Of a stretch of 64,000 bases of DNA, positions 1 through 64,000 are shown piece by piece. Each line of letters opens with the position of its first letter. Position 1 is the stretch's first letter. The position numbers and the translations under genes were made by a program. The stretch lies in NCBI GenBank assembly GCA_946186375.1, contig CAMHMZ010000009.1, positions 1,419 through 65,418 of the forward strand, written 5' to 3'. A model generated the notes under the pieces. It saw nothing but the letters and a program-made list of their open reading frames with translations, had not been told where the DNA came from and did no database searches. The DNA is from an uncultured Clostridia bacterium (GTDB taxonomy: Bacteria > Bacillota > Clostridia > Oscillospirales > Oscillospiraceae).

Positions 1-241
1 AGAGGAAGCTTTCGGGGACGCGCTCATCGTCCGGCTCCATGCCCAGAAGCCCCGCCACGAGCGCCCGGTCGGTGCCGTGGCCGCGTCCGGTGGCCGCAAA
101 GGAGCCGTGCAGCAGCAGCTCCGCCTCCTCGGGCTGCCCGCCCAGGAGCTTCCGGGAAACGAGCCCGATGCGCACGGCGCCCGCCGTGTGCGAGCTCGAG
201 GGGCCGACCATCACCGGCCCGATCAGATCGAAAACGTTCAT
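1..241 (-). CDS. sdaAB: L-serine dehydratase, iron-sulfur dependent, beta subunit (N-terminal part; gene continues past the left window edge)
   Basis: Open-ended, so absent from the ORF track. Reverse-strand ATG at 239-241 with AGGAGAG upstream. My translation [26 protein letters not shown]...[23 protein letters not shown] matches the conserved SdaAB N-terminus. Confidence 0.7.
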
Positions 242-281
242 CTCTGCCTCTCCTGTAGCCCGGTATTTTTTCTGAAACCTG

Positions 282-1562
282 TCACTCCGCGCCGGTGACG
301 GTGACGCCCGCGAGGCGCGTCAGCGCCGGGATGCGGATGCTGTTATACTGCCTCAAGGCGGCGGAAAGACGCATGTCTTTCACAAAATCGTTCATCGAGC
401 CGGAGAGGGAGCCGCCGGTCACGGGCGTGACGGTATCGCCGTCGTGCCAGTAGGCCAGGCGGATCTCGCCGAAGATGTCGCCGGTCAGGGCGTCCACCTG
501 AAAATCGGAAAACTCCACGGCCTCCAGATAGGCCCCGCTTCTCAGCTCCTCCTCGCTGTGCGTGCCGCCGCTGACGGAGATGTTCGTGGGCATGAAGGAG
601 TCCTCCAGGCCGAGATAGGACGAGAACATCCGGTTGCCGACAAAATGCACCGGCACGCTCTCCTCCAGCAGCGTCAGATCCCGGATGGGCGCGCCCTCCG
701 GGTCATAGCGGCGGTTGCGGGAGGAATTGGGCAGCTCGCGCACGGCCTTCACCGTGACCTTGTCCCCGCGGATGTCCTCGGCAATGGGCTTAAAGAGCTC
801 CCAGTCGCTCATGCGGCGATAGACCATCTGCGCGTTGACGCGGTCGGCAAAGTACCGGTACAGCTCCGCGGCCGCTTTACTGCCGAACAGCACGTCCGCC
901 CGGCCCAGCGCGGGCGTGGGAACGGCGCGCAGCCGGTCGCGCCCGCAGCGCATGCTGCGCTCCAGGTCTTCCCGCAGCGCCTGCGCGTCGCAGCCGCCGG
1001 CATAGGTTGCGCGGTAGAGCTCGATCTCGCGCTCCCCGTCGCGGGCGTTGACCACGGTCTCCAGCATGCTCTCCGGCCAGCTCTCGGTGACGTCGACGCC
1101 CTCGGAATTGAGGAAGCGCCGCGTCTTGGCGGAGACGAAGAGCTCATAGCTGTTGACGTCCTCGGTCTCCGTCTCCGGCAGGCTCCGGACCGTCTCCAGG
1201 AAGCTGCGCGCGATGGCGGGCACGTCGATCGCCGGCTCCTCCGCCGCCTCCGCCGGGGCGGGGCCGCGGAGCGTATAGGGCTTGTTTTTCACGAGCGTGG
1301 CGCGGTAGGCCAGATCCGCTACGAGCTTTTCGGCCTCCGCGCGGGAGGCGGTCACCGGCAGCTGCGCCGAGGCGCTGCCCAGAGATGCGCCGTCCTCGCT
1401 GAGCTGGAAGACCTTGAGCGTGATCTCCTCAAGCTTCTTGGCGCGGTTCTGATCGAGGGCGTGGCGGATGAAATAAAACTCCCAGCCCTCCTCCTGCACA
1501 GCGCTCAGCTCCCAGGCCGTCACGCCGGATTTCTTCAAAATCTCAACAACGGTTTCCAGCAT
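282..1562 (-). CDS. TldD/PmbA-family protein, PmbA(TldE)-like partner subunit
   Basis: ORF 282..1619. Start moved to ATG 1560-1562 ([11 protein letters not shown]), which overlaps the upstream stop by 1 nt. Length and composition fit the PmbA/TldD family. It lacks the HExxxH motif found in its neighbour. Confidence 0.75.
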
Positions 1563-2995
1563 CAGCCCAGCCTCGCTTTCGTCTTCAGATAGGGGCCGCC
1601 GTCGGCCACCTTGACCCATTCCTTATAGCCCTTGCCGCAGCCGCCGGCGCCGAAGACCTCGCGGTCGGAAGAACGCATGGAGATGCTGCCCAGCAGCTCC
1701 GGCACGTAGCCCGTCATGATGATGGGCGCCACGATGCGGCCCGTGAGTCTGCCGTCTTTGATCTCGCGGCCGAGCTTGATGATGCACTGGATGCCCCAGT
1801 GCTTGGGATCCTCCATCCCGCTCTCCATGCCCTCGAGGAGATAGCCGTGGCTGATGGAGGCGATCATGTCCTCGAGCGTGTCGTCGCCGGAGTCAAAGAT
1901 CGTGTTGGTCATGCGGGTGTAGGCCTTGTGCGCGAAGTTCTCGCGCTTGCCGTTGCCGGTCGGGGCCGTGCCGAGGCGCAGCGCACTCAGGGCGTCGCAG
2001 ATGCCGGTCTGCAGGATGCCGTCCTTGATCTCGGTCACGTCTCCGGCGAGCGTGCCCTCGTCATCGAAGGCAAAGCTCGTCACGTCCTCGGCGCAGAGGG
2101 CGCCCTCGTGCATGGTGACAAGGTCGCTGCCCACGCGCTTGCCGAGGTAAGCCGCGCCGAGCGCGCGGTTTTTGACGAACATGTCCATCTCCACGCCGTG
2201 GCCGAAGGCCTCGTGCGCGATGAGGCCCGTCACCTCGGGCGAGGTGATGACCTCGTATTCGCCCGGCTCGATGCGCCCGGCGTCAAGCAGCTCCTCGCCG
2301 ACGCGCACGACGCGCTCGAGCTTGCCCTCCAGCTGCTCGAAGAGCTCCGGGCCGCAGAGGCCGGAGACGCTGTCGTAGCTGAACTGGGTGTTCCCGTCGC
2401 GAGAGAGGATGGCAGAGAGGGAGCCCTCGCTGTAGACGTAGCTCTGCGCGAGATCGCGCTTTTCGGTCAGAAACAGCTTGCTGATGTGCGTGGACTGGGC
2501 GCGCAGCGCGCAGTCGAGCATGTGTTCCGAGAGCGTCATGCCCCGGTCGGAGAGCGCCGTGAGCTTTTCAACGAGGGCCTTCACGTCCGCCTCCTCGGGC
2601 AGCTGCCGCGTCTCCTTTTCGACAAAGAGCGTCTGCTCCTCGTCCGGCAGGGCCGGGGTGTCGTAGGGGGCGACGCCCAGCGCGTCGAGCAGAGCCTGCT
2701 GCTTTTCGAGCGCGGCGCGGATCTCCTCCGCCGCCTTCTCCGGCGCTGTTGGGTCGAAGTCGTCGAGGGCGTACTCGCGGTACTGCCCCTCCTTCCACAG
2801 GCGCAGCACGACGCCGCGCTCCGTGGTCATGGTCTCGCTCGAAACCGAGCGGGCGCGCTGTGAGATGCTCACGGTCAGGCCGCGGGAGTCCGTCGCCAGG
2901 GCACTGACATAGTCATAGTCGCGCCGCAGCAGGGCGATGAGCTGCCGCAGGCCCGGCTTGAGCGCCTGCAGATAGCTGGAAAACGGTGCTTTCAT
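1562..2995 (-). CDS. tldD: TldD-family zinc metalloprotease
   Basis: ORF 1562..3010. Start at ATG 2993-2995 (MKAPFSSYL) behind GGAGA. Contains HEAFGHGVE (HExxxH) and a glycine-rich C-terminal block typical of TldD. Confidence 0.85.
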   Translation of the reverse strand: MKAPFSSYLQALKPGLRQLIALLRRDYDYVSALATDSRGLTVSISQRARSVSSETMTTERGVVLRLWKEGQYREYALDDFDPTAPEKAAEEIRAALEKQQALLDALGVAPYDTPALPDEEQTLFVEKETRQLPEEADVKALVEKLTALSDRGMTLSEHMLDCALRAQSTHISKLFLTEKRDLAQSYVYSEGSLSAILSRDGNTQFSYDSVSGLCGPELFEQLEGKLERVVRVGEELLDAGRIEPGEYEVITSPEVTGLIAHEAFGHGVEMDMFVKNRALGAAYLGKRVGSDLVTMHEGALCAEDVTSFAFDDEGTLAGDVTEIKDGILQTGICDALSALRLGTAPTGNGKRENFAHKAYTRMTNTIFDSGDDTLEDMIASISHGYLLEGMESGMEDPKHWGIQCIIKLGREIKDGRLTGRIVAPIIMTGYVPELLGSISMRSSDREVFGAGGCGKGYKEWVKVADGGPYLKTKARLG

Positions 2996-3033
2996 ACGAT
3001 CTCCTTTCAAGAAAAATCGGAATGCGGGGGATA

Positions 3034-3304
3034 GTCTTCAGTTTTCAGAATTCAGTTTTCAGAAAAGAGAAACGGGGATTTAGCGAGGAATTCGGAATTC
3101 GGAATGCGGAATTCGGAATACAGGGAAAACGAGGGATAGAACGAGGAAAGTGACGTCCACGCCGTAGGGGCGGCTACCAGCCGCCCGCCAACTCTGTACC
3201 ATGTCCGCGGGCGGCTGATAGCCGCCCCTACGACATCATTTCAAACTCAGCGACAAACTCCAATTTGTCGCTCTCCTGAAAACTGAAAACTGACTTCTGA
3301 AAAC
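3034..3304 (-). repeat. modular MITE/BOX-like intergenic element, copy R1 (module H1 only)
   Basis: TTTTCAG-based terminal inverted repeats, a GAATTCG heptamer array and the hairpin CGTAGGGGCGGCT..AGCCGCCCCTACG. Its reverse complement aligns along its length with 48953..49232. Confidence 0.85.
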
Positions 3305-5143
3305 TCACTCAACGGTGACGGATTTGGCGAGGTTGCGGGGCTTGTCGATGTCGCAGCCGCGCTGCAGCGCCACGTAGTAGGCGAACAGCTGCATCGGGAT
3401 GATGCCCAGCGAGGGCTCCAGGATGGGGTGCGTGTCCGGGACGGTGAGCACGTGCTCCACCGTGCGGCGCAGATCCTGCGCCCGGCTCTCCGTCGTGAGG
3501 GCCAGCACGTCCGCCCCGCGCGACTGCACCTCCACGATGTTCGACAGCGCCTTGTCGAACAGCGGCGTATAGGTCCCCAGCGCCACGACGAGCGTGCCCG
3601 GCTCGATCAGCGAGATGGTCCCGTGCTTCAGTTCGCCCGAGGCGTAGGCCTCGGAGTGGACGTAGCTGATCTCCTTGAGCTTCAGGCTGCTCTCGAGCCC
3701 GAGGGCGTAGTCGAGGTTGCGGCCGATATAGAAGACGGAATCGTGGTTAAAGTAGCGCGAGGCGAGGTATTTGATCTTCTCTGTGTCCTCCAGCACGCTC
3801 TCCATGCGCGCGGGCAGGGCCTGCAGCTCGGACAGGAGCAGCGCGTAGTCGGCGGAGGAGACGCTGCCGCGCGTCTCGGCAAAGAAGAGGCCCAGCATGT
3901 CCAGCAGCACGAGCTGCGTGCTGTAGGCCTTCGTGGTGGCCACGGCGATCTCGGGCCCGGCCCAGGTGTACAGCACCTCGTCCGACTCGCGGGCGATGGA
4001 GCTGCCGACGACGTTCACGATCGAAAGCACCGTCGCGCCGAGGGACTTGGCCAGGCGCAGCGCCGCCATCGAGTCGAGCGTCTCGCCCGACTGGGAGATG
4101 ACAATGACGAGCGAGCCGGGGCCGACGAGCGGGTCGGCATAGCGAAACTCTGAGGCGAGCGCCACCTCCACCGGCACTCGCAGCAGCCGCTCGAGGTTGT
4201 ATTTGCCGACGACGCCCACATGGTAGGAGGAGCCGCAGGCGACGATGAAGATCCTCTCCAGGCTGCGGATAAAGTCCGCGCCGAGCTTCAGCTCGTCGAA
4301 GACGACGCGCCCGTCCCGGATGCGGGGGGAGATGGTCTTGCGCACGGCCTCGGGCTGCTCCATGATCTCCTTGAACATGAAGTGCTCATAGCCGCCCTTC
4401 TCCGCCGCGCTCACATCCCAGTCGACGATCCGGTGCTCCTTCTCCACACGGCGGCCCATGGCGTCGTACACGACGATCTCGTCGGCGGAGACGACGGCGA
4501 CCTCGCCGTCCTCCATGTAGGAGACCTCGCGCGTGTGGCGCAGCAGCGCCGTCACGTCCGAGGCGATGAAGCTGCAGCCCTCGCCGTAGCCGAGCAGCAG
4601 CGGCGCGTCCTTGCGCGCGGCGATGAAGCGGTCGGGCGTTTCGAGGCACAGGATCCCCAGCGCATAGGCGCCCTCGAGGCGGTGCAGGGTCTTGTATACG
4701 GCGTCCATCAGATCCCCGCTGCGCAGATAATAGTAGTCCATCAGCTGCGCGACGACCTCCGTGTCCGTGTCGGAGCAGAAGACCGTCCCCTGGCTCGTCA
4801 GAAACTCCTTGAGCTCGAGGTAATTCTCGATGATGCCGTTGTGTACGACGGCGATCCGGCCGCTCTGGCTCAGATGCGGATGGGAGTTGACGTCGTTGGG
4901 CTCGCCGTGCGTGGCCCAGCGGGTGTGCCCGATGCCGACGCAGCCGTCGAGACTGCGCCCGCCGTCGGTGAGCGCCTCCAGCACCTTCAGCCGCCCCTTG
5001 GACTTTCTGACCTGCAGCCCGCGCTCCGGGGACACCACGGCGACGCCCGCCGAGTCATAGCCCCGGTATTCCAGGCGCTCCAGCCCCTCCAGCAGGATGG
5101 GCGCGGCCTGCTCGCTGCCGGCAAAGCCGACGATCCCGCACAT
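3305..5143 (-). CDS. glmS: glutamine--fructose-6-phosphate aminotransferase (isomerizing)
   Basis: ORF 3305..5299 trimmed to ATG 5141-5143, giving MCGIVGF (Cys2 nucleophile), behind GAGGAGG. Two SIS-like regions. C-terminus ends ...KPRNLAKSVTVE. Confidence 0.95.
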   Translation of the reverse strand: MCGIVGFAGSEQAAPILLEGLERLEYRGYDSAGVAVVSPERGLQVRKSKGRLKVLEALTDGGRSLDGCVGIGHTRWATHGEPNDVNSHPHLSQSGRIAVVHNGIIENYLELKEFLTSQGTVFCSDTDTEVVAQLMDYYYLRSGDLMDAVYKTLHRLEGAYALGILCLETPDRFIAARKDAPLLLGYGEGCSFIASDVTALLRHTREVSYMEDGEVAVVSADEIVVYDAMGRRVEKEHRIVDWDVSAAEKGGYEHFMFKEIMEQPEAVRKTISPRIRDGRVVFDELKLGADFIRSLERIFIVACGSSYHVGVVGKYNLERLLRVPVEVALASEFRYADPLVGPGSLVIVISQSGETLDSMAALRLAKSLGATVLSIVNVVGSSIARESDEVLYTWAGPEIAVATTKAYSTQLVLLDMLGLFFAETRGSVSSADYALLLSELQALPARMESVLEDTEKIKYLASRYFNHDSVFYIGRNLDYALGLESSLKLKEISYVHSEAYASGELKHGTISLIEPGTLVVALGTYTPLFDKALSNIVEVQSRGADVLALTTESRAQDLRRTVEHVLTVPDTHPILEPSLGIIPMQLFAYYVALQRGCDIDKPRNLAKSVTVE

Positions 5144-5157
5144 AAGCAAAACCTCCT

Positions 5158-5197
5158 CACAAAAACAAGACCCGGGATCACAGCAGCGATCCCGGGC
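5158..5197 (-). terminator. intrinsic terminator-like hairpin downstream of plsY, inside the glmS leader
   Basis: Reverse strand reads GCCCGGGATC-GCTGCTGT-GATCCCGGGTCTTGTTTTT. Confidence 0.6.
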
Positions 5198-5234
5198 AAA
5201 GTATAACACAGCCTCCCGCCCGGCGCAAGAAAAG

Positions 5235-5897
5235 TCAGAGCTTCTCCTCCTCATCGATATAGCCGATGCGCTCGAGCTCCTTCTGCTTGTTGAACACAAA
5301 GCTCAATCTCAGCTCCTGCCCGTCCCGGATACGGCGAAAATTCGTCATATGCTTGCAGAGGATCGGCAAAAAGGGCACGGCGAGGATGCAGGCGCCCGGC
5401 AGGAAGCGCGTCACGAGCCAGTAATAGAGCGGGAAAATGGCGGACATGGAGACCGTGACGATGCAGACGTAGTTGGTGAGCACGCCGATCAGCAGCGCGA
5501 TGCCCAGCATCAGCAGCAGCGTGCGCGGATTGTAGGCCAGCACCAGCCCGCCGAGGCAGGCCAGCCCCCGCCCGCCGTGAAAACGCAGAAAGACAGGGAA
5601 CATGTGCCCCAGCAGACAGGCCACGCCCGCCAGAGGTCCGGCGACGGCCAGCTCCGGGAACAGCGCCTCACAGATCCACCAGGCGGCGGCCGCCTTGAGG
5701 ATGTCCAGCAGCGCCACGGCCAGCCCCGCGAGCTTTCCGGCCATGATGACCGTGTTGGAGGCGCCGGCATTGCCCGAGCCGCTCTGCCGCACGTCGTAGC
5801 CGCGCAGCCTGCCGATGAGATACGAGGGGCTCAGACAGCCGAGCAGATAGCCGCCCAGCACGCAGACGGCAAGCTTTCCGAAGAGTGTCACGGTCAT
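5235..5897 (-). CDS. plsY: glycerol-3-phosphate acyltransferase PlsY
   Basis: 220-aa polytopic membrane protein with a SGSGNAGASN motif (PlsY GSGNxGxTN block). AAGGAGA RBS. Confidence 0.9.
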   Translation of the reverse strand: MTVTLFGKLAVCVLGGYLLGCLSPSYLIGRLRGYDVRQSGSGNAGASNTVIMAGKLAGLAVALLDILKAAAAWWICEALFPELAVAGPLAGVACLLGHMFPVFLRFHGGRGLACLGGLVLAYNPRTLLLMLGIALLIGVLTNYVCIVTVSMSAIFPLYYWLVTRFLPGACILAVPFLPILCKHMTNFRRIRDGQELRLSFVFNKQKELERIGYIDEEEKL

Positions 5898-5926
5898 GTC
5901 TCCTTTTTATGATGTACCAAAAGTCT

Positions 5927-6757
5927 TTACAAAATGCTTCGAATGACCTGCGCCAGCCCCGCCTCGTTATTCGAGGGGGCGACGAGATCCGCCCCGGCCT
6001 TGACGGCGGGCGAGGCGTTTCCCATCGCCGCGCCGCAGCCGGCCGCGCGCAGCAGAGAGAGGTCGTTCGTGCCGTCGCCGAAGGCGAGTGTCTCACGGAC
6101 GTCCAGCGACAAAAGCGCGCAGAGGCGGCGCAGGGCATCGCCCTTGTTGGCCGCGGCGGCGTTGATCTCGATGTTCGTGGGGACAGAGCTCGTCACCGCG
6201 AGCGCGGGGAAGCGCTCCGGCAGCTCAAGCAGCAGGCGCTGACGCAGCGCCTCGTCCTTCGTGTGCAGCTGCAGCTTCTGCACGCCCGCGCCCTTTTCGG
6301 CCAGAAGCTGCCGCAGCGAGGGCACCGGCGTGCGCACCCGCCGCAGAAGCTCCAGGATGCCGGGGTCGGCGATATAGTCGGCGGCGCTGTCGTAGAAGGC
6401 GCTGTCGATGAAGCCCCACTCGTCCTGATAGCAGTCATAGAGCACCGGAAAGCCGGACAGATAGTCGATGACCTCCAGCGCCAGCGGCGCCGGGATCTCC
6501 TCCCGGCCGACGGCGCGCCCCTCTGCAAAGTCGTACAGGAGCGCTCCGTTGACGAGGATCCCCCAGCGCAGACCGGGCAGGGCCCGCAGCACTTCGGGCA
6601 GGCCAGCGGGGATGCGCCCCGTCGCGGGCACGAGCCAGAGCCCGCGCTCGCCCGCCGCGCGCAGCGCGGAGAGGTTTTCCTCCGGCACGCGCTTGTCATC
6701 GTCCAGGAGCGTCCCGTCCAGGTCGAAGGCGATCAATTTGAAAACGGTCTTTTCCAT
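5927..6757 (-). CDS. Cof-type HAD-IIB family hydrolase
   Basis: N-terminal FDLDGTLL motif and C-terminal GDGTNDLSLL motif. 276 aa. Confidence 0.85.
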   Translation of the reverse strand: MEKTVFKLIAFDLDGTLLDDDKRVPEENLSALRAAGERGLWLVPATGRIPAGLPEVLRALPGLRWGILVNGALLYDFAEGRAVGREEIPAPLALEVIDYLSGFPVLYDCYQDEWGFIDSAFYDSAADYIADPGILELLRRVRTPVPSLRQLLAEKGAGVQKLQLHTKDEALRQRLLLELPERFPALAVTSSVPTNIEINAAAANKGDALRRLCALLSLDVRETLAFGDGTNDLSLLRAAGCGAAMGNASPAVKAGADLVAPSNNEAGLAQVIRSIL

Positions 6758-6794
6758 ATCCGTAAAGCGTGCAAACGCCTGCCTCTGCAGGTGC

Positions 6795-7772
6795 TTACGC
6801 GTTATCCTCCCGCGTTTCTCCCTCCGCCGGCGCGTCGTAGGCGGCGAAAAAGTCGCGGATCACGCCGAAGAGCTCGCGCGTCATGCCGTGAAGGCCGTTG
6901 TCGCGGTTGTAGTAGGCGCAGACTGCGTCGATCCCGGGCAGGTAGGGCAGGGGGAAGACGTAGATGTTTTTCAGATAGTTTTCGCGCATTTCCGGATCCA
7001 GCGCGTCCCAGAAGATCCTCGCGTAGATAAAGACGCCGAGCCCGCTGTTGGCCAGCTGGAAGGCGTTTTCGATGTTTGTCAGCTCGCAGATGAAGCGCGG
7101 GCTGAGGTCGTAATATTTCAGATAGCTGCGCAGCGTGCGCCCGCCCGAGGACTGCCGGGGGATGCGGATGAAGGGTGCGGAGGCGAAGAAGGGCAGCTCG
7201 GCGCTTTTTGAAAAGCGCGAGAGCAGCTCCTCGCGGCGCTCGCCGGCCAGGCTGTCGAAGATCGGCTTCGGCACGACCAGCAGCTGCTCCTTGCGGCACA
7301 GCGGCACGGCCTCGAAGCGCGCCGGGGTGCTGCCGAGCGAGCCGATGGCCAGGTCGACTCCCTCGTAGGAGATCGTCTTCTGGATCTCCTCCGGGGACTC
7401 CTCGCTCAGCTTCAGATAGACCTCCGGGTGCTCGCGCAAAAAGTCCGGCAGGACATGGGGCAGGATGGCCCGGGCCAGCGTATGCTCGATGCCGAGATGC
7501 ACGAACTGCGCGCCGCTGAAGCTGCGGCTGGAGTTTTCGTCGAACTGGCGCTTGAGCCGCAGCATCTGGCGTGCCGTCTGCAGAAACTGCGCCCCGTCCG
7601 GCGTCAGGCTGAGCGGGCGGCTGCGGATCAGCAGCGTGGTCCCCAGCTCCTCCTCCAGCCGGGCGATCTGCTTGGAGAGCGCCTGCTGGCTCATCAGCAG
7701 GTTTTTGGCCGCGGAGGAGAAGCTTTTTTCCTCCGCCACGGCGATGAAGCTGTTCAGGTGAGATAGATCCAT
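6795..7772 (-). CDS. LysR family transcriptional regulator
   Basis: N-terminal wHTH MDLSHLNSFIAVAEEKSFSSAAKNLLMSQQALSKQIARLEEELG. Divergent from the TRAP transporter genes. Confidence 0.9.
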   Translation of the reverse strand: MDLSHLNSFIAVAEEKSFSSAAKNLLMSQQALSKQIARLEEELGTTLLIRSRPLSLTPDGAQFLQTARQMLRLKRQFDENSSRSFSGAQFVHLGIEHTLARAILPHVLPDFLREHPEVYLKLSEESPEEIQKTISYEGVDLAIGSLGSTPARFEAVPLCRKEQLLVVPKPIFDSLAGERREELLSRFSKSAELPFFASAPFIRIPRQSSGGRTLRSYLKYYDLSPRFICELTNIENAFQLANSGLGVFIYARIFWDALDPEMRENYLKNIYVFPLPYLPGIDAVCAYYNRDNGLHGMTRELFGVIRDFFAAYDAPAEGETREDNA

Positions 7773-8047
7773 AACGGGCCTCGGTGATCAGAAAGTGTAA
7801 AAAAACATGAATTTTGTCGAAAAGCGCCTTGCTTTTTGAAGAGAAGATCCGGTTCAGCGGCGGCCTTTGGAGCTTTTCCATAAAAGGATCGCCGATTTGC
7901 CGCGCTAAACCGTCAAAACAGCAAAAATCCGGGGAGCCCCTTGCGCTTATCAACTTTTGGTTGTAGTATAACATCACATTGGGCGTAAATCAAGAGCGTC
8001 CTGTCTTTCCGAAAAAAGAAAAAAGAATGATAATGGAGGTAATCCCC

Positions 8048-9055
8048 ATGAAGAAGATCCTTGCCATGCTGCTTGCTCTGTGCATGGTGTTCGCACTCGC
8101 CGCCTGCGGTCAGTCCGCGGCTCCCGCGGCCGGCGACGCCGGCACTGCGTCCGAGGGCCTCGGCCCGAAGGACGGCGGCTCCAGCATCACCTTCACCACC
8201 GGCGGCGAAGCCGGCACCTACTTTGCCTTCGGCGGCGTCATGGCCCAGAAGGTCAGCGAGGTCACCAGCTCCAAGGTGACCGCCATCACCTCGGGCGGCT
8301 CCAAGGCCAACATCGAGGCCCTCGAGATGGGCGACGCGCAGCTGGGCTTCACCCAGTCCGACGTCCTCTCCTATGGCTACACCGGCGCCCGCCTCTTCGA
8401 GGAGACCGGCGCGGTCAGCAACATCTCCACCGTCGCGGCTCTGTACATGGAGCAGGTGCAGATCGTCACCCTCGACCCGAACATCAAGTCCGTCTTTGAT
8501 CTCAAGGGCAAGTCCGTCTCCATCGGCGCGGCCGGCTCCGGCGTGTACTTCAACGCCATCGACGTCCTCGGTGCCTACGGCCTGACCGAGAACGACATCA
8601 AGCCCACCTACCAGAGCTTCGCTGACAGCGCCGAGGCGCTGCAGGACGGCCAGATCGACGCCGCGTTCGTCGTGGCCGGCGCTCCCACCACCGCCGTCAC
8701 CTCACTGGCCGCCACTCAGGACGTGTATCTGGTCAGCCTGGACGACGAGCAGATCAACGCGCTGATCTCCCTGTCCCCCTACTACACCAAGAACATCATC
8801 CCCGCCTCCGCCTACGGTCTGGATAACGACGTGGTCACCGTCGCTGTCGGCGCGGTCGTCATCGCCCGCGACGACGTCTCCGACGCGGACGTGTACAACT
8901 TCCTCTACGGCGTGTTCGAGAACCTCGACAGCCTGGCCCACGACAAGGCCAGCGAGCTGAGCCTCGAGTTTGCCGCCTCCGTCACCGACGTCCCGTATCA
9001 CCCGGGCGCCGCCGCCTACTTTGCCGACAAGGGCATCGAGGTCCCCACGAAATAA
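8048..9055 (+). CDS. TAXI-family TRAP transporter solute-binding lipoprotein
   Basis: ORF 7979..9055 trimmed to ATG 8048 behind GGAGG. Lipobox LALAACG. TTGGEAGTYFAFGG block typical of TAXI receptors. Confidence 0.85.
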   Translation: MKKILAMLLALCMVFALAACGQSAAPAAGDAGTASEGLGPKDGGSSITFTTGGEAGTYFAFGGVMAQKVSEVTSSKVTAITSGGSKANIEALEMGDAQLGFTQSDVLSYGYTGARLFEETGAVSNISTVAALYMEQVQIVTLDPNIKSVFDLKGKSVSIGAAGSGVYFNAIDVLGAYGLTENDIKPTYQSFADSAEALQDGQIDAAFVVAGAPTTAVTSLAATQDVYLVSLDDEQINALISLSPYYTKNIIPASAYGLDNDVVTVAVGAVVIARDDVSDADVYNFLYGVFENLDSLAHDKASELSLEFAASVTDVPYHPGAAAYFADKGIEVPTK

Positions 9056-9076
9056 GCTCAGGCTGTAATACCGATA

Positions 9077-9104
9077 CGGCCCGCATCCTTCGGGATGCGG
9101 GCCG
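9077..9104 (+). terminator. intercistronic stem-loop after the TAXI receptor gene (possible partial terminator or mRNA stabiliser)
   Basis: CGGCCCGCATCC-TTCG-GGATGCGGGCCG with a weak T-tract. Confidence 0.35.
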
Positions 9105-9158
9105 CGTCGCCATTCTTGTCAGCCCGCCGCGCCCGGCGGAGAAAGGAGAGATCAGCAT

Positions 9159-11108
9159 ATGGCCATGAAGAAAAAGACGGCCGCGGAAGCGCCCGTCAAT
9201 GCCGAAGAGCTGATGAAAAAATACGACAGAGAGTCGAACGTCAGGATCTGGGAGGGCGTGCCCGGCAAGATCATCCGCTATGTCTGTGCGGCCTTCTCTG
9301 TCTACTGCATCTGGGTGACGCTGTTCAGCACCATGATGCCGGAGGAAAAGCTGAACCTCTTCCTCGGACTCATGCTCGTGATCGGCTATCTCAACTATCC
9401 CGTCAGCAAGAAGCACGTGCGCCCCAACTATCTGCCCTGGTACGATATCGTCATCATGGTCCTCGGTGCGCTCCCCTTTTTCTACTGCGCGCTCAACGCC
9501 CACTCCATCATCGCCCTGGCCACGCGCGTGACGCGCGATCCCAAGATGGTGATCATGGCCATCCTGGCGATTTTGGCCTATATGGAGCTCTGCCGCCGCT
9601 GTGTGGGCCTCCCGATCCTCTGCGTGGTCGGCGTGCTGCTGGTGTACGCCTTTGCCAACGTCCGCTTCGGCAAGGTGATCTATGACCTCTTCTACACCAC
9701 CACCGGCATCATGAGCACGCCCATCAACGTCTGCGCCAAGTACATCGTCGTGTTCATCATCTTCGGCGCCTTTCTGGAGCGGACGGGTATCTCGAACTTC
9801 TTCATCAATCTCGCCAACTCCATCGCCGGCGCCTCGGCCGGCGGCCCGGCCAAGGTGGCCGTCATCTCCTCGGCCCTCTGCGGCATGGTGTCCGGCTCCT
9901 CCGTGGGCAACACCGTCACCACCGGCTCCGTGACGATCCCGATGATGAAGCGCACCGGCTACAAGCCGGAGTTTGCCGGCGCCGTGGAGGCCGCGGCCTC
10001 GACCGGCGGGCAGATCATGCCGCCCATCATGGGCGCGGCGGCCTTCCTGATGGCCGAGTACATGGGCATCCCCTACGGGCAGGTGGCGCTCAAGGCGATC
10101 CTCCCGGCGGTGCTGTACTTCGCGGGCATCTATATTGCGGTGCACCTCGAGGCGCGCAAGCTCGGGCTCAAGGGCATCCCCAAGGAGGAGCTTCCGAAAT
10201 TCACGAAGCTCCTGCCGAAGGTCTATCTGCTGCTGCCGCTGGTCGTTCTCGTGTGGCTCGTGGCTACGAACCGCCATACCATGCAGTTCTCCGCGGCGGT
10301 CGCCATCGGCATCACGATCCTCGTGGGTCTCTACAACAACCTCGTCACCATCGCCACGCGCAGCCAGGACAAGAGCGACAATCTGAACTTCACCAAGTTC
10401 TTCGACGCGCTCGAGGCGGGCGCGAAGAGCACCATCACCGTGGCGGTCGCCTGCGCGATGGCCGGTCTCGTGGCCGGCTCCATCACCTCGACGGGCCTCG
10501 CCTCCAAGCTCATCACCGCCGTGGTCACCATCTCCGGCGGCCGCGTGCTGATCGCCCTGCTGCTGACGATGCTCTGCTGCATCGTGCTGGGCATGGGCGT
10601 GCCCACCACCGCCAACTACTGCATCATGGCCTCCACCTGCGCGCCCATTCTGATCACCATCGGCGTGCCCCAGGTGGCGGCGCACTTCTTCGTGTTCTAT
10701 TTCGGCATCGTCGCGGATATCACGCCGCCGGTCGCACTGGCGGCCTACGCGGGCTCGGCGATCGCCAAGGCGCCGCCGATGAAGACGGCCTTCAACGCCT
10801 CGAAGCTCGCGATCGCGGCCTTCATCGTGCCCTATATCTTCGCCATGAACCCGGCCATGCTGCTCGTCGACACGACGGCCGTGCAGGTCGTGATGGTGGT
10901 CATCACCTCCATCCTCGGCATCTTCGGCGTGGCCAGCGCTCTCAACGGCCACCTTTTCCGCTCCATCGCCTGGCCCGTGCGTCTGGTGCTGGCGGCTGCC
11001 GGTCTGCTGATGCTCGATCCCACCATGCTCACCGACCTCATCGGTATCGTGCTGATGGCCGCCTGCGTCCTCTGGCAGCGCTTCGGCGGCGTGAAAAAGG
11101 CCGCCTGA
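9159..11108 (+). CDS. TRAP transporter fused permease subunit (TAXI-associated)
   Basis: 649-aa highly hydrophobic protein directly downstream of the TAXI receptor gene. AAAGGAGAG RBS. Confidence 0.85.
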   Translation: MAMKKKTAAEAPVNAEELMKKYDRESNVRIWEGVPGKIIRYVCAAFSVYCIWVTLFSTMMPEEKLNLFLGLMLVIGYLNYPVSKKHVRPNYLPWYDIVIMVLGALPFFYCALNAHSIIALATRVTRDPKMVIMAILAILAYMELCRRCVGLPILCVVGVLLVYAFANVRFGKVIYDLFYTTTGIMSTPINVCAKYIVVFIIFGAFLERTGISNFFINLANSIAGASAGGPAKVAVISSALCGMVSGSSVGNTVTTGSVTIPMMKRTGYKPEFAGAVEAAASTGGQIMPPIMGAAAFLMAEYMGIPYGQVALKAILPAVLYFAGIYIAVHLEARKLGLKGIPKEELPKFTKLLPKVYLLLPLVVLVWLVATNRHTMQFSAAVAIGITILVGLYNNLVTIATRSQDKSDNLNFTKFFDALEAGAKSTITVAVACAMAGLVAGSITSTGLASKLITAVVTISGGRVLIALLLTMLCCIVLGMGVPTTANYCIMASTCAPILITIGVPQVAAHFFVFYFGIVADITPPVALAAYAGSAIAKAPPMKTAFNASKLAIAAFIVPYIFAMNPAMLLVDTTAVQVVMVVITSILGIFGVASALNGHLFRSIAWPVRLVLAAAGLLMLDPTMLTDLIGIVLMAACVLWQRFGGVKKAA

Positions 11109-11227
<119 letters not shown>

Positions 11228-11265
11228 AAAAAAGCCCGCCGGTTTTTCAACCGGCGGGCTTTTTC
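11228..11265. terminator. bidirectional intrinsic terminator
   Basis: AAAAAAGCCCGCCGG-TTTTTCAA-CCGGCGGGCTTTTT between convergent genes. Confidence 0.8.
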
Positions 11266-11267
11266 TG

Positions 11268-11486
11268 TCAGAGGACCTTGTTGATCTCGGCCTCGATCTT
11301 GTCGGCCACGTCCTTGGGGAGGATCTTCTTGCTGACCACGAGATCGAAGATCTCGCCGCAGCTCTTCTTGTTGAACAGCTTGATGGGGTACTTCATCAGG
11401 CCCGGCGCCAGCTCCTTGACGATGGCGGCCGTCTTCGGGTTATCAAAGCATTCCTTGACAGACAGACTTCTGAAATCCATGGTCAT
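11268..11486 (-). CDS. hypothetical small protein (72 aa)
   Basis: ATG behind AAGGAGA. Lysine-rich, non-shadow composition. Sits between a bidirectional terminator and the flavoprotein operon. No family recognised. Confidence 0.5.
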   Translation of the reverse strand: MTMDFRSLSVKECFDNPKTAAIVKELAPGLMKYPIKLFNKKSCGEIFDLVVSKKILPKDVADKIEAEINKVL

Positions 11487-11541
11487 TCTCCTTCGTTTTT
11501 ATTCCTGTTTCCGGGGCTGTCCCGGTCTTGTCCTTAGTTTA

Positions 11542-13152
11542 TCACAGCCGGACCTCGCCGTCAATCCTCGGCAGCGCTGCGAGCAGCGCCTCGGCGCAGC
11601 GCAGACCGTCCACGGCCGCGGAGGTGATGCCCCCGGCGTAGCCCGCGCCCTCCCCGCAGGGATAGAGCCCCTCGATCGCGGCGCAGAGATCCTCGCCGCG
11701 CGGGATGCGCACCGGTGAGGAGGAGCGCGTCTCGGGCGCGGTGAGCACCGCGTCGGGCGCGTCAAAGCCCTTCAGATGTCGCCCCAGCTCGGGCAGCGCC
11801 TTCTCGAGCACCGCCGTGATGCGCGCGGGCAGCACCTCGTGCAGATCGCACCAGACGACCCCCGGCCGATAGCTCGGAAGCACGCGCCCGGGGCCCTCGC
11901 TCGGCCGGTGCAGCAGGAAGTCCTCCGTCCGCTGGGCCGGGGCGCGGTAGTCCCCGCCGCCGCAGGCGTAGCAGGCTTGCTCGATCTGCCTCTGCCAGCG
12001 CAGGCCCGCGAACACGTCTTCTCCCGGAAAGTCCTCCGGCCGGAGCGTCACGAGCAGGGCGGCGTTGGCGTTATCGCCGCCGCGGGAAGAAAGGCTCATG
12101 CCGTTTGTGACGACGCCGCCGGGCTCCGAGGCCGCGGCGATGACCTCGCCTCCGGGGCACATGCAGAAGGTAAAAGCGCTCGTCCCGTCGGGCAGATGCA
12201 CGTTCAGCGAGTAGTCCGCCGCCGGGAGGCCGTCCCGTGCCCGGCCGTACTGCGCGCGGTCCACGTCCGCCTGCCGCTGCTCGATGCGCACGCCCATGGC
12301 GAAGGGCTTGGGCTCCATCCTGAGCCCCTGCGCGTGCAGCGCTTCAAAGGTGTCGCGCGCGGAGTGGCCGATGGCGAGGATCGCGCGGCGGCAGGGCAGA
12401 CTGCTTGTCCCCTCTTTCGTTGCGACCTCGAGACCTGTCAGCGCGCCGTTTTCGATCACAAGGCGCTCGAGGCGGCTGCCGAAGCGCACTTCGCCCCCGA
12501 GGGCGCAGATCGTCTCTCTCAGACTCTGCACCACGCCGACGAGCACGTCCGTCCCGACGTGGGGCTTGGCGTCCCAGACCACGCTCTCGGGCGCGCCGTG
12601 AGCGGCAAACTGCTTCAGGACAAAGCGGATGCGCCTGTCGTGCGTGCCGGTGTTGAGCTTGCCGTCGGAGAAGGTGCCCGCGCCGCCCTCGCCGAACTGG
12701 ACGTTGTTCTCCGGATCGAGCGCGCCCCCGGTGCGAAAGGCCTCCACCGCCGCGCGGCGGGTGCGCGCGTCCTGTCCGCGCTCGAGGACGATCGGCCTCG
12801 CTCCGGCCAGGGCGAGCGCGAGCGCGGCAAAGATGCCCGCCGGGCCGAAGCCCACCACGACGGGGCGCTCCGCCTCCGGTGAAACGCGGGGCAGCGTGTA
12901 TACAGGCTCCTCATAGAGGCTGACGCGCACGTCCTTTGCCCGCGCCACGGCCTTCGCTTCGTCCGTGCGCAGGGAGACGAGCACGGAGCAGACCCAAAAG
13001 AGCTCCGGCTTTTTGCGTGCGTCGAGCGAGCGCTTGTAGAGCCGCAGCTCCTCCAGCGCCTCCTCCGGCACGCGCAGCCGCCGCGCCGCGAGCGCGCGCA
13101 GCGCGTCCATCGGCTCTTCGGCGCCGAGCTTCAGATCGCGGATCAGGATCAT
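11542..13152 (-). CDS. FAD-dependent oxidoreductase (COG2509-like)
   Basis: ORF 11542..13194 trimmed to ATG 13150-13152 (MILIRDLKL), in ATGA overlap with the upstream gene. Dinucleotide fold VVVGFGPAGIFAALALA. Confidence 0.8.
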   Translation of the reverse strand: MILIRDLKLGAEEPMDALRALAARRLRVPEEALEELRLYKRSLDARKKPELFWVCSVLVSLRTDEAKAVARAKDVRVSLYEEPVYTLPRVSPEAERPVVVGFGPAGIFAALALALAGARPIVLERGQDARTRRAAVEAFRTGGALDPENNVQFGEGGAGTFSDGKLNTGTHDRRIRFVLKQFAAHGAPESVVWDAKPHVGTDVLVGVVQSLRETICALGGEVRFGSRLERLVIENGALTGLEVATKEGTSSLPCRRAILAIGHSARDTFEALHAQGLRMEPKPFAMGVRIEQRQADVDRAQYGRARDGLPAADYSLNVHLPDGTSAFTFCMCPGGEVIAAASEPGGVVTNGMSLSSRGGDNANAALLVTLRPEDFPGEDVFAGLRWQRQIEQACYACGGGDYRAPAQRTEDFLLHRPSEGPGRVLPSYRPGVVWCDLHEVLPARITAVLEKALPELGRHLKGFDAPDAVLTAPETRSSSPVRIPRGEDLCAAIEGLYPCGEGAGYAGGITSAAVDGLRCAEALLAALPRIDGEVRL

Positions 13153-14357
13153 GTCCCCAGCCTCCCGGCCACAAAGCCGCTGGCCCAGGCCCACTGCAGG
13201 TTGAAGCCGCCGCAGTCGCCGTCGATGTCCAAAAGCTCTCCGCAGACAAAGAGCCCCGGACAGAGGCGGCTCTCGAGCGTCCCGGGGTCAAAGTCCGCAG
13301 TGCGCAGTCCCCCGGCCGTCACCTGCGCGTGGTCAAAGCCCTCCGTGCCGCGCACGGGCAGCGCCAGGTCGAGGCAGGCGCGCGCGGCGCGGCGCAGCGC
13401 CGCCTCGTCGAGGGAAGAGAGCGGGGCCGCCGCCGGGAGAGCGGCATATTTGACGAGCATGCGCCCGAGGCGGTTGTGCACAAGGCCGGTCAGAAGCTCC
13501 GAGGCCTCGAGTTCCGGACAGCGCGCCCGCCGCGCGCGCAGGAGTTCCAGGATCTCCTCTTCCTCCAGCGGCAGCAGCCGCGCGTGCAGGCACAGAGCCC
13601 CGCCCTCGGTCGCCGCGGCGCGCGAGAGATCGAAGGCCGCCGGGCCGGAGACGCCCTTTTCGGTAAACTGCAGCTCGCCCTCGCTCTGCGCGAGGATCTC
13701 CTCCCCGCGCATGAGGCGCAGCGAGCAGGGGGCGCGCACGCCCTTGAGCGCGCGCGGATAGTCCGGCTCCGTCAAGATCTGCACCAGCGCGGGATGCAGC
13801 GCCGTACGCCGGTGGCCGAGGGGCTTTAAGAGCTCATAGCCGTCCATGACGCCGCCGAGCGAAGAGCCCGCGGCGCCGCCGCAGGCGACGATCACGCAGT
13901 CCGCGCGCGTCTGTCCGTCGTCGGTGACGAGGGAAAAGCCCCCGCCGCGGCGGGAGAGGGAACGCACAGGCTCGGCGCAGCGCAGCTCTACACCCGCGGC
14001 GTCGAGCGCCAGACGCAGCACGTCCAGCACGGAATTGGCGGAATTTGAAAGCGGATAGACGCGCCCGCCGTACTCCTCCACGGTCAGAAGCCCGAGCTGG
14101 CGGAAAAAGCGCCGCGCCTCCTCCGGTGGAAAGGTCTCCAGCACTTTGCGCGCAAAGGCCGGCTCCTGCCCGTGATAGCGCGCGAGTGAGGCGCCGGTGT
14201 TCGTGAGGTTGCAGCGGCCGTTGCCGGTGGAGAGGAGCTTGCGGCCGAGGCGCTGCTGCCGCTCGTAGAGGAGCACGCGGTTTTCGCCGCTTTTCGCCGC
14301 CGTCAGCGCCGCCATCATGCCCGAGGCGCCGCCGCCGATCACTGCAACCGTCTTCAT
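13149..14357 (-). CDS. HI0933/BaiN-like NAD(P)/FAD-dependent flavoprotein
   Basis: MKTVAVIGGGASGMMAA Rossmann motif and TGNGRCNLTN block characteristic of the HI0933 family. Confidence 0.8.
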   Translation of the reverse strand: MKTVAVIGGGASGMMAALTAAKSGENRVLLYERQQRLGRKLLSTGNGRCNLTNTGASLARYHGQEPAFARKVLETFPPEEARRFFRQLGLLTVEEYGGRVYPLSNSANSVLDVLRLALDAAGVELRCAEPVRSLSRRGGGFSLVTDDGQTRADCVIVACGGAAGSSLGGVMDGYELLKPLGHRRTALHPALVQILTEPDYPRALKGVRAPCSLRLMRGEEILAQSEGELQFTEKGVSGPAAFDLSRAAATEGGALCLHARLLPLEEEEILELLRARRARCPELEASELLTGLVHNRLGRMLVKYAALPAAAPLSSLDEAALRRAARACLDLALPVRGTEGFDHAQVTAGGLRTADFDPGTLESRLCPGLFVCGELLDIDGDCGGFNLQWAWASGFVAGRLGT

Positions 14358-15367
14358 GCTCTCTCCTCCTTCACCGGAGTCAGAATGTCATGGGCCACAG
14401 GCGTATAGAAGAGGCGGCTGACCTCTGCGGCGTCCCGGGTGGTGTCCAGGATCCACATCAGCTTGGCGAGGGCCGCCTCGCTGGTCATATCATAGGCCTC
14501 CAGCACGCGCGGATCATCCTTGAGGCGGTGGCCCACCTGGTAGACCGAGAGGTCCGAGCCCTCGTTCTGCACCTGGGTGGTCATCACGAGGAAGCGCCCG
14601 GCTTCGGTATGCCGGCGTACGGCGGCGAAGAAGTCGTCCCCCTCGTAGCTGGGCAGGCCGCCCACGCCGAAGCACTCCAAAATCAGCGCGTCCGTGCGGC
14701 CGAGCATATAGTCGAGCAGAGCGCTGTCGACGCCCGGCACCATCTTCAGCAGGCCCACGCGCCGATCCAGCCCCTCGTGAAAGACGGGCTCGGGCAGCCA
14801 GTCCGGCTCGATATAGGTCAAAAGCTGATGGTCGAGCAGGGTGCCGAGATCGGGGTAATTGATGCTCGAAAAGGCCGTGTAGCTCTTCGAGCAGGTCTTG
14901 CGCGCGCGGGTGCCGAGGATGACGCGGCCGCTGAAGACGATGCAGACCCCGTGCACCTTTTCCGAGCAGGCGCAGACAAAGGCGTCGGTCAAATTGGTGC
15001 GCGAGTCGGTCGAGTCGTAGTTGATGGGCTTCTGCGCGCCGGTGAGGACGATGGGCTTTTTCGCGCCCTGCACGAGATACGAGAGGGCCGCGGCCGTGTA
15101 GGCCATGGTGTCAGTCCCGTGACTGATGACGAAGCCGTCGTAGCGGTCGTAGTTTTCGCGCAGGGCGCGGGCCAGGATCGACCAGTGCCGCGGCGTGATG
15201 TTGGTGCTGTCGATGTTGAAGAGAGACACGCAGTCCACCTCCGCCAGGGCGGAGACCGCCGGGACGAAGCGCAGCAGCTGCGCGGGCGTGAGCTCCGGCG
15301 CGAGGCCCTCCGGCGTGAGCTCCGAGGCGATGGTGCCGCCGGTGCCGAGCATCAGGATCTTTTTCAT
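14354..15367 (-). CDS. ansA: type I L-asparaginase
   Basis: ORF trimmed to ATG 15365-15367. MKKILMLGTGGTIAS catalytic-threonine motif and HGTDTMAYTAA block. Stop overlaps the next start (ATGA). Confidence 0.85.
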   Translation of the reverse strand: MKKILMLGTGGTIASELTPEGLAPELTPAQLLRFVPAVSALAEVDCVSLFNIDSTNITPRHWSILARALRENYDRYDGFVISHGTDTMAYTAAALSYLVQGAKKPIVLTGAQKPINYDSTDSRTNLTDAFVCACSEKVHGVCIVFSGRVILGTRARKTCSKSYTAFSSINYPDLGTLLDHQLLTYIEPDWLPEPVFHEGLDRRVGLLKMVPGVDSALLDYMLGRTDALILECFGVGGLPSYEGDDFFAAVRRHTEAGRFLVMTTQVQNEGSDLSVYQVGHRLKDDPRVLEAYDMTSEAALAKLMWILDTTRDAAEVSRLFYTPVAHDILTPVKEERA

Positions 15368-15522
15368 GGCTTGTCCTCCGGTCACAGAATACTTTCTTTT
15401 CCCTATTATACCAAGAAAACGCCCGCCGCGTAAAGCTTTATTTGACAGAATGGCCGGTTTCCCTTTATAATACGTATTTGTGGTTTTTGAACCGGATCTG
15501 CGCGGGAAGGAGGCGAGTCGAC

Positions 15523-17910
15523 ATGCCGCGTAGAAAGAGAATACTGGCCGCGGTGCTGCTGGCTTCGCTTCTTCTGAGCGCCTGCGGCGCGCCCGCCGCC
15601 CCCGCCGGGGACGACAGCGGCCCGGCGCGCAAGGCCAGGAAGGTCTCGCTGGACACCGGCCCGCTCGTTTTGTCCGAGGTGATGCCGGATAACCGCGCCA
15701 CGCTCTTTGACGCTGACGGCGCCGCCTCCGACTGGATCGAGCTCTGTAACCCCACGGATACGCCCGTGTCTCTCGCGGGCTGGAAGCTCACGGACAGGAG
15801 CGCAGAGAGCGCCTGGCGTCTGCCGGGCACCCGGCTCGGTGCGGGCGAACGGCTGCTGATCTTCGCCTCCGGCAAAAACCGGGAGCAGGGCGAGCTGCAC
15901 ACGGACTTCTCCCTCTCCGAGGGCGAGACGCTGCTGCTGCTCGACCCGCAGGATCAGACGGCGGACAGTTTGACCCTGCCCGCGCTTGAGCCGGACCGCT
16001 CGCTTGTCCGGGATGACGGCGGCGGCTTTGCCTCCTGCTCCTGGCCGACGCCGGGGCAGGAAAACAGCGCCGAGGGCTATCTGGCCTGTCAGGACGCGCA
16101 AACGGCCGAGGGCCCGCTGCTGATCAGCGAGGTGATGACGGCCAACCTTCTCGGCAGCTATGACAGGCGCGTCACGCCCGGGAGCGACTGGGTGGAGCTG
16201 CTGAACATCTCCGACGCGCCCGTGGAGCTTTCGGATTTCTTCCTCTCCGACGACGCGGACGACTATTTTGCACACCGGCTGCCCGCCGGGACGCTGGAGC
16301 CGGGGCAGTATAAGCTGCTTACCTGCCGCGAGGACGGGACGGGCGACCTGCCCTTCTCGCTCAGCGACGATCAGGCGCAGCTCTTCCTCTGCACGGAGGA
16401 CCGGCTGCTCGATGCCATGGCGCTGCACGACCTCCCGCTCGACGGCAGCTGCGGGCGTCTGGACGGCGAGGCGGGCCTCTTCTACTTTGCCAAGGGCACG
16501 CCCGGGGCCGAAAACCCGATCGGCTATCGCCGCATCTCCGCGCAGCCCGTGGACGTGACCCCCGGCGGCTGCTATGACGGCGTGGACGCGCTTGACGTGA
16601 CGCTCAGCGCCGCGCCGGGCGCCGAGATCCGCTACACGCTCGACGGCTCCGTCCCCGACACGGACAGCGCGCTCTACACCGGCCCCGTCCGGCTGGAGGA
16701 GACCGGCGTCCTGCGCGCCGTCGCCTATGAGCGTGACGCGCTGCCCAGCCGCGTTCTGACGCAGACCTATTTCCTCAACGAGGACTTCAGCCTGCCCGTC
16801 GTCAGCCTCGTGCTGGACGACCCCAGGCAGTTCAAGCGCACCTACGACAACAAGATCAAGCACTTTGAAATGCCCGGCAGCATCGCCTTTTACGAGGAGG
16901 GCGGCTCCTTCTCCCTTCCCTGCGGCGTCACGCTCAGCGGCGCGACCAGTCTGGATCTGCCAAAAAAGAACCTCAGTGTCCGCTTCCGCGGTGCCTACGG
17001 CAGCGAGTGGCTGGACTACGATCTCTTCGACGGCGGGGTCGACCGCTTTGCCAGTCTGACGCTGCGCGCCGGACAGGACTATTATTTCAGCGTCATCCGC
17101 AACGAGCTCTGCCAGGATCTCGCGCTGGAGTTTTCCGACCATCTGCTCGTCCAGCGCAGCCGCTTCTGCGTGCTGTATGTCAACGGCAGCTACTTCGGCC
17201 TCTACGCGCTCAAGGAAAAGGTGACGCGCCAGCTCTACGCCTCGACCTTCTCCGTCAGCAAGGACAGCGTGACCATGGAGGAGGCCTCGGTCCGGCCGCG
17301 CGACGCCTTTTTCCGCGAGGTCTATGCCTTCGTCATCGGCCGCGATATGTCCAACGACAGCAATTACGCGCAGCTCTGCCAGCGGCTGGACATCGACAGC
17401 CTTGTCGACTGGGCGGTGCTGGAGGGCTATTTTGCCAACAACGACCTGCTCAGCGGCAACCTCCGCTACGTCCGTTCGCTGGAGGACGACGGGAAATGGC
17501 GTCTCGTCTTCTTTGACCTCGACGCCGCCCTGCACCGGCGGGAGCTGTCCTTCACCAACGTCCTCGGGCCGGAGCGCACGCAGCAGCAGATCACCCAGAT
17601 CCTGCGCTCGCTGCTGAACAATCCCTCCTTCCGGGAAAAGCTGATTGCCCGCACGGCCGAGGCGCTGCGCGGCACGCTCGCCCCGGAGCACGTCAGGGAG
17701 ACGGCGGAGGCCATGCTCGAGGAGATCGAGCAGGAGCGCCTGCGGGACTTCAAGCACTGGAAGACCTCCGAAACGCGCTTCCAGTTTGAGACAAAGCATA
17801 TGCTCTCCTTCCTCGACGGCTATGACAGCTACGCGGTCAATGCCTTCTGCCGTCTGCTGCATCTGAGCGACGAGGAGCGCAGCCAATGGTTTCCCGAGTG
17901 GGCAAGCTGA
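15523..17910 (+). CDS. CotH kinase-family protein with two lamin-tail-like (LTD) domains, lipoprotein
   Basis: ORF 15442..17910 trimmed to ATG 15523 behind GGAAGGAGG. Lipobox LLLSACG. Two SEVM..DWIEL/DWVEL LTD-like segments. C-terminal two thirds resemble CotH. Confidence 0.75.
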   Translation: MPRRKRILAAVLLASLLLSACGAPAAPAGDDSGPARKARKVSLDTGPLVLSEVMPDNRATLFDADGAASDWIELCNPTDTPVSLAGWKLTDRSAESAWRLPGTRLGAGERLLIFASGKNREQGELHTDFSLSEGETLLLLDPQDQTADSLTLPALEPDRSLVRDDGGGFASCSWPTPGQENSAEGYLACQDAQTAEGPLLISEVMTANLLGSYDRRVTPGSDWVELLNISDAPVELSDFFLSDDADDYFAHRLPAGTLEPGQYKLLTCREDGTGDLPFSLSDDQAQLFLCTEDRLLDAMALHDLPLDGSCGRLDGEAGLFYFAKGTPGAENPIGYRRISAQPVDVTPGGCYDGVDALDVTLSAAPGAEIRYTLDGSVPDTDSALYTGPVRLEETGVLRAVAYERDALPSRVLTQTYFLNEDFSLPVVSLVLDDPRQFKRTYDNKIKHFEMPGSIAFYEEGGSFSLPCGVTLSGATSLDLPKKNLSVRFRGAYGSEWLDYDLFDGGVDRFASLTLRAGQDYYFSVIRNELCQDLALEFSDHLLVQRSRFCVLYVNGSYFGLYALKEKVTRQLYASTFSVSKDSVTMEEASVRPRDAFFREVYAFVIGRDMSNDSNYAQLCQRLDIDSLVDWAVLEGYFANNDLLSGNLRYVRSLEDDGKWRLVFFDLDAALHRRELSFTNVLGPERTQQQITQILRSLLNNPSFREKLIARTAEALRGTLAPEHVRETAEAMLEEIEQERLRDFKHWKTSETRFQFETKHMLSFLDGYDSYAVNAFCRLLHLSDEERSQWFPEWAS

Positions 17911-17976
17911 GGCTGCCAAAAAAGAAAGAACGCGCCCTTCGGCGCGCAGACCCATACGTATAAAGGAGTACCTCCC

Positions 17977-19470
17977 ATGAAAAGATCCCATCTCTGCATC
18001 CTTCTGGCCCTGACGATGCTGTTCTCCCTCGCCGCCTGCGGTGAGAGCGGCAGCACCCCCGGCGGCGAGACCGCCGCGCCCGCGGCCGATGAAACGCCCG
18101 CGCTCTCCGGCGCGGAGATCCAGCTCAACGGCGACAGCGCCTCCTCCCGCGCCAGCGGCATCGCCATCAGCGGCAGCACCGTCACCATCGCCGCGCCGGG
18201 CGAATACGTGCTGCGCGGCACGCTCAGCGACGGCCGCATCATCGTCAACACCGCCGGAAAGGCCGGCGACGTCGTGCTGACGCTCGACGGCGTGGACATT
18301 ACCTGCCTCACGGACTCGGCCATCTATGTGGCCCAGGCGGATGAGGTGGATCTGGAGCTCGCGCCGGGCAGCCATAACGTCATCACCTCCGGCACCGAGG
18401 CCGATATCGAAAAGCACAACGACCAGTCCAGCGGCGCGGCCATCTACGCCGAGGACGACCTCGACATCAAGGGCGAGGGCGCGCTGGAGATCTACGGCTA
18501 CATCAACAACGGCGTCACCTGCAAGGACGACCTCTGCGTCAAGGGCGGCACGGTCAGCGTTCAGGCCACGAACAACGGTCTGCGCGGCTCCGAGTCCGTG
18601 CGCATCAGCGGCGGCACGCTGACGGTCACAGCCGGCAAAGACGGCATCAAGTCCACCTCCGCGGTCAAGGAGGGCAAGGGCTTCGTGGAGATCAGCGAGG
18701 GCTCCGTCAGCGTCGTCAGCGTGGGCGACGCCATCTCCGCCGAGACAGAGCTGACCGTCTCCGGCGGCGTCGTAAAGGTCAGCACCTCGGGCGGCGAGAG
18801 CGTCACGAGCAGCAAGGGCCTCAAGGCCAAGACCGCGCTGACCGTATCGGGCGGCGAGATCCATGTCGAGTCCTTTGACCACTGCCTGCGCAGCGCCGCG
18901 GAGCTGACCGTCTCCGGCGGCAGCATCACCGCTGTCTCCGCCGACGGCAAGGGTCTGAGCGCCGAGGGTGCGCTGCTCATCGGCGGGGGCGAAGTGACCG
19001 TCACCGCGATGACCGACGGCGTCTTCTCCGAGAGCGCCGTGACCGTGCAGGACGGCGTCGTCACCGTCTCCGCCGGGGCCGACGGCCTCAAGGCCGGCAG
19101 CAAGGGCACCGGCTTCGAGACGCCCGTGGGCGCCGTGGCGATCCTGGGCGGCGACGTGCGCGTGACCGCCGCGGAGGACCCCATCGACGCCAAGGCCTCG
19201 CTGCAGGTCAGCGGAGGCACGGTCCTCGCGATCGGCAGCTCAAAGCGGCTCAAGAGCTTTGACGAGGACAGCACGCAGCGCTTCCTCGCCTGGACCTTCT
19301 CCGGCGCGACGCAGAACACGGTCACCGTCTCCGCGGGAGGCGAGGAGCTGGCGAGCATCGTCGCAGCCTACGGCTACAACAGCGTCCTCTTCTCCGCTCC
19401 GGAGCTGAGCGCCGGGACGGAGTACACCGTCGCCAACGGCATCAACAGCGCCCGGCAGACGCTTAACTGA
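17977..19470 (+). CDS. Cthe_2159-like carbohydrate-binding (beta-helix) domain lipoprotein
   Basis: Lipobox SLAACG. Repetitive ..SGGTxTVxAxxDGIKS.. turns typical of PF14262-type proteins, which frequently neighbour CotH genes. Confidence 0.7.
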   Translation: MKRSHLCILLALTMLFSLAACGESGSTPGGETAAPAADETPALSGAEIQLNGDSASSRASGIAISGSTVTIAAPGEYVLRGTLSDGRIIVNTAGKAGDVVLTLDGVDITCLTDSAIYVAQADEVDLELAPGSHNVITSGTEADIEKHNDQSSGAAIYAEDDLDIKGEGALEIYGYINNGVTCKDDLCVKGGTVSVQATNNGLRGSESVRISGGTLTVTAGKDGIKSTSAVKEGKGFVEISEGSVSVVSVGDAISAETELTVSGGVVKVSTSGGESVTSSKGLKAKTALTVSGGEIHVESFDHCLRSAAELTVSGGSITAVSADGKGLSAEGALLIGGGEVTVTAMTDGVFSESAVTVQDGVVTVSAGADGLKAGSKGTGFETPVGAVAILGGDVRVTAAEDPIDAKASLQVSGGTVLAIGSSKRLKSFDEDSTQRFLAWTFSGATQNTVTVSAGGEELASIVAAYGYNSVLFSAPELSAGTEYTVANGINSARQTLN

Positions 19471-19492
19471 AAGTATTCCCGCATTTCTGATA

Positions 19493-19537
19493 AAGCAAGG
19501 CCCCATGCGAATGCATGAGGCCTTGCTGTTCATTTTT
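19493..19537. terminator. intrinsic terminator between the convergent Cthe_2159-like gene and cysE
   Basis: AGCAAGGCC..loop..GGCCTTGCT followed by GTTCATTTTT. Overlaps the cysE stop codon. Confidence 0.6.
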
Positions 19538-20189
19538 CGATCTCCTCGTCCGGAGTCGGCTCGCCCATATGGCTGTACAGAAACTCCAGCTCCGTGCGCA
19601 GGGCCAGCAGCTCGGCGCCGACGGGGTCGGTGACGTTGACCTGGTCCACCTCGCCCACATAGTTGACCTTGTGCCCGGCGACCTTGACGACGCGCGCAGG
19701 CACGCCGACGGCCGTGCAGTCCGGCGGGATCTCGCCCAGGACGACGGAGTTGGCCGCGATGCGGCAGTTGTCGCCCACCTTGAAGGGGCCGAGCACCTTC
19801 GCGCCCGTGCCGATGAGCACATTGTTGCCGATGGTCGGATGGCGCTTGCCGGTGTCCTTGCCGGTGCCGCCGAGCGTCACGCCGTGGTAGATGAGGCAGT
19901 CGTCCCCGATCTCGGCGGTCTCGCCGATGACGATGCCCATGCCGTGGTCGATGACGAGGCGCTTGCCGATCTTCGCGCCTGGGTGGATCTCGATGCCGGT
20001 GCGGCGGCGGCTCGCCTGTGAGATCTGCCGCGCGAGGAATTTGAGCCCGTGCTCATAGCACCAGTGGGCGCGGCGGTGGCTTCGCACGGCCTTGACGCCC
20101 GGATAGAGCAGCAGCACCTCGAGCGCGCTGCGCGCGGCGGGATCGCGCGCCTGATAGGCCGCGATCAGTTCTTTCATTTCCTGAAACAA
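19530..20189 (-). CDS. cysE: serine O-acetyltransferase
   Basis: Probable TTG start (MFQEMKELI..DPAARS). Hexapeptide repeats GAKIGKRLVIDHGMGIVIGETAEIGDDCLIYHGVTLGGTG. Confidence 0.9.
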   Translation of the reverse strand: MFQEMKELIAAYQARDPAARSALEVLLLYPGVKAVRSHRRAHWCYEHGLKFLARQISQASRRRTGIEIHPGAKIGKRLVIDHGMGIVIGETAEIGDDCLIYHGVTLGGTGKDTGKRHPTIGNNVLIGTGAKVLGPFKVGDNCRIAANSVVLGEIPPDCTAVGVPARVVKVAGHKVNYVGEVDQVNVTDPVGAELLALRTELEFLYSHMGEPTPDEEIEK

Positions 20190-20295
20190 AACGGTCCCTC
20201 CCTGTCAGTTCATTCTATTCCGAAGCTGACGCGGGGACATCGACGGACGGTCAACAGCATGTCGCTTCTCCTACAAAAGCAATAGGGATGGCGAG

Positions 20296-20325
20296 ATTAT
20301 ACACTACGCGCCCGCGCCCTGTCAA
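20296..20325 (-). promoter_or_regulatory. sigma-70-type promoter of cysE
   Basis: Reverse strand reads TTGACA-18 nt-TATAAT with TG at the extended -10 position. The leader is about 105 nt. Confidence 0.5.
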
Positions 20326-20334
20326 CCGACGCGG

Positions 20335-20889
20335 CTAGTCCTTTTTCTCCAGCTCGCGGCGCATGCGCAGGAGCTTGCCGCCGCAGTGGACGAACAGGTA
20401 AATATACAACGCGGCCATGAGACCGAAGAAGCACAGGAAGAAACGGCTCGCTCCGTAGAGCTCCCCGTTGATGGCGCGCACGAGCGAGGGCAGCACGCAG
20501 CAGAGGAAGATCGTCATCAGCGGCAGCAGGCGCGTCTGCAGCACCCGCTTGACCATGCCGAGGCGGCTCTCGTCGTCGGAGAAGAGCTCTTCGCCGTCCC
20601 CGGCGGTCTCCGCAGCGCTGCGGCGCCAGTAGCCCCAGCCCATGCAGTTGCCGCAGCTTTCCCAGCCGAAGTCCTCCAGCATGCGCTCATAGTCCGCGCC
20701 CTCCTGCGCGTCCCGGAAATCGAGCCGGTAGATCACATCCTCCGGTTCGACGCGCTCGAACACATAGAAGCAGGGCACGATCATGCGCACGAAGCGCAGC
20801 CCCTCCCGGGCCTTTTCACGCAGCCAGCGCTCCTCTTCCTTGAAATCCGCGATCGTGAAGACCGCGAGCTTTGTCACTCTTTCAGCCAT
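20335..20889 (-). CDS. DUF2812 domain-containing membrane protein
   Basis: N-terminal FKEEERWLREKAREGLRF.. block typical of DUF2812, then two TM helices. Overlaps the stop of the PadR gene by 8 nt. Confidence 0.75.
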   Translation of the reverse strand: MAERVTKLAVFTIADFKEEERWLREKAREGLRFVRMIVPCFYVFERVEPEDVIYRLDFRDAQEGADYERMLEDFGWESCGNCMGWGYWRRSAAETAGDGEELFSDDESRLGMVKRVLQTRLLPLMTIFLCCVLPSLVRAINGELYGASRFFLCFFGLMAALYIYLFVHCGGKLLRMRRELEKKD

Positions 20890-21205
20890 TGACTTTCTCC
20901 CCTCTGCTGTTCAGATACAGCCTTTCGATGCGCTTCAGCTCCCGCTCCAGGACCTCCCGGCCCAGGGGCGTGATGCGGTAGAGCCTCCGCTTTTCCTCCT
21001 CATGATCGAACTCGATCAGTCCGTCCTTCTCCATCTTGGAGAGCGTGCCGTACATCGTCCCCGCGCCGATCGTGACTTCTCCGTTCGTCATCCACTCCAC
21101 CTGCCGTGCGATACCGTAGCCGTGCTGCGGCGTGATGAGGCAGTAGAGGATGTAAAAGCCCGTCTCGGTCATCGGGACGTAGATCTTGGCGATCCTGTCG
21201 TCCAT
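20882..21205 (-). CDS. PadR family transcriptional regulator
   Basis: ORF 20882..21361 trimmed to ATG 21203-21205 behind GAGGTG. YILYCL..HGYGIARQVE...GTMYGTLSKMEKDGLI winged-helix signature. Confidence 0.85.
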   Translation of the reverse strand: MDDRIAKIYVPMTETGFYILYCLITPQHGYGIARQVEWMTNGEVTIGAGTMYGTLSKMEKDGLIEFDHEEEKRRLYRITPLGREVLERELKRIERLYLNSRGEKVNG

Positions 21206-21216
21206 GTATTTCACCT

Positions 21217-21267
21217 CGATATATCGAACTGCGATATAAATATATCGCGCCTCGATACATTTGTCAA
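21217..21267 (-). promoter_or_regulatory. padR promoter with overlapping ATATCG/CGATAT inverted-repeat operator candidates
   Basis: Reverse strand reads TTGACA-17-TATATT. CGATATATTTATATCG overlaps the -10, and ATATCGCAGTTCGATAT lies just downstream. Confidence 0.5.
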
Positions 21268-21295
21268 GTCTTTTTTTCTTTTTTTCCATTCCTTC

Positions 21296-21325
21296 TTGTA
21301 CGGCCGCCGTGCTTTGTGGTACAAT
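21296..21325 (+). promoter_or_regulatory. promoter of the ptb-like gene
   Basis: TTGTAC-18-TACAAT with an extended -10 TGG. Confidence 0.45.
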
Positions 21326-21393
21326 AACACCATCGAATACGCGCGGTCTCTTCGCGCGCACGGAAACGAACGATAATACAAGGAGGAACTCCC

Positions 21394-22338
21394 ATGGGCG
21401 AAAAATATCTGAGCGGATTTGACGAGATCATCGAAAAGGCGAAGGCCGTCGAGCGGCCGATGCGCGCGGCCGTCGCCGCGGCGGACGCCGAAAATATCGT
21501 GCGCGGCGTCTTCATGGCGCAGGACGCCGGCTTTGTCGAGCCCATCCTCGTCGGCAACGAGGGCAAGATCCGCGCCGTGCTGGAGCGGATCGGCGAGGCC
21601 GGGCGCGACGTGCAGATCATCGACGCCTCCGGCGGCGACAGCTCCGTGCAGTACGCGATCGAGATGATCAACGCCGGCAGCGCCGACTGCCTGATGCGCG
21701 GCAATTCCAGCACGCGCGATTTCCTGATGCCCGTGCTGAACAAGAGCAACCACCTCATCCAACCCGACTGTCTCGTCACCCACATCAATTTCCTCAAGGT
21801 TCCCGGGCTCGAGCGGCTGCTCGCGATCTCGGACGTGACGCTGCTGATCAATCCCCCGATGGACGCGCGCAAGGAGGTCGTGAAGAACATGGTCAAGGCC
21901 TTTAAGGCCTTCGGCGTGGACAGGCCGAACATCGCCCTGCTCGCCCTGGTGGAGAAGCCCAGCTATCAGATGCGCGACACCGTCGAGGCGCAGACCATGG
22001 TGCGCGACAACGAGCGCCGTCCCTTTGCCGACTGCAACCTCGTCGGCCCCATCGCCTATGACCTCATCGTCAGCAAGGAGGCTGCGCGCCTCAAGGGCTA
22101 CGACTGTCCGTACTGCGGCGAGTTCGACGGCATCGTCGTGCCGAACCTCGCCACCGGCAACGTGATGGTCAAGGTGCTGCAGCAGAGCGCCGGGGCCACC
22201 GGCTTCGGCGTGCTCGTCGGAGCGACGATCCCCATCGCGATCACCTCGCGCGCCGATCAGCCCGACCAGGCCTTCCAGTCGCTGGCCGCCTGCGCCGCGA
22301 TGTGGGGCTCCGGGATCTACCGGAAGTTCCACCAGTGA
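21394..22338 (+). CDS. ptb: phosphate butyryl/acetyl-transferase family protein
   Basis: 314 aa behind AGGAGG. Blocks RAAVAAADAENIV and GNVMVKVLQQ fit the PTA_PTB fold. No kinase gene is adjacent. Confidence 0.75.
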   Translation: MGEKYLSGFDEIIEKAKAVERPMRAAVAAADAENIVRGVFMAQDAGFVEPILVGNEGKIRAVLERIGEAGRDVQIIDASGGDSSVQYAIEMINAGSADCLMRGNSSTRDFLMPVLNKSNHLIQPDCLVTHINFLKVPGLERLLAISDVTLLINPPMDARKEVVKNMVKAFKAFGVDRPNIALLALVEKPSYQMRDTVEAQTMVRDNERRPFADCNLVGPIAYDLIVSKEAARLKGYDCPYCGEFDGIVVPNLATGNVMVKVLQQSAGATGFGVLVGATIPIAITSRADQPDQAFQSLAACAAMWGSGIYRKFHQ

Positions 22339-22446
22339 TCCGCGTTCTCCGCTAATTTACAAAAACGACTTGTTTTCCGGCCGGGCTCCGTCTATGATGG
22401 AGCTCGGCCGCGTGCTTCGGAGCAATCTGCGCGGCGGAGCCTTGTC

Positions 22447-23112
22447 ATGACGAAACGCGAACAGTATATTCGAATAACGATCTTTCTGCTGATCCTGGGG
22501 CTGTTTTCGCTCCTGCTGTGGTACATCGGCCGCCCGATGCTGCGCTTTGTGTCCGAGCCGGAGCGCTTTCAGCTCTGGATGCGCGAGCGCGGCTTCTGGG
22601 GCGTGGCGGCGCTGGTCGTAATGCACATGCTGCAGGTCTTCGCCGCCGTGATCCCCAGCGGGCCGCTGTCCATGGCCGCGGGCTATGCCTTCGGGCCCTT
22701 TTTGGGCACGGTGATCTGCGTGCTGGCCGACACGGCGGCCGCGATACTGCTGGTGCTGCTGGTGCGGCGCTTCGGGCCGAAGGTGCTGCGGCTGCTGACC
22801 GGGAAGGATCCCGAGCAATACCGCCTCTTCCGGAAGCAGCGCGGGCTCGGCTGGCTGCTGCTCTTCCTCTTTCTGATCCCCGGCACGCCCAAGGACGTGA
22901 TGACCTATGCTGTCGGCATGGCGGATCTCTCGCTCTGGGCCTGGCTGGGCATCAACCTCGTCGGGCGCATCCCCGGCGTCGCGCTCTCGGCCTACGGCGG
23001 CAGCTCCCTCAGCCGCGGACAGCTCGGATGGCTGATCGGCATCTGCGCCTTCTGCGCCGCGCTCTACCCCCTGGGAATGCTGCTGTATAAGCGCTATACG
23101 AAAACCCAATAA
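22447..23112 (+). CDS. TVP38/TMEM64 (DedA-related, VTT domain) membrane protein
   Basis: 221-aa multi-TM protein with a ..LIPGTPKDVMTYAVG.. block typical of the family. Confidence 0.8.
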   Translation: MTKREQYIRITIFLLILGLFSLLLWYIGRPMLRFVSEPERFQLWMRERGFWGVAALVVMHMLQVFAAVIPSGPLSMAAGYAFGPFLGTVICVLADTAAAILLVLLVRRFGPKVLRLLTGKDPEQYRLFRKQRGLGWLLLFLFLIPGTPKDVMTYAVGMADLSLWAWLGINLVGRIPGVALSAYGGSSLSRGQLGWLIGICAFCAALYPLGMLLYKRYTKTQ

Positions 23113-23115
23113 AGG

Positions 23116-23158
23116 ATCGCCCGTCCGCCTTGCGAAAGTCGGACGGGCGATTTATAAT
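23116..23158 (+). terminator. terminator hairpin overlapping a promoter-like element for the channel gene
   Basis: ATCGCCCGTCCG..CGGACGGGCGAT then TTTATAAT. TTGCGA-17-TATAAT (23130..23158) is embedded in the same sequence. Confidence 0.5.
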
Positions 23159-23198
23159 AGCAGCGAAAAACTTTCCCTTGCCGAGAGGAGAGACAGCC

Positions 23199-23948
23199 GT
23201 GCGAAAAAGGATCTATGAGATCATCGAGATCTCCCGGGACGGCGACCGGCTCAGCGCCGTATACGACAGCTTCATGATCGTCATGATCGCGCTGAGCCTG
23301 CTGCCGCTGCTGTTCAAGGAGACGACGCCCTTCCTGACGGCGCTCGACCGCGTCGCGGTGGCCGTGTTCATCCTGGACTATCTGCTGCGCTGGGCCACGG
23401 CCGACTACAAGTTTGGCCGCGCCGGCGTCCTCAGCTTCGTGCGCTATCCCTTCTCGTTCATGGCGCTGATCGATCTTTTGAGCATCCTCCCCTCGCTGAC
23501 GCTCCTCAACGGCGCTTTCAAGGTGCTGCGCATGCTGCGTATGGCGCGGGCGCTGCGGGTGTTTCGCGTGCTGCGCGCCGCGCGCTACTCGAAGAGCCTG
23601 CGCATCATCGCCGCGGTGCTCAAAAGCTCGAAGGAGTCGCTGCTGGCCGTGGGCTCTCTGGCGCTGGCGTACATCTTCATTTGCGCGCTCATCATCTTCA
23701 ACGCCGAGCCGGACTCCTTTCAGAATTTCTTTGAGGCGCTCTACTGGTCGACCGTGCTGCTGACCACCGTCGGCTTCGGCGATATCACGCCCGTCACGGT
23801 CGTCGGGCGCGCCATCGCCATGAGCTCGTCGATCTTCGGCATCGCGATCGTGGCGCTGCCCTCCGGCATCATCACCGCCGGCTACATGAAGCAGCTGAGC
23901 GCGGAGGAGGAGACCCCGCCGCGCAGGGACGCCCCGCTCGGGCTGTGA
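23199..23948 (+). CDS. voltage-gated-type potassium channel (ion transport protein)
   Basis: GTG 23199 behind GAGAGGAG preferred over the ORF-track start 23130. S4-like RMLRMARALRVFRVLRAARYSKSLR. Selectivity filter TTVGFGD. Confidence 0.8.
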   Translation: MRKRIYEIIEISRDGDRLSAVYDSFMIVMIALSLLPLLFKETTPFLTALDRVAVAVFILDYLLRWATADYKFGRAGVLSFVRYPFSFMALIDLLSILPSLTLLNGAFKVLRMLRMARALRVFRVLRAARYSKSLRIIAAVLKSSKESLLAVGSLALAYIFICALIIFNAEPDSFQNFFEALYWSTVLLTTVGFGDITPVTVVGRAIAMSSSIFGIAIVALPSGIITAGYMKQLSAEEETPPRRDAPLGL

Positions 23949-23957
23949 GGAGGCGCC

Positions 23958-24413
23958 ATGTCTGATTATATTATGGAGCTTCGGAAGACGGTCGGCCACC
24001 GGCTGCTGCTGAGCGTCGGCGTCGGCGTCCTCGTGCTCGACGGCGCGGGCCGCCTTCTGCTGCAAAAGCGCAGCGACAACGGTTGCTGGGACTACGCGGG
24101 CGGCGCGGTGGAGCCCGACGAGGACGTCGAGGCCGCCGCGCGGCGCGAGCTGGAGGAGGAGACGGGCCTGCGCGCGGGAGCGCTCGAGCTTTTCGGCGTT
24201 TTCTCCGGGCCGGACTGCCACTTCTATTATCCCAATGGGGACGAGGTCTCCTATGTGATATTGCTCTATACCTGCCGTGACTACAGCGGCGCGCTCACCC
24301 CGCAGCCGGGCGAGGTGGAGGAGCTTCGCTTCTTCGCCCCCGATGAGCTCCCCGGCGATATTTCCCCGGTCTCGCGCCGCCCGCTGCGCGCGTGGCTGGA
24401 AAAGGAGGGCTGA
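23958..24413 (+). CDS. NUDIX hydrolase
   Basis: Nudix box GGAVEPDEDVEAAARRELEEETGL. Confidence 0.85.
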   Translation: MSDYIMELRKTVGHRLLLSVGVGVLVLDGAGRLLLQKRSDNGCWDYAGGAVEPDEDVEAAARRELEEETGLRAGALELFGVFSGPDCHFYYPNGDEVSYVILLYTCRDYSGALTPQPGEVEELRFFAPDELPGDISPVSRRPLRAWLEKEG

Positions 24414-24415
24414 CC

Positions 24416-25702
24416 ATGGCCAGAAATACCGATCCCGCGCTGCAGCGGCAGGTCATCTATTCGATCTACGTGCGCAGCCACACCCCGGAGGGGACCTTCC
24501 TCTCCGTCATCCCCGATCTCGACCGCATCCGCGCCCTCGGCACGGATATCATCTGGTTCCTCCCCATCCACCCCATCGGCGTCAAGGGGAAGAAGGGCAG
24601 TCTCGGCTGCCCCTACGCCAACCGGGACTACCGCGCCGTCAACCCCGCCTACGGCACGCTCGAGGATTTCCGGCGCCTTGTCGACGAGATCCACGCGCGC
24701 GGCATGAAGGTGATGATCGACGTCGTGTACAACCACACCTCGCCCGACTCCGTGCTCTATGCCGAGCACCCGGAGTTCTTCTACCGCCGCCCGGACGGCC
24801 GCCCCGGCAACCGCGTGGGCGAGTGGACGGACGTGATCGACCTGGACTACTCCCAGCCCGGGCTCTGGGACTATCAGCTCGACTCGCTGTGCACTTGGGC
24901 CGGGATCGTGGACGGTTTCCGCTGCGACGTGGCCTCGCTCGTGCCGGAGCCCTTCTGGCGTGAGGCACGAGAGCGCGTCGCGCGCGTCAGACCCGATTTC
25001 ATCTGGCTGGCCGAGACCGTGCACACGGGCTTCGGCAACCTCTGCCGCCGCGAGGGCCTGGCCGCGGCGCGGGACGTGGAGCTCTTCGAGGACTTCGATC
25101 TCGAGTACGAATATGATATCCGCGAGACCCTCGATGCCTATCTCGCCGGGCGGCTGCCGCTGTCGGCCTGGATGGACGCGCTGAATTTCCAGGAGGCCAT
25201 CTATCCGGCCAACTACAACAAAATGCGCTTTCTGGAAAACCACGACCAGCCCCGCATCGCCTCGCTTGTGACGGACGAGCGCGCGCTCGAGGCTTTCACG
25301 GCGCTGCTCTTCTTCCTCAAGGGGACGACGCTGCTCTACGCGGGGCAGGAATTTTGCGACGCGCACCGCCCGAGCCTCTTCGAGCGCGAGCCCATCGACC
25401 GCACGGGCCGCGACCTGAGCCCGCTCCTGCGCCGCCTGGCGGAGGTAAAGCGCGAGGCCTTCTCGCCGGACGACTGGTTCTTCGCCGCCTCCGACGACGA
25501 AAAGCACATCGCGCTGCTGCAGCGCGGCGGGGCGCGCGGCCGCGCGCTCGGCGTCTTCCCGCTGCGCGGCACGGGAGGAGAAGTCAGCGTGGACGCGCCG
25601 GACGGCGACTACCGGGAGCTTCTCTCCGGCGGAACAGTATCTGTGAAAAATGGCAAAATATTCTGTGCCGACCGCCCCTTGATTTTTACATTGCCGCGCT
25701 GA
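24416..25702 (+). CDS. GH13 alpha-amylase-family glycoside hydrolase
   Basis: ORF 24392..25702 trimmed to ATG 24416. GH13 regions VMIDVVYNHTS, GFRCDVA, IWLAE and FLENHDQPR. Confidence 0.85.
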   Translation: MARNTDPALQRQVIYSIYVRSHTPEGTFLSVIPDLDRIRALGTDIIWFLPIHPIGVKGKKGSLGCPYANRDYRAVNPAYGTLEDFRRLVDEIHARGMKVMIDVVYNHTSPDSVLYAEHPEFFYRRPDGRPGNRVGEWTDVIDLDYSQPGLWDYQLDSLCTWAGIVDGFRCDVASLVPEPFWREARERVARVRPDFIWLAETVHTGFGNLCRREGLAAARDVELFEDFDLEYEYDIRETLDAYLAGRLPLSAWMDALNFQEAIYPANYNKMRFLENHDQPRIASLVTDERALEAFTALLFFLKGTTLLYAGQEFCDAHRPSLFEREPIDRTGRDLSPLLRRLAEVKREAFSPDDWFFAASDDEKHIALLQRGGARGRALGVFPLRGTGGEVSVDAPDGDYRELLSGGTVSVKNGKIFCADRPLIFTLPR

Positions 25703-25710
25703 GTTTTCTG

Positions 25711-25740
25711 TTGCGCTGCGGGCGCGGCACGCATTATAAT
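25711..25740 (+). promoter_or_regulatory. promoter of the guaA-like gene
   Basis: TTGCGC-18-TATAAT. The short leader (about 30 nt) leaves no room for a purine riboswitch. Confidence 0.45.
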
Positions 25741-25773
25741 AGGGGAGAAATCATCTTACGGGAGGATACAGAT

Positions 25774-26754
25774 ATGGCAGACAACAAACGCCCCGAAAGC
25801 ATGGAACGGATCACGACGCCTGAGCTGGCCCAGGCCTTTATCGACGAGCAGCTGGCCGCCCTGCGCGCCCAGATCGGCGATAAGAAGGTGCTGCTGGCCC
25901 TCTCCGGCGGCGTCGACTCCTCTGTCGTCGCGGCCCTGCTGATCAAGGCCGTCGGCAAGCAGCTCACCTGCGTGCACGTCAACCACGGCCTGCTGCGCAA
26001 GGGCGAGCCCGAACAGGTCATCGAGGTCTTCCGCAACCAGATGAACGCCAACCTCATCTATGTCGACGCGGTGGACCGTTTTCTGGACAAGCTCGCGGGC
26101 GTGGCCGAGCCCGAGCAGAAGCGCCACATCATCGGCGCGGAGTTCATCCGTGTCTTTGAGGAAGAGGCCCGCAAGCTCGACGGGATCGAATTCCTCGCCC
26201 AGGGCACCATCTATCCCGACATCCTCGAGAGCGGCCCGGTCAAGGCGCACCACAACGTGGGCGGCCTGCCGGAGGATCTGCAGTTCGAGCTGGTCGAGCC
26301 GCTGAAGTTCCTCTTCAAGGATGAGGTCCGCGTGGTCGGTAAGGCCCTGGGTTTGCCCGACGGCATGGTCTACCGTCAGCCCTTCCCCGGCCCCGGTCTG
26401 GGCGTGCGCTGTGTCGGCGCCATCACCCGCGACCGTCTGGAGGCCGTGCGCGAGAGCGACGCCATTTTGCGTGAGGAGTTTGCCAAAAACGGCCTGGCCG
26501 GCAAGGTCTGGCAGTATTTCACCATCGTGCCCGACTTCAAGTCCACCGGCATCACCAACGGCCTGCGCACCTACGACTGGCCGGTCGTCATCCGTGCCGT
26601 CAACACCGTCGACGCCGTGACCGCCGAGGTCGCGGAGCTGGACTTCAAGCTCGTCGCGCACATCACCGAGCGCATTACCCACGAGGTCAAGGGCGTCAAC
26701 CGCGTCCTCTGGGACGTCACGCCCAAGCCCACCGGCACCATCGAGTGGGAATAA
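25774..26754 (+). CDS. guaA: GMP synthase ATP-pyrophosphatase plus dimerisation domains only (no glutamine amidotransferase domain)
   Basis: ORF 25354..26754 trimmed to ATG 25774 behind GGGAGGA. PP-loop LSGGVDSSV, RQPFPGPGLGVR, C-terminal ..GTIEWE. 326 aa, against the usual roughly 510 aa. Confidence 0.85.
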   Translation: MADNKRPESMERITTPELAQAFIDEQLAALRAQIGDKKVLLALSGGVDSSVVAALLIKAVGKQLTCVHVNHGLLRKGEPEQVIEVFRNQMNANLIYVDAVDRFLDKLAGVAEPEQKRHIIGAEFIRVFEEEARKLDGIEFLAQGTIYPDILESGPVKAHHNVGGLPEDLQFELVEPLKFLFKDEVRVVGKALGLPDGMVYRQPFPGPGLGVRCVGAITRDRLEAVRESDAILREEFAKNGLAGKVWQYFTIVPDFKSTGITNGLRTYDWPVVIRAVNTVDAVTAEVAELDFKLVAHITERITHEVKGVNRVLWDVTPKPTGTIEWE

Positions 26755-26798
26755 GCAAAGTTTGTCTTCGGTTGGCTTGAATCATCTCAAAACATTTG

Positions 26799-26838
26799 AA
26801 ACAGCAGGCATTCTACGGAGTGCCTGCTGTTTACTTTC
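26799..26838 (+). terminator. intrinsic terminator of the guaA-like gene (part of direct repeat copy 1)
   Basis: AACAGCAGGCATTC-TACG-GAGTGCCTGCTGTTTACTTTC. Confidence 0.7.
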
Positions 26839-26903
26839 ATCTGTTATGATAGCGGAATGATAGCAAAACTGGTAAGAACTACAGCAAAACGCCGCTTTTC
26901 CCC

Positions 26904-26931
26904 TTGTGCTTTTGCCTTTTTGTCGTATAAT
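26904..26931 (+). promoter_or_regulatory. promoter of the yhcG-mcrB-mcrC-like cassette (inside direct repeat copy 1)
   Basis: TTGTGC-16-TATAAT, about 30 nt upstream of the ATG at 26964. Confidence 0.5.
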
Positions 26932-26963
26932 AACGGTAATCAAAAGAAGGTGAGGTCTTGCGG

Positions 26964-27992
26964 ATGACAGATCAAATTCGGCCCATCAATCAGGATATCA
27001 AGCTTGTCATTCATGAGATCGGCGATCTGCTGGCCGCTGCCCGGAGCAATGTTGCCCGGCAGGTGAATAACGAGCTGCTGAGCACCTATTGGAATATCGG
27101 GCGTATTATTGCCGAATATGAGCAGACGGTGCCGGAGCGGGCTGACTACGGTAAACAGACGCTCAAGGAGCTGTCAAAGGCGCTGACCGCTGAATTTGGA
27201 AAGGGCTTTTCTGTCTCCAACATTCAGTTCATGCGGCGGTTTTATCAGACCTACCAAATTCAACAGACAGCGTCTGTTAAATTGAGTTGGTCGCATTACT
27301 GCGAACTTCTTTCCATTTCGGACCCGGACAAGCGCAGCTTTTATGAGAAGGAAGCGGTCAATTCCAACTGGTCTGTGCGCGAGCTCAAGCGTCAGATTGA
27401 GAGCTCCCTGTTCGAGCGTCTGCTGCTATCCCGTGGGGATGCAAACAAGGAGCAGGTGCTGGCGCTGGCGGAGAAAGGAATTGAGATCGCTGAACCGTCT
27501 GATCTCATTCGCGACCCGTATGTGTTTGAATTCCTCGGCATCCCGGAGGACAAGCCCATGCTGGAGAGCGACCTGGAACGGGCGCTGGTGCAGCAGATTG
27601 AAAAGTTCCTGCTGGAGCTGGGGCGGGGCTTCATGTTTGTCGGCACACAGCAAAGGGTGACGATCAATAACACCCACTACTATGTGGACATGGTGTTCTA
27701 CAACAAGATCCTCCGCGCCTATGTTCTGATCGAACTGAAGACCACAAAACTGACGCCGGAAGCCGCGGGGCAGATCAATCTATATCTGAATTACTATGCC
27801 TCTGAGGTCAACGATCCGGATGACAATCCTCCGATCGGGATCATCCTGTGCACCGAGAAGGACAGCATCACGGCGGAGTACGCTTTGGGCGGTCTGTCAA
27901 ACAACGTCTTTGCCTCGCGTTATGTGCTGGTTATGCCCAACAAGGAACAGTTGATCGCCCAGGTAGAAGCGGTTTTGAAGAAGCGGAAATGA
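26964..27992 (+). CDS. YhcG-like PDDEXK nuclease (DUF1016 family)
   Basis: ATG 26964 behind AGGTGAGG. N-terminal DUF1016-type helical region (..STYWNIGRIIAEYEQ..). C-terminal nuclease core YVDMVFYN..YVLIELKTTKL. Low GC. Confidence 0.75.
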   Translation: MTDQIRPINQDIKLVIHEIGDLLAAARSNVARQVNNELLSTYWNIGRIIAEYEQTVPERADYGKQTLKELSKALTAEFGKGFSVSNIQFMRRFYQTYQIQQTASVKLSWSHYCELLSISDPDKRSFYEKEAVNSNWSVRELKRQIESSLFERLLLSRGDANKEQVLALAEKGIEIAEPSDLIRDPYVFEFLGIPEDKPMLESDLERALVQQIEKFLLELGRGFMFVGTQQRVTINNTHYYVDMVFYNKILRAYVLIELKTTKLTPEAAGQINLYLNYYASEVNDPDDNPPIGIILCTEKDSITAEYALGGLSNNVFASRYVLVMPNKEQLIAQVEAVLKKRK

Positions 27993-28013
27993 AACAGGAA
28001 AGAGGGAATACAG

Positions 28014-29339
28014 ATGCTGAAAACAGATATCCGTCTCAATACAATTCTCTACGGTCCTCCGGGAACGGGAAAGACTTACAACACTGTTAATTACGCAGTC
28101 GCAATTTGTGAGGGGAAAACCCTCGAAGAAGTTGAAGGTGAGGATTATTCGGACGTTTTTATGCGCTATATTGACTTTAAGAAAAAGGGCAGAATTGTCT
28201 TTACCACATTTCATCAATCCTATGGGTATGAAGAATTTATTGAGGGAATTAAACCCATCACTGATAAGAGCGGCAATATCTCATATGAAATAAAGAACGG
28301 CGTCTTCAGGGATTTCTGTAAAAATGCAGAGAAATTGCTTCAAACCAGCGGCCAGTCGATATTTGACGATATATGGAAAAAGCTTGTAGCTGCTGCCAAA
28401 GAAAATGACGGTAAATATCTTTTCAAACGGAGAACTGGTACAACAATACAGGCCAAATACATTGAGCCAGACAGGTTCAGGGTAGAGTGGAATGGTAATA
28501 CCAATACTCATAATGACTTGACAAAGTCGGCAATTATAAATCAGTGGATGAATCCAAATCCAAAACGTGAGCAGCTAACAGGCGGGGCCCGGTGGTTATT
28601 TGATGCAAGACGGGCAGTGTTGGACGAAATGAAAGAATACGGCTTGCCGACGTTCCAGACGGAAGATGCCTGTGTTTTTATTATTGATGAAATCAATAGA
28701 GGAAATATTTCTAAGATTTTCGGTGAATTGATTACATTGATAGAGGAAGAAAAGCGGGAAGGAAGCGTAGAAGAACTGACGGCAGTGCTTCCGTATTCCA
28801 AAACTGAATTTTCAGTTCCAAGGAATGTCTACATTCTTGGGACAATGAATACTGCTGATCGGTCTATTGCAATTATGGATACAGCTCTCCGCAGAAGATT
28901 TGACTTCGTTGAGATACAGCCTGATCCCGATGTTCTGAGCGGAGTCAAAATTGTTGCGGATGGGATTGAACTGGATGTTGCCAAAATGCTAAAAACCATC
29001 AATTCAAGAATTGAAGTTCTGTATGACAGAGATCATACTATCGGACATGCCTTTTTCATGCCTCTCAGGCAAGACAATTCTATTGATGCATTAGGGTCTG
29101 TTTTCCGTAAGAAAGTGATACCGCTTCTTCAAGAGTATTTTTATGAGGACTACGGAAAAATACAGATGATTCTGGGAGATAATGATAAATCTGATAATAA
29201 GATCAAATTCATAGTAGAAGAGCGTATAGACGGAAGCGTTTTTAGGGGAAAAGTTGATATAAGTGACTTCCCTCCACGGTATTGGATAAACGAGGAGGCG
29301 TTTAACAGCATCGAAAGTTATCAACAGATTATCGGGTAA
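28014..29339 (+). CDS. McrB-like AAA+ (GTPase-type) restriction subunit, atypical architecture
   Basis: Walker A GPPGTGKT at aa 14-21, FHQSYGYEEFIEGIKP, Walker B VFIIDEINRGN at aa 221-231, GTMNTADRSIAIMDTALRRRF. Starts 21 nt after the yhcG-like stop. Confidence 0.85.
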   Translation: MLKTDIRLNTILYGPPGTGKTYNTVNYAVAICEGKTLEEVEGEDYSDVFMRYIDFKKKGRIVFTTFHQSYGYEEFIEGIKPITDKSGNISYEIKNGVFRDFCKNAEKLLQTSGQSIFDDIWKKLVAAAKENDGKYLFKRRTGTTIQAKYIEPDRFRVEWNGNTNTHNDLTKSAIINQWMNPNPKREQLTGGARWLFDARRAVLDEMKEYGLPTFQTEDACVFIIDEINRGNISKIFGELITLIEEEKREGSVEELTAVLPYSKTEFSVPRNVYILGTMNTADRSIAIMDTALRRRFDFVEIQPDPDVLSGVKIVADGIELDVAKMLKTINSRIEVLYDRDHTIGHAFFMPLRQDNSIDALGSVFRKKVIPLLQEYFYEDYGKIQMILGDNDKSDNKIKFIVEERIDGSVFRGKVDISDFPPRYWINEEAFNSIESYQQIIG

Positions 29340-29345
29340 GAGAGC

Positions 29346-30671
29346 ATGGCCAGGAAAACGCTTACAATTCAGGAATACGAAACGATCACTTCCAACGTCC
29401 GCTTTGAAAAGGAGGAGGGCTATCGATATCTTGATCAGGAACACCTTCAGAAACTGGAACAGTTTATCCTCGAATATTCTGAAACTGAGGGTGATACTGA
29501 CGTTCTACAGTTTCTAAAGCCGGGGTTCCATCGGAATGTGGGAAAAGTAATATCTGTCAGCAACTATGTTGGAGTGGTACAGCTCCAGGACGGGCTCTCT
29601 GTTGAAATTCTGCCCAAGGTTCTTATGGGTGAGGATGACAACGCGTATTCCCAAACAAAGCAGGTTTTTTTGCGTATGTTAAAGCACATGCGTGAATATG
29701 ATGGCCGGACTCTGAACTTTGCCAATTTAAAAACAAGCAACACAGATTTGTATGAAATCTTTATCAGTATGTTTGTCAGGGAAGCAAGAGAGCTTGCAAA
29801 GAGAGGGTTAAAATCAGCCTATCTTGAAGAGGAAGATAATTTGTCCTTCTTCAAAGGGAAACTTTCAGTCAACGAGCATATCAAGAAAAACCTGGCACAT
29901 AATGAACGCTTTTATGTTCGTTATGATGAATACAAAGTAAATCGTCCGGAAAACAGGCTGATTAAAGCAACATTGCTTAAACTGCTGTCTTTGAGTGGCA
30001 CGTTCGAGATGCAGAAAGAAATACGGCAAGTTCTCGCAATGTATGACATGGTGGAGCCTTCGCACCATTATCAACGAGATTTTGCACAAGTTTCAATTGA
30101 TAGAAGCACCAGACAATATGAACTGCTAATAGATTGGGCAAAGGTGTTTCTGTTTAATAAAAGCTTTTCAACATTTACTGGCACTACTACAGCAAGAGCG
30201 CTGTTGTTTCCAATGGAGAAAGTGTTTGAGGCATATGTTGCTAAAGAAATGAAAAAACATCTTACACCGGAAGGCTGTATAGTTAGTGTTCAGGAGCAAA
30301 GCTACTGGCTTTTTGACGAGCCTACAAAAAAGTTTGCCCTTCGCCCGGATATTGTAGTGACAATGGAGAATGGGCGAAAGATCATCATGGATACCAAATG
30401 GAAGCGGCTGTCACCTGACAAGAACAATTATGGAATCTCACAAGCTGATTTGTATCAGATGTATGCTTATGCTAAGAAGTATGGAACTGACAATGATACG
30501 CCGGCCGTTTGGCTTTTGTATCCATTAAGCCCAGTAACTGTAAACCTCCAGAATACTGTTTTGAAAAGCAATGATGGTGTGACTGTGCATGTGTTTTTTG
30601 TGGACTGTTCTGAATTAAAAAACGGCTTCCGAATTGTTGACCTCTGTAATAGTATTCGAGAGAACCGTTAG
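29346..30671 (+). CDS. McrC-like nuclease subunit
   Basis: Starts 6 nt after the McrB-like stop. N-terminal ..NYVGVVQLQDGLSVEILPKV.. block. C-terminal PD-(D/E)xK-like RPDIVV....IMDTKWKRL. Confidence 0.7.
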   Translation: MARKTLTIQEYETITSNVRFEKEEGYRYLDQEHLQKLEQFILEYSETEGDTDVLQFLKPGFHRNVGKVISVSNYVGVVQLQDGLSVEILPKVLMGEDDNAYSQTKQVFLRMLKHMREYDGRTLNFANLKTSNTDLYEIFISMFVREARELAKRGLKSAYLEEEDNLSFFKGKLSVNEHIKKNLAHNERFYVRYDEYKVNRPENRLIKATLLKLLSLSGTFEMQKEIRQVLAMYDMVEPSHHYQRDFAQVSIDRSTRQYELLIDWAKVFLFNKSFSTFTGTTTARALLFPMEKVFEAYVAKEMKKHLTPEGCIVSVQEQSYWLFDEPTKKFALRPDIVVTMENGRKIIMDTKWKRLSPDKNNYGISQADLYQMYAYAKKYGTDNDTPAVWLLYPLSPVTVNLQNTVLKSNDGVTVHVFFVDCSELKNGFRIVDLCNSIRENR

Positions 30672-31063
30672 AATACGGCCAATTCTGTCTTCAATATGGT
30701 CTTTGCTGTGAGAAAGCTCGATAAAATCCATAACGCCGAGCTAGGCAGGCACATGCAGCCAATCGCTACGGTAGAACTATTCAACTTCAACGGTGTCGGT
30801 GTTCGATCACATTCGGTATATTTACCTCTTTATCGACCAGACCAATGCGAACTGCTTCAACAACTCACACCTGTGATAGCGTCGTTGATAGCTTTTTGAT
30901 AGCAAAAGTCCGTAGACCCCATGGGTTGAGGATAATGGGAATCAAACGGAGTCACGTCGAGACAAATCCCCTAAACAAAAGCAGTTAAAACCGGGATTTA
31001 CTTGGCGAGTGGGAATAAATCCACATTTGGATTCGCTTGGTTCAGATTCTCTCAAAGCACTTG

Positions 31064-31103
31064 AAACAGCAGGCATTCTACGGAGTGCCTGCTGTTTACT
31101 TTC
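31064..31103 (+). terminator. duplicate of the guaA-like terminator (direct repeat copy 2)
   Basis: Sequence identical to 26799..26838. Confidence 0.6.
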
Positions 31104-31168
31104 ATCTGTTATGATAGCAGGATGATAGCAAAACTGGTAAGAACTATAGTAAAACACCGCTTATTCCC

Positions 31169-31196
31169 TTGTGTTTTTGGCGTTTTATCGTATAAT
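31169..31196 (+). promoter_or_regulatory. duplicated promoter (direct repeat copy 2) with no ORF immediately downstream
   Basis: TTGTGT-16-TATAAT, followed by two terminator hairpins before the sigma-factor gene. Confidence 0.45.
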
Positions 31197-31279
31197 AATA
31201 CAGCGTGGTCTGATAAGATCAATCGTGCTTGTCCCGAGGCCCGTCTCTCTGTTTTCAGGGGGACGGGCTTTTCCTTATA

Positions 31280-31311
31280 CCTTGTCTCACCGTGAGACAA
31301 GGTTTCTTTTT
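31280..31311 (+). terminator. strong intrinsic terminator about 85 nt downstream of an orphan promoter
   Basis: CCTTGTCTCA-CCG-TGAGACAAGG then TTTCTTTTT. Preceded by a second hairpin GCCCGTC..GACGGGC plus TTTT at 31239..31272. Confidence 0.7.
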
Positions 31312-31431
31312 ATGCGCCTGTTGTCTCTTCCCGACCTTTCTTGTGCTCTCAAAGTAAAAATGATAAAATTTTGCAAACCAATGAGATATTTACCCTCCAA
31401 ATCCCTACTTATAGGGTGAGGCGGAAAGGAA

Positions 31432-31998
31432 GTGACGCATTTGGAAGACAGCGAAATCATATCCCTGTTCTATGAGCGCTCGGAACAGGCCATTGCGGAA
31501 CTGGAACGGAAATACGGCGCTGCCGTAAGGAAAACGGCGGCTAATATTCTGTGCAGTAAGCAGGATGTAGAAGAATGTGCAAACGACACCTATTTGGGCG
31601 TTTGGAACTCAATTCCGCCTCAGAAGCCAAACTCCCTGATCGCTTATGTTTGTAAAATTGCCCGCAACCTTGCGACCTGGAAATACCACAGCAACACGGC
31701 GAGCAAGCGCAATGGACAGTATGATCTTGTGCTGGATGAGCTGGAAGAGTGCATACCGTCCTCGGTCAACATAGAAACGGATTACGAGGAAAAAGAGCTT
31801 TCAGCCGCGATCATCCGTTTCCTGGATACGCTCAGCTATGAAGATCGTTTTTGTTTTCTCCGCCGGTATTGGTATGCGGACTCTGTTTCGGATATAGCCG
31901 CCATGACGCACAGCAGCAGCCACCGTATCTCCGTCCGTCTTTTCCGTGCTCGTGAAAGACTTCACCGCTATTTGATAAAGGAGGGTTTGCTCGAATGA
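31432..31998 (+). CDS. ECF-type sigma-70 family RNA polymerase sigma factor
   Basis: GTG start. Region 2 (..DVEECANDTYLGVWNSIP..) and region 4 (..SVSDIAAMTHSSSHRISVRLFRARERL..). ATGA overlap with the next gene. Confidence 0.85.
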   Translation: MTHLEDSEIISLFYERSEQAIAELERKYGAAVRKTAANILCSKQDVEECANDTYLGVWNSIPPQKPNSLIAYVCKIARNLATWKYHSNTASKRNGQYDLVLDELEECIPSSVNIETDYEEKELSAAIIRFLDTLSYEDRFCFLRRYWYADSVSDIAAMTHSSSHRISVRLFRARERLHRYLIKEGLLE

Positions 31999-32870
31999 GA
32001 CGGGAACAGTTATCGCGTGTTCTCTGTAACCTCGATGAACGGCAAATTGCCGAGGCGTATCAGTTCAATCCCGATCTTTGCGGGCGCTCCCCGGAAAGGA
32101 TCGTACACATGAAAAAGAAAAGAATCATTACCTTTGCATTGGCAGCGGCACTTATCTTTTCTCTGGGTATCGCAGCATACGCCACAGGCTTTGTGTCTGC
32201 CATTACAGAACTGGCAAGGAGTTTTTATAAGCCTGTTCCCGATGAAGAAATGAGAAATGAACGTCCGGAAGCTGCTGAATATCATGAAAATTGGAACAGT
32301 CAAATGGATGAATGGATCGAGATCGGTGAAAACTCTGATAAGACAACTCAAAGCGCTGAACTTGAAAATGGAACAGCAATTACACTGACCGAAAACTTTT
32401 ATGATGGCGAAAGACTTGCGCTATCCTACGTGCTTAACAGAGAAAAACCGACTGTTGACTACAGCTTCGGCCCCGATCACGAATACTTTGAGCGCCTGTC
32501 GGAGAGCGAGGGCCTCTGCTGGTATCAGGATTTATCAGAGACGCAGTATCTGGAGATCATGGCAAAGCTGAAGCTGACGGGTAAAGTCGGATTTGTCATT
32601 CGCACCGCGGATGTTGGTGATCATGTTACCCTTGCGGACGGAACCGATATCGGCCCATTTGTCGGCGGAGAGCTTGACGGATACACCGTTCTCGTTCCTC
32701 AAAACGGACTGCCGGATTCGGCAAAAGGGCAGGACAAGCTGGATGTTGTATTTCACGTCAAGACTTATGAGGCATATATCTGGCTTGAAGGCGATAAGGT
32801 CTATTCCTATTATCCGATCGTTGAGGGCATACCTGTCACATTCGAGATAATCAACAACACCGCGGCTTAA
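31995..32870 (+). CDS. putative anti-sigma factor / single-pass membrane protein
   Basis: Translationally coupled to the sigma gene. Short cytoplasmic N-terminus, one TM helix (IITFALAAALIFSLGIAAYA) and an extracytoplasmic domain. Family not recognised with certainty. Confidence 0.6.
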   Translation: MRREQLSRVLCNLDERQIAEAYQFNPDLCGRSPERIVHMKKKRIITFALAAALIFSLGIAAYATGFVSAITELARSFYKPVPDEEMRNERPEAAEYHENWNSQMDEWIEIGENSDKTTQSAELENGTAITLTENFYDGERLALSYVLNREKPTVDYSFGPDHEYFERLSESEGLCWYQDLSETQYLEIMAKLKLTGKVGFVIRTADVGDHVTLADGTDIGPFVGGELDGYTVLVPQNGLPDSAKGQDKLDVVFHVKTYEAYIWLEGDKVYSYYPIVEGIPVTFEIINNTAA

Positions 32871-33091
32871 TTCTGACCGCCAGGATCAATGCCGCGCCCC
32901 TTTCCGGTCCCGCCGCTCACTCGGAGCGGCGGGACTGGCCCGGGGCAGGCTGAGCCTCTGCGTTCGGGATCGCCGAACAGATCCGCTTCAACATCGACGG
33001 CGACAAGGACATGCTCTTCAACCGCAAGGGCGGCAAGTGCATCGCGCTCGGCTCGCCGAAATTCTGATACTCTGCGCAGACAAGCTGAATA

Positions 33092-33130
33092 GGCCCGGCG
33101 AATTCCCCGTGAACTCGCCGGGCTTTTTTC
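33092..33130 (+). terminator. intrinsic terminator after a truncated gene relic
   Basis: GGCCCGGCGA..TCGCCGGGC then TTTTTT. The stem sequence resembles module H2 of the repeat family. Confidence 0.6.
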
Positions 33131-33170
33131 GATCTCCGAGGCAGATCTTTTCAAAAAACCGCGTCGCCTC

Positions 33171-33221
33171 TTGCTTTTTTCGATTAGGTTTGGTACTATT
33201 ATTTTGGTTTACCATAACCAA
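33171..33221 (+). promoter_or_regulatory. promoter of the surface-protein gene plus downstream palindrome
   Basis: TTGCTT-17-TACTAT, then the inverted repeat TTGGTT-TACCAT-AACCAA at 33204..33221. Confidence 0.45.
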
Positions 33222-33263
33222 TGATCCTATTTCGTCTTTTGACGGAAAACAGGAGGAGATCTT

Positions 33264-36200
33264 ATGACAGGGAAAAAGCTTTTCGCCCTGCTGCTGGCGC
33301 TGCTGCTGTGCCTCAGTCTGGTTCCTCTCAGCGCGCTCGCGGAGGGCGAGGTGTACACCGTGACCCTGGACCCCGGCGAGGGAACGGGCGAGCCCGTCAG
33401 CTACCGCTCCGACGAGGGCACGATCGCGGACGATTGGCGCAGCTCCGGCAATTTACAGTTCTTTTACGAAGAAGACGGGGGCCTGGGCTTCCATCTGGGC
33501 AATAACTACTGCCCGGACGGCTTCACCGCCCCGGCGGGACAGGTGTTCAACGGCTGGAGCCCGACGAGCGGCGTAATCAAGCTGGGCAGAACGGAAACCA
33601 CCTTCACCGCCCAGTGGAGAGACGCGGGCTCCGCCGCCATCAGCTTCAGCCCCGACTCCATCACGCTGAGCGCAAATGATTTTGACGCAAACGGCTACGC
33701 AGCACTGAGCTTCGACCTGACGATCGATTTCGGCCCGAACGCAACGTCTGACGCTAATGTTTCAGTTTCGTTTGACGGTGGCGTAGTCTTCAAGGGCAGC
33801 TCACGGATCGCCTGGAAGGTCTCCCAGGCGGATGAGGACACGCAGTCAGATTCGATTAATCAACAGTTCTTTGCCGATTCGGGTTATCGATCCTTCCCCT
33901 TCAAGCTGTATATCGACCCCGCCGCTCTCGCCGCCGCGGAGCCGGGAAGCTATACGGCAACGCCGAATTGTTATCTGTCATGGGATTTTATCGGCGGCAG
34001 CCCCGCCCCCGGGGACGTAGAAATCCCCCTGACGCTGGTGGTGCCGGAGCCCAGTTACCCCATCACGCTGACCTACGACAATGACGGCGGCGCGGTCGGC
34101 GTGGATAAGGAAGAGGCCGCAGCGGGCGAAACGGTCGCCGTCAAGGTCGATCCCTACGACGGTTATACGCTGGGCTCCGTCGCCGTGACCGACGCGGACG
34201 GCAGCCCCGTGACCGTCACGCTCACCGATGCGGACAACGGGATCTATACCTTTGTCATGCCCGCCTCGGCGGCGACCGTGGCCGTGGATTTCCAGGTGAT
34301 CACGGTAGACGCGGTGGTGGACTTCGGCACGGGCCACGAGACCTTCGTCCAGAACCACTTCGGCGGGACCTACGCGGTGGACGGCGCCCGCATCACCGTC
34401 CCCATCCCAAGAGGGGAGAGCCACACGGTGCTGCTCGCCTGGGAAACCCTGGAGGGCAAGCTGCTGGAGCTTCTCTGGGACAACCCCCTCGACAACGGCG
34501 AGAGGCTCTATCAGTATCTGGGCCGCAAGAGCATGGTCGCATACGGCAGCGAGGATGCGCTGAGCGAGGACAAGCGCCTCGCCCGCGACGAGGCCTTTGT
34601 GCCCGGCACCGTGTTCACCGCGCTGTGGGAGCAGCCCGTGCGCAACGCCACCATCACGGTCACCCCGCCCGCCTGCGGCACCGAGGTGCATTATGAGTAT
34701 AAGACCGGCATCTACGTCTGGGCCGTCCCACAGCCGCAGCTCAGCGTCAGCAGCCCCTGCACCTTCCAGGATTATCAGCTCTTCTACAACAGCTGGAGTC
34801 TGAGTGACGAAGAGCACCATTATGGGGTCGGCGACTCCGTCGTCATGACCGGCGGCAACTCCTATACTGCCTACGGCTACCTGGACGCCGGCTTCGGCTA
34901 TCGCATCGATCCGAAGCTCCTCACGGTGGAGGTCGTCGGCGGGACGCTGCTGAGCTTCGGCAACGACTGGACCCGCTTTGAGATCTCCGTGCCCGTGGAG
35001 CATGATATCCCCGACGACGCGGTGCGCGTGGAGCCCACCTGCGCCGAGGAAGGCACGCTGTCCTACCACTGCGACGGCTGCGGCCAGGACGTGGTCGATC
35101 CCATCGAGGCCCTGGGCCACGACTGGGGCGCTCCGACCTACACCTGGGCTGACGACAACAGCACGGTAACTGCCACGCGGGTCTGCTCTCGCGATACGGT
35201 GAATCATGTGGAGACCGAGACGGTGAATGCCGTCGGCGAGGTCACCAAGGCCGCGACCTGCGAGGAGAAGGGCGAGACCACTTATACGGCGACCTTCGAG
35301 AACGAAGCCTTTTCCGCCCAGACCAAGACCGTTGAGGATGTCAAGGCCCTGGGCCACGACTGGGGCGAGTGGACCGAGACGAAAGCCCCCACGGAGACCG
35401 AGGAGGGCGAGGAGACACGTGTCTGCGCCCATGATCCGAGTCACGTGGAGACCCGCGCGATCGCCAAGCTGGAGCCCGCGGCCACGCCGACGCCCACGCC
35501 TACGGCTACCCCGGCTCCCACGGCCACGCCCAAGCCCACGGCCACGCCCGCGCCTACGGCCACGCCCGCGCCTACGGCCACGCCCGCGCCTACGGCCACG
35601 CCCGCACCCACGGCCACGCCCGCACCCACGCCGGAGCCCTCGCCCGAACCCACGCCCGTGCCCACGCCGGAGCCCTCGCCCGAACCCACGCCCGAACCCA
35701 CGCCCGAACCCACGCCCGTGCCCACTCCGGAACCCACGCCCGTACCCACGCCCGTGCCCACGCCCGTGCCCACGCCCGAACCGGAGATCTATACGGTCAC
35801 CGTGAAGGACGACGGGCACGGCACGGCTGAGGCGACCCCGGCCTCCGGCCCCAGCGGCACGAAGGTCGCCCTTACGGCCGAGCCCGACGAGGGCTACAGC
35901 TTCAAGGACTGGGAGGTCGTCTCCGGCGGCGTGACAGTGAAGAATGACAGCTTCACCATCGGTGACGAGGACGTTGAGCTCCTGGCGCTCTTCGAGGCGG
36001 ATTACCGCGTCGTCAGCGGCGCCAACGGCAGCTGGACCAAAAACAGCGGCAAGGACTACACGCTCACTGTCAAGCGCGATGTGGACGACGAGAGCTGCTT
36101 TGCGCACTTTGTCGGCGTCGAGCTCGACGGAGCCGCCCTCTCCGCCGCGGACTACACGGCGAAGGCGGGCAGCACGGTCGTGACGCTCAAGGCCGCCGCG

Positions 36201-36413
36201 CTGCAGAAGCTCTCGGTCGGCGACCATCACGTGACCGTCCTCTTCGACGACGGCGAGGTCGGAACACGGCTGACCGTCAAGAGCGCCTCCGGCGCCCCGA
36301 CCACCGGCGACGATGTGCCGATCTTCGCATATCTCGCGCTGACGTCGCTCTCCGCCGCCGCGCTCCTGCTGCTCGGCAAAAAGCGCAGAAAACAGCTTTC
36401 CTCCGACCGCTGA
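33264..36413 (+). CDS. large cell-wall-anchored surface protein (Listeria-Bacteroides-type repeats, ALGHDWG modules, Pro/Thr linker, xPxTG sorting signal)
   Basis: AGGAGGAG RBS. Signal peptide ..[19 protein letters not shown]...FNGW repeats. Two ..ALGHDWG.. modules. About 100-aa PT linker. C-terminal APTTGD, hydrophobic helix, then KKRRK. Confidence 0.8.
35476..35785 (+). repeat. in-frame tandem DNA repeats encoding the Pro/Thr linker of the surface protein
   Basis: Successive near-identical 18-bp units CACGCCCGCGCCTACGGC (ATPAPT), followed by 12- and 36-bp units (PEPT/PVPT). Confidence 0.85.
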
Positions 36414-36420
36414 GCGCTGT

Positions 36421-36835
36421 TCGTTTTCAGTTTTCAGAACGCTAAACGGTTGTTTAGCGAGAAGTTTGAAATGATGTCGTAGGGGCGGCTATCAGCCGCC
36501 CGCGGACACGGTACTGGTTTGACGGGCGGCTGATAGCCGCCCCTACGGGAAACGTGACCGCCTTTTGTAGGGGCCGGCGTCCCCGACGGCCCGGCAGAAG
36601 CACCTCAAATATATACAAAAATCCCCGGCGAATTCGTAGAAAAGCACGTATTCGCCGGGGATTTATTCACCTTTTCAGTTTGTGCCGCGCGGGGCGATGA
36701 AGGCATCGCCCCCTACGACGTGGACGTCAATTTCCTCGTTCTATCCTTCGTTTTCCCTCATTCCGAATTCCGAACTCCGAATTCCGAATTCGTCGCTGAA
36801 CTCGAATTTATCGCTCTTCTGAAAACTGAAAACTG
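36421..36835 (+). repeat. modular intergenic element, copy R3 (modules H1+H2+H3)
   Basis: The most complete copy (R6, 436 bp, is slightly longer). Fills the whole gap between the convergent surface-protein and MFS genes. Confidence 0.85.
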
Positions 36836-38239
36836 TCAACGGTAGGTGTCGGCGGTGATGGCGTCGAGATCGACGTTTTTCGTCTCCTTCACCTTCGTCA
36901 GCAGCACGAGCAGCGACAGGGCCATGAAGGGCACGCAGATCAGCAAAAACAGCAGATCCATCGGCAGGAAGTTCTGGCAGACGATGAAGAGGATCTGGCC
37001 GATGAACATGCCCGCGCCGATCATGACCGAGATCGTCCCCATGACCGAGGAGCGCATGCCGGAGGGCGAGGACTCGGCGGGCATGGTGAGGATGATCGTG
37101 TCGGACATCGACCAGAGGCCGCCGATCGAGCAGCCGTAGGCGATTCCCGCGGCGAGCGGCCCCCAGCCCAGACGGCAGGCGAGCACGAAGAGCGTCAGCC
37201 CGACGAGGGCGAGGCTGCCCAGCAGCACGCAGGCCTTCTTGCGCCCGAGCTTATCGGAGAAGAAGCCGCTGGCGATGGTGACGAGGCCGTTGAAGAAGGG
37301 ATAGACGATGAGCGCCGTGCCGACGAGCTCCGTGCTCATGGCGCCCTCCAGCACCGTCGCGTAATACGAGGTGTAGAAGGTCGTGGCGAAGAAGAGGAAA
37401 CCCGCGATCAAAATCCAGCGCAGCTGGGGTGTGGCGAAGATGAAGCGCAGGGCGCGGAACACGCCGCCCTCCTCAGCCGCGCCGCTTTTGGCGTCGGCCT
37501 CCCGGCGCGCGCGGCGCTCCTCCGGCGTCAGTGAGAGCCAGGCGCGGCGCTGATCGACGAAGACCGGCGTCTCGCGCACGAGGAAGAAGGACAAGCCCCC
37601 GATCACGAGCGCGACGGCGACCGGGATGAGATACACGAGCCGCCAGCTGCCGGGCTCGTCCTCGCGCAGGAAGAGCCGCGAGAGAACGCCGATGAGCGAG
37701 ACGCTGATGAGGGCGATCCCCTTGGCGATGAAGCTGTAGGTCGCGCGCTTGGCCTTCGGCGCCGTCTCCATGATATAGAGCACCTGCATGTCGTTCGGCG
37801 TGAAAAACAGCATGGCGAGCATGCCGAGGATGTACTGCAGCACGCTCCGGCTCGTCATGACGATCAGCATGCCGACGCCCATGCCGAGCGTGTTGATCAT
37901 CAGAAAGAGCCTGCGGCCGTATTTGTCCGACAGGGCCTTGTAGAAGGGCGTGATGATCAGAAACAGGTTCGAGGCCACCTGCCAGGGCGCGACGGTGTTG
38001 ATGGCGCCGGTGTATCCCGGGTCGCTGACGCTCCGGGACGTGATGTGGAAGAGATCGAAGAGCACATAGGGCTGCATGGCCGCGTTGACGTTCGAGGTGA
38101 TCTCGTCCACAACGTAGATGACCGTCAGCACGATCATCACGAACAGGAGATAGCGCGCGGTTTTGGGCCGCGCCGCCTCGCGGTCGAGCCGCTCGAGCTC
38201 GCGCCGCTCCTTCGCCGGATCGACGGGTCTGTCTTTCAT
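36836..38239 (-). CDS. MFS transporter
   Basis: 467 aa with about 12 predicted hydrophobic helices and a GRRLFLMINT-type loop motif. AAGGGGGA RBS. Confidence 0.85.
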   Translation of the reverse strand: MKDRPVDPAKERRELERLDREAARPKTARYLLFVMIVLTVIYVVDEITSNVNAAMQPYVLFDLFHITSRSVSDPGYTGAINTVAPWQVASNLFLIITPFYKALSDKYGRRLFLMINTLGMGVGMLIVMTSRSVLQYILGMLAMLFFTPNDMQVLYIMETAPKAKRATYSFIAKGIALISVSLIGVLSRLFLREDEPGSWRLVYLIPVAVALVIGGLSFFLVRETPVFVDQRRAWLSLTPEERRARREADAKSGAAEEGGVFRALRFIFATPQLRWILIAGFLFFATTFYTSYYATVLEGAMSTELVGTALIVYPFFNGLVTIASGFFSDKLGRKKACVLLGSLALVGLTLFVLACRLGWGPLAAGIAYGCSIGGLWSMSDTIILTMPAESSPSGMRSSVMGTISVMIGAGMFIGQILFIVCQNFLPMDLLFLLICVPFMALSLLVLLTKVKETKNVDLDAITADTYR

Positions 38240-38309
38240 GGCGTGTCCCCCTTACAGGAAATATCCGGATAAAGTATACCAGCCTGGAAAGAAAATACAA
38301 GCGCCGTAC

Positions 38310-39095
38310 TCAGAATTCCTTTTCAAAGCTCGCGATCACGGCGTTCATGACCGCGGCGCGGAAGGCGCTCTCCTCCAGCGTGCGCACGCCCTGGATCGTG
38401 CTCCCGGCGGGCGAGCAGACGCGATCCTTCAGCACGGCCGGGTGCTCCCCGGTCTGCAGCAGCAGCTCCGCCGAGCCCTTGAGCATCTGTGCGGCGCAGC
38501 GCAGCGCCTCGGCGCGCGGCAGCCCGCAGGCCACGGCCCCATCCGCGAGCGCCTCCACAAAGAGCGCCGCAAAGGCCGGGCCGCAGCCGGTAACGCCCGT
38601 CGCCGCGTCCATCAGCCTTTCATCGAGCTCGCTGACGAGGCCCGAGGCCGCCATCAGCTCGCAGAAAAACGCCTTTTCCTCCGCCGTGACCTCGCTTGAC
38701 GCGGCAAACAGCGAAACGCCGCTTCCCACCGCGACGGGGATGTTCGGCATGACGCGGATCAGCGGCAGGCCGGGCAGGAGCGCTGCGAGCGAGGCCAGAT
38801 CCCTGCCGGCCACCATGGACACGATGACAACGCGGTCTTTCCGGTTCAAAAGCAGCTCCCGGATCCCGTCAAGCATGCCCTCGAGCAGCTGCGGCTTGAC
38901 GCCGAGGAAGAGGACGTCCGCCTCGGCGGCCGCCCTGCGGTTGTCCACGGCCTCCCCGCCGAGCTCTTCGGCCAGACGGATGGCCTTCTCCGGGCTGCGG
39001 TTAGAAAGAAGGAGCCTGTCCGCCTTCCCGCTCTTCGCCGCCGCCCGCGCCAGCGCCGAGCCCATGTTTCCCGTTCCGATAAACGCAACTGTCAT
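38310..39095 (-). CDS. proC: pyrroline-5-carboxylate reductase
   Basis: MTVAFIGTGNMGSALA Rossmann start and the C-terminal ..CSPAGSTIQGV.. ProC signature. Confidence 0.9.
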   Translation of the reverse strand: MTVAFIGTGNMGSALARAAAKSGKADRLLLSNRSPEKAIRLAEELGGEAVDNRRAAAEADVLFLGVKPQLLEGMLDGIRELLLNRKDRVVIVSMVAGRDLASLAALLPGLPLIRVMPNIPVAVGSGVSLFAASSEVTAEEKAFFCELMAASGLVSELDERLMDAATGVTGCGPAFAALFVEALADGAVACGLPRAEALRCAAQMLKGSAELLLQTGEHPAVLKDRVCSPAGSTIQGVRTLEESAFRAAVMNAVIASFEKEF

Positions 39096-39286
39096 ATCTC
39101 TTCCTCCTTATGCGCTTTATGCCTTTTCGACAGATTTATTATAATAGAGGCCGCGCCCGCCCGTCAAGCACAGGCTGCCGCGCGTTATTTTTCGGAAAGC
39201 GCTTACATTTTTGTACAGATTGCATAAATTTTGCCGGATTTCTTTTCATTATATTTACAATTTACCCGTAGAAAAGCGCCTTTCCC

Positions 39287-39315
39287 TTGTAAATGACAGA
39301 CCCGGGTGATAGAAT
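39287..39315 (+). promoter_or_regulatory. promoter of the ABC transporter operon
   Basis: TTGTAA-17-TAGAAT. The leader of about 125 nt contains the hairpin CGCAAAG..CTTTGCG and a T-run. Confidence 0.4.
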
Positions 39316-39442
39316 TGCTTTCAGTTACTGTACAATTCTCTCCGTGTCCGCAAAGCAAACGCCCCCCGCCTTTGCGCGAGAGGCTTTTGTTCCTGTTTTT
39401 TTCTGTACGAGGGCAAGTCTGAGAAAAGAGGAGTGGGTCAAC

Positions 39443-40288
39443 TTGTTCAAAATGCTCAACCCGCGGCGCTTCTACCATGCGGTCGGGCGAAAGAAGTTCT
39501 GGGAGTTCATCCTGCTGGCGGTGTTCATCCTGTTCTTCTACGGCCCCATGCTGAACATGGTGATGCTGGCCTTCGCCAACGAATACAGCGTGCCGCACGT
39601 GTTCCCGGAGCAGTGGGGCTTCAAATGGTGGAAATACATCTTCCAGCAGAAGAGCCTGGTGTCCTCCATGGTCCAGTCCTTCATCGTGGCCCTGGTCACG
39701 ACGGGCGTGTCGATGCTGCTGTGCATCCCGGCAGCCTATTCCATCGCCCGCTTCAAGTACCCCGGCCGGAAGATCTTCATGCTCTCCTTCCTGCTCACCA
39801 ACGCCTTCCCGAAGCTGGGCATCTACACCTCCATCGCCGTGCTCTTCTATAAGTATAACCTCATGGGCACCTACACCGGCGTCGTGCTGATCCACATGAT
39901 CAACTCCATGATGTTCATGGTCTGGCTCCCGGCCAGCGCCTTCCGCTCGGTGCACCGGCAGCAGGAGGAGGCCGCGCGCGACGTGGGCGCCGGCCCGATC
40001 CGCACCTTCTTCAAGGTGACGCTGCCGATGGCCATGCCGGGCATCTCGGTCGCCACGCTCTACACCTTCCTCGGCTCCATGGAGGAGGCCCAGGGCACCA
40101 TGCTCGTCGGCATGGCGCGCATCCAGACGATGCCTGTGGCCATGTACGGCATCGTGCTCGACTCCTCGGCCGTGCAGATCGGCGCGGTGTTCGCGATTTT
40201 GCTGATCATCCCGTCGGTCATCATGATCTTTGCCATGAGAAAGTATATCGGCCCGGAGGCCATCTCCGGCGGCTTTAAGATGAAGTAA
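39443..40288 (+). CDS. ABC transporter permease (PotC-like)
   Basis: In-frame TTG 39443 lies 9 nt after AGAGGAG. The alternative ATG is at 39452. Six-TM BPD-type permease. Confidence 0.8.
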   Translation: MFKMLNPRRFYHAVGRKKFWEFILLAVFILFFYGPMLNMVMLAFANEYSVPHVFPEQWGFKWWKYIFQQKSLVSSMVQSFIVALVTTGVSMLLCIPAAYSIARFKYPGRKIFMLSFLLTNAFPKLGIYTSIAVLFYKYNLMGTYTGVVLIHMINSMMFMVWLPASAFRSVHRQQEEAARDVGAGPIRTFFKVTLPMAMPGISVATLYTFLGSMEEAQGTMLVGMARIQTMPVAMYGIVLDSSAVQIGAVFAILLIIPSVIMIFAMRKYIGPEAISGGFKMK

Positions 40289-40301
40289 GGAGAGAAGAGC
40301 C

Positions 40302-41303
40302 ATGAGTGAAAATCGCAAGGTCAAGCTTGAGATAAAGGATATGACCAAGCTCTACGACAACGGCGACGGCGTAGAGCACATCAACCTCAAGGTCTATGAG
40401 GGCGAGATCGTCACCTTCCTCGGCCCCTCCGGCTGCGGCAAGACCACGATCCTGCGCACCATCGGCGGCTTTCTGGACGTGACGAGCGGCGACATCACCG
40501 TCGACGGCCAGTCCATCGTCGCGCTCCCGCCCGAGAAGCGCCCCACCGCCATGGTGTTCCAGAGCTACAACCTCTGGCCGCACATGACCATCTATGAAAA
40601 CCTCGCCTTCGGTCTGAAGCTCAGGAAGATCCCCAAGGCCGAGATCGACGCCGAGATCAAAAAGCACCTGGCTCTCGTGAGCATGAGCGGCACGGAGAAA
40701 AAATACCCCGGCCAGCTCTCCGGCGGCCAGCAGCAGCGTATCGCCATCGCGCGCTCGCTGATGCTCAAGCCCTCCCTCCTTCTCCTGGACGAGCCCTTCT
40801 CCGCGCTCGACGCGAAGATCCGCCAGCAGATGCGCGAGGAGCTCAAGAAGATCCAGAGCGACCTCGGCATCACGGTCATCTTCGTCACGCACGACCAGGA
40901 GGAGGCCATGAGCCTTTCGCACCGCATCGTCGTCATGAACAAGGGCAAGTTCGAGCAGGTCGGCACCCCGGCCGAGATCTACGACAACCCGAAGACCCTG
41001 CACGTGGCCTCCTTCATCGGCGAGATGAACTTCATCAAGCGCGGCGGCAAGACCATCGCCGTGCGCCCCGAAAACGTGAGCGTGCGCCCCGGCAGCGGCG
41101 ACGATCTGGACGGCACCGTGCGCACCATCATGCTGCTGGGCCACTACGTGGTGCTCAACGTCCAGTGCGGCGAGAACGTCGTCAAGTGCAACGTTGACCG
41201 CGAGCTCAGCGACAGGCTGAAGATCGGCGACCCTGTCACGCTGACGTTCAACAAGTATTCCGAGTTTGACACCGAGGCAGGCTTCACCCCCGTCGCACAG
41301 TAA
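40302..41303 (+). CDS. ABC transporter ATP-binding protein (PotA/CysA-like)
   Basis: Walker [10 protein letters not shown], signature LSGGQQQR, Walker [13 protein letters not shown], and a C-terminal regulatory (TOBE-like) domain. Confidence 0.9.
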
Positions 41304-41364
41304 GTTCGTTATGAGGGGCGCCGCCCCTCCGGCGATAAAAAATGAAAAAGGAGAACGCAAAATC

Positions 41365-42516
41365 ATGAAAAAAGTCCTTGCACTGATCCTCGCGCTCGCC
41401 ATGGTGTTCGCCCTGGCCGCCTGCGGCGGCAGCGGCAGCAACTCCGGCGCTGCTTCCGGCGGAAAGACCAAGGTCACGCTGTGGGCCACCGGCTCCGACA
41501 ACGTCCGCCAGATCTTCGAGACCCTGACCGCTGACTTCAACTCCAAGAACGACCAGTATGAGGTCGAGCTGCAGTTCATGCTCTCCGGCACCGGCACCCA
41601 GACCCTCGCCGACATGCTGACTGCCGCCTCCCAGGCCGGCCAGACCAACACCGACTACGACATCGTCGACTTCTCCGGCGACGACTGGTCCAAGGTCACC
41701 TCTCTCATCGGCGCCGAGCAGTTTGTGAAGCTGGACGCGGCCAAGATGCCCAACGCCGCCAACGTCGCTGCGAAGAGCTCTGTCGCTCCCGACTACTGCC
41801 AGCCCTACCGCGGCACCACCGTTATCCTGGCTTATGACTCCGAGAAGGTCCCCACGCCTCCCGCCACGGTTGACGAGCTCGTCGAGTGGATGAAGGCCAA
41901 TCCCGGCCGCTTCGCCTACAACGCCCCCGGCACCGGCGGCGCCGGCGACTCCTGCGCCCGCAGCTTCGTTTACAACTTCCTGCCCGAGGAAGCCTTCACC
42001 TCCGACGACGAGAAGTGGGTCGCCGAGTGGGACAAGGGCTTTGACTTCCTCAAGGAGATCCATCCCTACATGTACAAGTCCGGCGGCGCCGTCGTGTACC
42101 CCGCCAAGAACCAGGGCACTCTGGACCTGCTGAACCAGGGCGAGATCGACATGTGCCCCAACTGGGCCGACATGGTCCTGAGCCAGCGTGCGGCCGGCCA
42201 GATCAAGGACACCATCAAGATCACCCAGATCCAGCCCTCCTTCACCGGCTCTCTGCAGACCCTCGCCATCCCGACCTTCGGCTCTCATGAGGACGGCGCT
42301 TACGCCTTCATGAACTACATGCTCTCCGCCGACGCGCAGGAGATCATGGTCAAGCAGATGGCCGCGATCCCCCTGATCGACGTCACCGGCATGGATATGA
42401 CCGGCTATGAGGACCTCAACGACCTCGACGTCTCCAGCTTCCGCATCCAGTCCATCGGCGGCCTCTCCACCCAGTTCAACGAGCGCTGGGACAACGAGAT
42501 CGCTACCATCGGCTAA
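41365..42516 (+). CDS. ABC transporter substrate-binding lipoprotein (family 1, PotD-like)
   Basis: ORF 41266..42516 trimmed to ATG 41365 behind AAAGGAGAA. Lipobox ALAACGG. Confidence 0.85.
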   Translation: MKKVLALILALAMVFALAACGGSGSNSGAASGGKTKVTLWATGSDNVRQIFETLTADFNSKNDQYEVELQFMLSGTGTQTLADMLTAASQAGQTNTDYDIVDFSGDDWSKVTSLIGAEQFVKLDAAKMPNAANVAAKSSVAPDYCQPYRGTTVILAYDSEKVPTPPATVDELVEWMKANPGRFAYNAPGTGGAGDSCARSFVYNFLPEEAFTSDDEKWVAEWDKGFDFLKEIHPYMYKSGGAVVYPAKNQGTLDLLNQGEIDMCPNWADMVLSQRAAGQIKDTIKITQIQPSFTGSLQTLAIPTFGSHEDGAYAFMNYMLSADAQEIMVKQMAAIPLIDVTGMDMTGYEDLNDLDVSSFRIQSIGGLSTQFNERWDNEIATIG

Positions 42517-42607
42517 AGCTTTTCCCTTCCGGCGCGGCTCCGGCCGCGCCGGGAGCTGAAAGAAAAACCCCCCCTGTTTCCCCACATCACGGAATGAAGG
42601 TGGTCAA

Positions 42608-43453
42608 ATGAGCAAAAAGGCAAAACAGATGCTGGTCGCTTACGGCCTGGTCATCCCGGCCTTCGCGGTCGTCATGCTGACCGTGGCCTACCCGATCCTG
42701 GCGGCGGTGATCAAGAGCTTCCAGGACCCCAAAACGGGCGAGTTCACCTGGGCAAACTACAGCTACTTCTTCACCGATCCCATTCAGCTGAAGAACCTGC
42801 TGTACACGCTGTACGTCGTCGTTCTGACGGTGGTGATCGCGATCGTCGTGGCCTATCTTCTGGCGCTGTATCTGCGCTTCACCAAATCGAAGATCGCCAA
42901 GACCATCGGCACGCTCTATCTGCTGCCGCGCTTTGTGCCGGCGATGTGCGCCGTCTACGCCATGATCACCATCATCCGCGACTCCGGTCTCATCAACCGC
43001 CTGGGTCTTCTGTTCGGGAAGGATATCCATCTCGGCATGATGTACCACGCCAGCGGCATCATCACGATGAATCTCTGGTTCAACATCCCCTTCGCGGCGC
43101 TGATGATCACGGCCGGTCTCGGCGCGATCCCCGATTCGATCATCGAGGGCGCGCGCGACGTCGGCGCGGGCAAGTTCAAGACCTTCACGTCCATGATCCT
43201 GCCCCTGTCCGTCAAGGACGTGGTCGTGGCCTCCACCTTCGTCTTCATGTCGAACGTCGGCTCCTTCACCACGCCTTACCTGATGGGCGGCAACTCTCCG
43301 AAGATGCTGGGCATCGCGCTGTTCGATCAGTTCAACAAGTATCTGGCCTACAACCGCTCCGCGGCCTTGTCGGTCATCATGTTCCTGATCTGTTCGGTGT
43401 CGGCCTTCGTGTACATCTATTCCAACCTGAAGGAAAAAGAGTGGGAGAAATAA
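42608..43453 (+). CDS. ABC transporter permease (PotB-like)
   Basis: 281-aa six-TM permease with an EAA-like loop ..IIEGARDVGAGKFKTF... Confidence 0.85.
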   Translation: MSKKAKQMLVAYGLVIPAFAVVMLTVAYPILAAVIKSFQDPKTGEFTWANYSYFFTDPIQLKNLLYTLYVVVLTVVIAIVVAYLLALYLRFTKSKIAKTIGTLYLLPRFVPAMCAVYAMITIIRDSGLINRLGLLFGKDIHLGMMYHASGIITMNLWFNIPFAALMITAGLGAIPDSIIEGARDVGAGKFKTFTSMILPLSVKDVVVASTFVFMSNVGSFTTPYLMGGNSPKMLGIALFDQFNKYLAYNRSAALSVIMFLICSVSAFVYIYSNLKEKEWEK

Positions 43454-43475
43454 GAGCTTTTCCCATAAGCGTTAC

Positions 43476-43505
43476 CGGAGGAGGCGCCGCCTCCTCCGTT
43501 TTTTT
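43476..43505 (+). terminator. intrinsic terminator between the last ABC permease gene and the GDPD gene
   Basis: CGGAGGAGGCG-C-CGCCTCCTCCG then TTTTTTT. Only 16 nt separate it from the GDPD start. Confidence 0.65.
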
Positions 43506-43521
43506 GAAAGAGGGACTATGT

Positions 43522-44187
43522 ATGACGATGATCACCGCTCACTCCGGCGCGGACGGCCTGCCGGACAACAGCCGCGAATATCTGCGTCACGCGCTTGCCT
43601 CCGCGGCCGACGCCTTTGAGATCGACGTCCGCCGGGACGAGAGCGGTGCGCTCCGCCTCGGGCACGATGCGGCGGACGGCGCGCTGCCGAGTCTGGAGGA
43701 GGTCTTCACCCTGCTTGCGGCCTCGCCCCGGCCCCAGCGCGTCAACTGCGACCTCAAGGAGCCCGGGCTGGAGGAGGACGTCTGCGCGCTCGCCCGCGCC
43801 CACGGTCTTGCCGGGCGCGTGATCCTCACGGGCTCGGCCGATCCCGCGCTCTATGCCGCCTCGCCCGCCCTGCGCGAGACCGCCGAGCTCTGGCTCAACG
43901 CGGAGGAGGCCGTCGCGGATCTGTACGCGCGTGCGGCGGACCCCGCGTCCCGCGCCCGCGCGGCGGAGGAGCTCGCCGCCGTGTGCCAGCGCTGCGGCGT
44001 CACGACCGTCAACATGAACTACCGCCTGGCCGCGGAGGACTTCACGGCTCCTCTCGAGAAGGCGGGGCTCGCCCTCTCCCTCTGGACCGTGAACGAGCCG
44101 GAAGATCTGCGGCGCTTTCTCGCGCGCGGCGTCAGGAGCGTCACGACCCGCGCTCTCGCCGCGGCGCTCGCCGCAGCCGGCCGATAG
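43522..44187 (+). CDS. glycerophosphodiester phosphodiesterase family protein
   Basis: Embedded in ORF 42946..44187. ATG 43522 behind GAAAGAGGGA. MITAHSGADGLPDNS...FEIDVRRD..LGHD matches the GDPD catalytic N-terminus. Confidence 0.8.
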   Translation: MTMITAHSGADGLPDNSREYLRHALASAADAFEIDVRRDESGALRLGHDAADGALPSLEEVFTLLAASPRPQRVNCDLKEPGLEEDVCALARAHGLAGRVILTGSADPALYAASPALRETAELWLNAEEAVADLYARAADPASRARAAEELAAVCQRCGVTTVNMNYRLAAEDFTAPLEKAGLALSLWTVNEPEDLRRFLARGVRSVTTRALAAALAAAGR

Positions 44188-44201
44188 CGGTTCGTCATTT
44201 T

Positions 44202-44236
44202 GCCCGCTTTTTGGTAAAAAGCGGGCTTTGCTTTTT
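44202..44236 (+). terminator. intrinsic terminator after the GDPD gene
   Basis: GCCCGCTTTTT-GGT-AAAAAGCGGGC then TTTGCTTTTT. Confidence 0.75.
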
Positions 44237-44306
44237 GCTTGTCGTTTCGGCGTGTCTGTGGTAAAATCGTTCCCGTGAAAAAAACAGAGAAGCTGGGGGG
44301 AAAGAC

Positions 44307-45791
44307 ATGAACCGGATCGGATTTGACAACGACCAGTATGTAAAGCTGCAATCCCAGAAGATCCGCGACCGCATCGCACAGTTCGGCGGCAAGCTGTATC
44401 TGGAGTTCGGCGGCAAGCTTTTTGACGATTACCACGCCTCCCGCGTGCTGCCGGGCTTTGAGCCGGACAGCAAGGTGAAGATGCTGCTGGAGATGAAGGA
44501 CGAGGCGGAGATCCTGATCGCCATCTCGGCCGACGACATCGAGCGCAGCAAGCGCCGCGGGGATCTCGGCATCACCTACGACGAGGACACGCTCCGTCTG
44601 ATCGACGCCTTCCGCGGCATCGGGCTGTACATTGGCAGCGTCGTCATTACGCACTACCGCGGCCAGCCCGCCGCCGACAAGTTCATCAAGCGCCTCGAGA
44701 CGCTGGGCATCCGCGTCTACCGGCACTTCATCATCCCGGACTATCCCTCAAACGTCCCGCTCATCGTCTCGGACGAGGGCTTCGGCAAGAACGAATACGT
44801 CGAGACCGAGCGCAGTCTCGTCGTCGTCACCGCGCCCGGCCCCGGCAGCGGCAAGATGGCCACCTGTCTGAGCCAGCTCTACCACGAGCACAAGCGCGGC
44901 GTCCGCGCCGGCTACGCCAAGTTCGAGACCTTCCCGATCTGGAACCTGCCGCTCAAGCACCCGGTGAACCTCGCCTACGAGGCCGCCACCGCGGATCTGG
45001 ACGACGTGAACATGATCGACCCCTTCCATCTGGAGGCCTACGGCGTCACGACCGTCAACTACAACCGCGACGTGGAGATCTTCCCCGTGCTGGAGGCGAT
45101 GTTCCGCCGGATCTACGGCGAGAGCCCCTACAAGAGCCCCACGGACATGGGCGTCAACATGGCGGGCTTCTGCATCGTGGACGACGAGGCCTGCCGCGAG
45201 GCCTCCTGCCAGGAGATCCTGCGCCGCTACTACACGGCCGCCTGCGCCGCGCGCCAGGGGCTGACGGAACAGGCGGAGGTGCGGCGGATCGAGCTGCTGA
45301 TGAATTCGCTCGGCCTGAGCGCCGCGAACCGCCCGGTGGTCGGCGCCGCACTCACGCGCGCCGAGGAGACCGGGGCCCCGGCCATGGCGCTGGAGCTGCC
45401 CGACGGCACGATCGTCACCGGCAAGACGAGCTCGCTGCTCGGCGCCGCCTCGGCCTGCCTCCTGAACTCCCTCAAGCATCTGGCCGGGATCGACCACAAG
45501 CTGCCGCTGATCGCGCCGGGCATCATCCAGCCGATCCAGCATCTGAAGGTCGAGCATCTCGGCAACCACAACCCGCGCCTGCACACCGACGAGCTGCTGA
45601 TCGCCCTGTCGATCTGCGCGGTCACCAACCCCATGGCGGAGCTGGCCATCGACCAGCTCGACAAGCTGCGCGGCTGCGAGGCGCACTCCTCCGTCATTCT
45701 CTCCCACGTGGACGAGGAGCTCTTCAAAAAGCTCGGCGTCAACATCAGCTTCGAGCCGAAATACCAGGCCAAGAAGCTCTTCCATAAGTAA
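44307..45791 (+). CDS. DUF1846 (UPF0371) family protein
   Basis: 494 aa. N-terminal GFDNDQYVKLQSQKIRDRI..GGKLYLEFGGKLFDDYHASRVLPGF is the conserved UPF0371 start. Confidence 0.85.
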   Translation: MNRIGFDNDQYVKLQSQKIRDRIAQFGGKLYLEFGGKLFDDYHASRVLPGFEPDSKVKMLLEMKDEAEILIAISADDIERSKRRGDLGITYDEDTLRLIDAFRGIGLYIGSVVITHYRGQPAADKFIKRLETLGIRVYRHFIIPDYPSNVPLIVSDEGFGKNEYVETERSLVVVTAPGPGSGKMATCLSQLYHEHKRGVRAGYAKFETFPIWNLPLKHPVNLAYEAATADLDDVNMIDPFHLEAYGVTTVNYNRDVEIFPVLEAMFRRIYGESPYKSPTDMGVNMAGFCIVDDEACREASCQEILRRYYTAACAARQGLTEQAEVRRIELLMNSLGLSAANRPVVGAALTRAEETGAPAMALELPDGTIVTGKTSSLLGAASACLLNSLKHLAGIDHKLPLIAPGIIQPIQHLKVEHLGNHNPRLHTDELLIALSICAVTNPMAELAIDQLDKLRGCEAHSSVILSHVDEELFKKLGVNISFEPKYQAKKLFHK

Positions 45792-46110
45792 GTTTTCAGA
45801 AGTCAGTTTTCAGTTTTCAGAAAGGGAAGCGGCAGTTTATCGCTGCGTTTGAAAGGATGCCATAGGGGCCGGCGTCCCCGACGGCCCGGCAGAAGCACCT
45901 CAAATATATACAAAAATCCCCGGCGAATTCGTAGGTCAGTACGTTTTCACCGGGGATTTGTTCATTTTTCGGTTTATACCGCGCGGGGCGATGAGGGCAT
46001 CGCCCCCTACGATGGGAACGTCAGTTTCCTCGTTTTATCCTTCGTTTCCCTTCGTCCCGAACTCCGCATTTCGAATTTGTCGTCAAACTGAAAACTGACT
46101 TCTGAAAACT
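45792..46110 (+). repeat. modular intergenic element, copy R4 (modules H2+H3)
   Basis: Begins immediately after the DUF1846 gene stop. The ends AGTTTTCAGAAGTCAGTTTTCAG and CTGAAAACTGACTTCTGAAAACT are reverse complements. Confidence 0.85.
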
Positions 46111-46270
46111 ATCGCAATCGGTCGCTGACCGGACTTTCGCAGTCCTCGAAGATGAAATCGTCGATGTCTTTTTCCATGTTCCGACCCTCCGTTTCTCAAC
46201 ATACTCCCATCCTATGCGCCGCGCAGCGGGAATATGCCGCAAATCTTCCGGGATTTTTGTATCTTTTCTC

Positions 46271-46299
46271 TTGAAACGGCGGACAGGCTGCGTTATAAT
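46271..46299 (+). promoter_or_regulatory. promoter of the PPIase gene
   Basis: TTGAAA-17-TATAAT. Confidence 0.5.
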
Positions 46300-46350
46300 G
46301 TTATGGCCTGTTTTTATCAGGCAAGTAACGGACAAAAGGATGAAAAAGTC

Positions 46351-47958
46351 ATGAGCGCTTCTACCGAAAGGAAAAACCGCGCCGCAGCCCGCGAGGCCGG
46401 CACGGACAAGAAAACGCTGGCCCAGCAGGAGAGTGCGAAGAAGGAGGCCAAGGCCCGCCGTCATGTGACCGTCGCCGCCGTCTGCGTGGCGCTGCTGCTC
46501 GTGCTGGTGCTCGTGCTGCAGAGCGGTTTCTTCTACGCGCACACCACCGCCGTCAAGATCGGCGACAGGAGCTACTCTCCGGCCGAGGTCAACTATCAGT
46601 ACGCCTCCGCCTTTTATGAGTTCAGCAACAACTACGGCAGCTATGCCAGCATGTTCGGCCTGGACACCAGCGTCGGCCCCTTCGGGCTGCGGCACCAGGA
46701 ATGCAGCATGCTCGAAAACGGCACCTGGCGGGATTATTTCCTCCAGTCGGCCTACAGCAGCATGGCCCAGATCCAGGCGCTGCGCGACTACGCGCTGAGC
46801 GAGGGCCTCAGCCTCAGCGATGAGGAAAAGGAGCAGATCGACTCCGATCTTGCCTCTCTCGCCGAAACGGCCAGCACCTACGGCTATTCGAAGATCAACA
46901 ACTATCTTTCCGCCAACTACGGCACCGGCGTCACCACGAAGACCCTGCGCGAGGCCAGCGAGGCCAGCCTTCTGGCCAATGCCGGCTATCAGCACTACAG
47001 CGACAGCCTGACCTATTCGCCCGAGGAACTCGAGAGCACCTACGCCGGGCTGGAGGGCGCCTCCGACTACTATGATTACGCCTACTATTTCGTGTCCGCC
47101 GAGGCGGAGGATGCGGAGGAGGAAGAGGCCTTTATCGAAGAGGACGAGGACCTCGCGGAGGACGAGGAGTCTGAGGAGCCCGAAGAGAGCGCCGTGAGCG
47201 AAGAGGCGCTGCAGGAGGCGAAGGCTTCCGCCGAGGCCGTCAGGACCTCTTACCTCGACGACAAGGACACCGAGGACGTCGGTGAGCGCCTCGCCGCCGC
47301 CATCGAGGGCGCCCTGGACAAGGTCGAGAGCATCCTGCCCGCCCACAGCATGGGCAGCAACCTCAACGAAGCCTATGCCGACTTCCTGAAGGACGCCGCG
47401 CGCAAGACCGGCGACATCACCGTCGTGGAAAACGGCGATGGGACGGGCTACTATGTCGTGGCTTTCATCAGCCATGACGACAACCACTACCGCACCGCCA
47501 ACGTCCGCCACATCCTGATCCAGGCCGAGGCCTCCGAGGACGGCACCTGGAGCGACGAGGCTCTCGCCGCGGCCAAGGCGCGCGCCGAGGAGATCCTGGC
47601 CGAGTGGAAGAGCGGCGACAAGACCGAGGACAGCTTTGCGGAGCTCGCGAAGCAGTATTCCGAGGACGGCGGCTCCAGCGCCAACGGCGGCCTCTACGAG
47701 AACGTCGCCAAGGGCCAGATGGTCGAGGAGTTCGACGCCTTCTGCTACGGCGGCCACAAGGCGGGCGACACCGCCATCGTCTACGGCACGAACGGCCAGT
47801 ACGCCGGGTATCACGTGATGTACTATGTCGGCGAGGGTGAGCTGTACAGCAACGTCATCGCCCGCGACAAGCTCACCTCCGAGGCAGTCAGCGCCTGGCT
47901 CGAGGAGATCACCCCCGAGACCAAGCCCGGCGCTTTCGAGTGGCTTGCCGGCAAGTAA
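46351..47958 (+). CDS. membrane-anchored PpiC/parvulin-type peptidyl-prolyl isomerase (PrsA/SurA-like)
   Basis: ORF 46234..47958 trimmed to ATG 46351. N-terminal TM anchor, acidic linker, and parvulin domain NVRHILI....GGLYENVAKGQMVEEFD. Confidence 0.8.
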   Translation: MSASTERKNRAAAREAGTDKKTLAQQESAKKEAKARRHVTVAAVCVALLLVLVLVLQSGFFYAHTTAVKIGDRSYSPAEVNYQYASAFYEFSNNYGSYASMFGLDTSVGPFGLRHQECSMLENGTWRDYFLQSAYSSMAQIQALRDYALSEGLSLSDEEKEQIDSDLASLAETASTYGYSKINNYLSANYGTGVTTKTLREASEASLLANAGYQHYSDSLTYSPEELESTYAGLEGASDYYDYAYYFVSAEAEDAEEEEAFIEEDEDLAEDEESEEPEESAVSEEALQEAKASAEAVRTSYLDDKDTEDVGERLAAAIEGALDKVESILPAHSMGSNLNEAYADFLKDAARKTGDITVVENGDGTGYYVVAFISHDDNHYRTANVRHILIQAEASEDGTWSDEALAAAKARAEEILAEWKSGDKTEDSFAELAKQYSEDGGSSANGGLYENVAKGQMVEEFDAFCYGGHKAGDTAIVYGTNGQYAGYHVMYYVGEGELYSNVIARDKLTSEAVSAWLEEITPETKPGAFEWLAGK

Positions 47959-48040
47959 ACACCGATAGAGCCTGTGAAAGCCTCGTTTTCACAGGCTCTT
48001 TCCCGCTCATTAAGAAAGCTTAAACCGTCCCTGTCGAGCA

Positions 48041-48069
48041 TGGACATTTTCCCGCTGCTGTTGTATAAT
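48041..48069 (+). promoter_or_regulatory. promoter of the PT-linker membrane protein gene
   Basis: TGGACA-17-TATAAT with an extended -10 TG (TTGTATAAT). Confidence 0.45.
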
Positions 48070-48103
48070 CCTGATGAAAGAACACTGGGAAAGGATGATC
48101 GAT

Positions 48104-48916
48104 ATGCCCAGAGGAAGAGTCAGGGCTGTATTGTTTATAATCGTATTTCTGCTGGTCGCCGCCGTGATCGCCACGGTGCTGACCGGCCTGGACAAGGTCT
48201 CCCCGAAGCCCGCCGAGACGGCCGCGCCGCCGGTCGAGCCCGCGCCGGAGACCGAGATCCCGGTCGAGCCCACGTCCGCGCCTGCCGCGCCGACGCCCGA
48301 GCCCGCGCCGACCCCCACCCCGGCTCCGACGCCGGCGCCCACACCCGCACCGACTCCGGTCCCGACGCCGACGCCCACGCCCACCCCGGCGCCTACTCCG
48401 GCGCCTACGCCCACGCCCGTCGAGGAGACCGAGATCCCCATCGAGCCCGAACCGACCCCTACCCCGACGGCCACGCCGGAGCCCACGCCGACCCCTGAGA
48501 CGACGCCCGAGCCCGTTCCGGTCGGAAGTGTGATCGCCTCCGGCAGCTTCCGCTCCGACACCGGCGTGCCGCTGAACCTGGTCGTCAGCTGGACGGCGAC
48601 CTCCGCCGGCGACGGGAAGGCCACAGTCACTGTCTCCGTCAGCTGTGAGTCCGCGAGCCTCACGCTCACCGCGCTCAGCCGCAGCGTCAACATCAGCGTC
48701 GGCGATCAGTACGCCAGCATCGACCAGCCGTCCGTCAACATTGAACAGAACACCACGACGGTCACGCCCTTCGGCTCGAAGACCTTCTCAGTCGACCTGC
48801 CCGAAAGCGGCAGCGTCACCCTCCCCGTGCAGGTGGAGTGGCACTACCGCGGCAGCTACAGCGGCACGCCGCTGGAAGTGATCGAGTGCGGCGACAACAT
48901 CACCCTCAGCCGCTGA
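48104..48916 (+). CDS. membrane-anchored protein with Pro/Thr-rich linker and unknown C-terminal domain
   Basis: ORF 48074..48916. ATG 48104 is best spaced from GGGAAAGGA. N-terminal TM helix, about 105-aa PT/PE linker, about 130-aa beta-rich C-terminus. Confidence 0.6.
   Translation: MPRGRVRAVLFIIVFLLVAAVIATVLTGLDKVSPKPAETAAPPVEPAPETEIPVEPTSAPAAPTPEPAPTPTPAPTPAPTPAPTPVPTPTPTPTPAPTPAPTPTPVEETEIPIEPEPTPTPTATPEPTPTPETTPEPVPVGSVIASGSFRSDTGVPLNLVVSWTATSAGDGKATVTVSVSCESASLTLTALSRSVNISVGDQYASIDQPSVNIEQNTTTVTPFGSKTFSVDLPESGSVTLPVQVEWHYRGSYSGTPLEVIECGDNITLSR
48200..48522 (+). repeat. in-frame low-complexity Pro/Thr/Glu-coding repeats
   Basis: ACGCCCGAGCCC / ACCCCGGCGCC type units encoding PTPAPTPEP. 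Similar in composition to 35476..35785. Confidence 0.7.
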
Positions 48917-48922
48917 TACGGA

Positions 48923-48960
48923 CCGACCCGGGGATGCAGCCATCCCCGGGTCGGTTTTCA
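48923..48960 (+). terminator. intrinsic terminator merging into repeat copy R5
   Basis: CCGACCCGGGGAT-GCAGCC-ATCCCCGGGTCGG then TTTTCAGTTTTC. Confidence 0.7.
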
Positions 48961-49232
48961 GTTTTCAGGAGAACGACTAATTGGAGTTTATCGCTGAGTT
49001 TGAAATGATGTCGTAGGGGCGGCCCTAAAGGACTAGCTTCGCGTCGCTATCAGCCGCCCGCGGACATGGTACAGAGTTGGCGGGCGGCTGGTAGCCGCCC
49101 CTACGGCGTGGACGTCAATTTCCTCGTTCTATCCCTCGTTTTCCCTGTATTCCGAATTCCGCATTCCGGATTCCGAATTCCTCGCTAAATACCCGTTTAT
49201 CTCTGAAAGCTGAAAACTGACTTCTGAAAACT
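48953..49232 (+). repeat. modular intergenic element, copy R5 (module H1 with a 22-bp insertion)
   Basis: Near-identical to the reverse complement of R1, except that CTAAAGGACTAGCTTCGCGTCG is inserted in the left arm of hairpin H1. Confidence 0.85.
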
Positions 49233-49260
49233 AATCCACACACATACAGGAGGATCCGAT

Positions 49261-50175
49261 ATGACCGAGCTTTCCCGCGAGATTTTGCAGAGCTGGCAGG
49301 TACGCAAAACGACGGCGCAGAAGCTGCGCTTTATCGCCTTTCTGCAGGAGCGTCTGCCCGGGCTCCGGGTAGAGGAGGGGAGCCTTCCCCGCTGCCGCAA
49401 CCTGATCCTGGGCGACCCGGACAGCGCCGAGCTCGTCTTCACCGCGCACTATGACACCTGTGCGCGCCTGCCCTTCCCCAACTTCATCACGCCGCGAAAC
49501 CTGCTGATCTATCTGCTCTATCAGCTTCTGATCCTGCTGCCCTTCTTCGCGCTGATCCCGCTGCTGTCCCTGCTGCTGATCCGCCTGGGTCTCGACGGGG
49601 CGCCGGCGATGCTGCTGTCGATGCTGCTGTCCTTCGGCGCGATGCTCTACATGTTCCTCTTCGGCCCGCCCAACCCCCACACCGTCAACGACAACACCTC
49701 CGGCGTCGTGACGCTCTGCGAGCTGATCGGCACGCTGAGCGAGGAAGAGCGCAGCCGCTGCGCCTTCGTCTTCTTCGACCATGAGGAGAGCGGCCTCTTC
49801 GGCTCGGCCTTCTTCGCCTCGAAGCACCGGAAGAGCATGAAGGACCGGCTCATCGTCAACTTCGACTGCGTCTCCGACGGAGATCATTTCCTCTTCGTGC
49901 AGAGCGGCCGGGCCAAAAAGCGCTGCGCCGGCGCGCTGGAGCGCAGCTTCCTCCCCGACGCGGAGAAGACCGTGACAGTCACGGGGCCCTTCGGCGCCTT
50001 CTATCCCTCCGACCAGACGAACTTCCCCTGCGGCGTGGGCGTGGCGGCGCTGCGGCGCTCGCCGGTGCTGGGCCTATACATGTCGCGCATCCACACCGCG
50101 AAGGACACCGTCTGCGACGAGCGCAACTTCGCCTTCCTCGTGAGAGGCGTCCGGCGCCTCCTCCGCGAGCTTTGA
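49261..50175 (+). CDS. M28-family metallopeptidase with membrane insert
   Basis: CAGGAGGA RBS. Metal-ligand blocks TAHYDT, NDNTSGV and FFDHEESGLFGS. Confidence 0.7.
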   Translation: MTELSREILQSWQVRKTTAQKLRFIAFLQERLPGLRVEEGSLPRCRNLILGDPDSAELVFTAHYDTCARLPFPNFITPRNLLIYLLYQLLILLPFFALIPLLSLLLIRLGLDGAPAMLLSMLLSFGAMLYMFLFGPPNPHTVNDNTSGVVTLCELIGTLSEEERSRCAFVFFDHEESGLFGSAFFASKHRKSMKDRLIVNFDCVSDGDHFLFVQSGRAKKRCAGALERSFLPDAEKTVTVTGPFGAFYPSDQTNFPCGVGVAALRRSPVLGLYMSRIHTAKDTVCDERNFAFLVRGVRRLLREL

Positions 50176-50187
50176 GCTTCGGAGAGC

Positions 50188-50224
50188 AAAAAAGACTGTG
50201 AGAGAATTCTCACAGTCTTTTTTT
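50188..50224. terminator. bidirectional terminator between the M28 and serpin genes
   Basis: AAAAAAGACTGTGAGA-GAAT-TCTCACAGTCTTTTTTT. Confidence 0.8.
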
Positions 50225-50235
50225 ATGCCTTTGTC

Positions 50236-51453
50236 TTATCCGACGTACTGACCGTAGAACAGCAGCTCCGCCGTCTCGCCCTCGCCGGCGTAGATGCAGA
50301 AGCTGAAGGGCCGGTCGGCCGTGAAGACCATGAGAGGCTCCGGGGTGGGCTCGGCGGGCATGGCGCTCTCGACCATGATGATCGCCGTCGCCGCGGCGGC
50401 CTCGACGCCCTCCTCGTCCAGCTTCAGCCTCGTCTTCTGCACGATCTCGCCGATCGCCCAGCTCTCGTCGCTCATGCCGGAGAAGTCCGCCTCATCGGTG
50501 AAGGCCTTCTCAACCCCGAGCTGGCGCAGGAGTTCCACGAGCTCGTTGTCGTCGAGCGCGGTCTCCACCTCGAAGCGGGGCAGGGTGATCTCCACCTTGG
50601 CGCGCTCCGCCTTGCCGAGCTTGTCGGTCAGGCCGTCCGTGCCGCCGAGCACGAAGGCCATCCTCAGTCCGCCCTCCATCGGCAGCACGATCAGCTGCGT
50701 GCCCTCGTCCTCATAGTAGGCGCAGTGGGTCGTCCGGTGCATGAGCTCGCGCTCGACCTGCTCGCCGGTGAGCGTCGTGAAGAGGCCGGGGGCCGTGGCC
50801 TCGGGGTCAAAGCTGTCGGTCCAGGCACTCATCAGATACAGGGTGTTGACCAGGGCCGCGGTGCTGTTCGACAGATCCTCGACGATCTGGGGGATGAGCC
50901 CGTGCGTCTGCTCCTTCACCCAGTCGTTCACGGCGCCGGCCAGCTCCGCGCCGGGCAGCTCTTTGGCTTCCGCGCCAAGCCGCTCGCCGACCTTCTGCAC
51001 GTATTCGGGACGGAACGCGCCCTCCTTATCGGCGTTGTGCCAGATGGAATTGGCCAGCACGAAGAGCGCCGCCTCCACGGGACACTCTTTCTCGAAGCGC
51101 GTCGTCTCCGAGAGGGCCTTCACGCCGTCGTACCAGGCCAGCAGGGCCTCCTCGTCGGCAAAGCCGAGGGCCTGCAGCAGCTCGGCGCGGGTGTCGCCCT
51201 CCGCCCCGGCCGCGGCCAGAGCCAGCGCCGCCTTGAGGGACAGGGGAGAGACCAGATAGCTCTTCTCCCGATAGCCGTTTTCCTCCAGATAGCGGATGAG
51301 CTCGCTGTCGAGCACGGTAAAGCCCGCGCGCTCTTCGCTCTCCTGCGCCGGGGTCTCCGCCGGGGCCGGGGCGGCGCCGCAGCCGGCGAGCAGCCCCGTC
51401 AGCATCGCGAGCACAAGGCTGAAAGCGCAAAGCGCGTTTTTCCTGTTTTTCAT
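50236..51453 (-). CDS. serpin-family serine protease inhibitor, lipoprotein
   Basis: ORF trimmed to ATG 51451-51453 behind GGAGGA. Lipobox LLAGCG. Inhibitory-type hinge EEGVEAAAATAI and C-terminal ..FTADRPFSFCIY... Confidence 0.85.
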   Translation of the reverse strand: MKNRKNALCAFSLVLAMLTGLLAGCGAAPAPAETPAQESEERAGFTVLDSELIRYLEENGYREKSYLVSPLSLKAALALAAAGAEGDTRAELLQALGFADEEALLAWYDGVKALSETTRFEKECPVEAALFVLANSIWHNADKEGAFRPEYVQKVGERLGAEAKELPGAELAGAVNDWVKEQTHGLIPQIVEDLSNSTAALVNTLYLMSAWTDSFDPEATAPGLFTTLTGEQVERELMHRTTHCAYYEDEGTQLIVLPMEGGLRMAFVLGGTDGLTDKLGKAERAKVEITLPRFEVETALDDNELVELLRQLGVEKAFTDEADFSGMSDESWAIGEIVQKTRLKLDEEGVEAAAATAIIMVESAMPAEPTPEPLMVFTADRPFSFCIYAGEGETAELLFYGQYVG

Positions 51454-51531
51454 CGTTTTGTCCTCCTTCGATCGGGTCATTTCCGCTTTCTGCCTGTAAG
51501 ACGCGCCGGGGCCGGAAAAGTTCCCGCTCGC

Positions 51532-51560
51532 TTGACGGAAAATCTTTCTGCTATTATAAT
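51532..51560 (+). promoter_or_regulatory. promoter of nth
   Basis: TTGACG-17-TATAAT. Confidence 0.5.
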
Positions 51561-51608
51561 GATCTTAGCCTCGCCGGTCAAGCCGGAGAGAAAACAGAGA
51601 CGCGGGAG

Positions 51609-52253
51609 ATGAGGCCGATGCGCACACAGGAACAGGTCAACGAGATCGTACGGCTGCTGCTGGAGGAGTACCCCGAGGCCAGCTGCACCCTGGACTATAA
51701 CAAGGCCTATGAGCTGCTGTTTTCGGTGCGGCTTGCGGCCCAATGCACGGACGAGCGGGTCAACCAGATCACACCGGCCCTCTTTGCCCGCTTCCCGACG
51801 CTGGAGGCCTTCGCGGAGGCCGACGTCGCGGAGGTGGAGCGCTATGTGCACGCCTGCGGCTTTTTCCGGGCCAAGGCGCGCGACATCGTCGCCTGCGCGC
51901 AGGTGCTGCTGGAAAAGCACGGCGGCCGCGTGCCGGACACGATGGAGGAGCTGACGGCGCTGCCCGGCGTGGGCCGCAAGACCGCCAACCTCATCCTCGG
52001 CGACGTGTACCGCGTGCCGGGCTCCACCGTGGTGGACACGCACTGCATCCGCCTGTCCAACCGCCTCGGCCTGGTGGACGGGCTGAAGGAGCCGGAGAAG
52101 ATCGAGCGCGAGCTGCGCAAAATCCTCCCGCCGGAGCGCTCCTCCGATTTCTGCCACGCGATCGTTCTGCACGGCCGCGCCGTCTGCGACGCCCGCAAGC
52201 CAAACTGCGAGGCCTGCTGCCTGCGCCATCTGTGCCAGTTCTACTCGAATTGA
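51609..52253 (+). CDS. nth: endonuclease III
   Basis: HhH-GPD (..LTALPGVGRKTANLIL..) and a C-terminal 4Fe-4S cluster CX6CX2CX5C. Alternative start ATG 51618. Confidence 0.9.
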   Translation: MRPMRTQEQVNEIVRLLLEEYPEASCTLDYNKAYELLFSVRLAAQCTDERVNQITPALFARFPTLEAFAEADVAEVERYVHACGFFRAKARDIVACAQVLLEKHGGRVPDTMEELTALPGVGRKTANLILGDVYRVPGSTVVDTHCIRLSNRLGLVDGLKEPEKIERELRKILPPERSSDFCHAIVLHGRAVCDARKPNCEACCLRHLCQFYSN

Positions 52254-52254
52254 T

Positions 52255-52292
52255 CGTTTCTAAAAACTAAAAACTTAAAACTTAAAACTAAA
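52255..52292 (+). repeat. degenerate heptamer tract related to the element termini
   Basis: CTAAAAACTAAAAACTTAAAACTTAAAACTAAA between nth and the M32 gene. It has 7-bp periodicity and resembles the CTGAAAACTGAAAACT ends. Confidence 0.4.
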
Positions 52293-52311
52293 TCCGCAGG
52301 AGGTAACCGAT

Positions 52312-53820
52312 ATGACGAACCAGGAAAAATGGCGGGAGCTGGCCGCCCTGCTCGACGAGATGGAGGCCTATTTCCGCGCCCTCGGCAAGCTGAGCTTCGA
52401 CATGGAGTGCTGCGCGCCGCCGGAGGGCATGGCGCGCGCGGGCGAGGACATGGCAATCCTCGGCAAGCAGGTCTATACGCTGACGCACGCGCCGCGCTAT
52501 GAGGAGCTCCTTCAGCAGCTCCACGCCGACGGCGAGGGCTTGACGCGCGTGCAGCAGAAGGCCGTGGAGCACCTTTACGACGACTGGAGCAGGGGCAAGA
52601 ACATCTCCGCGGAGCTGAGCTTCCAGATGGACATGGCCACCAGCAGCGCCTACAGCGACTGGCTGAGGGCGAAAAAGTCGGGCGACTTCTCGCTCTTCCG
52701 CGATTCGCTCGCCGCGCTCATCAAGTATAACCGCATGGCCATCGACCTGCGCGACGAGAAAAAGGCCAGCTACTACGACACCTGTCTCGACGACCATGAG
52801 AAGGGCGGCAGCGCCGAGCAGCTCGACGTCTTCTTCGCCGCGCTCAAGGCGCGCATCGTGCCGCTGCTGCGGCGCATCCAGGCCGAGGGCAAGCCCATCC
52901 GCGAGGATTTCATGAGCCGTCCCGTGCCGATCCCGCAGCAGGAGGCCATGTCCCGGTGGCTGCTGGAGCAGGAGGGCTTGCGCGAGAGCGCCCTCGTGCT
53001 GATGACCACCGAGCACCCCTTCACCACGAACTTCGGGCCGAAGGACGTGCGCGTCACGACGCACTACCACGAGGACAGCTTCATCTCCAACGTCTTCACC
53101 ACCCTGCACGAGGGCGGGCACGCCCTCTTCATGCAGAACGAGCCCGAGGAGCTCTACGCCCAGCACTGCGCCAACAACATGACCAACGCCATGCACGAGA
53201 CCATCTCCCGCTTCTACGAAAACCTCATCGGCCGCAGCGAGGCCTTCCTGCACTTTGCCGCGCCGAAGATCCGGGAGCTGTCCGGCGGGACCTTCGACGA
53301 TATCAGCGACCGCGAGCTCTACGAGGCTGTGAACGTCGCCCGGCCGAGCCTCATCCGCACCGAGGCCGACGAGCTGAGCTACTGCCTGCACATCCTGATC
53401 CGCTACGAGCTGGAGAAGGCCTTCATGAACGGCGAGATCGGCGTGGACGAGATCCCCGCGCTCTGGAACGAAAAATATAAGGAATACCTCGGCGTCGAGG
53501 TGCCGAACGACACGCAGGGCTGCCTGCAGGACGTGCACTGGTCGGGCTATTCCTTCGGCTACTTCCCCTCCTACGCGCTCGGAAACGCCTACGGCGTGCA
53601 GATTTTGCATCGCATGGAGCAGGACTTCGACGTCTTCGCCGCCGTCGAGGCGGGCGAGCTGACGAAGGTGCGCGACTGGCTCAAAGAACACGTCTTCTCC
53701 ATCGCCTCGCTCACGACGCCCGACGAATGGATCCGCGCGATCAGCGGCGAGAGCCTGAACGTCGACTATTATCTCGACTATCTGGAAGACAAATACACGA
53801 AGCTCTATGCGCTCGACTGA
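52312..53820 (+). CDS. M32 carboxypeptidase (Taq-type)
   Basis: AGGAGG RBS. HEGGHALF zinc motif, plus IRTEADELSY and ..DVHWS.G.FGYFPSYALG.. M32 blocks. Confidence 0.9.
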   Translation: MTNQEKWRELAALLDEMEAYFRALGKLSFDMECCAPPEGMARAGEDMAILGKQVYTLTHAPRYEELLQQLHADGEGLTRVQQKAVEHLYDDWSRGKNISAELSFQMDMATSSAYSDWLRAKKSGDFSLFRDSLAALIKYNRMAIDLRDEKKASYYDTCLDDHEKGGSAEQLDVFFAALKARIVPLLRRIQAEGKPIREDFMSRPVPIPQQEAMSRWLLEQEGLRESALVLMTTEHPFTTNFGPKDVRVTTHYHEDSFISNVFTTLHEGGHALFMQNEPEELYAQHCANNMTNAMHETISRFYENLIGRSEAFLHFAAPKIRELSGGTFDDISDRELYEAVNVARPSLIRTEADELSYCLHILIRYELEKAFMNGEIGVDEIPALWNEKYKEYLGVEVPNDTQGCLQDVHWSGYSFGYFPSYALGNAYGVQILHRMEQDFDVFAAVEAGELTKVRDWLKEHVFSIASLTTPDEWIRAISGESLNVDYYLDYLEDKYTKLYALD

Positions 53821-53847
53821 GCCGCGGCGTGCAGGAGCCCCGCTCTC

Positions 53848-53876
53848 TTGACAGGGAATAATTCCCGCATTATACT
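53848..53876 (+). promoter_or_regulatory. promoter of tandem paralog 1 with a palindromic spacer
   Basis: TTGACA-17-TATACT. The spacer contains the perfect palindrome GGGAAT-A-ATTCCC. Confidence 0.55.
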
Positions 53877-53940
53877 GTATTTGACAGCTCGCGGCGCTCC
53901 GCCGCAAAAAGCCGGCTAACTATCAGGAAAGGAGAAACCC

Positions 53941-54741
53941 ATGAATAAAACTCTCAAACGCGTTTTGACCCTGGCCCTCGCGCTCATCATGCTGCTGAGC
54001 CTGGCCGCCACCGCCTTTGCCGATGACGGCGACGTCTATCCCTTTTCTGGCGAGGTGACCGTATACCGCTCCCTTAAGGAGGGAAAAAGCTACTTTACGA
54101 TCCCGCTCGCCGTCGGCGTCCAGAATTTCACGCTCAAACGCTCGACCGTCAAGCTGAGTGCCAACACCTGCGGCGCGGTGCCCTACCGCTTCAACAAGAG
54201 CCTCGGCAAAGAGACCCGCACCGATTATGACCTCTTTTTTAAGGACTGGAACATTACCACGACCGATACCAGCTGCGTCTACACCTTCACCTTTACAGCG
54301 GAGACAGCCGGCACCTGCACGATCAACTACAAGATCGGCGACGCCCGCTTTACCATCAAGGTCAAGGTGCTCGACTACGTCAATCCCTTGAAATCTCTGA
54401 GCTTCACCAACTTCAACAGCGGCAAAAACTATGCGTCCAAATTTAAAAGCGGCAACCACAGCAATGACCTCGTCTTTAAGAGCAACGTGAAGAGCTCCTC
54501 TCTGAAGCTCGCGGCCAAGGACGGCTGGAAGATCCTCTCCGCGGAGATCCTGGATTGCAACACGCTCAACAGGGTGACCTTCTCCTCGGCGCGGAAAGGC
54601 CTCGCCTCCGTCTCCGTCCGCTGGGGGACCTTCAAGATCACGCACACCTATAGTATCAAGGTCACGCTCTACAACACGAAAAACGGCGGCACGCTGAATC
54701 TGGACTTCGATTTCGCCGGGAAAAACTCGGAATTGAACTGA
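53941..54741 (+). CDS. secreted protein of unknown function, tandem paralog 1
   Basis: AAAGGAGA RBS. Signal peptide MNKTLKRVLTLALALIMLLSLAATAFA/DD. Shares the core ..YKIG...F.IKVKVLDYVNPLK.. with the two downstream genes. Confidence 0.7.
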   Translation: MNKTLKRVLTLALALIMLLSLAATAFADDGDVYPFSGEVTVYRSLKEGKSYFTIPLAVGVQNFTLKRSTVKLSANTCGAVPYRFNKSLGKETRTDYDLFFKDWNITTTDTSCVYTFTFTAETAGTCTINYKIGDARFTIKVKVLDYVNPLKSLSFTNFNSGKNYASKFKSGNHSNDLVFKSNVKSSSLKLAAKDGWKILSAEILDCNTLNRVTFSSARKGLASVSVRWGTFKITHTYSIKVTLYNTKNGGTLNLDFDFAGKNSELN

Positions 54742-54794
54742 CCTTCTTCGACCGGAGACGGTGGAAAAGCTTGCCTGCCCCTGCCTGTTTTTTC

Positions 54795-54823
54795 TTGACA
54801 GCTTCAGCTCTTAAGATTATAAT
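54795..54823 (+). promoter_or_regulatory. consensus promoter of tandem paralog 2
   Basis: TTGACA-17-TATAAT exactly. The 5-prime UTR hairpin GGTCGGCGCC-GGAA-GGCGCCGACC lies at 54837..54860. Confidence 0.6.
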
Positions 54824-54900
54824 TTAAATGCCAAAAGGTCGGCGCCGGAAGGCGCCGACCATCTTTATCCGGAAACATCATGAGGAAAAGGAGAATGAAC

Positions 54901-55698
54901 ATGAATAAAACCATGAAACGCGTTCTGACCCTGGCGCTGGCGATGCTGATGCTGCTGAGCCTGACCGTCACCGCCTTCGCCGACGACGGGGAGGTTTATC
55001 CCGCAACCGGCACCGTGACCGTCTACCGCACGGACAAGAGCGGCGAGAGCTATGTCACCGTTACGCTGGCCAGCGGCAGCAAGAACTTCACCATCAAGCG
55101 CTCCAGCGTCACCGTCAAGCCCGGCACCACGGGAGCAGCGCTTGTCGAATTCAACAAGCACCGCGACATCGTCGATGGCGAATATGACTACGGCATGGGC
55201 CAGTGGGACAAGGGCGGCTGGTACGACTGCAATTACACCGCCACGCTCCGGGTCTCGGCCGCCGGCACCGCCACCGTCAAATACAAGATCGGCACGACGA
55301 GCTACACCCTCAAGGTCAAGGTCCTCGACTACGTCAACCCCGTCAAGACCATCACGCTCACCGGCGTCAACAGCGGCAAGAGCTTCGCCGCCCGCACGAA
55401 CCCCTCGACGTATGCCACCAAGTCCCTTGCGCTGAAGAAAACCACCAAGAACGCCGTGCTGAAGGTCACGGCCAAGAGCGGCTGGAAGATCAACTCCGTC
55501 GGCATTCAGGACCAGACCACCGGCGCTGTCCGCATCTTCGCCAACTACAGCGGCGTCAGCTCCGCCACGCTCAAATGGGGCACGCTGAACAAGGCTCACA
55601 TCTATTCGATCGAGCTTGAGCTCGTGAACACGAAGAACGGTGCCAGCATGACCGTCAGTTACAGCGTCATCGGTTCCGCCGCCGAAGCGCTTTTCTGA
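54901..55698 (+). CDS. secreted protein of unknown function, tandem paralog 2
   Basis: ORF 54880..55698. ATG 54901 (MNKTMKRV..) chosen by RBS spacing and by analogy to paralogs 1 and 3. Same signal peptide and the KYKIGTTSYTLKVKVLDYVNPVKTITLTGVNSGKSFAART core. Confidence 0.7.
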   Translation: MNKTMKRVLTLALAMLMLLSLTVTAFADDGEVYPATGTVTVYRTDKSGESYVTVTLASGSKNFTIKRSSVTVKPGTTGAALVEFNKHRDIVDGEYDYGMGQWDKGGWYDCNYTATLRVSAAGTATVKYKIGTTSYTLKVKVLDYVNPVKTITLTGVNSGKSFAARTNPSTYATKSLALKKTTKNAVLKVTAKSGWKINSVGIQDQTTGAVRIFANYSGVSSATLKWGTLNKAHIYSIELELVNTKNGASMTVSYSVIGSAAEALF

Positions 55699-55778
55699 GC
55701 GAAGCGGCGCGTTCCCCTCATCGTCAATGAGAGCGCCGGCTCTCTTAAAAATACAGGATGAAAGGATAGGACCTGCTC

Positions 55779-56594
55779 ATGAACAAAACTCTGAAACGCG
55801 TTACAACCCTCGCGCTCGCGCTCGTGATGCTCCTGAGCCTGAGCGTCGCCGCCTTCGCCGACGAAGGCGAGATCTACCCTGTCTCCGGCACGATCACCCG
55901 CTATATGTCCTTCGATCCCGAAAACTCCGGCCTCACTTCCCACACCTGCTGGCTGACCATCGCCTCCGCCGACAAGAACATTACCATCAAGCGCTCCAGC
56001 GTGAAGGTCACGGCCGGCACCTGTGAGGCCAAGCTCTACGCCTTTGAAAAGTCTTTCTACGGCTACGACGAGCAGTACGACTTTTCGGGTGAGAAGACCT
56101 GGGACGAAAGCTACTCCTACCGCAGTTATGATTATACGATCGGCGTCCGCGTCAGCAAGCCCGGCACTTTCACGGTCAAGTACAAGATCGGCACCACCTC
56201 CTACAGCTTCAAGGTGAAGGTCCTCAAGTACGTCAACCCCGTCAAGACCATCACGCTCAGCGGTGTCAACGGCGGCAAGAGCTTCGCGGCCCGGACGAAG
56301 TATGCGAACAGCAACTTCGTAGATCGCCTCTCGCTCCCGGCCAAGAAGACCAACACCTCTCTGAAGGTCACCGCCAAGGACGGTTGGAAGCTCACCTCCA
56401 TCACGCTCCGGGATTCCACGAAAAACACCTCCCGCAGCTACACCTGCACCAGCAGCCCCGTCAGCAGCTTCACGCTCAAGTGCGGCACGCTCTACGCCAA
56501 CCGCAACTATCAGGTATCTTTGAACCTGATCAACACCAAGAACAACGCCTCGCAGACCATCTACTACTACATCGACGGCGCCAAGGCCGGCTAA
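55779..56594 (+). CDS. secreted protein of unknown function, tandem paralog 3
   Basis: MNKTLKRVTTLALALVMLLSLSVAAFA/DE. KYKIGTTSYSFKVKVLKYVNPVKTITLSGVNGGKSFAART core. Followed by a strong terminator. Confidence 0.7.
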   Translation: MNKTLKRVTTLALALVMLLSLSVAAFADEGEIYPVSGTITRYMSFDPENSGLTSHTCWLTIASADKNITIKRSSVKVTAGTCEAKLYAFEKSFYGYDEQYDFSGEKTWDESYSYRSYDYTIGVRVSKPGTFTVKYKIGTTSYSFKVKVLKYVNPVKTITLSGVNGGKSFAARTKYANSNFVDRLSLPAKKTNTSLKVTAKDGWKLTSITLRDSTKNTSRSYTCTSSPVSSFTLKCGTLYANRNYQVSLNLINTKNNASQTIYYYIDGAKAG

Positions 56595-56628
56595 GCCACT
56601 CCGCATACGGAAAACGAGCATACAAACA

Positions 56629-56665
56629 GAACCAGCCCTTCGGGAGAGGGGCTGGTTCTTTTTTT
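56629..56665 (+). terminator. intrinsic terminator of the tandem paralog array
   Basis: GAACCAGCCC-TTCGGGAGAG-GGGCTGGTTC then TTTTTTT. Confidence 0.8.
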
Positions 56666-56688
56666 GACTTGTGAGCCGCGGCGGGAAT

Positions 56689-57124
56689 GAGTTTTCAGTT
56701 TTAAGTTTTTAGTTCTTAGGAAGATAAACGGCAGTTTATCGCTGAGTTTATAATGAAGCCGTAGGGGCGGCTATCAGCCGCCCGCGGACACGGTGCAGGC
56801 TCGGCGGACGAGCAATGCTCGTCCCTACGGGGGGCGCAGCCTCTTTTCGTAGGGGCCGGCGTCCTCTGACGGCCCGGCAGAAAAAGCCAAAAACATACGG
56901 AAATCCCCGGCGAATTCGTGGAATAGTACGCTTTCGCCGGGGATTTGTTCACGTATTTAGATCGTACCGCGCGGGCCGCCGAGGGCGTCGGCCCCTACGA
57001 CATGGACGACAATTCCCGCGCAAAACCTTCCTTTTCCCATCATTCCGAATTCCGAATTCCGCATTCCAAATTCGCCGCTAAACTCCAATTTGTCGCTCGC
57101 CTGAAAACTGACTTCTGAAAACTC
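56689..57124 (+). repeat. modular intergenic element, copy R6 (H1 rearranged, plus H2 and H3)
   Basis: Degenerate left end (GTTTTCAGTTTTAAGTTTTTAG). The right arm of H1 is replaced by the new hairpin GGACGAGCAATGCTCGTCC. Canonical right end. Confidence 0.8.
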
Positions 57125-57126
57125 TA

Positions 57127-57831
57127 TTATTCCGAATTCTCCGCCAGTCTGCCCGCCTCGGCGAACAGGGCGCGCAGCTTTTCCGCATAGCCGCGGATGG
57201 GGCTGCCCGGCCGCGGCAGCGCGATCGTATAGCGCGTCTGAGACGGCTCCTCGCCGGTCAGCACGTCCCAGAGCGCGTCGAGGTTTTCGCCGTACCGGGG
57301 CCTCCAGTCCATGCCCTCCCGCAGCACGGCGTACACGTCCGCGCGCGTCCGGCATTCGCCGAGCTCGAGGACGCGGCTCTCGGTCAGCGCGCCGAGCAGG
57401 CCGCGGCAGCCCGCCGTCACGTCGGCCCAGGCGGCCTCGAAGTCGCGGGTGTACCAGGGGTCAGCCACCGCCTCGCCGGGGCGGCCCGCGTAGTCCAGCA
57501 GGAGCTTCACGCGCCCGCCCGCGCTTTCGCCGAAGAGGCGGCGCATGTTGCGGATGTTCCACTCGTCCATGCCGAGCAGGAGATCATACCGCTCACAGTC
57601 GTCCGGGCGCAGCTGCCGCGCGGTCTTGCCGGCCGTGTCGATCCCGTGCGCGGCCAGCAGCCGCCGCACCGGCGGATACACGCCGTTGCCTAGCTCCTCT
57701 GCGCTCGTTGCGGCGGAGGCGAGCTCAAAATGCCCGGCCACTCCTGCGCGCGCGCAGAGGTCCCTCATATAAAGCTCCGCCATCGGGCTGCGGCAGATAT
57801 TGCCGTGGCAAACAAACAGGATTTTGGTCAT
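57127..57831 (-). CDS. low-molecular-weight protein-tyrosine phosphatase fused to a barstar-like domain
   Basis: N-terminus ILFVCHGNICRSPMAE (CX5R-S P-loop) and ADPWY (DP loop). C-terminal about 85 aa contain RPRYGENLDALWDVLTG, the barstar signature. Confidence 0.8.
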   Translation of the reverse strand: MTKILFVCHGNICRSPMAELYMRDLCARAGVAGHFELASAATSAEELGNGVYPPVRRLLAAHGIDTAGKTARQLRPDDCERYDLLLGMDEWNIRNMRRLFGESAGGRVKLLLDYAGRPGEAVADPWYTRDFEAAWADVTAGCRGLLGALTESRVLELGECRTRADVYAVLREGMDWRPRYGENLDALWDVLTGEEPSQTRYTIALPRPGSPIRGYAEKLRALFAEAGRLAENSE

Positions 57832-57866
57832 GGCTTTCGTCTCCCGGTCTTTGTTATAGATCCGCT

Positions 57867-58472
57867 TTATTCCTTTGGGCGGGATCCTTCTGCCTTGCTG
57901 TCCGCCCGGCTTTTCACCTCAGCGATCAGACGGCCGTCAAAGTCGATCTCGTAATAATAGTCAAGGAAATCATAGAGGCAGATCCGGTCTTCCTTGATCT
58001 CAAACGCTGTTTTTCCGCTGTTCGAGAAAAATATATCATGGCCCGAAAACGACCAGACTGGTTCCAGCTCGCGATCAAGCATGGTGATGTCGATCTCGCC
58101 GTATACCAGAAAGCCGCCGTTCAGGGCGAAGATCGCAAAATTGGTGCCCCGGCTGTCAACGCTGCCGTGCTTGACGATCCGGCCCGTTTCGAGGTCGAAG
58201 CGAAACACGTCCCAGCCCTGCAAAACGGTCAGCTCCGTGCCGTCGAGGACCGCGCAGTTCGTGTCGCAGCTGTTCCCATCGCCGATCAGCGCCATGGAAT
58301 ATCTGTGCTTTCCCACAGAGACGGAGATCGAGAACACGTTGTAAAAATCACTCTCCGTATAGGCGTCCGGGTTATAAATACAATCGTATTTCCCTGCCGT
58401 GTCGCTTTCCTCTGCCGGGATCTCCTCCTCAGAGCAGATAGAGACCCTGCACAGTTTGTTTTCAAGCGTCAT
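57867..58472 (-). CDS. hypothetical protein (201 aa), lower GC than neighbours
   Basis: ORF 57867..58673 trimmed to ATG 58470-58472 behind GGAGGAG. Beta-rich, aromatic-rich sequence. No family recognised. Confidence 0.55.
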   Translation of the reverse strand: MTLENKLCRVSICSEEEIPAEESDTAGKYDCIYNPDAYTESDFYNVFSISVSVGKHRYSMALIGDGNSCDTNCAVLDGTELTVLQGWDVFRFDLETGRIVKHGSVDSRGTNFAIFALNGGFLVYGEIDITMLDRELEPVWSFSGHDIFFSNSGKTAFEIKEDRICLYDFLDYYYEIDFDGRLIAEVKSRADSKAEGSRPKE

Positions 58473-58551
58473 GGTTTTTTCGCTCCTCCGAGATCCCATT
58501 GACGGGCGCCTGTCAGTGTTCCTCCATCTGACTGTCCCGCTCCGGTATGAT

Positions 58552-60387
58552 TTATGATGTGGAAAAACATTCGCCCTCCGGCGCGGCGCCGAAGGCGCTT
58601 TCGTAGACGCTGCGGTACCAGTCCCGCCCGTCGCAGCGGAGGATCTCCTCCAGTGCGGCGAGGAGCGACTCATCCGTCAGCCACGCCGTCACGAGCGGGC
58701 TGAACTGCCGTCCGCCGTCGGCGAGCAGGCGCTGCGCGAGCGCGGGCAGATCCCCCTCATACTCGTCGATCAGGAAAGACACCAGCGCCGTGAGATCCGT
58801 CATTTGCCGACAGGCCGAGTCGGTGCGGACATATTCCTCGGGATAGCCCTGCGAGCCGTCATACCAGCGGTGATGGCCCAGGGCGATGTCCGCATAGCGC
58901 TCGGTGGAGGGCCTTTTGCGCAGATCGTCATAGCCCGAGACCGTGTGCAGACGGTACATCTGAAACTCGTTTTCAAAGAGGCTGCGGGTCTGCTGCGTGC
59001 GGGCGAGGTTCATCTTGATCTGCCCGAAATCGTGGTACAATCCGCAGCCCTCGGCGTAGTCGAGCAGCGCCGCGCGCTTTTGCGCGGGATCGGCGATGGC
59101 GCACAGGAAGGGGATATCGTCAAAAAAGGCGCTCTCCCTGTCGAAGATGGCCTCGCTGAAGCAGCGCAGCAGCGCCCCGGCGCGGCGGGAGCGGATATAG
59201 AGCTCCCCGGTGAAGCGCTGCATGAGCAGGGGCATCACGTCGCTGTAAAGCAGGCCGCCCTCCATCTCGCGAAAGTCGGTGATCACAAGGTCGAGCAGAT
59301 AGACGAAATAATCGTCGAGCCGCTGCGTCGGGCAACACAGAAGCGCCTTGAGCATCTTCCGGTAGGCGCCCTCGAGAAAGCGCAGGCGCAGAGGATCCGC
59401 GCGGAGCTTCTCGTCACCGGCGACGAGGCGGCCGTAGTAGATGGGCAGCTGGACGTTCCCGTAGAGCCCGGAGACGTCGTACTGGTCGTAGGGCGTCCGG
59501 GAGATGAGCGACTCCAGCCGCTCCAGCGTCGTCTTCTGATCGACATAGCCGCAGCTGTATTCCATCTCGTAATAGGGCCAGAGCCAGCGGATGCTGGGGT
59601 TGGCCGCGCTCTCCTCGGGCTTGAAGACCTCATAGCAGGAGTCGAGCACCGTGGCCAGCTCCTCGGCGCTCAGGCTGCCGCGCGAGAGCTCGCTGCGGTT
59701 GGCGCTCATCTGCTGATGTGTCCGGCGCAGGAAAGCGTCCCAGGGCAGGGACGGCGCCAGGGCGCGGTAATGCTCGTCCTGCAGGATCTGCAGCGTGCGC
59801 GCGGAGATGGCGATGCGCCGTTTGCTCTCCCGCGTGCAGAGGGAGATGTTCGCGAGGGAGCGGATGATATAGCCCTTCGTCTCCTCGTTCGGCAGCTCCT
59901 CAAAATAGCGCAGATAGGCGGCGGCCTCGGAGAAGAGCAGCTCGTTTTGAAAATAGAAGGTGCCGCTCCAGCGGAGGTCGACGCCCTCCACCGTGCGCCG
60001 GAGATAATACATCCCCATGCCCAGCAGATAGAGCTCCCGGATGACGCCGTCCCGATCCCGCCGAAAGCGGCAGAGGCTCAGCATGGCGTCGTGAACAGCG
60101 ACGTACACGCCGCAGTCGAGATTGGTCTTCCAGTCCATGAGCTGCGCGGCAAAGTCCGTCAGCTCCCGCAGCGTCTCCTCCGGGGCGCTGTGCAGCTCGT
60201 CGAGCACCGGGAAGAGCTGCTCCTGCAGGAGCGCAAGGTTCTCCTCCCGCAGCCGCGCGATGCGGGCGCGGTCCTCCCGCTGCCGCTGAAACCAGGTGTC
60301 GAAGTCGGCCCCGGCGTGTCGGTAGAGATCGCTCAGGGAGCGGATCTCGGCGGTATTGGCGATATAGCGTTCCTGATAGGGCTGCAT
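58552..60387 (-). CDS. divergent HD-GYP domain protein with large uncharacterised N-terminal region
   Basis: AAGGAGGAGG RBS. C-terminal ..LYHDFGQ.. and ..GHHRWYDGSQGYP.. resemble the HD and HHExxDGxGYP motifs. The first roughly 420 aa are unassigned. Confidence 0.65.
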   Translation of the reverse strand: MQPYQERYIANTAEIRSLSDLYRHAGADFDTWFQRQREDRARIARLREENLALLQEQLFPVLDELHSAPEETLRELTDFAAQLMDWKTNLDCGVYVAVHDAMLSLCRFRRDRDGVIRELYLLGMGMYYLRRTVEGVDLRWSGTFYFQNELLFSEAAAYLRYFEELPNEETKGYIIRSLANISLCTRESKRRIAISARTLQILQDEHYRALAPSLPWDAFLRRTHQQMSANRSELSRGSLSAEELATVLDSCYEVFKPEESAANPSIRWLWPYYEMEYSCGYVDQKTTLERLESLISRTPYDQYDVSGLYGNVQLPIYYGRLVAGDEKLRADPLRLRFLEGAYRKMLKALLCCPTQRLDDYFVYLLDLVITDFREMEGGLLYSDVMPLLMQRFTGELYIRSRRAGALLRCFSEAIFDRESAFFDDIPFLCAIADPAQKRAALLDYAEGCGLYHDFGQIKMNLARTQQTRSLFENEFQMYRLHTVSGYDDLRKRPSTERYADIALGHHRWYDGSQGYPEEYVRTDSACRQMTDLTALVSFLIDEYEGDLPALAQRLLADGGRQFSPLVTAWLTDESLLAALEEILRCDGRDWYRSVYESAFGAAPEGECFSTS

Positions 60388-60423
60388 GGGCCTCCTCCTT
60401 TCCCTGTCGTGTCGCTCAGACGC

Positions 60424-62034
60424 TCAGCGCCGCAGCTGGCGCAGCGTCTGCAGCAGGATGTTGATATCGATAGGCTTGGCGAGGTGTCCGTCCATCCCGG
60501 CGCTGCGCGCGCGGGCGATGTCCTCGGCAAAGGTGTTGGCCGTCATGGCATAGATGGCGACGCTTTTGCTGTCGCTCCGGCCGCTGGCGCGGATCCGTCC
60601 GGCGGCGGTGTAGCCGTCCATGACGGGCATCTGGATGTCCATGAGGATCACATCGTAGGTCCCGGGCTCAGCGCTGAGGAAGCGGTCGAGCGCCTGCAGG
60701 CCGTCCTCCGCCTCGTCCACCGCGGCGTGCGCGCTGCTGAGGATCTCACGGGCGATCTCGCGGTTGATGAAATTGTCCTCCACGAGGAGGATGCGCATAC
60801 CCTCCAGGTCGGCCGCGGCCGCGCCGGCGGTCTCTTCGCCGTCGGCGAAGAGGCTGTTGAGCCCCTTGAGCAGGGATTTGCGGAAAAAGGGCAGCGGGAG
60901 AAAGCCGCGCACGCCGCAGCGCTCGGCGCGGTATTCGATCTCGGCCCAGTTGTCGTCGCTGACGAGCAGGAGCCGAAGCGCGGGGAAGGAGCGGCTGAGA
61001 TAGCGGGCGATGTCGAAGAGGCTGCCGCTGTCCTGCCGCGCCCGGCCGATCAGCAGCGCGTGGACCTCCTGCCCGGCGATGTCGGCGTCGGCCAGCGCGG
61101 CGAAGGCCTCGGCCGCCGAGGAGACGAGCTGATAGTCGAGCGGCTGCCCGTCCAGATACTGCCGATAGGCCGCGCGCAGCGCCTCGTCCGCCTCCAGGAT
61201 CAGCAGGCGTTTGCCGCGCAGGGCCTCGGTCTGCACGGTCTCGGCCTCGACAGGCAGCGGGAAGACAAGCGTCACCTCCGTGCCCTCGCCGGGCGCGCTG
61301 ACGATGTCGATCGTGCCGTGCATGGCCTCGACAAGCTTTTTCACGATGCTCATGCCGAGGCCCGTACCCTCGATTTTGGAGTTGGTGGTGCTGTTGACAC
61401 GCTCGAAGGGCTCGAAAATGCGCCCGAGGAAGTCCTCGCTCATGCCGACGCCGTTATCGCGGCAGACAAAGCAGAGCCTGCAGAGCTCGCCCTCCATGCT
61501 CTCGGAGACGCGCAGGTCGATCTGCCCGCCGTCGGGGGTATATTTGACGGCGTTCGTGAGGATGTTCACGAGGATCTGGCGGATGCGCAGCGAGTCGCCG
61601 TAAAAGCTCTCCGCCGCGATGTTCTCGGTCGAGAGCGTGTACCGGTGGCCCTTCTGCTCGAGCTGCGGCCGGACGATGGCCATCGTCTCGTGCAGCAGGT
61701 CGCTCAGGGCGAAGCGCTCGCTGACGAGGCTCATGCGCCCGGAGTTGATGCGCGACATATCCAGTACGCCGTTGATGAGCTCCAGCAGGTGCGCGCCGGC
61801 CGTCTCGATCTTGTTCAGCGCGTCCGCCACGCGGGCCTTCTCGTCGATGTGCTTTTTGGCCAGCGCCGTCATGCCGATGATCGCGTTCATGGGCGTGCGG
61901 ATATCATGCGACATGTTGCTCAGAAAGGTCTCCTTGGCGATGTTGGAGGCCTTGGCCTCCTCCAGCTGCTGCCGGAGCTGAAGAAGCTCCCGCTCCAGCG
62001 CTTCGATCCGGATCTGTTCTTCCGTCATGCTCAT
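60424..62034 (-). CDS. cytoplasmic hybrid sensor histidine kinase with two receiver domains
   Basis: Coiled-coil N-terminus, H-box SHDIRTPMNAIIGM, and N/G boxes (..NAVKYT.., ..GTGLGMSIV..). One atypical REC and one canonical REC (..ILMDIQMPVMDG.., ..AKP..). The start may be ATG 62028. Confidence 0.85.
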   Translation of the reverse strand: MSMTEEQIRIEALERELLQLRQQLEEAKASNIAKETFLSNMSHDIRTPMNAIIGMTALAKKHIDEKARVADALNKIETAGAHLLELINGVLDMSRINSGRMSLVSERFALSDLLHETMAIVRPQLEQKGHRYTLSTENIAAESFYGDSLRIRQILVNILTNAVKYTPDGGQIDLRVSESMEGELCRLCFVCRDNGVGMSEDFLGRIFEPFERVNSTTNSKIEGTGLGMSIVKKLVEAMHGTIDIVSAPGEGTEVTLVFPLPVEAETVQTEALRGKRLLILEADEALRAAYRQYLDGQPLDYQLVSSAAEAFAALADADIAGQEVHALLIGRARQDSGSLFDIARYLSRSFPALRLLLVSDDNWAEIEYRAERCGVRGFLPLPFFRKSLLKGLNSLFADGEETAGAAAADLEGMRILLVEDNFINREIAREILSSAHAAVDEAEDGLQALDRFLSAEPGTYDVILMDIQMPVMDGYTAAGRIRASGRSDSKSVAIYAMTANTFAEDIARARSAGMDGHLAKPIDINILLQTLRQLRR

Positions 62035-62212
62035 CCCTCCCCGAAGGCGCCTCCCGCTCCGCCGGGCGGAGCGTATAGTAATTGATTTTATAATTATATC
62101 ATATCTCCTGCCGCAATTCTATCTTTTTCTTATCCCGGCAGAGGGCTTGACAGATCCGTGCCCGCGCGTTATAAACAGAGTAAATCAGTATGTTTTTAAG
62201 GGAGGCGGCGTC

Positions 62213-62662
62213 ATGGAGAGCAGGAAAGAGGGCAGGATCCTGGCGGTGTGCGTCAGCGAAAGGAAGGGGCAGCAGAAGCACCCCGTGGAGGAGATCCGGC
62301 TGATCCCGGGGCACGGGATCGAGGGGGACGCCCACGCCGGGGCCTGGCACCGGCAGGTCAGTCTTCTCGGGCAGGAGAGCGTGGCGCGGCTGCAGGAGAA
62401 GGTCGCTGTGCCGCTCTTCCCGGGCGCCTTTGCGGAGAACATCCTCTGCGAGGGGCTGGAGCTTTTCTCCCTGCCGGTCGGGACGCGGCTGCGCGTGGGC
62501 GGCGCCCTGTGCGAGGTGACGCAGATCGGCAAGGAGTGCCACGCCGACTGCGCGATCCGGCGGCAGGCGGGCGACTGCGTCATGCCGCGCGAGGGGATCT
62601 TCGCTATCGTCCTGGAGGGCGGCAGCGCCCGCGCCGGCGACCGGATCACGCTCTGCCCCTGA
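62213..62662 (+). CDS. MOSC domain-containing protein
   Basis: ORF 62027..62662 trimmed to ATG 62213 behind GGGAGG. ..GIEGDAHAG.W.RQVSLL.. MOSC beta-barrel block and a conserved Cys near the C-terminus. Confidence 0.8.
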   Translation: MESRKEGRILAVCVSERKGQQKHPVEEIRLIPGHGIEGDAHAGAWHRQVSLLGQESVARLQEKVAVPLFPGAFAENILCEGLELFSLPVGTRLRVGGALCEVTQIGKECHADCAIRRQAGDCVMPREGIFAIVLEGGSARAGDRITLCP

Positions 62663-63741
62663 TGCGCGCCGCGATCGCCATGAGCGGCGGAGTGGACAGC
62701 TCCGTCGCGGCGCTGCTGCTGCAGCGGGCGGGCTGGGACTGCACCGGCGTCACGATGCGCCTGCTGCGCGGCTCTGAGCTCGCGCTTCCCAGCCACAAAA
62801 GCTGCTGCTCGCCGGAGGACGCGGAGGACGCGGCCTACATCTGTTATCAGCTCGGCATCCCGCATGAGCTGCTGGATCTCTCCGGTCTGTTTCAGACCGC
62901 CGTCATCCAGCCCTTTGCGGACGAATACGCACGGGGGCGGACGCCGAACCCCTGCATCGAATGCAACCGCCGCCTGAAATTCGACGCGCTGCTCGACTGG
63001 GCGCTGCGCGAGGGCTATGACGCGCTCGCGACCGGGCATTACGCCCGCGTAACACGATCCGCCTCCGGCCGCTGGCAGCTTCTCAAGGCGCTCGACGAGA
63101 GCAAGGATCAGAGTTATGTGCTCGCCATGCTCACGCAGCGGCAGCTCAGCCGGCTGTGCTTCCCGCTGGGCGAACTGCGCAAGAGCGAAGCGCGGCTTCT
63201 GGCCGAGGAGAGCGGCCTCGTGACGGCCCGCAAGCGGGACAGCCAGGACATCTGTTTCATCCCGGACGGGGATTATGCCGCTTTTCTTGAGCGTTGGCGC
63301 GGCGAGCCCTTTCCGCCCGGAGACCTCCTGGATACGGAGGGACGGTTGCTCGGGCGGCATCGCGGGGCGATCCGCTATACGCTCGGCCAGCGGCGCGGCC
63401 TCGGCCTGGCCGCGGGCGAGCGTGTGTATGTGACGGGCAAGGACATGGCAAAAAACACCGTGACTCTGGGGCCGGAGAGCGCGCTGTACAGCCGCACGCT
63501 GCTCGCCTCCCGCTTCAACTGGCTTTCGATCCCGGAGCCCGGGCGGCCGCTGCGCGTGACGGCATGCACGCGCTGCCACCAGCGGGAGCGCGCTGCGACC
63601 GTCACGCCGCTTTCGGGCAGCCGGATCCGCCTTGTCTTCGACGAGCCGCAGCGCGCCGTCACGCCGGGGCAGAGCGTCGCCCTCTATGACGGCGAGCTGC
63701 TCCTCGGCGGCGGCACGATCGAGTCGACCGAAACACAATAA
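62662..63741 (+). CDS. mnmA: tRNA 2-thiouridine(34) synthase
   Basis: Embedded in ORF 62248..63741. ATG 62662 overlaps the MOSC gene stop. PP-loop AMSGGVDSSVAA, NPCIECNR and DQSY blocks. Confidence 0.9.
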   Translation: MRAAIAMSGGVDSSVAALLLQRAGWDCTGVTMRLLRGSELALPSHKSCCSPEDAEDAAYICYQLGIPHELLDLSGLFQTAVIQPFADEYARGRTPNPCIECNRRLKFDALLDWALREGYDALATGHYARVTRSASGRWQLLKALDESKDQSYVLAMLTQRQLSRLCFPLGELRKSEARLLAEESGLVTARKRDSQDICFIPDGDYAAFLERWRGEPFPPGDLLDTEGRLLGRHRGAIRYTLGQRRGLGLAAGERVYVTGKDMAKNTVTLGPESALYSRTLLASRFNWLSIPEPGRPLRVTACTRCHQRERAATVTPLSGSRIRLVFDEPQRAVTPGQSVALYDGELLLGGGTIESTETQ

Positions 63742-63786
63742 CCGAAACGGAGCTGTGAAGTGTTTTCACAGCTCCGTTTCGGTTTA
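63740..63786. terminator. bidirectional terminator between mnmA and the hydrolase gene
   Basis: AACCGAAACGGAGCTGTGAA-GTGTT-TTCACAGCTCCGTTTCGGTT, a 20-bp perfect stem. Confidence 0.75.
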
Positions 63787-64000
63787 TGCTTCAATAGTAT
63801 TTAAAAAGGAAAGCAGGAGCTTCTCGTAGCCCGCGGGGTCGGAGACGATCGATTGGGCGTGGTCGGCGCCGTCGAAGAGGTGCAGCTCGCTCTTTTTGTT
63901 CCGGCAGAGGGCAAAGAGCTCCTCGCTGTGCGAGCAGGGGATCAGCGTGTCCTCCCGCCCGTGCATGAGACAGACGGGCGTGAGGCTCTCGCGCAGCGCG
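63784..64000 (-). CDS. alpha/beta hydrolase, C-terminal part (gene continues past the right window edge)
   Basis: ..HGREDTLIP....HLFDGADH.. is a typical C-terminal Asp/His region of the alpha/beta hydrolase fold. The reading frame stays open to position 64000. Confidence 0.55.
   Translation of the reverse strand, partial: ALRESLTPVCLMHGREDTLIPCSHSEELFALCRNKKSELHLFDGADHAQSIVSDPAGYEKLLLSFLNTIEA

Follow-up and report, generated by a model that had tools for sequence, protein, structure and literature searches.

YhcG and a reader-less McrBC pair as two probable defence modules joined in one operon on an islet at the 3' end of guaA

The genes yhcG, mcrB and mcrC follow one another in a 64-kb stretch of DNA, which we refer to as the window. 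With a probability of about 0.7 they are two known defence modules, each able to stand alone, which were joined as a chimeric operon on a mobile islet. The original prediction had suggested a three-component variant of McrBC. Its gene families, the absent DNA reader, the packing of the genes and the low GC content held up, while the three-component idea did not survive reciprocal neighbourhood surveys.

The three genes and their products

The three open reading frames are intact and co-directional with gaps of 21 nt between yhcG and mcrB and 6 nt between mcrB and mcrC, which bore out the predicted coordinates and operon-like packing (Table 1). All motifs quoted for YhcG (YVDMVFYN..LIELK), McrB (GPPGTGKT, FHQSYGYEEF, VFIIDEINRGN, MNTADRS, ALRRRF) and McrC (RPDIVV..IMDTKWK) were found in the translations. 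The start codon of yhcG is an ATG, with an in-frame TTG also at 26958. A perfect -10 box, TATAAT (26926-26931), is preceded at a spacing of 16 nt by a weak -35 box, TTGTGC (26904-26909), and this promoter region is kept upstream of yhcG in the related loci L002, L093, L095 and L101. A terminator scan detected no terminator between the trio genes. A single promoter, and with it co-transcription of the trio, is plausible.

The GC content was 0.53 for yhcG, 0.40 for mcrB and 0.41 for mcrC, in each case below the ~0.65 of the host, in line with the predicted low-GC island. The GC3 was 0.87-0.89 (~0.88) for the host and 0.69, 0.40 and 0.43 for the three genes. The discordance between 0.69 and 0.40-0.43 indicates that yhcG and mcrBC differ in origin.

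Table 1. Features of the islet and its borders in the window
Feature	Coordinates	Strand	Basis or remark
Left core CGAGTGGGAATAA	26742..26754	+	Last 13 nt of guaA including stop codon; att-like left boundary
Left arm: terminator-like hairpin 26799-26832, yhcG promoter, ribosome-binding site	26755..26963	+	Copy of guaA-yhcG intergenic region
yhcG	26964..27992	+	Pfam DUF1016_N and YhcG_C; PADLOC PDC-S02; stand-alone relatives
Recombination joint, including mcrB ribosome-binding site: ...AAGCGGAAA / TGAAACAGGAAAGAGGGAATACAG	27984..28013	+	Homology break, GC drop
mcrB	28014..29339	+	441-aa McrB-type AAA+ GTPase; Pfam, NCBIfam, PDB, structure model
mcrC	29346..30671	+	441 aa; Pfam McrBC; aligns to T. 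gammatolerans McrC (6UT5_G)
mcrBC module tail, non-coding or start of 67-aa ORF 30696-30899	30672..30850	+	Present in mcrBC contigs
Right arm: TGATAGC-type repeats, ends in second core copy 31006-31018	30851..31018	+	Shared with integrase-bearing elements
Second copy of guaA-downstream sequence, 87% identical, hairpin 31064-31097	31019..31198	+	Repeat and hairpin scans

YhcG matched the Pfam families YhcG_C (6.6e-58) and DUF1016_N (2.4e-47) with both domains full and above the gathering scores, which confirmed its assignment. The D...ELK (D...ExK) motif of its PD-(D/E)xK nuclease domain is intact. The PADLOC check proposed for the trio gave PDC-S02 as the best model (4e-137), under which DUF1016 is already listed as a single-gene candidate. 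In domains, motif and model match the protein is thus like other YhcG/DUF1016/COG4804 nucleases of PDC-S02.

The predicted identities of McrB and McrC were likewise upheld. McrB matched Pfam AAA_5 (5.4e-16) and McrC matched Pfam McrBC (1.8e-92, residues 71-393). A sequence search of the PDB yielded McrB (3e-57) and McrC (6UT5_G, 5e-17, catalytic motif in register) of Thermococcus gammatolerans, and a structure model of McrB with a pLDDT of 86 matched 6UT5 at an E of 2e-24. The pair shares with the McrBC systems of E. coli K-12 and T. gammatolerans (6UT5/6UT6/6HZ4) the order mcrB then mcrC, the AAA+ GTPase with Walker A (residues 14-21), Walker B (DE, 225-226) and NxxD signature (NTAD, 279-282), and an McrC with the Pfam McrBC region and an intact PD...D-x-K nuclease motif. 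On the other hand, the NCBIfam equivalog models of E. coli were matched partially and below cut-offs (McrB 1.4e-38, McrC 3.2e-33), and the window McrB lacks the N-terminal DNA-reader domain and carries an extra insert of ~110-120 residues.

Because Walker A begins at residue 14, McrB is without an N-terminal domain, as predicted. Most of its relatives have N-terminal extensions of ~85 to 930 aa compared with the 13 residues here, yet in ~15% of them the domain is absent as well. The window McrB has no recognisable reader, neither N-terminal nor EVE-like, and neither a reader relic nor a full-length form of McrB was found anywhere in the window. E. coli McrB-S, which is N-terminally truncated by use of an internal start, also consists of the GTPase module alone and does not bind DNA. 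Yet McrB-S is a modulator produced together with full-length McrB, whereas in the window the short form is the sole product and is under purifying selection.

The insert lies in the GTPase domain between Walker A and Walker B (~residues 97-215). Its fold of two long helices and a small beta-barrel is conserved across relatives, including those that do have N-terminal readers. In some relatives an EVE-like insert replaces or accompanies it, whereas the window McrB has the small helix/beta-barrel insert only. A structure search with the insert gave no significant match; the best hit had an E of 0.03, and SH3, Hfq and Tudor-like folds followed at 0.25-1. In a census of McrBC systems such insertions, which the window McrB shares with its clade, are frequent and interpreted as likely specificity domains (eLife 2024, PMC11090510). 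A DNA-binding role of this insert would be a guess. The best genome relative of McrB, 61% identical, comes from a Lachnospiraceae MAG, and annotation places the nearest relatives of the mcrBC pair in Lachnospiraceae or other Clostridia.

The joint and the separate occurrence of yhcG and mcrBC

Homology to stand-alone yhcG loci ends at 28001/28002, 12 nt upstream of the mcrB ATG, and GC falls at this point. Stand-alone copies run on to ...ENxxES, the stop codon and a G+C-rich terminator hairpin, while the trio copies in the window, L002 and L102 have a truncated yhcG end in common, from which the last six codons and the terminator are gone. Since the joint took the yhcG terminator, an operon was formed in which mcrBC would be read from the yhcG promoter. 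The L102 lineage represents a second trio variant of 89% DNA identity with the same joint. In the comparison with it dN/dS was 0.04 for yhcG, 0.10 for mcrC and 0.125 for mcrB, with a dS of 0.45-0.58 that was similar in all three. These ratios indicate that all three genes are under purifying selection, so that the trio is not junk. Retention of the joint in two lineages ~11% apart with similar dS implies a linkage that is old relative to their divergence and that could be selected.

The trio YhcG is 94-97% identical to more than 118 stand-alone clusters, from which it differs only by the six lost C-terminal residues and the lost terminator; trio-specific substitutions were absent in this comparison. 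The native C-terminus, which precludes an mcrBC junction, was seen in 118 of the 120 closest clusters (≥94% identity). At the DNA level the yhcG module (26900-28002) recurs at ~90% identity without mcrBC. Near-identical YhcG is found on its own in three or more further settings, each time followed by its own terminator: downstream of guaA (L101), within an element that encodes a tyrosine integrase, a Mob_Pre relaxase, a Dam-type methylase and BlaI/BlaR (L095-L100), and adjoining a Fic gene (L093/L094).

The surveys agreed from both sides. Neither McrB nor McrC was found near YhcG relatives of 78-95% identity at any of 80 metagenome loci (≥500 nt of downstream sequence in 75, ≥1500 nt in 55), and the downstream neighbours were heterogeneous. 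Conversely, phmmer and an HMM of 82 diverse DUF1016 proteins detected no DUF1016 within 8 kb of McrB relatives of 39-66% identity (0/80 genome loci), so the neighbourhood survey proposed with the original prediction spoke against a DUF1016 gene conserved upstream of related McrBs. These 80 loci had no recurrent upstream partner, and minimal McrBC pairs without any upstream partner exist (L103, L184). The McrBC census does not mention DUF1016, and a full-text search for DUF1016 with McrB returned two PD-(D/E)xK classification papers only.

The islet at the 3' end of guaA

The trio resides on an integrase-less islet of 4.26 kb (26755-31018) bounded by the 13-bp att-like core. This core occurs just twice in the window, at either end of the islet, and the second copy mimics the end of guaA. 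The same core, exact or with 1-2 mismatches, also ends the trio unit and related elements in L001-L004 and L095-L099. The cassette is bracketed by an imperfect direct repeat of ~190 bp, the left arm being 87% identical to 31026-31198. The original prediction had missed this repeat, and likewise the insert in the GTPase domain of McrB. The second copy of the guaA-downstream sequence shares 83% identity with the guaA-yhcG spacer of L101; its promoter copy faces a sigma-factor gene, and its hairpin is likely the terminator of the trio operon. Every mcrBC contig had the mcrBC tail, which yhcG-only loci lacked; the 67-aa ORF of the tail had no family match in Pfam. The right arm matches the right ends of the L095-L099 elements at 90% identity, and its sequence also occurs upstream of yhcG in L093.

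The unit 26796-31018 recurs in L002 at 96% identity with a different genomic flank. In L099 the order is integrase-family element, core variant and then a stretch identical to the left flank of L002. This order points to tandem accretion, and elsewhere the trio unit adjoins an element that has an integrase and the same right arm. Thus the islet resembles integrase-less, cis-mobilisable islets at the 3' ends of housekeeping genes in its direct repeats, which take in the final codons of the target guaA, in a right arm that it has in common with elements encoding a tyrosine integrase and a relaxase, and in its tandem arrangement with an integrase-bearing element in another genome; its mobility we infer from sequence. 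It differs in that its left arm duplicates the chromosomal spacer between guaA and yhcG, a hint that capture involved imprecise excision or recombination. A related element's integrase would mobilise the islet in trans.

A two-module reading and its alternatives

We favor the view that yhcG with its own promoter would be the first module, a recurrent backbone gene of the element family and of related chromosomes, and the low-GC mcrBC pair a second one, presumably acquired from elsewhere. Recombination would have set mcrBC directly behind yhcG, whose promoter would now drive it. YhcG presumably cuts nucleic acid unaided, while, on the model of the E. coli and T. gammatolerans systems, McrB would form a GTP-driven AAA+ ring and McrC would cut with its PD-D-x-K site. 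With the N-terminal reader missing, contact with DNA, and with it target finding, would have to come from the helix/beta-barrel insert, from McrC or from non-specific loading. Both modules probably act against phages.

A McrB without a reader is expected to be blind to DNA. Since this one is nonetheless under purifying selection, recognition must have some source. In a true three-component system this would be YhcG, acting as the missing sensor of DNA or modified bases or as a second nuclease, with recognition and cleavage split among three proteins. We consider this unlikely. The fusion into one operon, in which the yhcG terminator was lost, the joint common to both lineages (dS ~0.45) and the selection on all three genes fit such a system, as does the finding that two relatives (L011, L185) encode a split-off reader domain just upstream of a minimal mcrB, in the position held by YhcG here. 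The shared joint and these split-off readers count against two independent modules, as does the McrB insert without a significant structural match. Furthermore, DUF1016 genes ride alongside many kinds of restriction systems with an odds ratio of 17.4 (PMC9881135). The DUF1016 genes in or next to Type I R-M and Type IIG loci are likewise on the same strand and directly adjacent; yet YhcG is paired here with a Type IV McrBC, the single operon arose by terminator loss, and the likeness is one of gene position. None of the supporting points shows YhcG taking part in McrBC activity. Apart from the empty surveys and the partnerless McrBC pairs, the three-component system is opposed by the discordant composition of the modules, by a YhcG that has a very low dN/dS and cannot be told from its 118 stand-alone relatives, by its lack of homology to the N-terminal domains of related McrBs, and by the absence of DUF1016-McrB fusions among the best 150 DUF1016 representatives (each ≤478 aa).

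It is a good deal less probable that YhcG serves maintenance or transfer of the element family, e.g. by processing element DNA or excluding competitors, and that McrBC is the sole defence cargo. The position of yhcG just inside the left end with a conserved promoter, in several element contexts and ahead of variable cargo, would agree with this role, and COG4804 ranks among the genes most often shared horizontally by gut bacteria, alongside conjugation genes (PMC10782964). However, yhcG also occurs in plain chromosomal contexts with housekeeping neighbours such as L101, and its family is huge (26,479 representative clusters), is embedded in restriction loci and is a defence candidate in PADLOC.

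Marginally less probable still, McrBC would be a decapitated remnant whose reader was severed on capture behind yhcG and which lost restriction, now drifting or modulating in the manner of McrB-S. The N-terminal extensions of most McrB relatives, the closeness of the joint to the mcrB ATG, the missing relic and the failure of McrB-S to bind DNA are compatible with this. Yet ~15% of the relatives do without the domain, the dN/dS values of mcrB and mcrC were reached over a dS of ~0.45 since the joint formed, all catalytic motifs are intact, and intact copies were present on at least 13 contigs from different samples.

Genes and proteins of the trio

The genes yhcG, mcrB and mcrC are three co-directional ORFs at the places named by the original prediction, with 21 nt and 6 nt between them, and every motif claimed for them was found in the translations. 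Pfam bore out the families YhcG/DUF1016, McrB and McrC (YhcG_C 6.6e-58, DUF1016_N 2.4e-47, AAA_5 5.4e-16, McrBC 1.8e-92). The low-GC island is also real, with a G+C of about 0.65 in the flanks, 0.53 in yhcG and 0.40-0.41 in mcrBC. The likely start of yhcG is the ATG at 26964 rather than an in-frame TTG at 26958 because close relatives start with MTDRIQP or MADHILP.

YhcG matched DUF1016_N with 160.9 bits (cut-off 32.8) and YhcG_C with 195.4 bits (cut-off 32.5), and its predicted nuclease motif, the D of YVDMVF and ELK, is intact. No solved structure related to YhcG by sequence was found. The PADLOC check went against the original prediction: DUF1016 is already modelled there as the single-gene candidate PDC-S02, to which nearly all of the 34 models matching YhcG belong (best PDLC04807, 4.3e-137, residues 9-339). 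In the papers retrieved, no experiment on phage protection by this candidate was found. The YhcG of the window is an unremarkable member of DUF1016; clusters with 94-100% identity to it number more than 120, and many of these lie on long contigs.

The motifs of McrB, Walker A (GPPGTGKT, residues 14-21), Walker B (DE, 225-226) and the NxxD signature (NTAD, 279-282), showed no variation across a 40-sequence alignment. A phmmer search with McrB against solved McrB AAA+ domains gave 6UT3 (3e-57) and 6HZ4 (1e-37), and its predicted structure (pLDDT 86) matched 6UT5 in Foldseek with an E-value of 2e-24 and a probability of 1.0. Both proteins matched their T. gammatolerans counterparts by sequence (McrB 3e-57, McrC 5e-17). 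McrC scored 310 bits against Pfam McrBC (cut-off 23.9, residues 71-393), and its PD...(D/E)-x-K motif RPDIVV...IMDTKWK aligned with KPDYVV...VLDAKYR of T. gammatolerans McrC. The NCBIfam equivalog of E. coli McrB yielded 132.8 bits with the window McrB, against a cut-off of 637, and covered the C-terminal part alone. Thus motifs, fold and gene order, with mcrC directly 3' of mcrB, place the pair in the McrBC family, yet not as an equivalog of the E. coli type. In PADLOC, McrB gave weak REase_II matches only and McrC none. In a collection of 5.8 billion proteins McrB had only two close relatives (99% and 88% identity), the next one being 61% identical.

As predicted, McrB has no N-terminal reader, the DNA or modified-base recognition domain usual in McrB, and its Walker A motif starts at residue 14. 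This sets it apart from the usual McrB, although a fused reader is typical of the family and not universal: most McrB relatives were extended at the N-terminus by about 85 to 930 aa, and roughly 15% had no such extension.

Positions and contents of features in the window and on contigs with relatives of the trio genes (L-numbers)
Sequence	Feature	Position	Content
Window	yhcG	26964-27992 (+)	
Window	mcrB	28014-29339 (+)	
Window	mcrC	29346-30671 (+)	
Window	Common yhcG module (blastn)	26900-28002	
Window	Core copies	26742 and 31006	CGAGTGGGAATAA
Window	Unit recurring in other assemblies	26796-31018	
Window	Islet right arm	30851-31018	TGATAGC repeats
Window	Second lowered-GC stretch	31199-33200	G+C 0.47-0.50
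Window	Leader hairpin, terminator-like	31279-31303	
Window	ECF-type sigma factor	31432-31998	Sigma70_r2 and r4_2
Window	DUF4179 protein	31995-32870	anti-sigma-factor-like
Window	Secreted surface protein	33264-36413	1049 aa
L101	Close yhcG context		after guaA without mcrBC; amylase-guaA-yhcG synteny as in window
L095-L100	Close yhcG context		element: tyrosine integrase, NikA-like protein, Mob_Pre relaxase, TnpV, Dam-type methylase, BlaI/BlaR
L093/L094	Close yhcG context		adjoining Fic gene
L099	Element followed by core variant	10500-11221	Mob_Pre relaxase, TnpV, Dam-type methylase, yhcG, BlaI/BlaR; then CGAGTGGGAGTGA
L011	Separate reader ORF	7249-7953	
L185	Separate reader ORF	341-1039	
L013	SRA-domain protein	6195-7064	290 aa
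L072	Archaeal upstream ORF	7127-7984	about 285 aa
L078	Archaeal upstream ORF	677-1534	about 285 aa
L083	Archaeal upstream ORF	6034-6882	about 285 aa
L086	Archaeal upstream ORF	413-1144	244 aa, same position

The joint between yhcG and mcrBC

The common yhcG module stops between the yhcG stop codon and the ATG of mcrB. Stand-alone yhcG copies encode six extra residues (...KRKENxxES), and a G+C-rich hairpin comes next; where yhcG is joined to mcrBC, the copies have in common a truncated end, ...KKRK*, and lack the hairpin. GC3 is 0.69 in yhcG as compared to 0.40 in mcrB and 0.43 in mcrC. Therefore, we concluded that mcrBC was spliced behind an existing yhcG. The splice took away the yhcG terminator and so formed the operon, probably read as one transcript from the yhcG promoter to a hairpin at 31064-31097.

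The same joint was found in a second lineage, on contig L102 (McrB 88% identical, DNA 89%), and is common to the window, L102 and L002, another contig with the trio. Between the window and the L102 lineage, mcrB had a dS of 0.45 and a dN/dS of 0.125; the corresponding values were 0.45 and 0.04 for yhcG and 0.58 and 0.10 for mcrC, the latter two genes being compared over the parts that were available. Thus the trio is not an isolated occurrence, and selection has maintained the reader-less McrBC from the formation of the joint onwards. The L102 lineage rules out a chance arrangement seen once, and the dN/dS values rule out simple decay or pseudogenisation of McrBC. The fusion into one operon is confined to one element lineage.

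The original prediction had suggested that the trio is a three-component variant and proposed a neighbourhood survey of related McrBC pairs. In 80 genome loci with McrB relatives of 39-66% identity and up to 8 kb of flank, no DUF1016 gene was detected (0/80), whether the window YhcG was used in phmmer or an HMM derived from 82 diverse DUF1016 representatives. When the ORF directly upstream of each of these mcrB genes was assigned to Pfam families, no recurrent partner emerged, the commonest family occurring three times. Conversely, McrB or McrC was absent from all 80 metagenome loci with YhcG relatives of 78-95% identity, 75 of which extended at least 500 nt and 55 at least 1500 nt downstream; the genes that follow yhcG there are heterogeneous. 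The native, non-joined C-terminus was present in 118 of the 120 closest YhcG clusters, and comparison with these 118 stand-alone relatives yielded no substitution specific to the YhcG of the trio. A DUF1016-McrB fusion did not occur among the best 150 of 26,479 DUF1016 representative clusters, all of which were at most 478 aa long. In the literature DUF1016 and McrB came up together only in two papers on the classification of PD-(D/E)xK proteins. The modules are separable, and judged by the test that the original prediction itself named, a three-component YhcG-McrB-McrC system is not supported.

At this locus McrBC and a DUF1016 nuclease, both known as defence modules, have clearly been combined into a single operon carried by a small mobile islet. 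Because known modules were joined here, tight spacing and a shared promoter are no evidence for a multi-component system. We favor the view, with a probability of about 70%, that the two modules are independent within a chimeric operon. The significance as found is little. DUF1016 genes are known to adjoin or lie within Type I and Type IIG restriction loci, with an odds ratio of 17.4 next to inversion-targeted genes (PMC9881135), and a DUF1016 gene beside a Type IV system adds another example of this pattern. In the gut microbiota they also rank among the most frequently horizontally shared genes (PMC10782964).

The islet at the 3' end of guaA

The trio lies in an islet of 4.26 kb at the guaA 3' end. 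The core bounding it equals the last 13 nt of guaA, and exactly two copies are present in the window. A direct repeat of about 190 bp, imperfect (87% identical) and starting with the core, flanks the cassette; as read from the sequence it contains the terminator-like hairpin of guaA and a promoter with a perfect TATAAT. Only the trio and a 67-aa ORF lie between the repeats, and no integrase was found within the islet. A search of 26000-34000, repeats and leader included, against Rfam returned no structured RNA at E-values up to 0.1.

The islet recurs: the unit was found in other assemblies at 96-98% identity with different flanks, e.g. MOSC and KAP NTPase genes. On L002 its right end is the same core and its left end a variant with two mismatches, the flanks differ from those of the window, and upstream of the left core lies what appears to be the right arm of another element. 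The right arm of the window islet and the right ends of elements on contigs L095-L099 share 90% identity. These elements code for a tyrosine integrase and a Mob_Pre relaxase; the integrase gene is seen in L095, L096 and L100 and lies beyond the contig end in L099. On L099 the element runs directly into the core variant, and the sequence 3' of it is identical to the left flank of the L002 islet (L002 1-360), including a second yhcG copy. By this arrangement L099 is a tandem accretion of an autonomous element and an integrase-less islet. The resulting picture is that of an integrase-less islet which belongs to a family of integrative elements with the guaA 3' end as their target; it has accreted next to autonomous members in a tandem arrangement and is presumably mobilised in trans.

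Stand-alone yhcG occurs in several settings (see table). L101 was considered as a simple empty site; amylase, guaA and yhcG are common with the window and the downstream sequence differs, so that it is a yhcG-only state and not a clean pre-insertion site. Since the locus occurs both with the trio and with yhcG alone, the lineage is a compact natural construct. It is suited to testing cooperation of DUF1016 nucleases with neighbouring restriction systems, an association known statistically.

On its own YhcG would be a nuclease-type defence or exclusion gene. Close copies are also encoded by the integrase- and relaxase-bearing elements, and one alternative has YhcG serve the element and not defence, which we regard as improbable.

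Most of the metagenome contigs with 99%-identical mcrBC (L001, L003-L010) stop inside or just upstream of yhcG. This is expected if a multi-copy, near-identical yhcG breaks assemblies and is consistent with its wide spread. In about 25 metagenome loci with YhcG relatives of about 79% identity (L158-L183) an ORF of 142 or 152 aa follows 8-29 nt 3' of yhcG; no Pfam family recurred among the ORFs downstream of yhcG. After the right repeat the window shows a second stretch of lowered G+C with the genes of a sigma factor and a DUF4179 protein, which lie behind a duplicated promoter and a leader hairpin devoid of an Rfam match. This stretch may be further cargo at the same guaA hotspot. The surface-protein gene that follows has host-like G+C and is unrelated to the trio; its product combines a long linker rich in Pro and Thr (TPAPTATP and EPTPEPTP repeats) with a membrane anchor at the C-terminus.

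Target recognition by McrB and the possible role of YhcG

The purifying selection on mcrBC raises the question of how a reader-less McrBC finds its targets. A relic of a reader was not detectable in the window: when five N-terminal regions from long relatives and the separate reader of L011 served as tblastn queries, none of the matches was significant. Among five minimal McrBs whose neighbourhood was examined, the window included, the picture was mixed. Two of them, on L011 and L185, had the reader as a separate gene just upstream of mcrB. The L011 ORF shares 55% identity with residues 158-296 of P0041, a long McrB relative, and that of L185 matches the N-termini (residues 1-192) of P0052, P0030 and P0019; judged from these alignments both are natural split versions of long McrBs. 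For two others, L103 and L184, no partner gene was found beside mcrB.

A partnership of YhcG with McrBC, in which the DUF1016 nuclease encoded upstream either is required by the reader-less McrBC or guards it, might be argued from the joint being the same in the diverged L102 lineage with the trio under selection, and from YhcG occupying a position where a split reader can sit. YhcG may then provide target recognition or a second cut to the McrB ring, or it may serve as a back-up that comes into action once McrBC is blocked. Yet YhcG is unrelated to the split-off readers of L011 and L185, and the reciprocal surveys and the lack of trio-specific YhcG substitutions speak against a partnership. 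The three genes are indeed co-inherited under selection within the lineage (shared joint, dS 0.45-0.58, dN/dS 0.04-0.13), which linkage on a 4-kb element predicts anyway. Thus we consider dependence on YhcG unlikely. If true, it would for the first time define a role for the very large DUF1016 family, that of a restriction-system accessory, and would go some way to explaining the enrichment of DUF1016 beside Type I and Type IIG loci. That McrBC persists as a remnant without function, or with a modulatory one at most, is improbable in view of the low dN/dS of mcrB and mcrC since the joint formed.

We read the data as a capture of mcrBC at, or adjoining, the boundary with its reader, after which McrBC function was kept. 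The GTP-driven McrB ring would activate cleavage by McrC in analogy to the solved complexes, and McrBC would engage DNA via an insert in the GTPase domain or via McrC. This insert (about residues 97-215) is modelled as two long helices and a small beta-barrel of four to five strands, and is kept in McrB relatives both with and without N-terminal domains. Predicted alone (pLDDT 87) it found no significant match in the PDB (best E-value 0.03), weak matches at 0.25-1 being SH3, Hfq and Tudor-like barrels. A published McrBC census proposed GTPase-domain insertions as specificity domains (PMC11090510), and the conserved insert is the obvious candidate for the means of keeping McrBC function. An McrB under purifying selection with neither an N-terminal nor an EVE-like reader implies that a small conserved insert or some partner suffices for target engagement.

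In many McrB relatives (P0060, P0081, P0092, P0099, P0102, P0116 and P0119) another insert, of about 160-175 aa, lies between Walker A and B. The precomputed Pfam column labels it PF28530, and by eye its sequence pattern looks EVE/PUA-like. P0003, P0007 and P0008 contain both this and the window-type insert. In this clade, then, the motor domain itself can house the reader. The closest genome relative of the window McrB, on L013 (61% identical, 744 aa), has its own N-terminal extension, and a separate protein with an SRA (5-methylcytosine-flipping) domain is encoded 13 nt upstream of mcrB. Short McrBs in Thermoplasmatales and Methanomethylophilaceae MAGs each have an ORF 2-12 nt upstream (L072, L078, L083 and L086). 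Pfam gave no significant match for the L072 copy, the one searched. The ORFs of about 285 aa start with MRIIGSSKIDDYKK... and look AbrB/SpoVT-like by eye; the archaeal upstream ORF may be a lineage-specific partner of short McrBs.

Follow-up and report, generated by a model that had tools for sequence, protein, structure and literature searches.

A REP/BIME-like mosaic reading of a lineage-restricted intergenic repeat family in an uncultured gut Oscillospiraceae-like bacterium

Our analysis of a 64-kb stretch of DNA (hereafter the window) characterized a family of non-coding intergenic repeats, 120–435 bp long, in an uncultured gut Oscillospiraceae-like bacterium. The account that we prefer, and in which our confidence is about even, is that these are lineage-restricted, non-coding, REP/BIME-like mosaic repeats that were copied between intergenic sites, and that they are not a classical MITE. 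The original prediction had described a MITE/BOX-like family. Its picture of dispersed, structured, modular and intergenic elements held, but we found no target-site duplications, no transposase among about 50 window genes and no fixed termini. The window has a G+C content of 62% and carries ordinary chromosomal genes (glmS, tldD/pmbA, a TRAP transporter, guaA, ABC transporters and peptidases), and the closest named relatives of its proteins are from Oscillospiraceae and Clostridia MAGs.

All six predicted copies were found in place and could be aligned over their whole length, and all are intergenic. R1 (3034–3304, minus strand) is a short form with the hairpin H1 only; the stop codon of glmS (3305–3307) is 0 nt away and tldD starts on the other side, at 2995. 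R2 (11109–11227, plus strand) is truncated and consists of a left heptamer array, a degenerate spacer and 6.4 ATTCCGA units, with neither hairpins nor a right array; it lies 2 nt past the stop codon of DctM and extends as far as an ordinary terminator hairpin (11228–11266). R3 (36421–36835, plus strand) is a full-length form between convergent genes, its right array 1 nt from the stop codon (36836–36838) of a minus-strand MFS gene. R4 (45791–46110, plus strand) carries H0, H2 and H3 and has no H1, and the TAA stop codon of a DUF1846 gene overlaps its first heptamer. R5 (48953–49232, plus strand), again a short form, has an H1 with a 24-nt insertion, begins in the U-tract of an upstream terminator (48920–48957), and its right array is 28 nt upstream of the ATG (49261) of an M28 peptidase gene. 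R6 (56689–57124, plus strand) is full-length, with a terminator (56628–56659) on one side and, 3 nt away on the other, the stop codon (57127–57129) of a convergent gene. The predicted distribution of three hairpins (H1 in R1 and R5, H2 and H3 in R4, all three in R3 and R6, none in R2) was borne out. It had also been claimed that four parts are common to all copies, and the six do align, but R2 is without the right terminal repeat. In addition to the six copies, the window contains a solitary degenerate array of the right-end type (52257–52295, plus strand; CTAAAAA/CTTAAAA, 4.7 units), which starts 4 nt past the stop codon of the upstream gene (51609–52253) and ends 16 nt before the ATG (52312) of an M32 carboxypeptidase gene, just upstream of its ribosome-binding site.

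These positions are close to gene ends. At six of the nine gene ends that face an element, a count that takes in a 22-codon ORF at 46109–46177, the stop codon is 0–3 nt from a heptamer array. A (CTGAAAA)-type array in R1, in R5 and at the solitary site is followed at 16–40 nt by the start of the next gene, and R3, R4 and R6 are flanked by convergent genes. Canonical terminators precede R5 and R6 and follow R2. R1 and R5 are 95–97% identical over 157 + 74 nt and their flanking genes are unrelated, which indicates that DNA was copied between sites. The corresponding identity of R3 and R6 is 74–79%, so that some members of the family are old and at least one copying event is recent.

We examined whether the repeats could be chance low-complexity sequence or an artefact of metagenome assembly. 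The source is probably a metagenome-assembled contig, and the 100%-identical proteins P0001 and P0121 are found on one 69,717-nt contig. Against this, the counts in the window of TTTTCAG-N7-TTTTCAG (8 matches versus 0.01 expected), of the ATTCCGA dimer ATTCCGAATTCCGA with up to two mismatches (27 versus 0.58) and of GTAGGGRC (13 versus 2.3) were reached by none of 100 shuffles for any of the three motifs. Moreover, the gene order around R1 and R2 is confirmed in an independent assembly of a relative (L161), and related copies exist in independent metagenomes (L012, L013, L202–L208). These three results refute the chance or artefact explanation, to which we assign a negligible probability. All the period-7 tandem arrays of at least 3.6 units that Tandem Repeats Finder reported in the window are within the elements or are the solitary array.

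The anatomy of the element is best followed in R3, on the plus strand unless stated. A left heptamer array of GTTTTCA units (36423–36439) is followed by the left inner arm (36440–36477; CGCTAAACGG..GTTTAGCGAGAAGTTTGAAATGATGT), which is partly complementary to the right inner arm and has homologues in three relatives (L161, L022 and L164). Next comes H1 (36478–36547), a REPIN-like inverted doublet of the GTAG-tagged hairpin GTAG-GGGCGGCTATCAGCCGCCC-G. H0 (36567–36595) is a GTAG-tagged imperfect hairpin, GTAGGGGCCGGCGTCCCCGACGGCCC (GTAG-GGGCCGGCGTCCCCGACGGCCC), a fourth hairpin that was absent from the earlier list and is also found in R4 (45862–45890) and R6 (from 56849). H2 (36619–36664) has a 14-bp stem (AATCCCCGGCGAAT / ATTCGCCGGGGATT) and a 16-nt loop and carries no GTAG tag; on the minus strand a T-rich tail follows it. 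H3 (36686–36716), read on the minus strand, is the GTAG-tagged hairpin GTAG-GGGGCGATGCCTTCATCGCCCC-GCGCG, present as doublets in L022. A C-rich, G-poor spacer (36723–36757; GACGTCAATTTCCTCGTTCTATCCTTCGTTTTCCC) and an ATTCCGA heptamer array of 4.6 units (36760–36791) lead to the right inner arm and right heptamer array (36792–36835; TCGTCGCTGAACTCGAATTTATCGCT), in which the CTGAAAA units occupy 36817–36835.

Thus, outer arrays of AGTTTTC and CTGAAAA enclose the inner arms (GATAAACGG..GTTTATCGCTGAGTTTGAA / ATTCCGA array..CGCTAAACTCC..TTTGTCGCT), and the centre holds GTAG-tagged stem-loops, single or as an inverted doublet, and one terminator-like hairpin. As the inverted repeat reaches about 50 nt inward, the whole element is a long imperfect palindrome. 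The predicted RNA folds are closed by the outer arrays and are far more stable than those of shuffled sequence (R3, −198.9 kcal/mol, z = −11.7; R5, −119.1 kcal/mol, z = −7.2). A scan of R3, R4, R5 and R6 for intrinsic terminators, defined as GC-rich hairpins that have a loop of 3–8 nt and a U-tract behind them, found nothing terminator-like inside R3, R5 and R6, and in R4 one weak 6-bp site (46014–46029), at a level where shuffles average 11 such sites. A promoter scan inside the elements yielded a single weak 9/12 match. At the gathering threshold there were no Rfam matches in the window, and in E-value mode only generic long-hairpin (miRNA precursor) matches appeared, with at most 45 bits as against thresholds of 70–88 bits. 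A blastn search with R3 found no match in collections of plasmid and phage records. Neither the hairpins nor the heptamers turned up in literature searches, whether these went by sequence string or by topic.

The hairpins have the features of REP-type units. H1, H0 and H3 share the form GTAG + GGGC..stem..loop..stem..GCCC, and such an anatomy defines the GTAG-tagged REP and the REPIN-like doublet (PMC3733652, PMC6006769). By this anatomy, H1, H0 and H3 are putative REPs, GTAG-tagged stem-loops that fit the definition, and H1 is a REPIN-like inverted doublet, found at 36478–36547, 3163–3232 and 56760–56829. A scan of viral contigs with the H1 unit reported 18 loci with dozens of hairpins, which share the tag and the stem base and differ in upper stems and loops; they occur as singles, inverted pairs and tandem clusters (the clusters in L025), and hairpins of the GTAG type are frequent in further high-GC contigs with a viral classification. 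Because the stems differ in length and offer no column-to-column alignment, we compared tagged sites with sites preceded by other 4-mers, a comparison that is independent of choosing paired hairpins. A perfect stem of at least 7 bp was found at 50% of the GTAG+GGG[GC] sites of the window versus 1.0% for other 4-mers, and at 77% versus 1.6% in the viral loci. The tag is one-sided in 84 of about 105 hairpins. There are many distinct stems, and self-complementarity is kept in all of them; where R1, L161 and L022 correspond, the stem is a different one in each of the three and is always fully paired. All 11 hairpin-associated GTAGGGRC sites of the window are intergenic and inside elements.

Relative to transcription the hairpins are oriented without bias (27 versus 23), as expected of a DNA-level element, and this argues against a sense-specific RNA role for the GTAG hairpins. 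The tandem REP units of L025 look like a CRISPR array, but we rejected this reading, as the "spacers" are themselves repeated. The interchangeable GC-rich hairpins of the original prediction are present as tabulated, but mostly as members of a widespread class of GTAG-tagged stem-loops. In a survey from 2013, GTAG repeats were found in Proteobacteria, Cyanobacteria, Chloroflexi and the PVC group, and Firmicutes were not among the hosts (Di Nocera et al., 2013, PMC3733652); membership in the REPs is therefore judged here from sequence features.

The alignment of the six copies also gives clues to how the variants arose. R4 corresponds to an R3-like copy minus the segment between two direct GTAGGGGC repeats, with the junction ATAGGGGCC, and R1 and R5 correspond to an R3-like copy minus the segment between two direct CCCCTACG repeats; in the alignment the deletion junctions fall exactly at these repeats. 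R2 joins ..AAACG to ..ACGTCAAT. In addition, R6 has another stem (GGACGAGCAATGCTCGTCC) in the right half of its H1, and the 24-nt insertion of R5 is in the left half of H1, at about 49023–49046. Three deletions between short direct repeats, starting from a full-length R3/R6-like form, would fit all the mix-and-match layouts. Free shuffling of interchangeable hairpins is not needed, since deletions between the direct GTAGGGGC and CCCCTACG repeats explain the layouts simply. The events may also have run in the opposite direction, by stepwise insertion into an empty scaffold.

Comparison with relatives showed that the content of the elements turns over fast between related species. The contig L161, whose TldD is 88% identical, comes from an independent assembly and is syntenic with positions 282–11108 of the window. 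Its glmS-tldD spacer shares the left arm (GTTTGAATGATCTC) and holds a REPIN with a different stem, and no TTTTCAG arrays, ATTCCGA array or spacer module were found there. In L162 a 15-nt deletion lies inside one REP, and in L163 a rearrangement breakpoint falls at the REPIN centre. Downstream of DctM, where the window has R2, L161 has a bare terminator and L164 has the arm and a different hairpin. What follows the conserved DUF1846 gene is different in each of five related species. It is R4 in the window, another set of hairpin modules in L014, a terminator and a REPIN in L022, a terminator and an ATTCCGA array in L202, and a terminator only in L209. The array, present in L202/L208 and absent from L209, encodes in L202 the last nine codons of a MatE transporter. 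Presence/absence polymorphism, which the original prediction had offered as a check, was therefore evident at the DctM site, empty in L161, and in the ATTCCGA array, in a comparison between species and not between strains.

No period-7 arrays were found in about 175 kb of relatives at 81–91% protein identity; they are present in the L013 and the L202/L208 species. Scaffold copies exist in these two other lineages, at 985–1190 of L013 and 18235–18400 of L202. The latter has paired (TCGGAAT)n/(ATTCCGA)n arrays and both inner arms and is without TTTTCAG ends, and the centre of the former holds an H2-related stem that forms a true terminator hairpin. Taken together, the comparisons with relatives indicate that the core of arm and REPIN is older and wider, and that the heptamer-clad form is lineage-restricted.

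The same observations bear on whether the family is a classical MITE, that is, a deleted DNA transposon whose ends are bound by a DDE transposase encoded elsewhere and whose hairpins are passenger insertions. Inverted ends of 23–50 nt, a size of 270–435 bp, the non-coding nature, several copies within 64 kb, the lineage specificity evident from the array-free relatives and the empty orthologous site of R2 are all what a MITE would be expected to display. However, the flanks of R1, R3, R4, R5 and R6, the five copies that have both ends, were read directly and none has the target-site duplication that had been suggested as a check. About 50 window genes yielded no transposase or integrase domain, and nothing similar was present in the plasmid and phage records. 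The terminal inverted repeats of TTTTCAG heptamers were themselves confirmed, with arms of 23–50 nt that are 76–100% complementary, but the number of units varies between copies and the ends, being tandem heptamers, have no fixed terminus. Furthermore, the same arrays stand alone in the window and occur in unrelated phyla (in Acidobacteriota, Bacteroidales and many high-GC viral contigs), which argues that they are not element-specific binding ends of a transposase. We regard a classical MITE as quite improbable.

The wider distribution of the heptamers was followed in several collections. Among 185,579 species genomes, a collection without the source genome, the 23-nt end had two unrelated single matches (Pyrinomonadaceae and Bacteroidales). 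In metagenomes the 23-mer was found at 11 loci, of which only L012 and L013 are true relatives; the others are short (AGTTTTC)n..(CTGAAAA)n hairpins or solitary arrays, intergenic, on Acidobacteriota-like and Bacteroidales contigs. In viral contigs, a looser scan for the end matched at least 120 stretches, 80 of which (L041–L120) were analysed; their median G+C content is 59%, so that this AT-rich repeat lives in GC-rich genomes. Scans of viral contigs for the spacer and for the left inner arm gave no matches for either. Other heptamers also occur apart from the element: ATTCCGA arrays stand alone in L034 and at 33 viral loci, and AATGCCT heptamers flank the REP clusters of L025 and L026.

Among the stretches analysed, 63 of 129 distinct (CTGAAAA)n arrays were followed within 30 nt by an ATG-initiated ORF in the sense direction, versus 6 in the antisense direction (p = 4e-13), where ORFs were required to have at least 100 aa, or at least 40 aa if they run off the contig end. 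The median gap between array and ATG is 11 nt, and a Shine-Dalgarno-like 4-mer was found in 16 of the 63. For ATTCCGA arrays in viral contigs there was no association with start codons (2 and 1 of 27). Between some phage genes (in L063, L083 and L118) paired arrays span exactly the distance from the stop codon to the next ribosome-binding site. Period-7 arrays at gene boundaries therefore form a general class, of which the "terminal inverted repeats" of the family are one special case.

This link of (CTGAAAA)n to start codons on the sense strand in other genomes is one argument for another explanation, in which the elements are non-mobile, selected cis-regulatory cassettes at gene boundaries. 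The stop-proximal (AGUUUUC)n would pair with the start-proximal (CUGAAAA)n, and neighbouring genes would thereby be coupled to, or insulated from, each other in translation, termination and stability; copies would be alike through gene conversion or convergent slippage. The short stop-hairpin-start versions between phage genes, the stop codons abutting the arrays, the element that a related species has in the same glmS-tldD spacer and the fact that all three window genes with an array upstream encode peptidases agree with it. Yet three of the six copies are between convergent genes and have no gene start after them, the identity of R1 and R5 extends over more than 230 nt including parts outside the arrays and requires copying rather than convergence, the content of the same site differs between close relatives, and no Rfam family matches. 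Such a cassette is, in our assessment, unlikely, though worth keeping in mind.

For the REP/BIME-like mosaic that we prefer, we infer the following mechanism of mobility and function. The GTAG hairpins would spread as REPs do, through an HUH/Y1 enzyme, either a RAYT or an IS200/IS605 TnpA, that recognises hairpins in single-stranded DNA and works in trans. Genes for IS200/IS605 TnpA are reported to be well represented in Clostridia (PMC6006769). A Pfam search of about 50 window genes revealed no HUH/Y1 domain, and a crude HUH..Y motif scan of the window and loci L001–L040 gave none. The scaffold itself may have spread and been trimmed by recombination, gene conversion and slippage, within the heptamer arrays, between the short direct repeats GTAGGGGC and CCCCTACG and at the feet of the REPs, so that a full R3/R6-like form would give rise to the short (R1/R5), H1-less (R4) and hairpin-less (R2) forms. 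The element would be transcribed with its neighbours and form a stable structure at 3′ ends or between cistrons, and where a gene follows, the right (CUGAAAA)n array could act as an A-rich leader before the ribosome-binding site; between the convergent genes around R3, R4 and R6 a leader role is impossible.

A broader proposal, doubtful for now, is that period-7 arrays, chiefly (CUGAAAA)n, may make up a previously undescribed cross-phylum class of gene-boundary sequences, a stop-to-start filler that would serve as a mostly Shine-Dalgarno-independent translation leader or, with (AGUUUUC)n, as a coupling hairpin. In gut Oscillospiraceae and in contigs classified as viral, these arrays would have merged with a Firmicute branch of GTAG-REPs into composites that proliferate, possibly without a RAYT. 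The heptamer arrays also offer a concrete candidate, open to testing, for a translation-initiation signal in high-GC genomes where Shine-Dalgarno sequences are little used.

To our knowledge, REP/BIME elements have been studied almost entirely in Proteobacteria. If the hairpins are true REPs, gut Clostridia, and contigs classed as phages of theirs, come within the range of the REP/BIME kind, and the question is raised of which enzyme moves them in Clostridia. The elements abut stop codons, remodel gene boundaries and differ in content from one close species to the next. They therefore contribute regulatory and structural variation to gut bacteria that are abundant but uncultured, and they probably cause assemblies to fragment. 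In the surveys that we consulted (PMC3733652), an element of this kind had not been reported for this bacterial group.

Among known systems, the family resembles Escherichia coli REP/BIME and other GTAG-tagged REPs in its short, GC-rich, imperfect palindromes with GTAG at one foot, which are extragenic throughout the window, occur singly, as inverted pairs or in clusters, and form mosaics with other short motifs; as throughout the GTAG-tagged REP superfamily, the stems vary between families while the tag is kept. It differs in its Oscillospiraceae-like Firmicute host, in that no RAYT was seen among the window genes and L001–L040, in the tandem heptamer arrays and inverted arms of about 50 nt that enter its mosaics, and in the many hairpin copies in contigs classed as viral. 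The REPINs of Pseudomonas, which Bertels and Rainey reportedly described in 2011 as REP doublets that form hairpins, are matched by H1 and the doublets of L161 and L022, two inverted GTAG-tagged REPs about 20–25 nt apart that can fold into one long hairpin, but in this family a larger palindromic scaffold surrounds the doublet. The likeness to pneumococcal BOX elements (boxA-boxB(n)-boxC), also modular, structured, intergenic and variable in module content, is architectural only: the variation here fits deletions between short direct repeats and not a variable number of boxB units, and we know of no GTAG-tagged hairpins or heptamer arrays in BOX. The Correia elements of Neisseria, ERIC and RUP, which are bacterial MITEs, are likewise non-coding, 100–400 bp long and bounded by inverted ends; they are co-transcribed with their neighbours and form long hairpins that can affect mRNA processing (cited in PMC3733652). 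Their termini are defined, and TA target-site duplications are a feature of the Correia elements at least. The family described here has no such duplication, and its ends are made of a variable number of tandem heptamers. E. coli BIMEs and REPINs are thus a closer analogue than the BOX elements to which the family had been likened; its closest kinds are E. coli REP/BIME and Pseudomonas REPINs, with BOX and the Correia and ERIC MITEs as looser analogues.

Many high-GC viral contigs (L041-L120; median G+C 0.59 among the matches listed) carry heptamer arrays of the right-end type, (CTGAAAA)n, examples being L063 1858-1922 and 3884-3955, L097 708-6684 and L118 1157-1242. Among these listed matches, an ATG start codon lay 3′ of the array in the sense orientation at 63 of 129 arrays, as against 6 in the antisense orientation. 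The median gap from array to sense ATG was 11 nt, and a Shine-Dalgarno motif was missing at most of the starts so preceded, again among the matches listed. Some arrays in these viral contigs were paired with the left-end complement (AGTTTTC)n, forming a hairpin that spans the gap between a stop codon and the start of the following gene. In the window itself, (CTGAAAA)-type arrays lie upstream of three genes and no others, and all three encode peptidases: tldD (2995), an M28 peptidase (49261) and an M32 carboxypeptidase (52312). This shared identity may be a coincidence at n = 3, or it may hint at co-regulation.

The last nine codons and the stop codon of a MatE transporter gene in L202 consist of an (ATTCCGA)4 array (11557-11587), whereas the orthologue in the related species L209 (1708-1760) is without this array and has a different end, a case of a heptamer array remodelling the end of a gene. 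The interior of the REPIN, an inverted REP doublet, differs among three contigs that encode an identical TldD protein and are probably strains of one species (L161 9843-10000, L162 370-525 and L163 1-135). Compared with L161, one stem of the L162 REPIN has lost 15 nt by deletion, and the doublet centre of the L163 REPIN is a rearrangement breakpoint. The REPIN hairpins appear to be rearrangement hot spots.

GTAG-tagged hairpins were accompanied in relatives and viral contigs by further recurrent intergenic hairpin families (L164 1-150; L024 10935-11344; L031 and L039; L014 11470-11790), such as GGATTGCCNCG..CTCGCAATGAC and GTCATCCTGAGCGCAGCGAAGGATCC..GGATCCTTCAC..GGATGAC. On L025 (6894-7107 and 1960-2980), a 7.7 kb contig of 67% G+C, an H1-type hairpin sits inside a 46-51 nt unit present in five direct tandem copies, and AATGCCT/AGGCATT heptamer arrays flank clusters in which GTAG hairpins of four or more types are mixed.

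Elsewhere in the window, three tandem paralogues of ~270 aa each, recurring every 880-960 nt (53941-56594), had no Pfam match; promoter-like sites close to consensus, TTGACA-17-TATAAT/TATACT (54795, 12/12; 53848, 11/12), lie upstream of the first two. Long Pro/Thr-rich tandem repeats with periods of 12 and 18 make up linkers within two secreted or surface proteins (35456-35791 and 48283-48528). The spacer 5′ of glmS is just 91 nt long (5144-5234) and gave no Rfam match to the glmS ribozyme; if the ribozyme is the normal arrangement in this Firmicute lineage, its absence here is unusual. Adjoining guaA, a low-GC3 island (26761-31198) bears 173-nt direct repeats, 87% identical, at both edges (26761-26933 and 31026-31198). 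Its genes encode a DUF1016/YhcG PDDEXK nuclease (26958-27992), a McrB-like AAA protein (28014-29339) and McrC (29346-30671); the probable reading is a defence island that was acquired.
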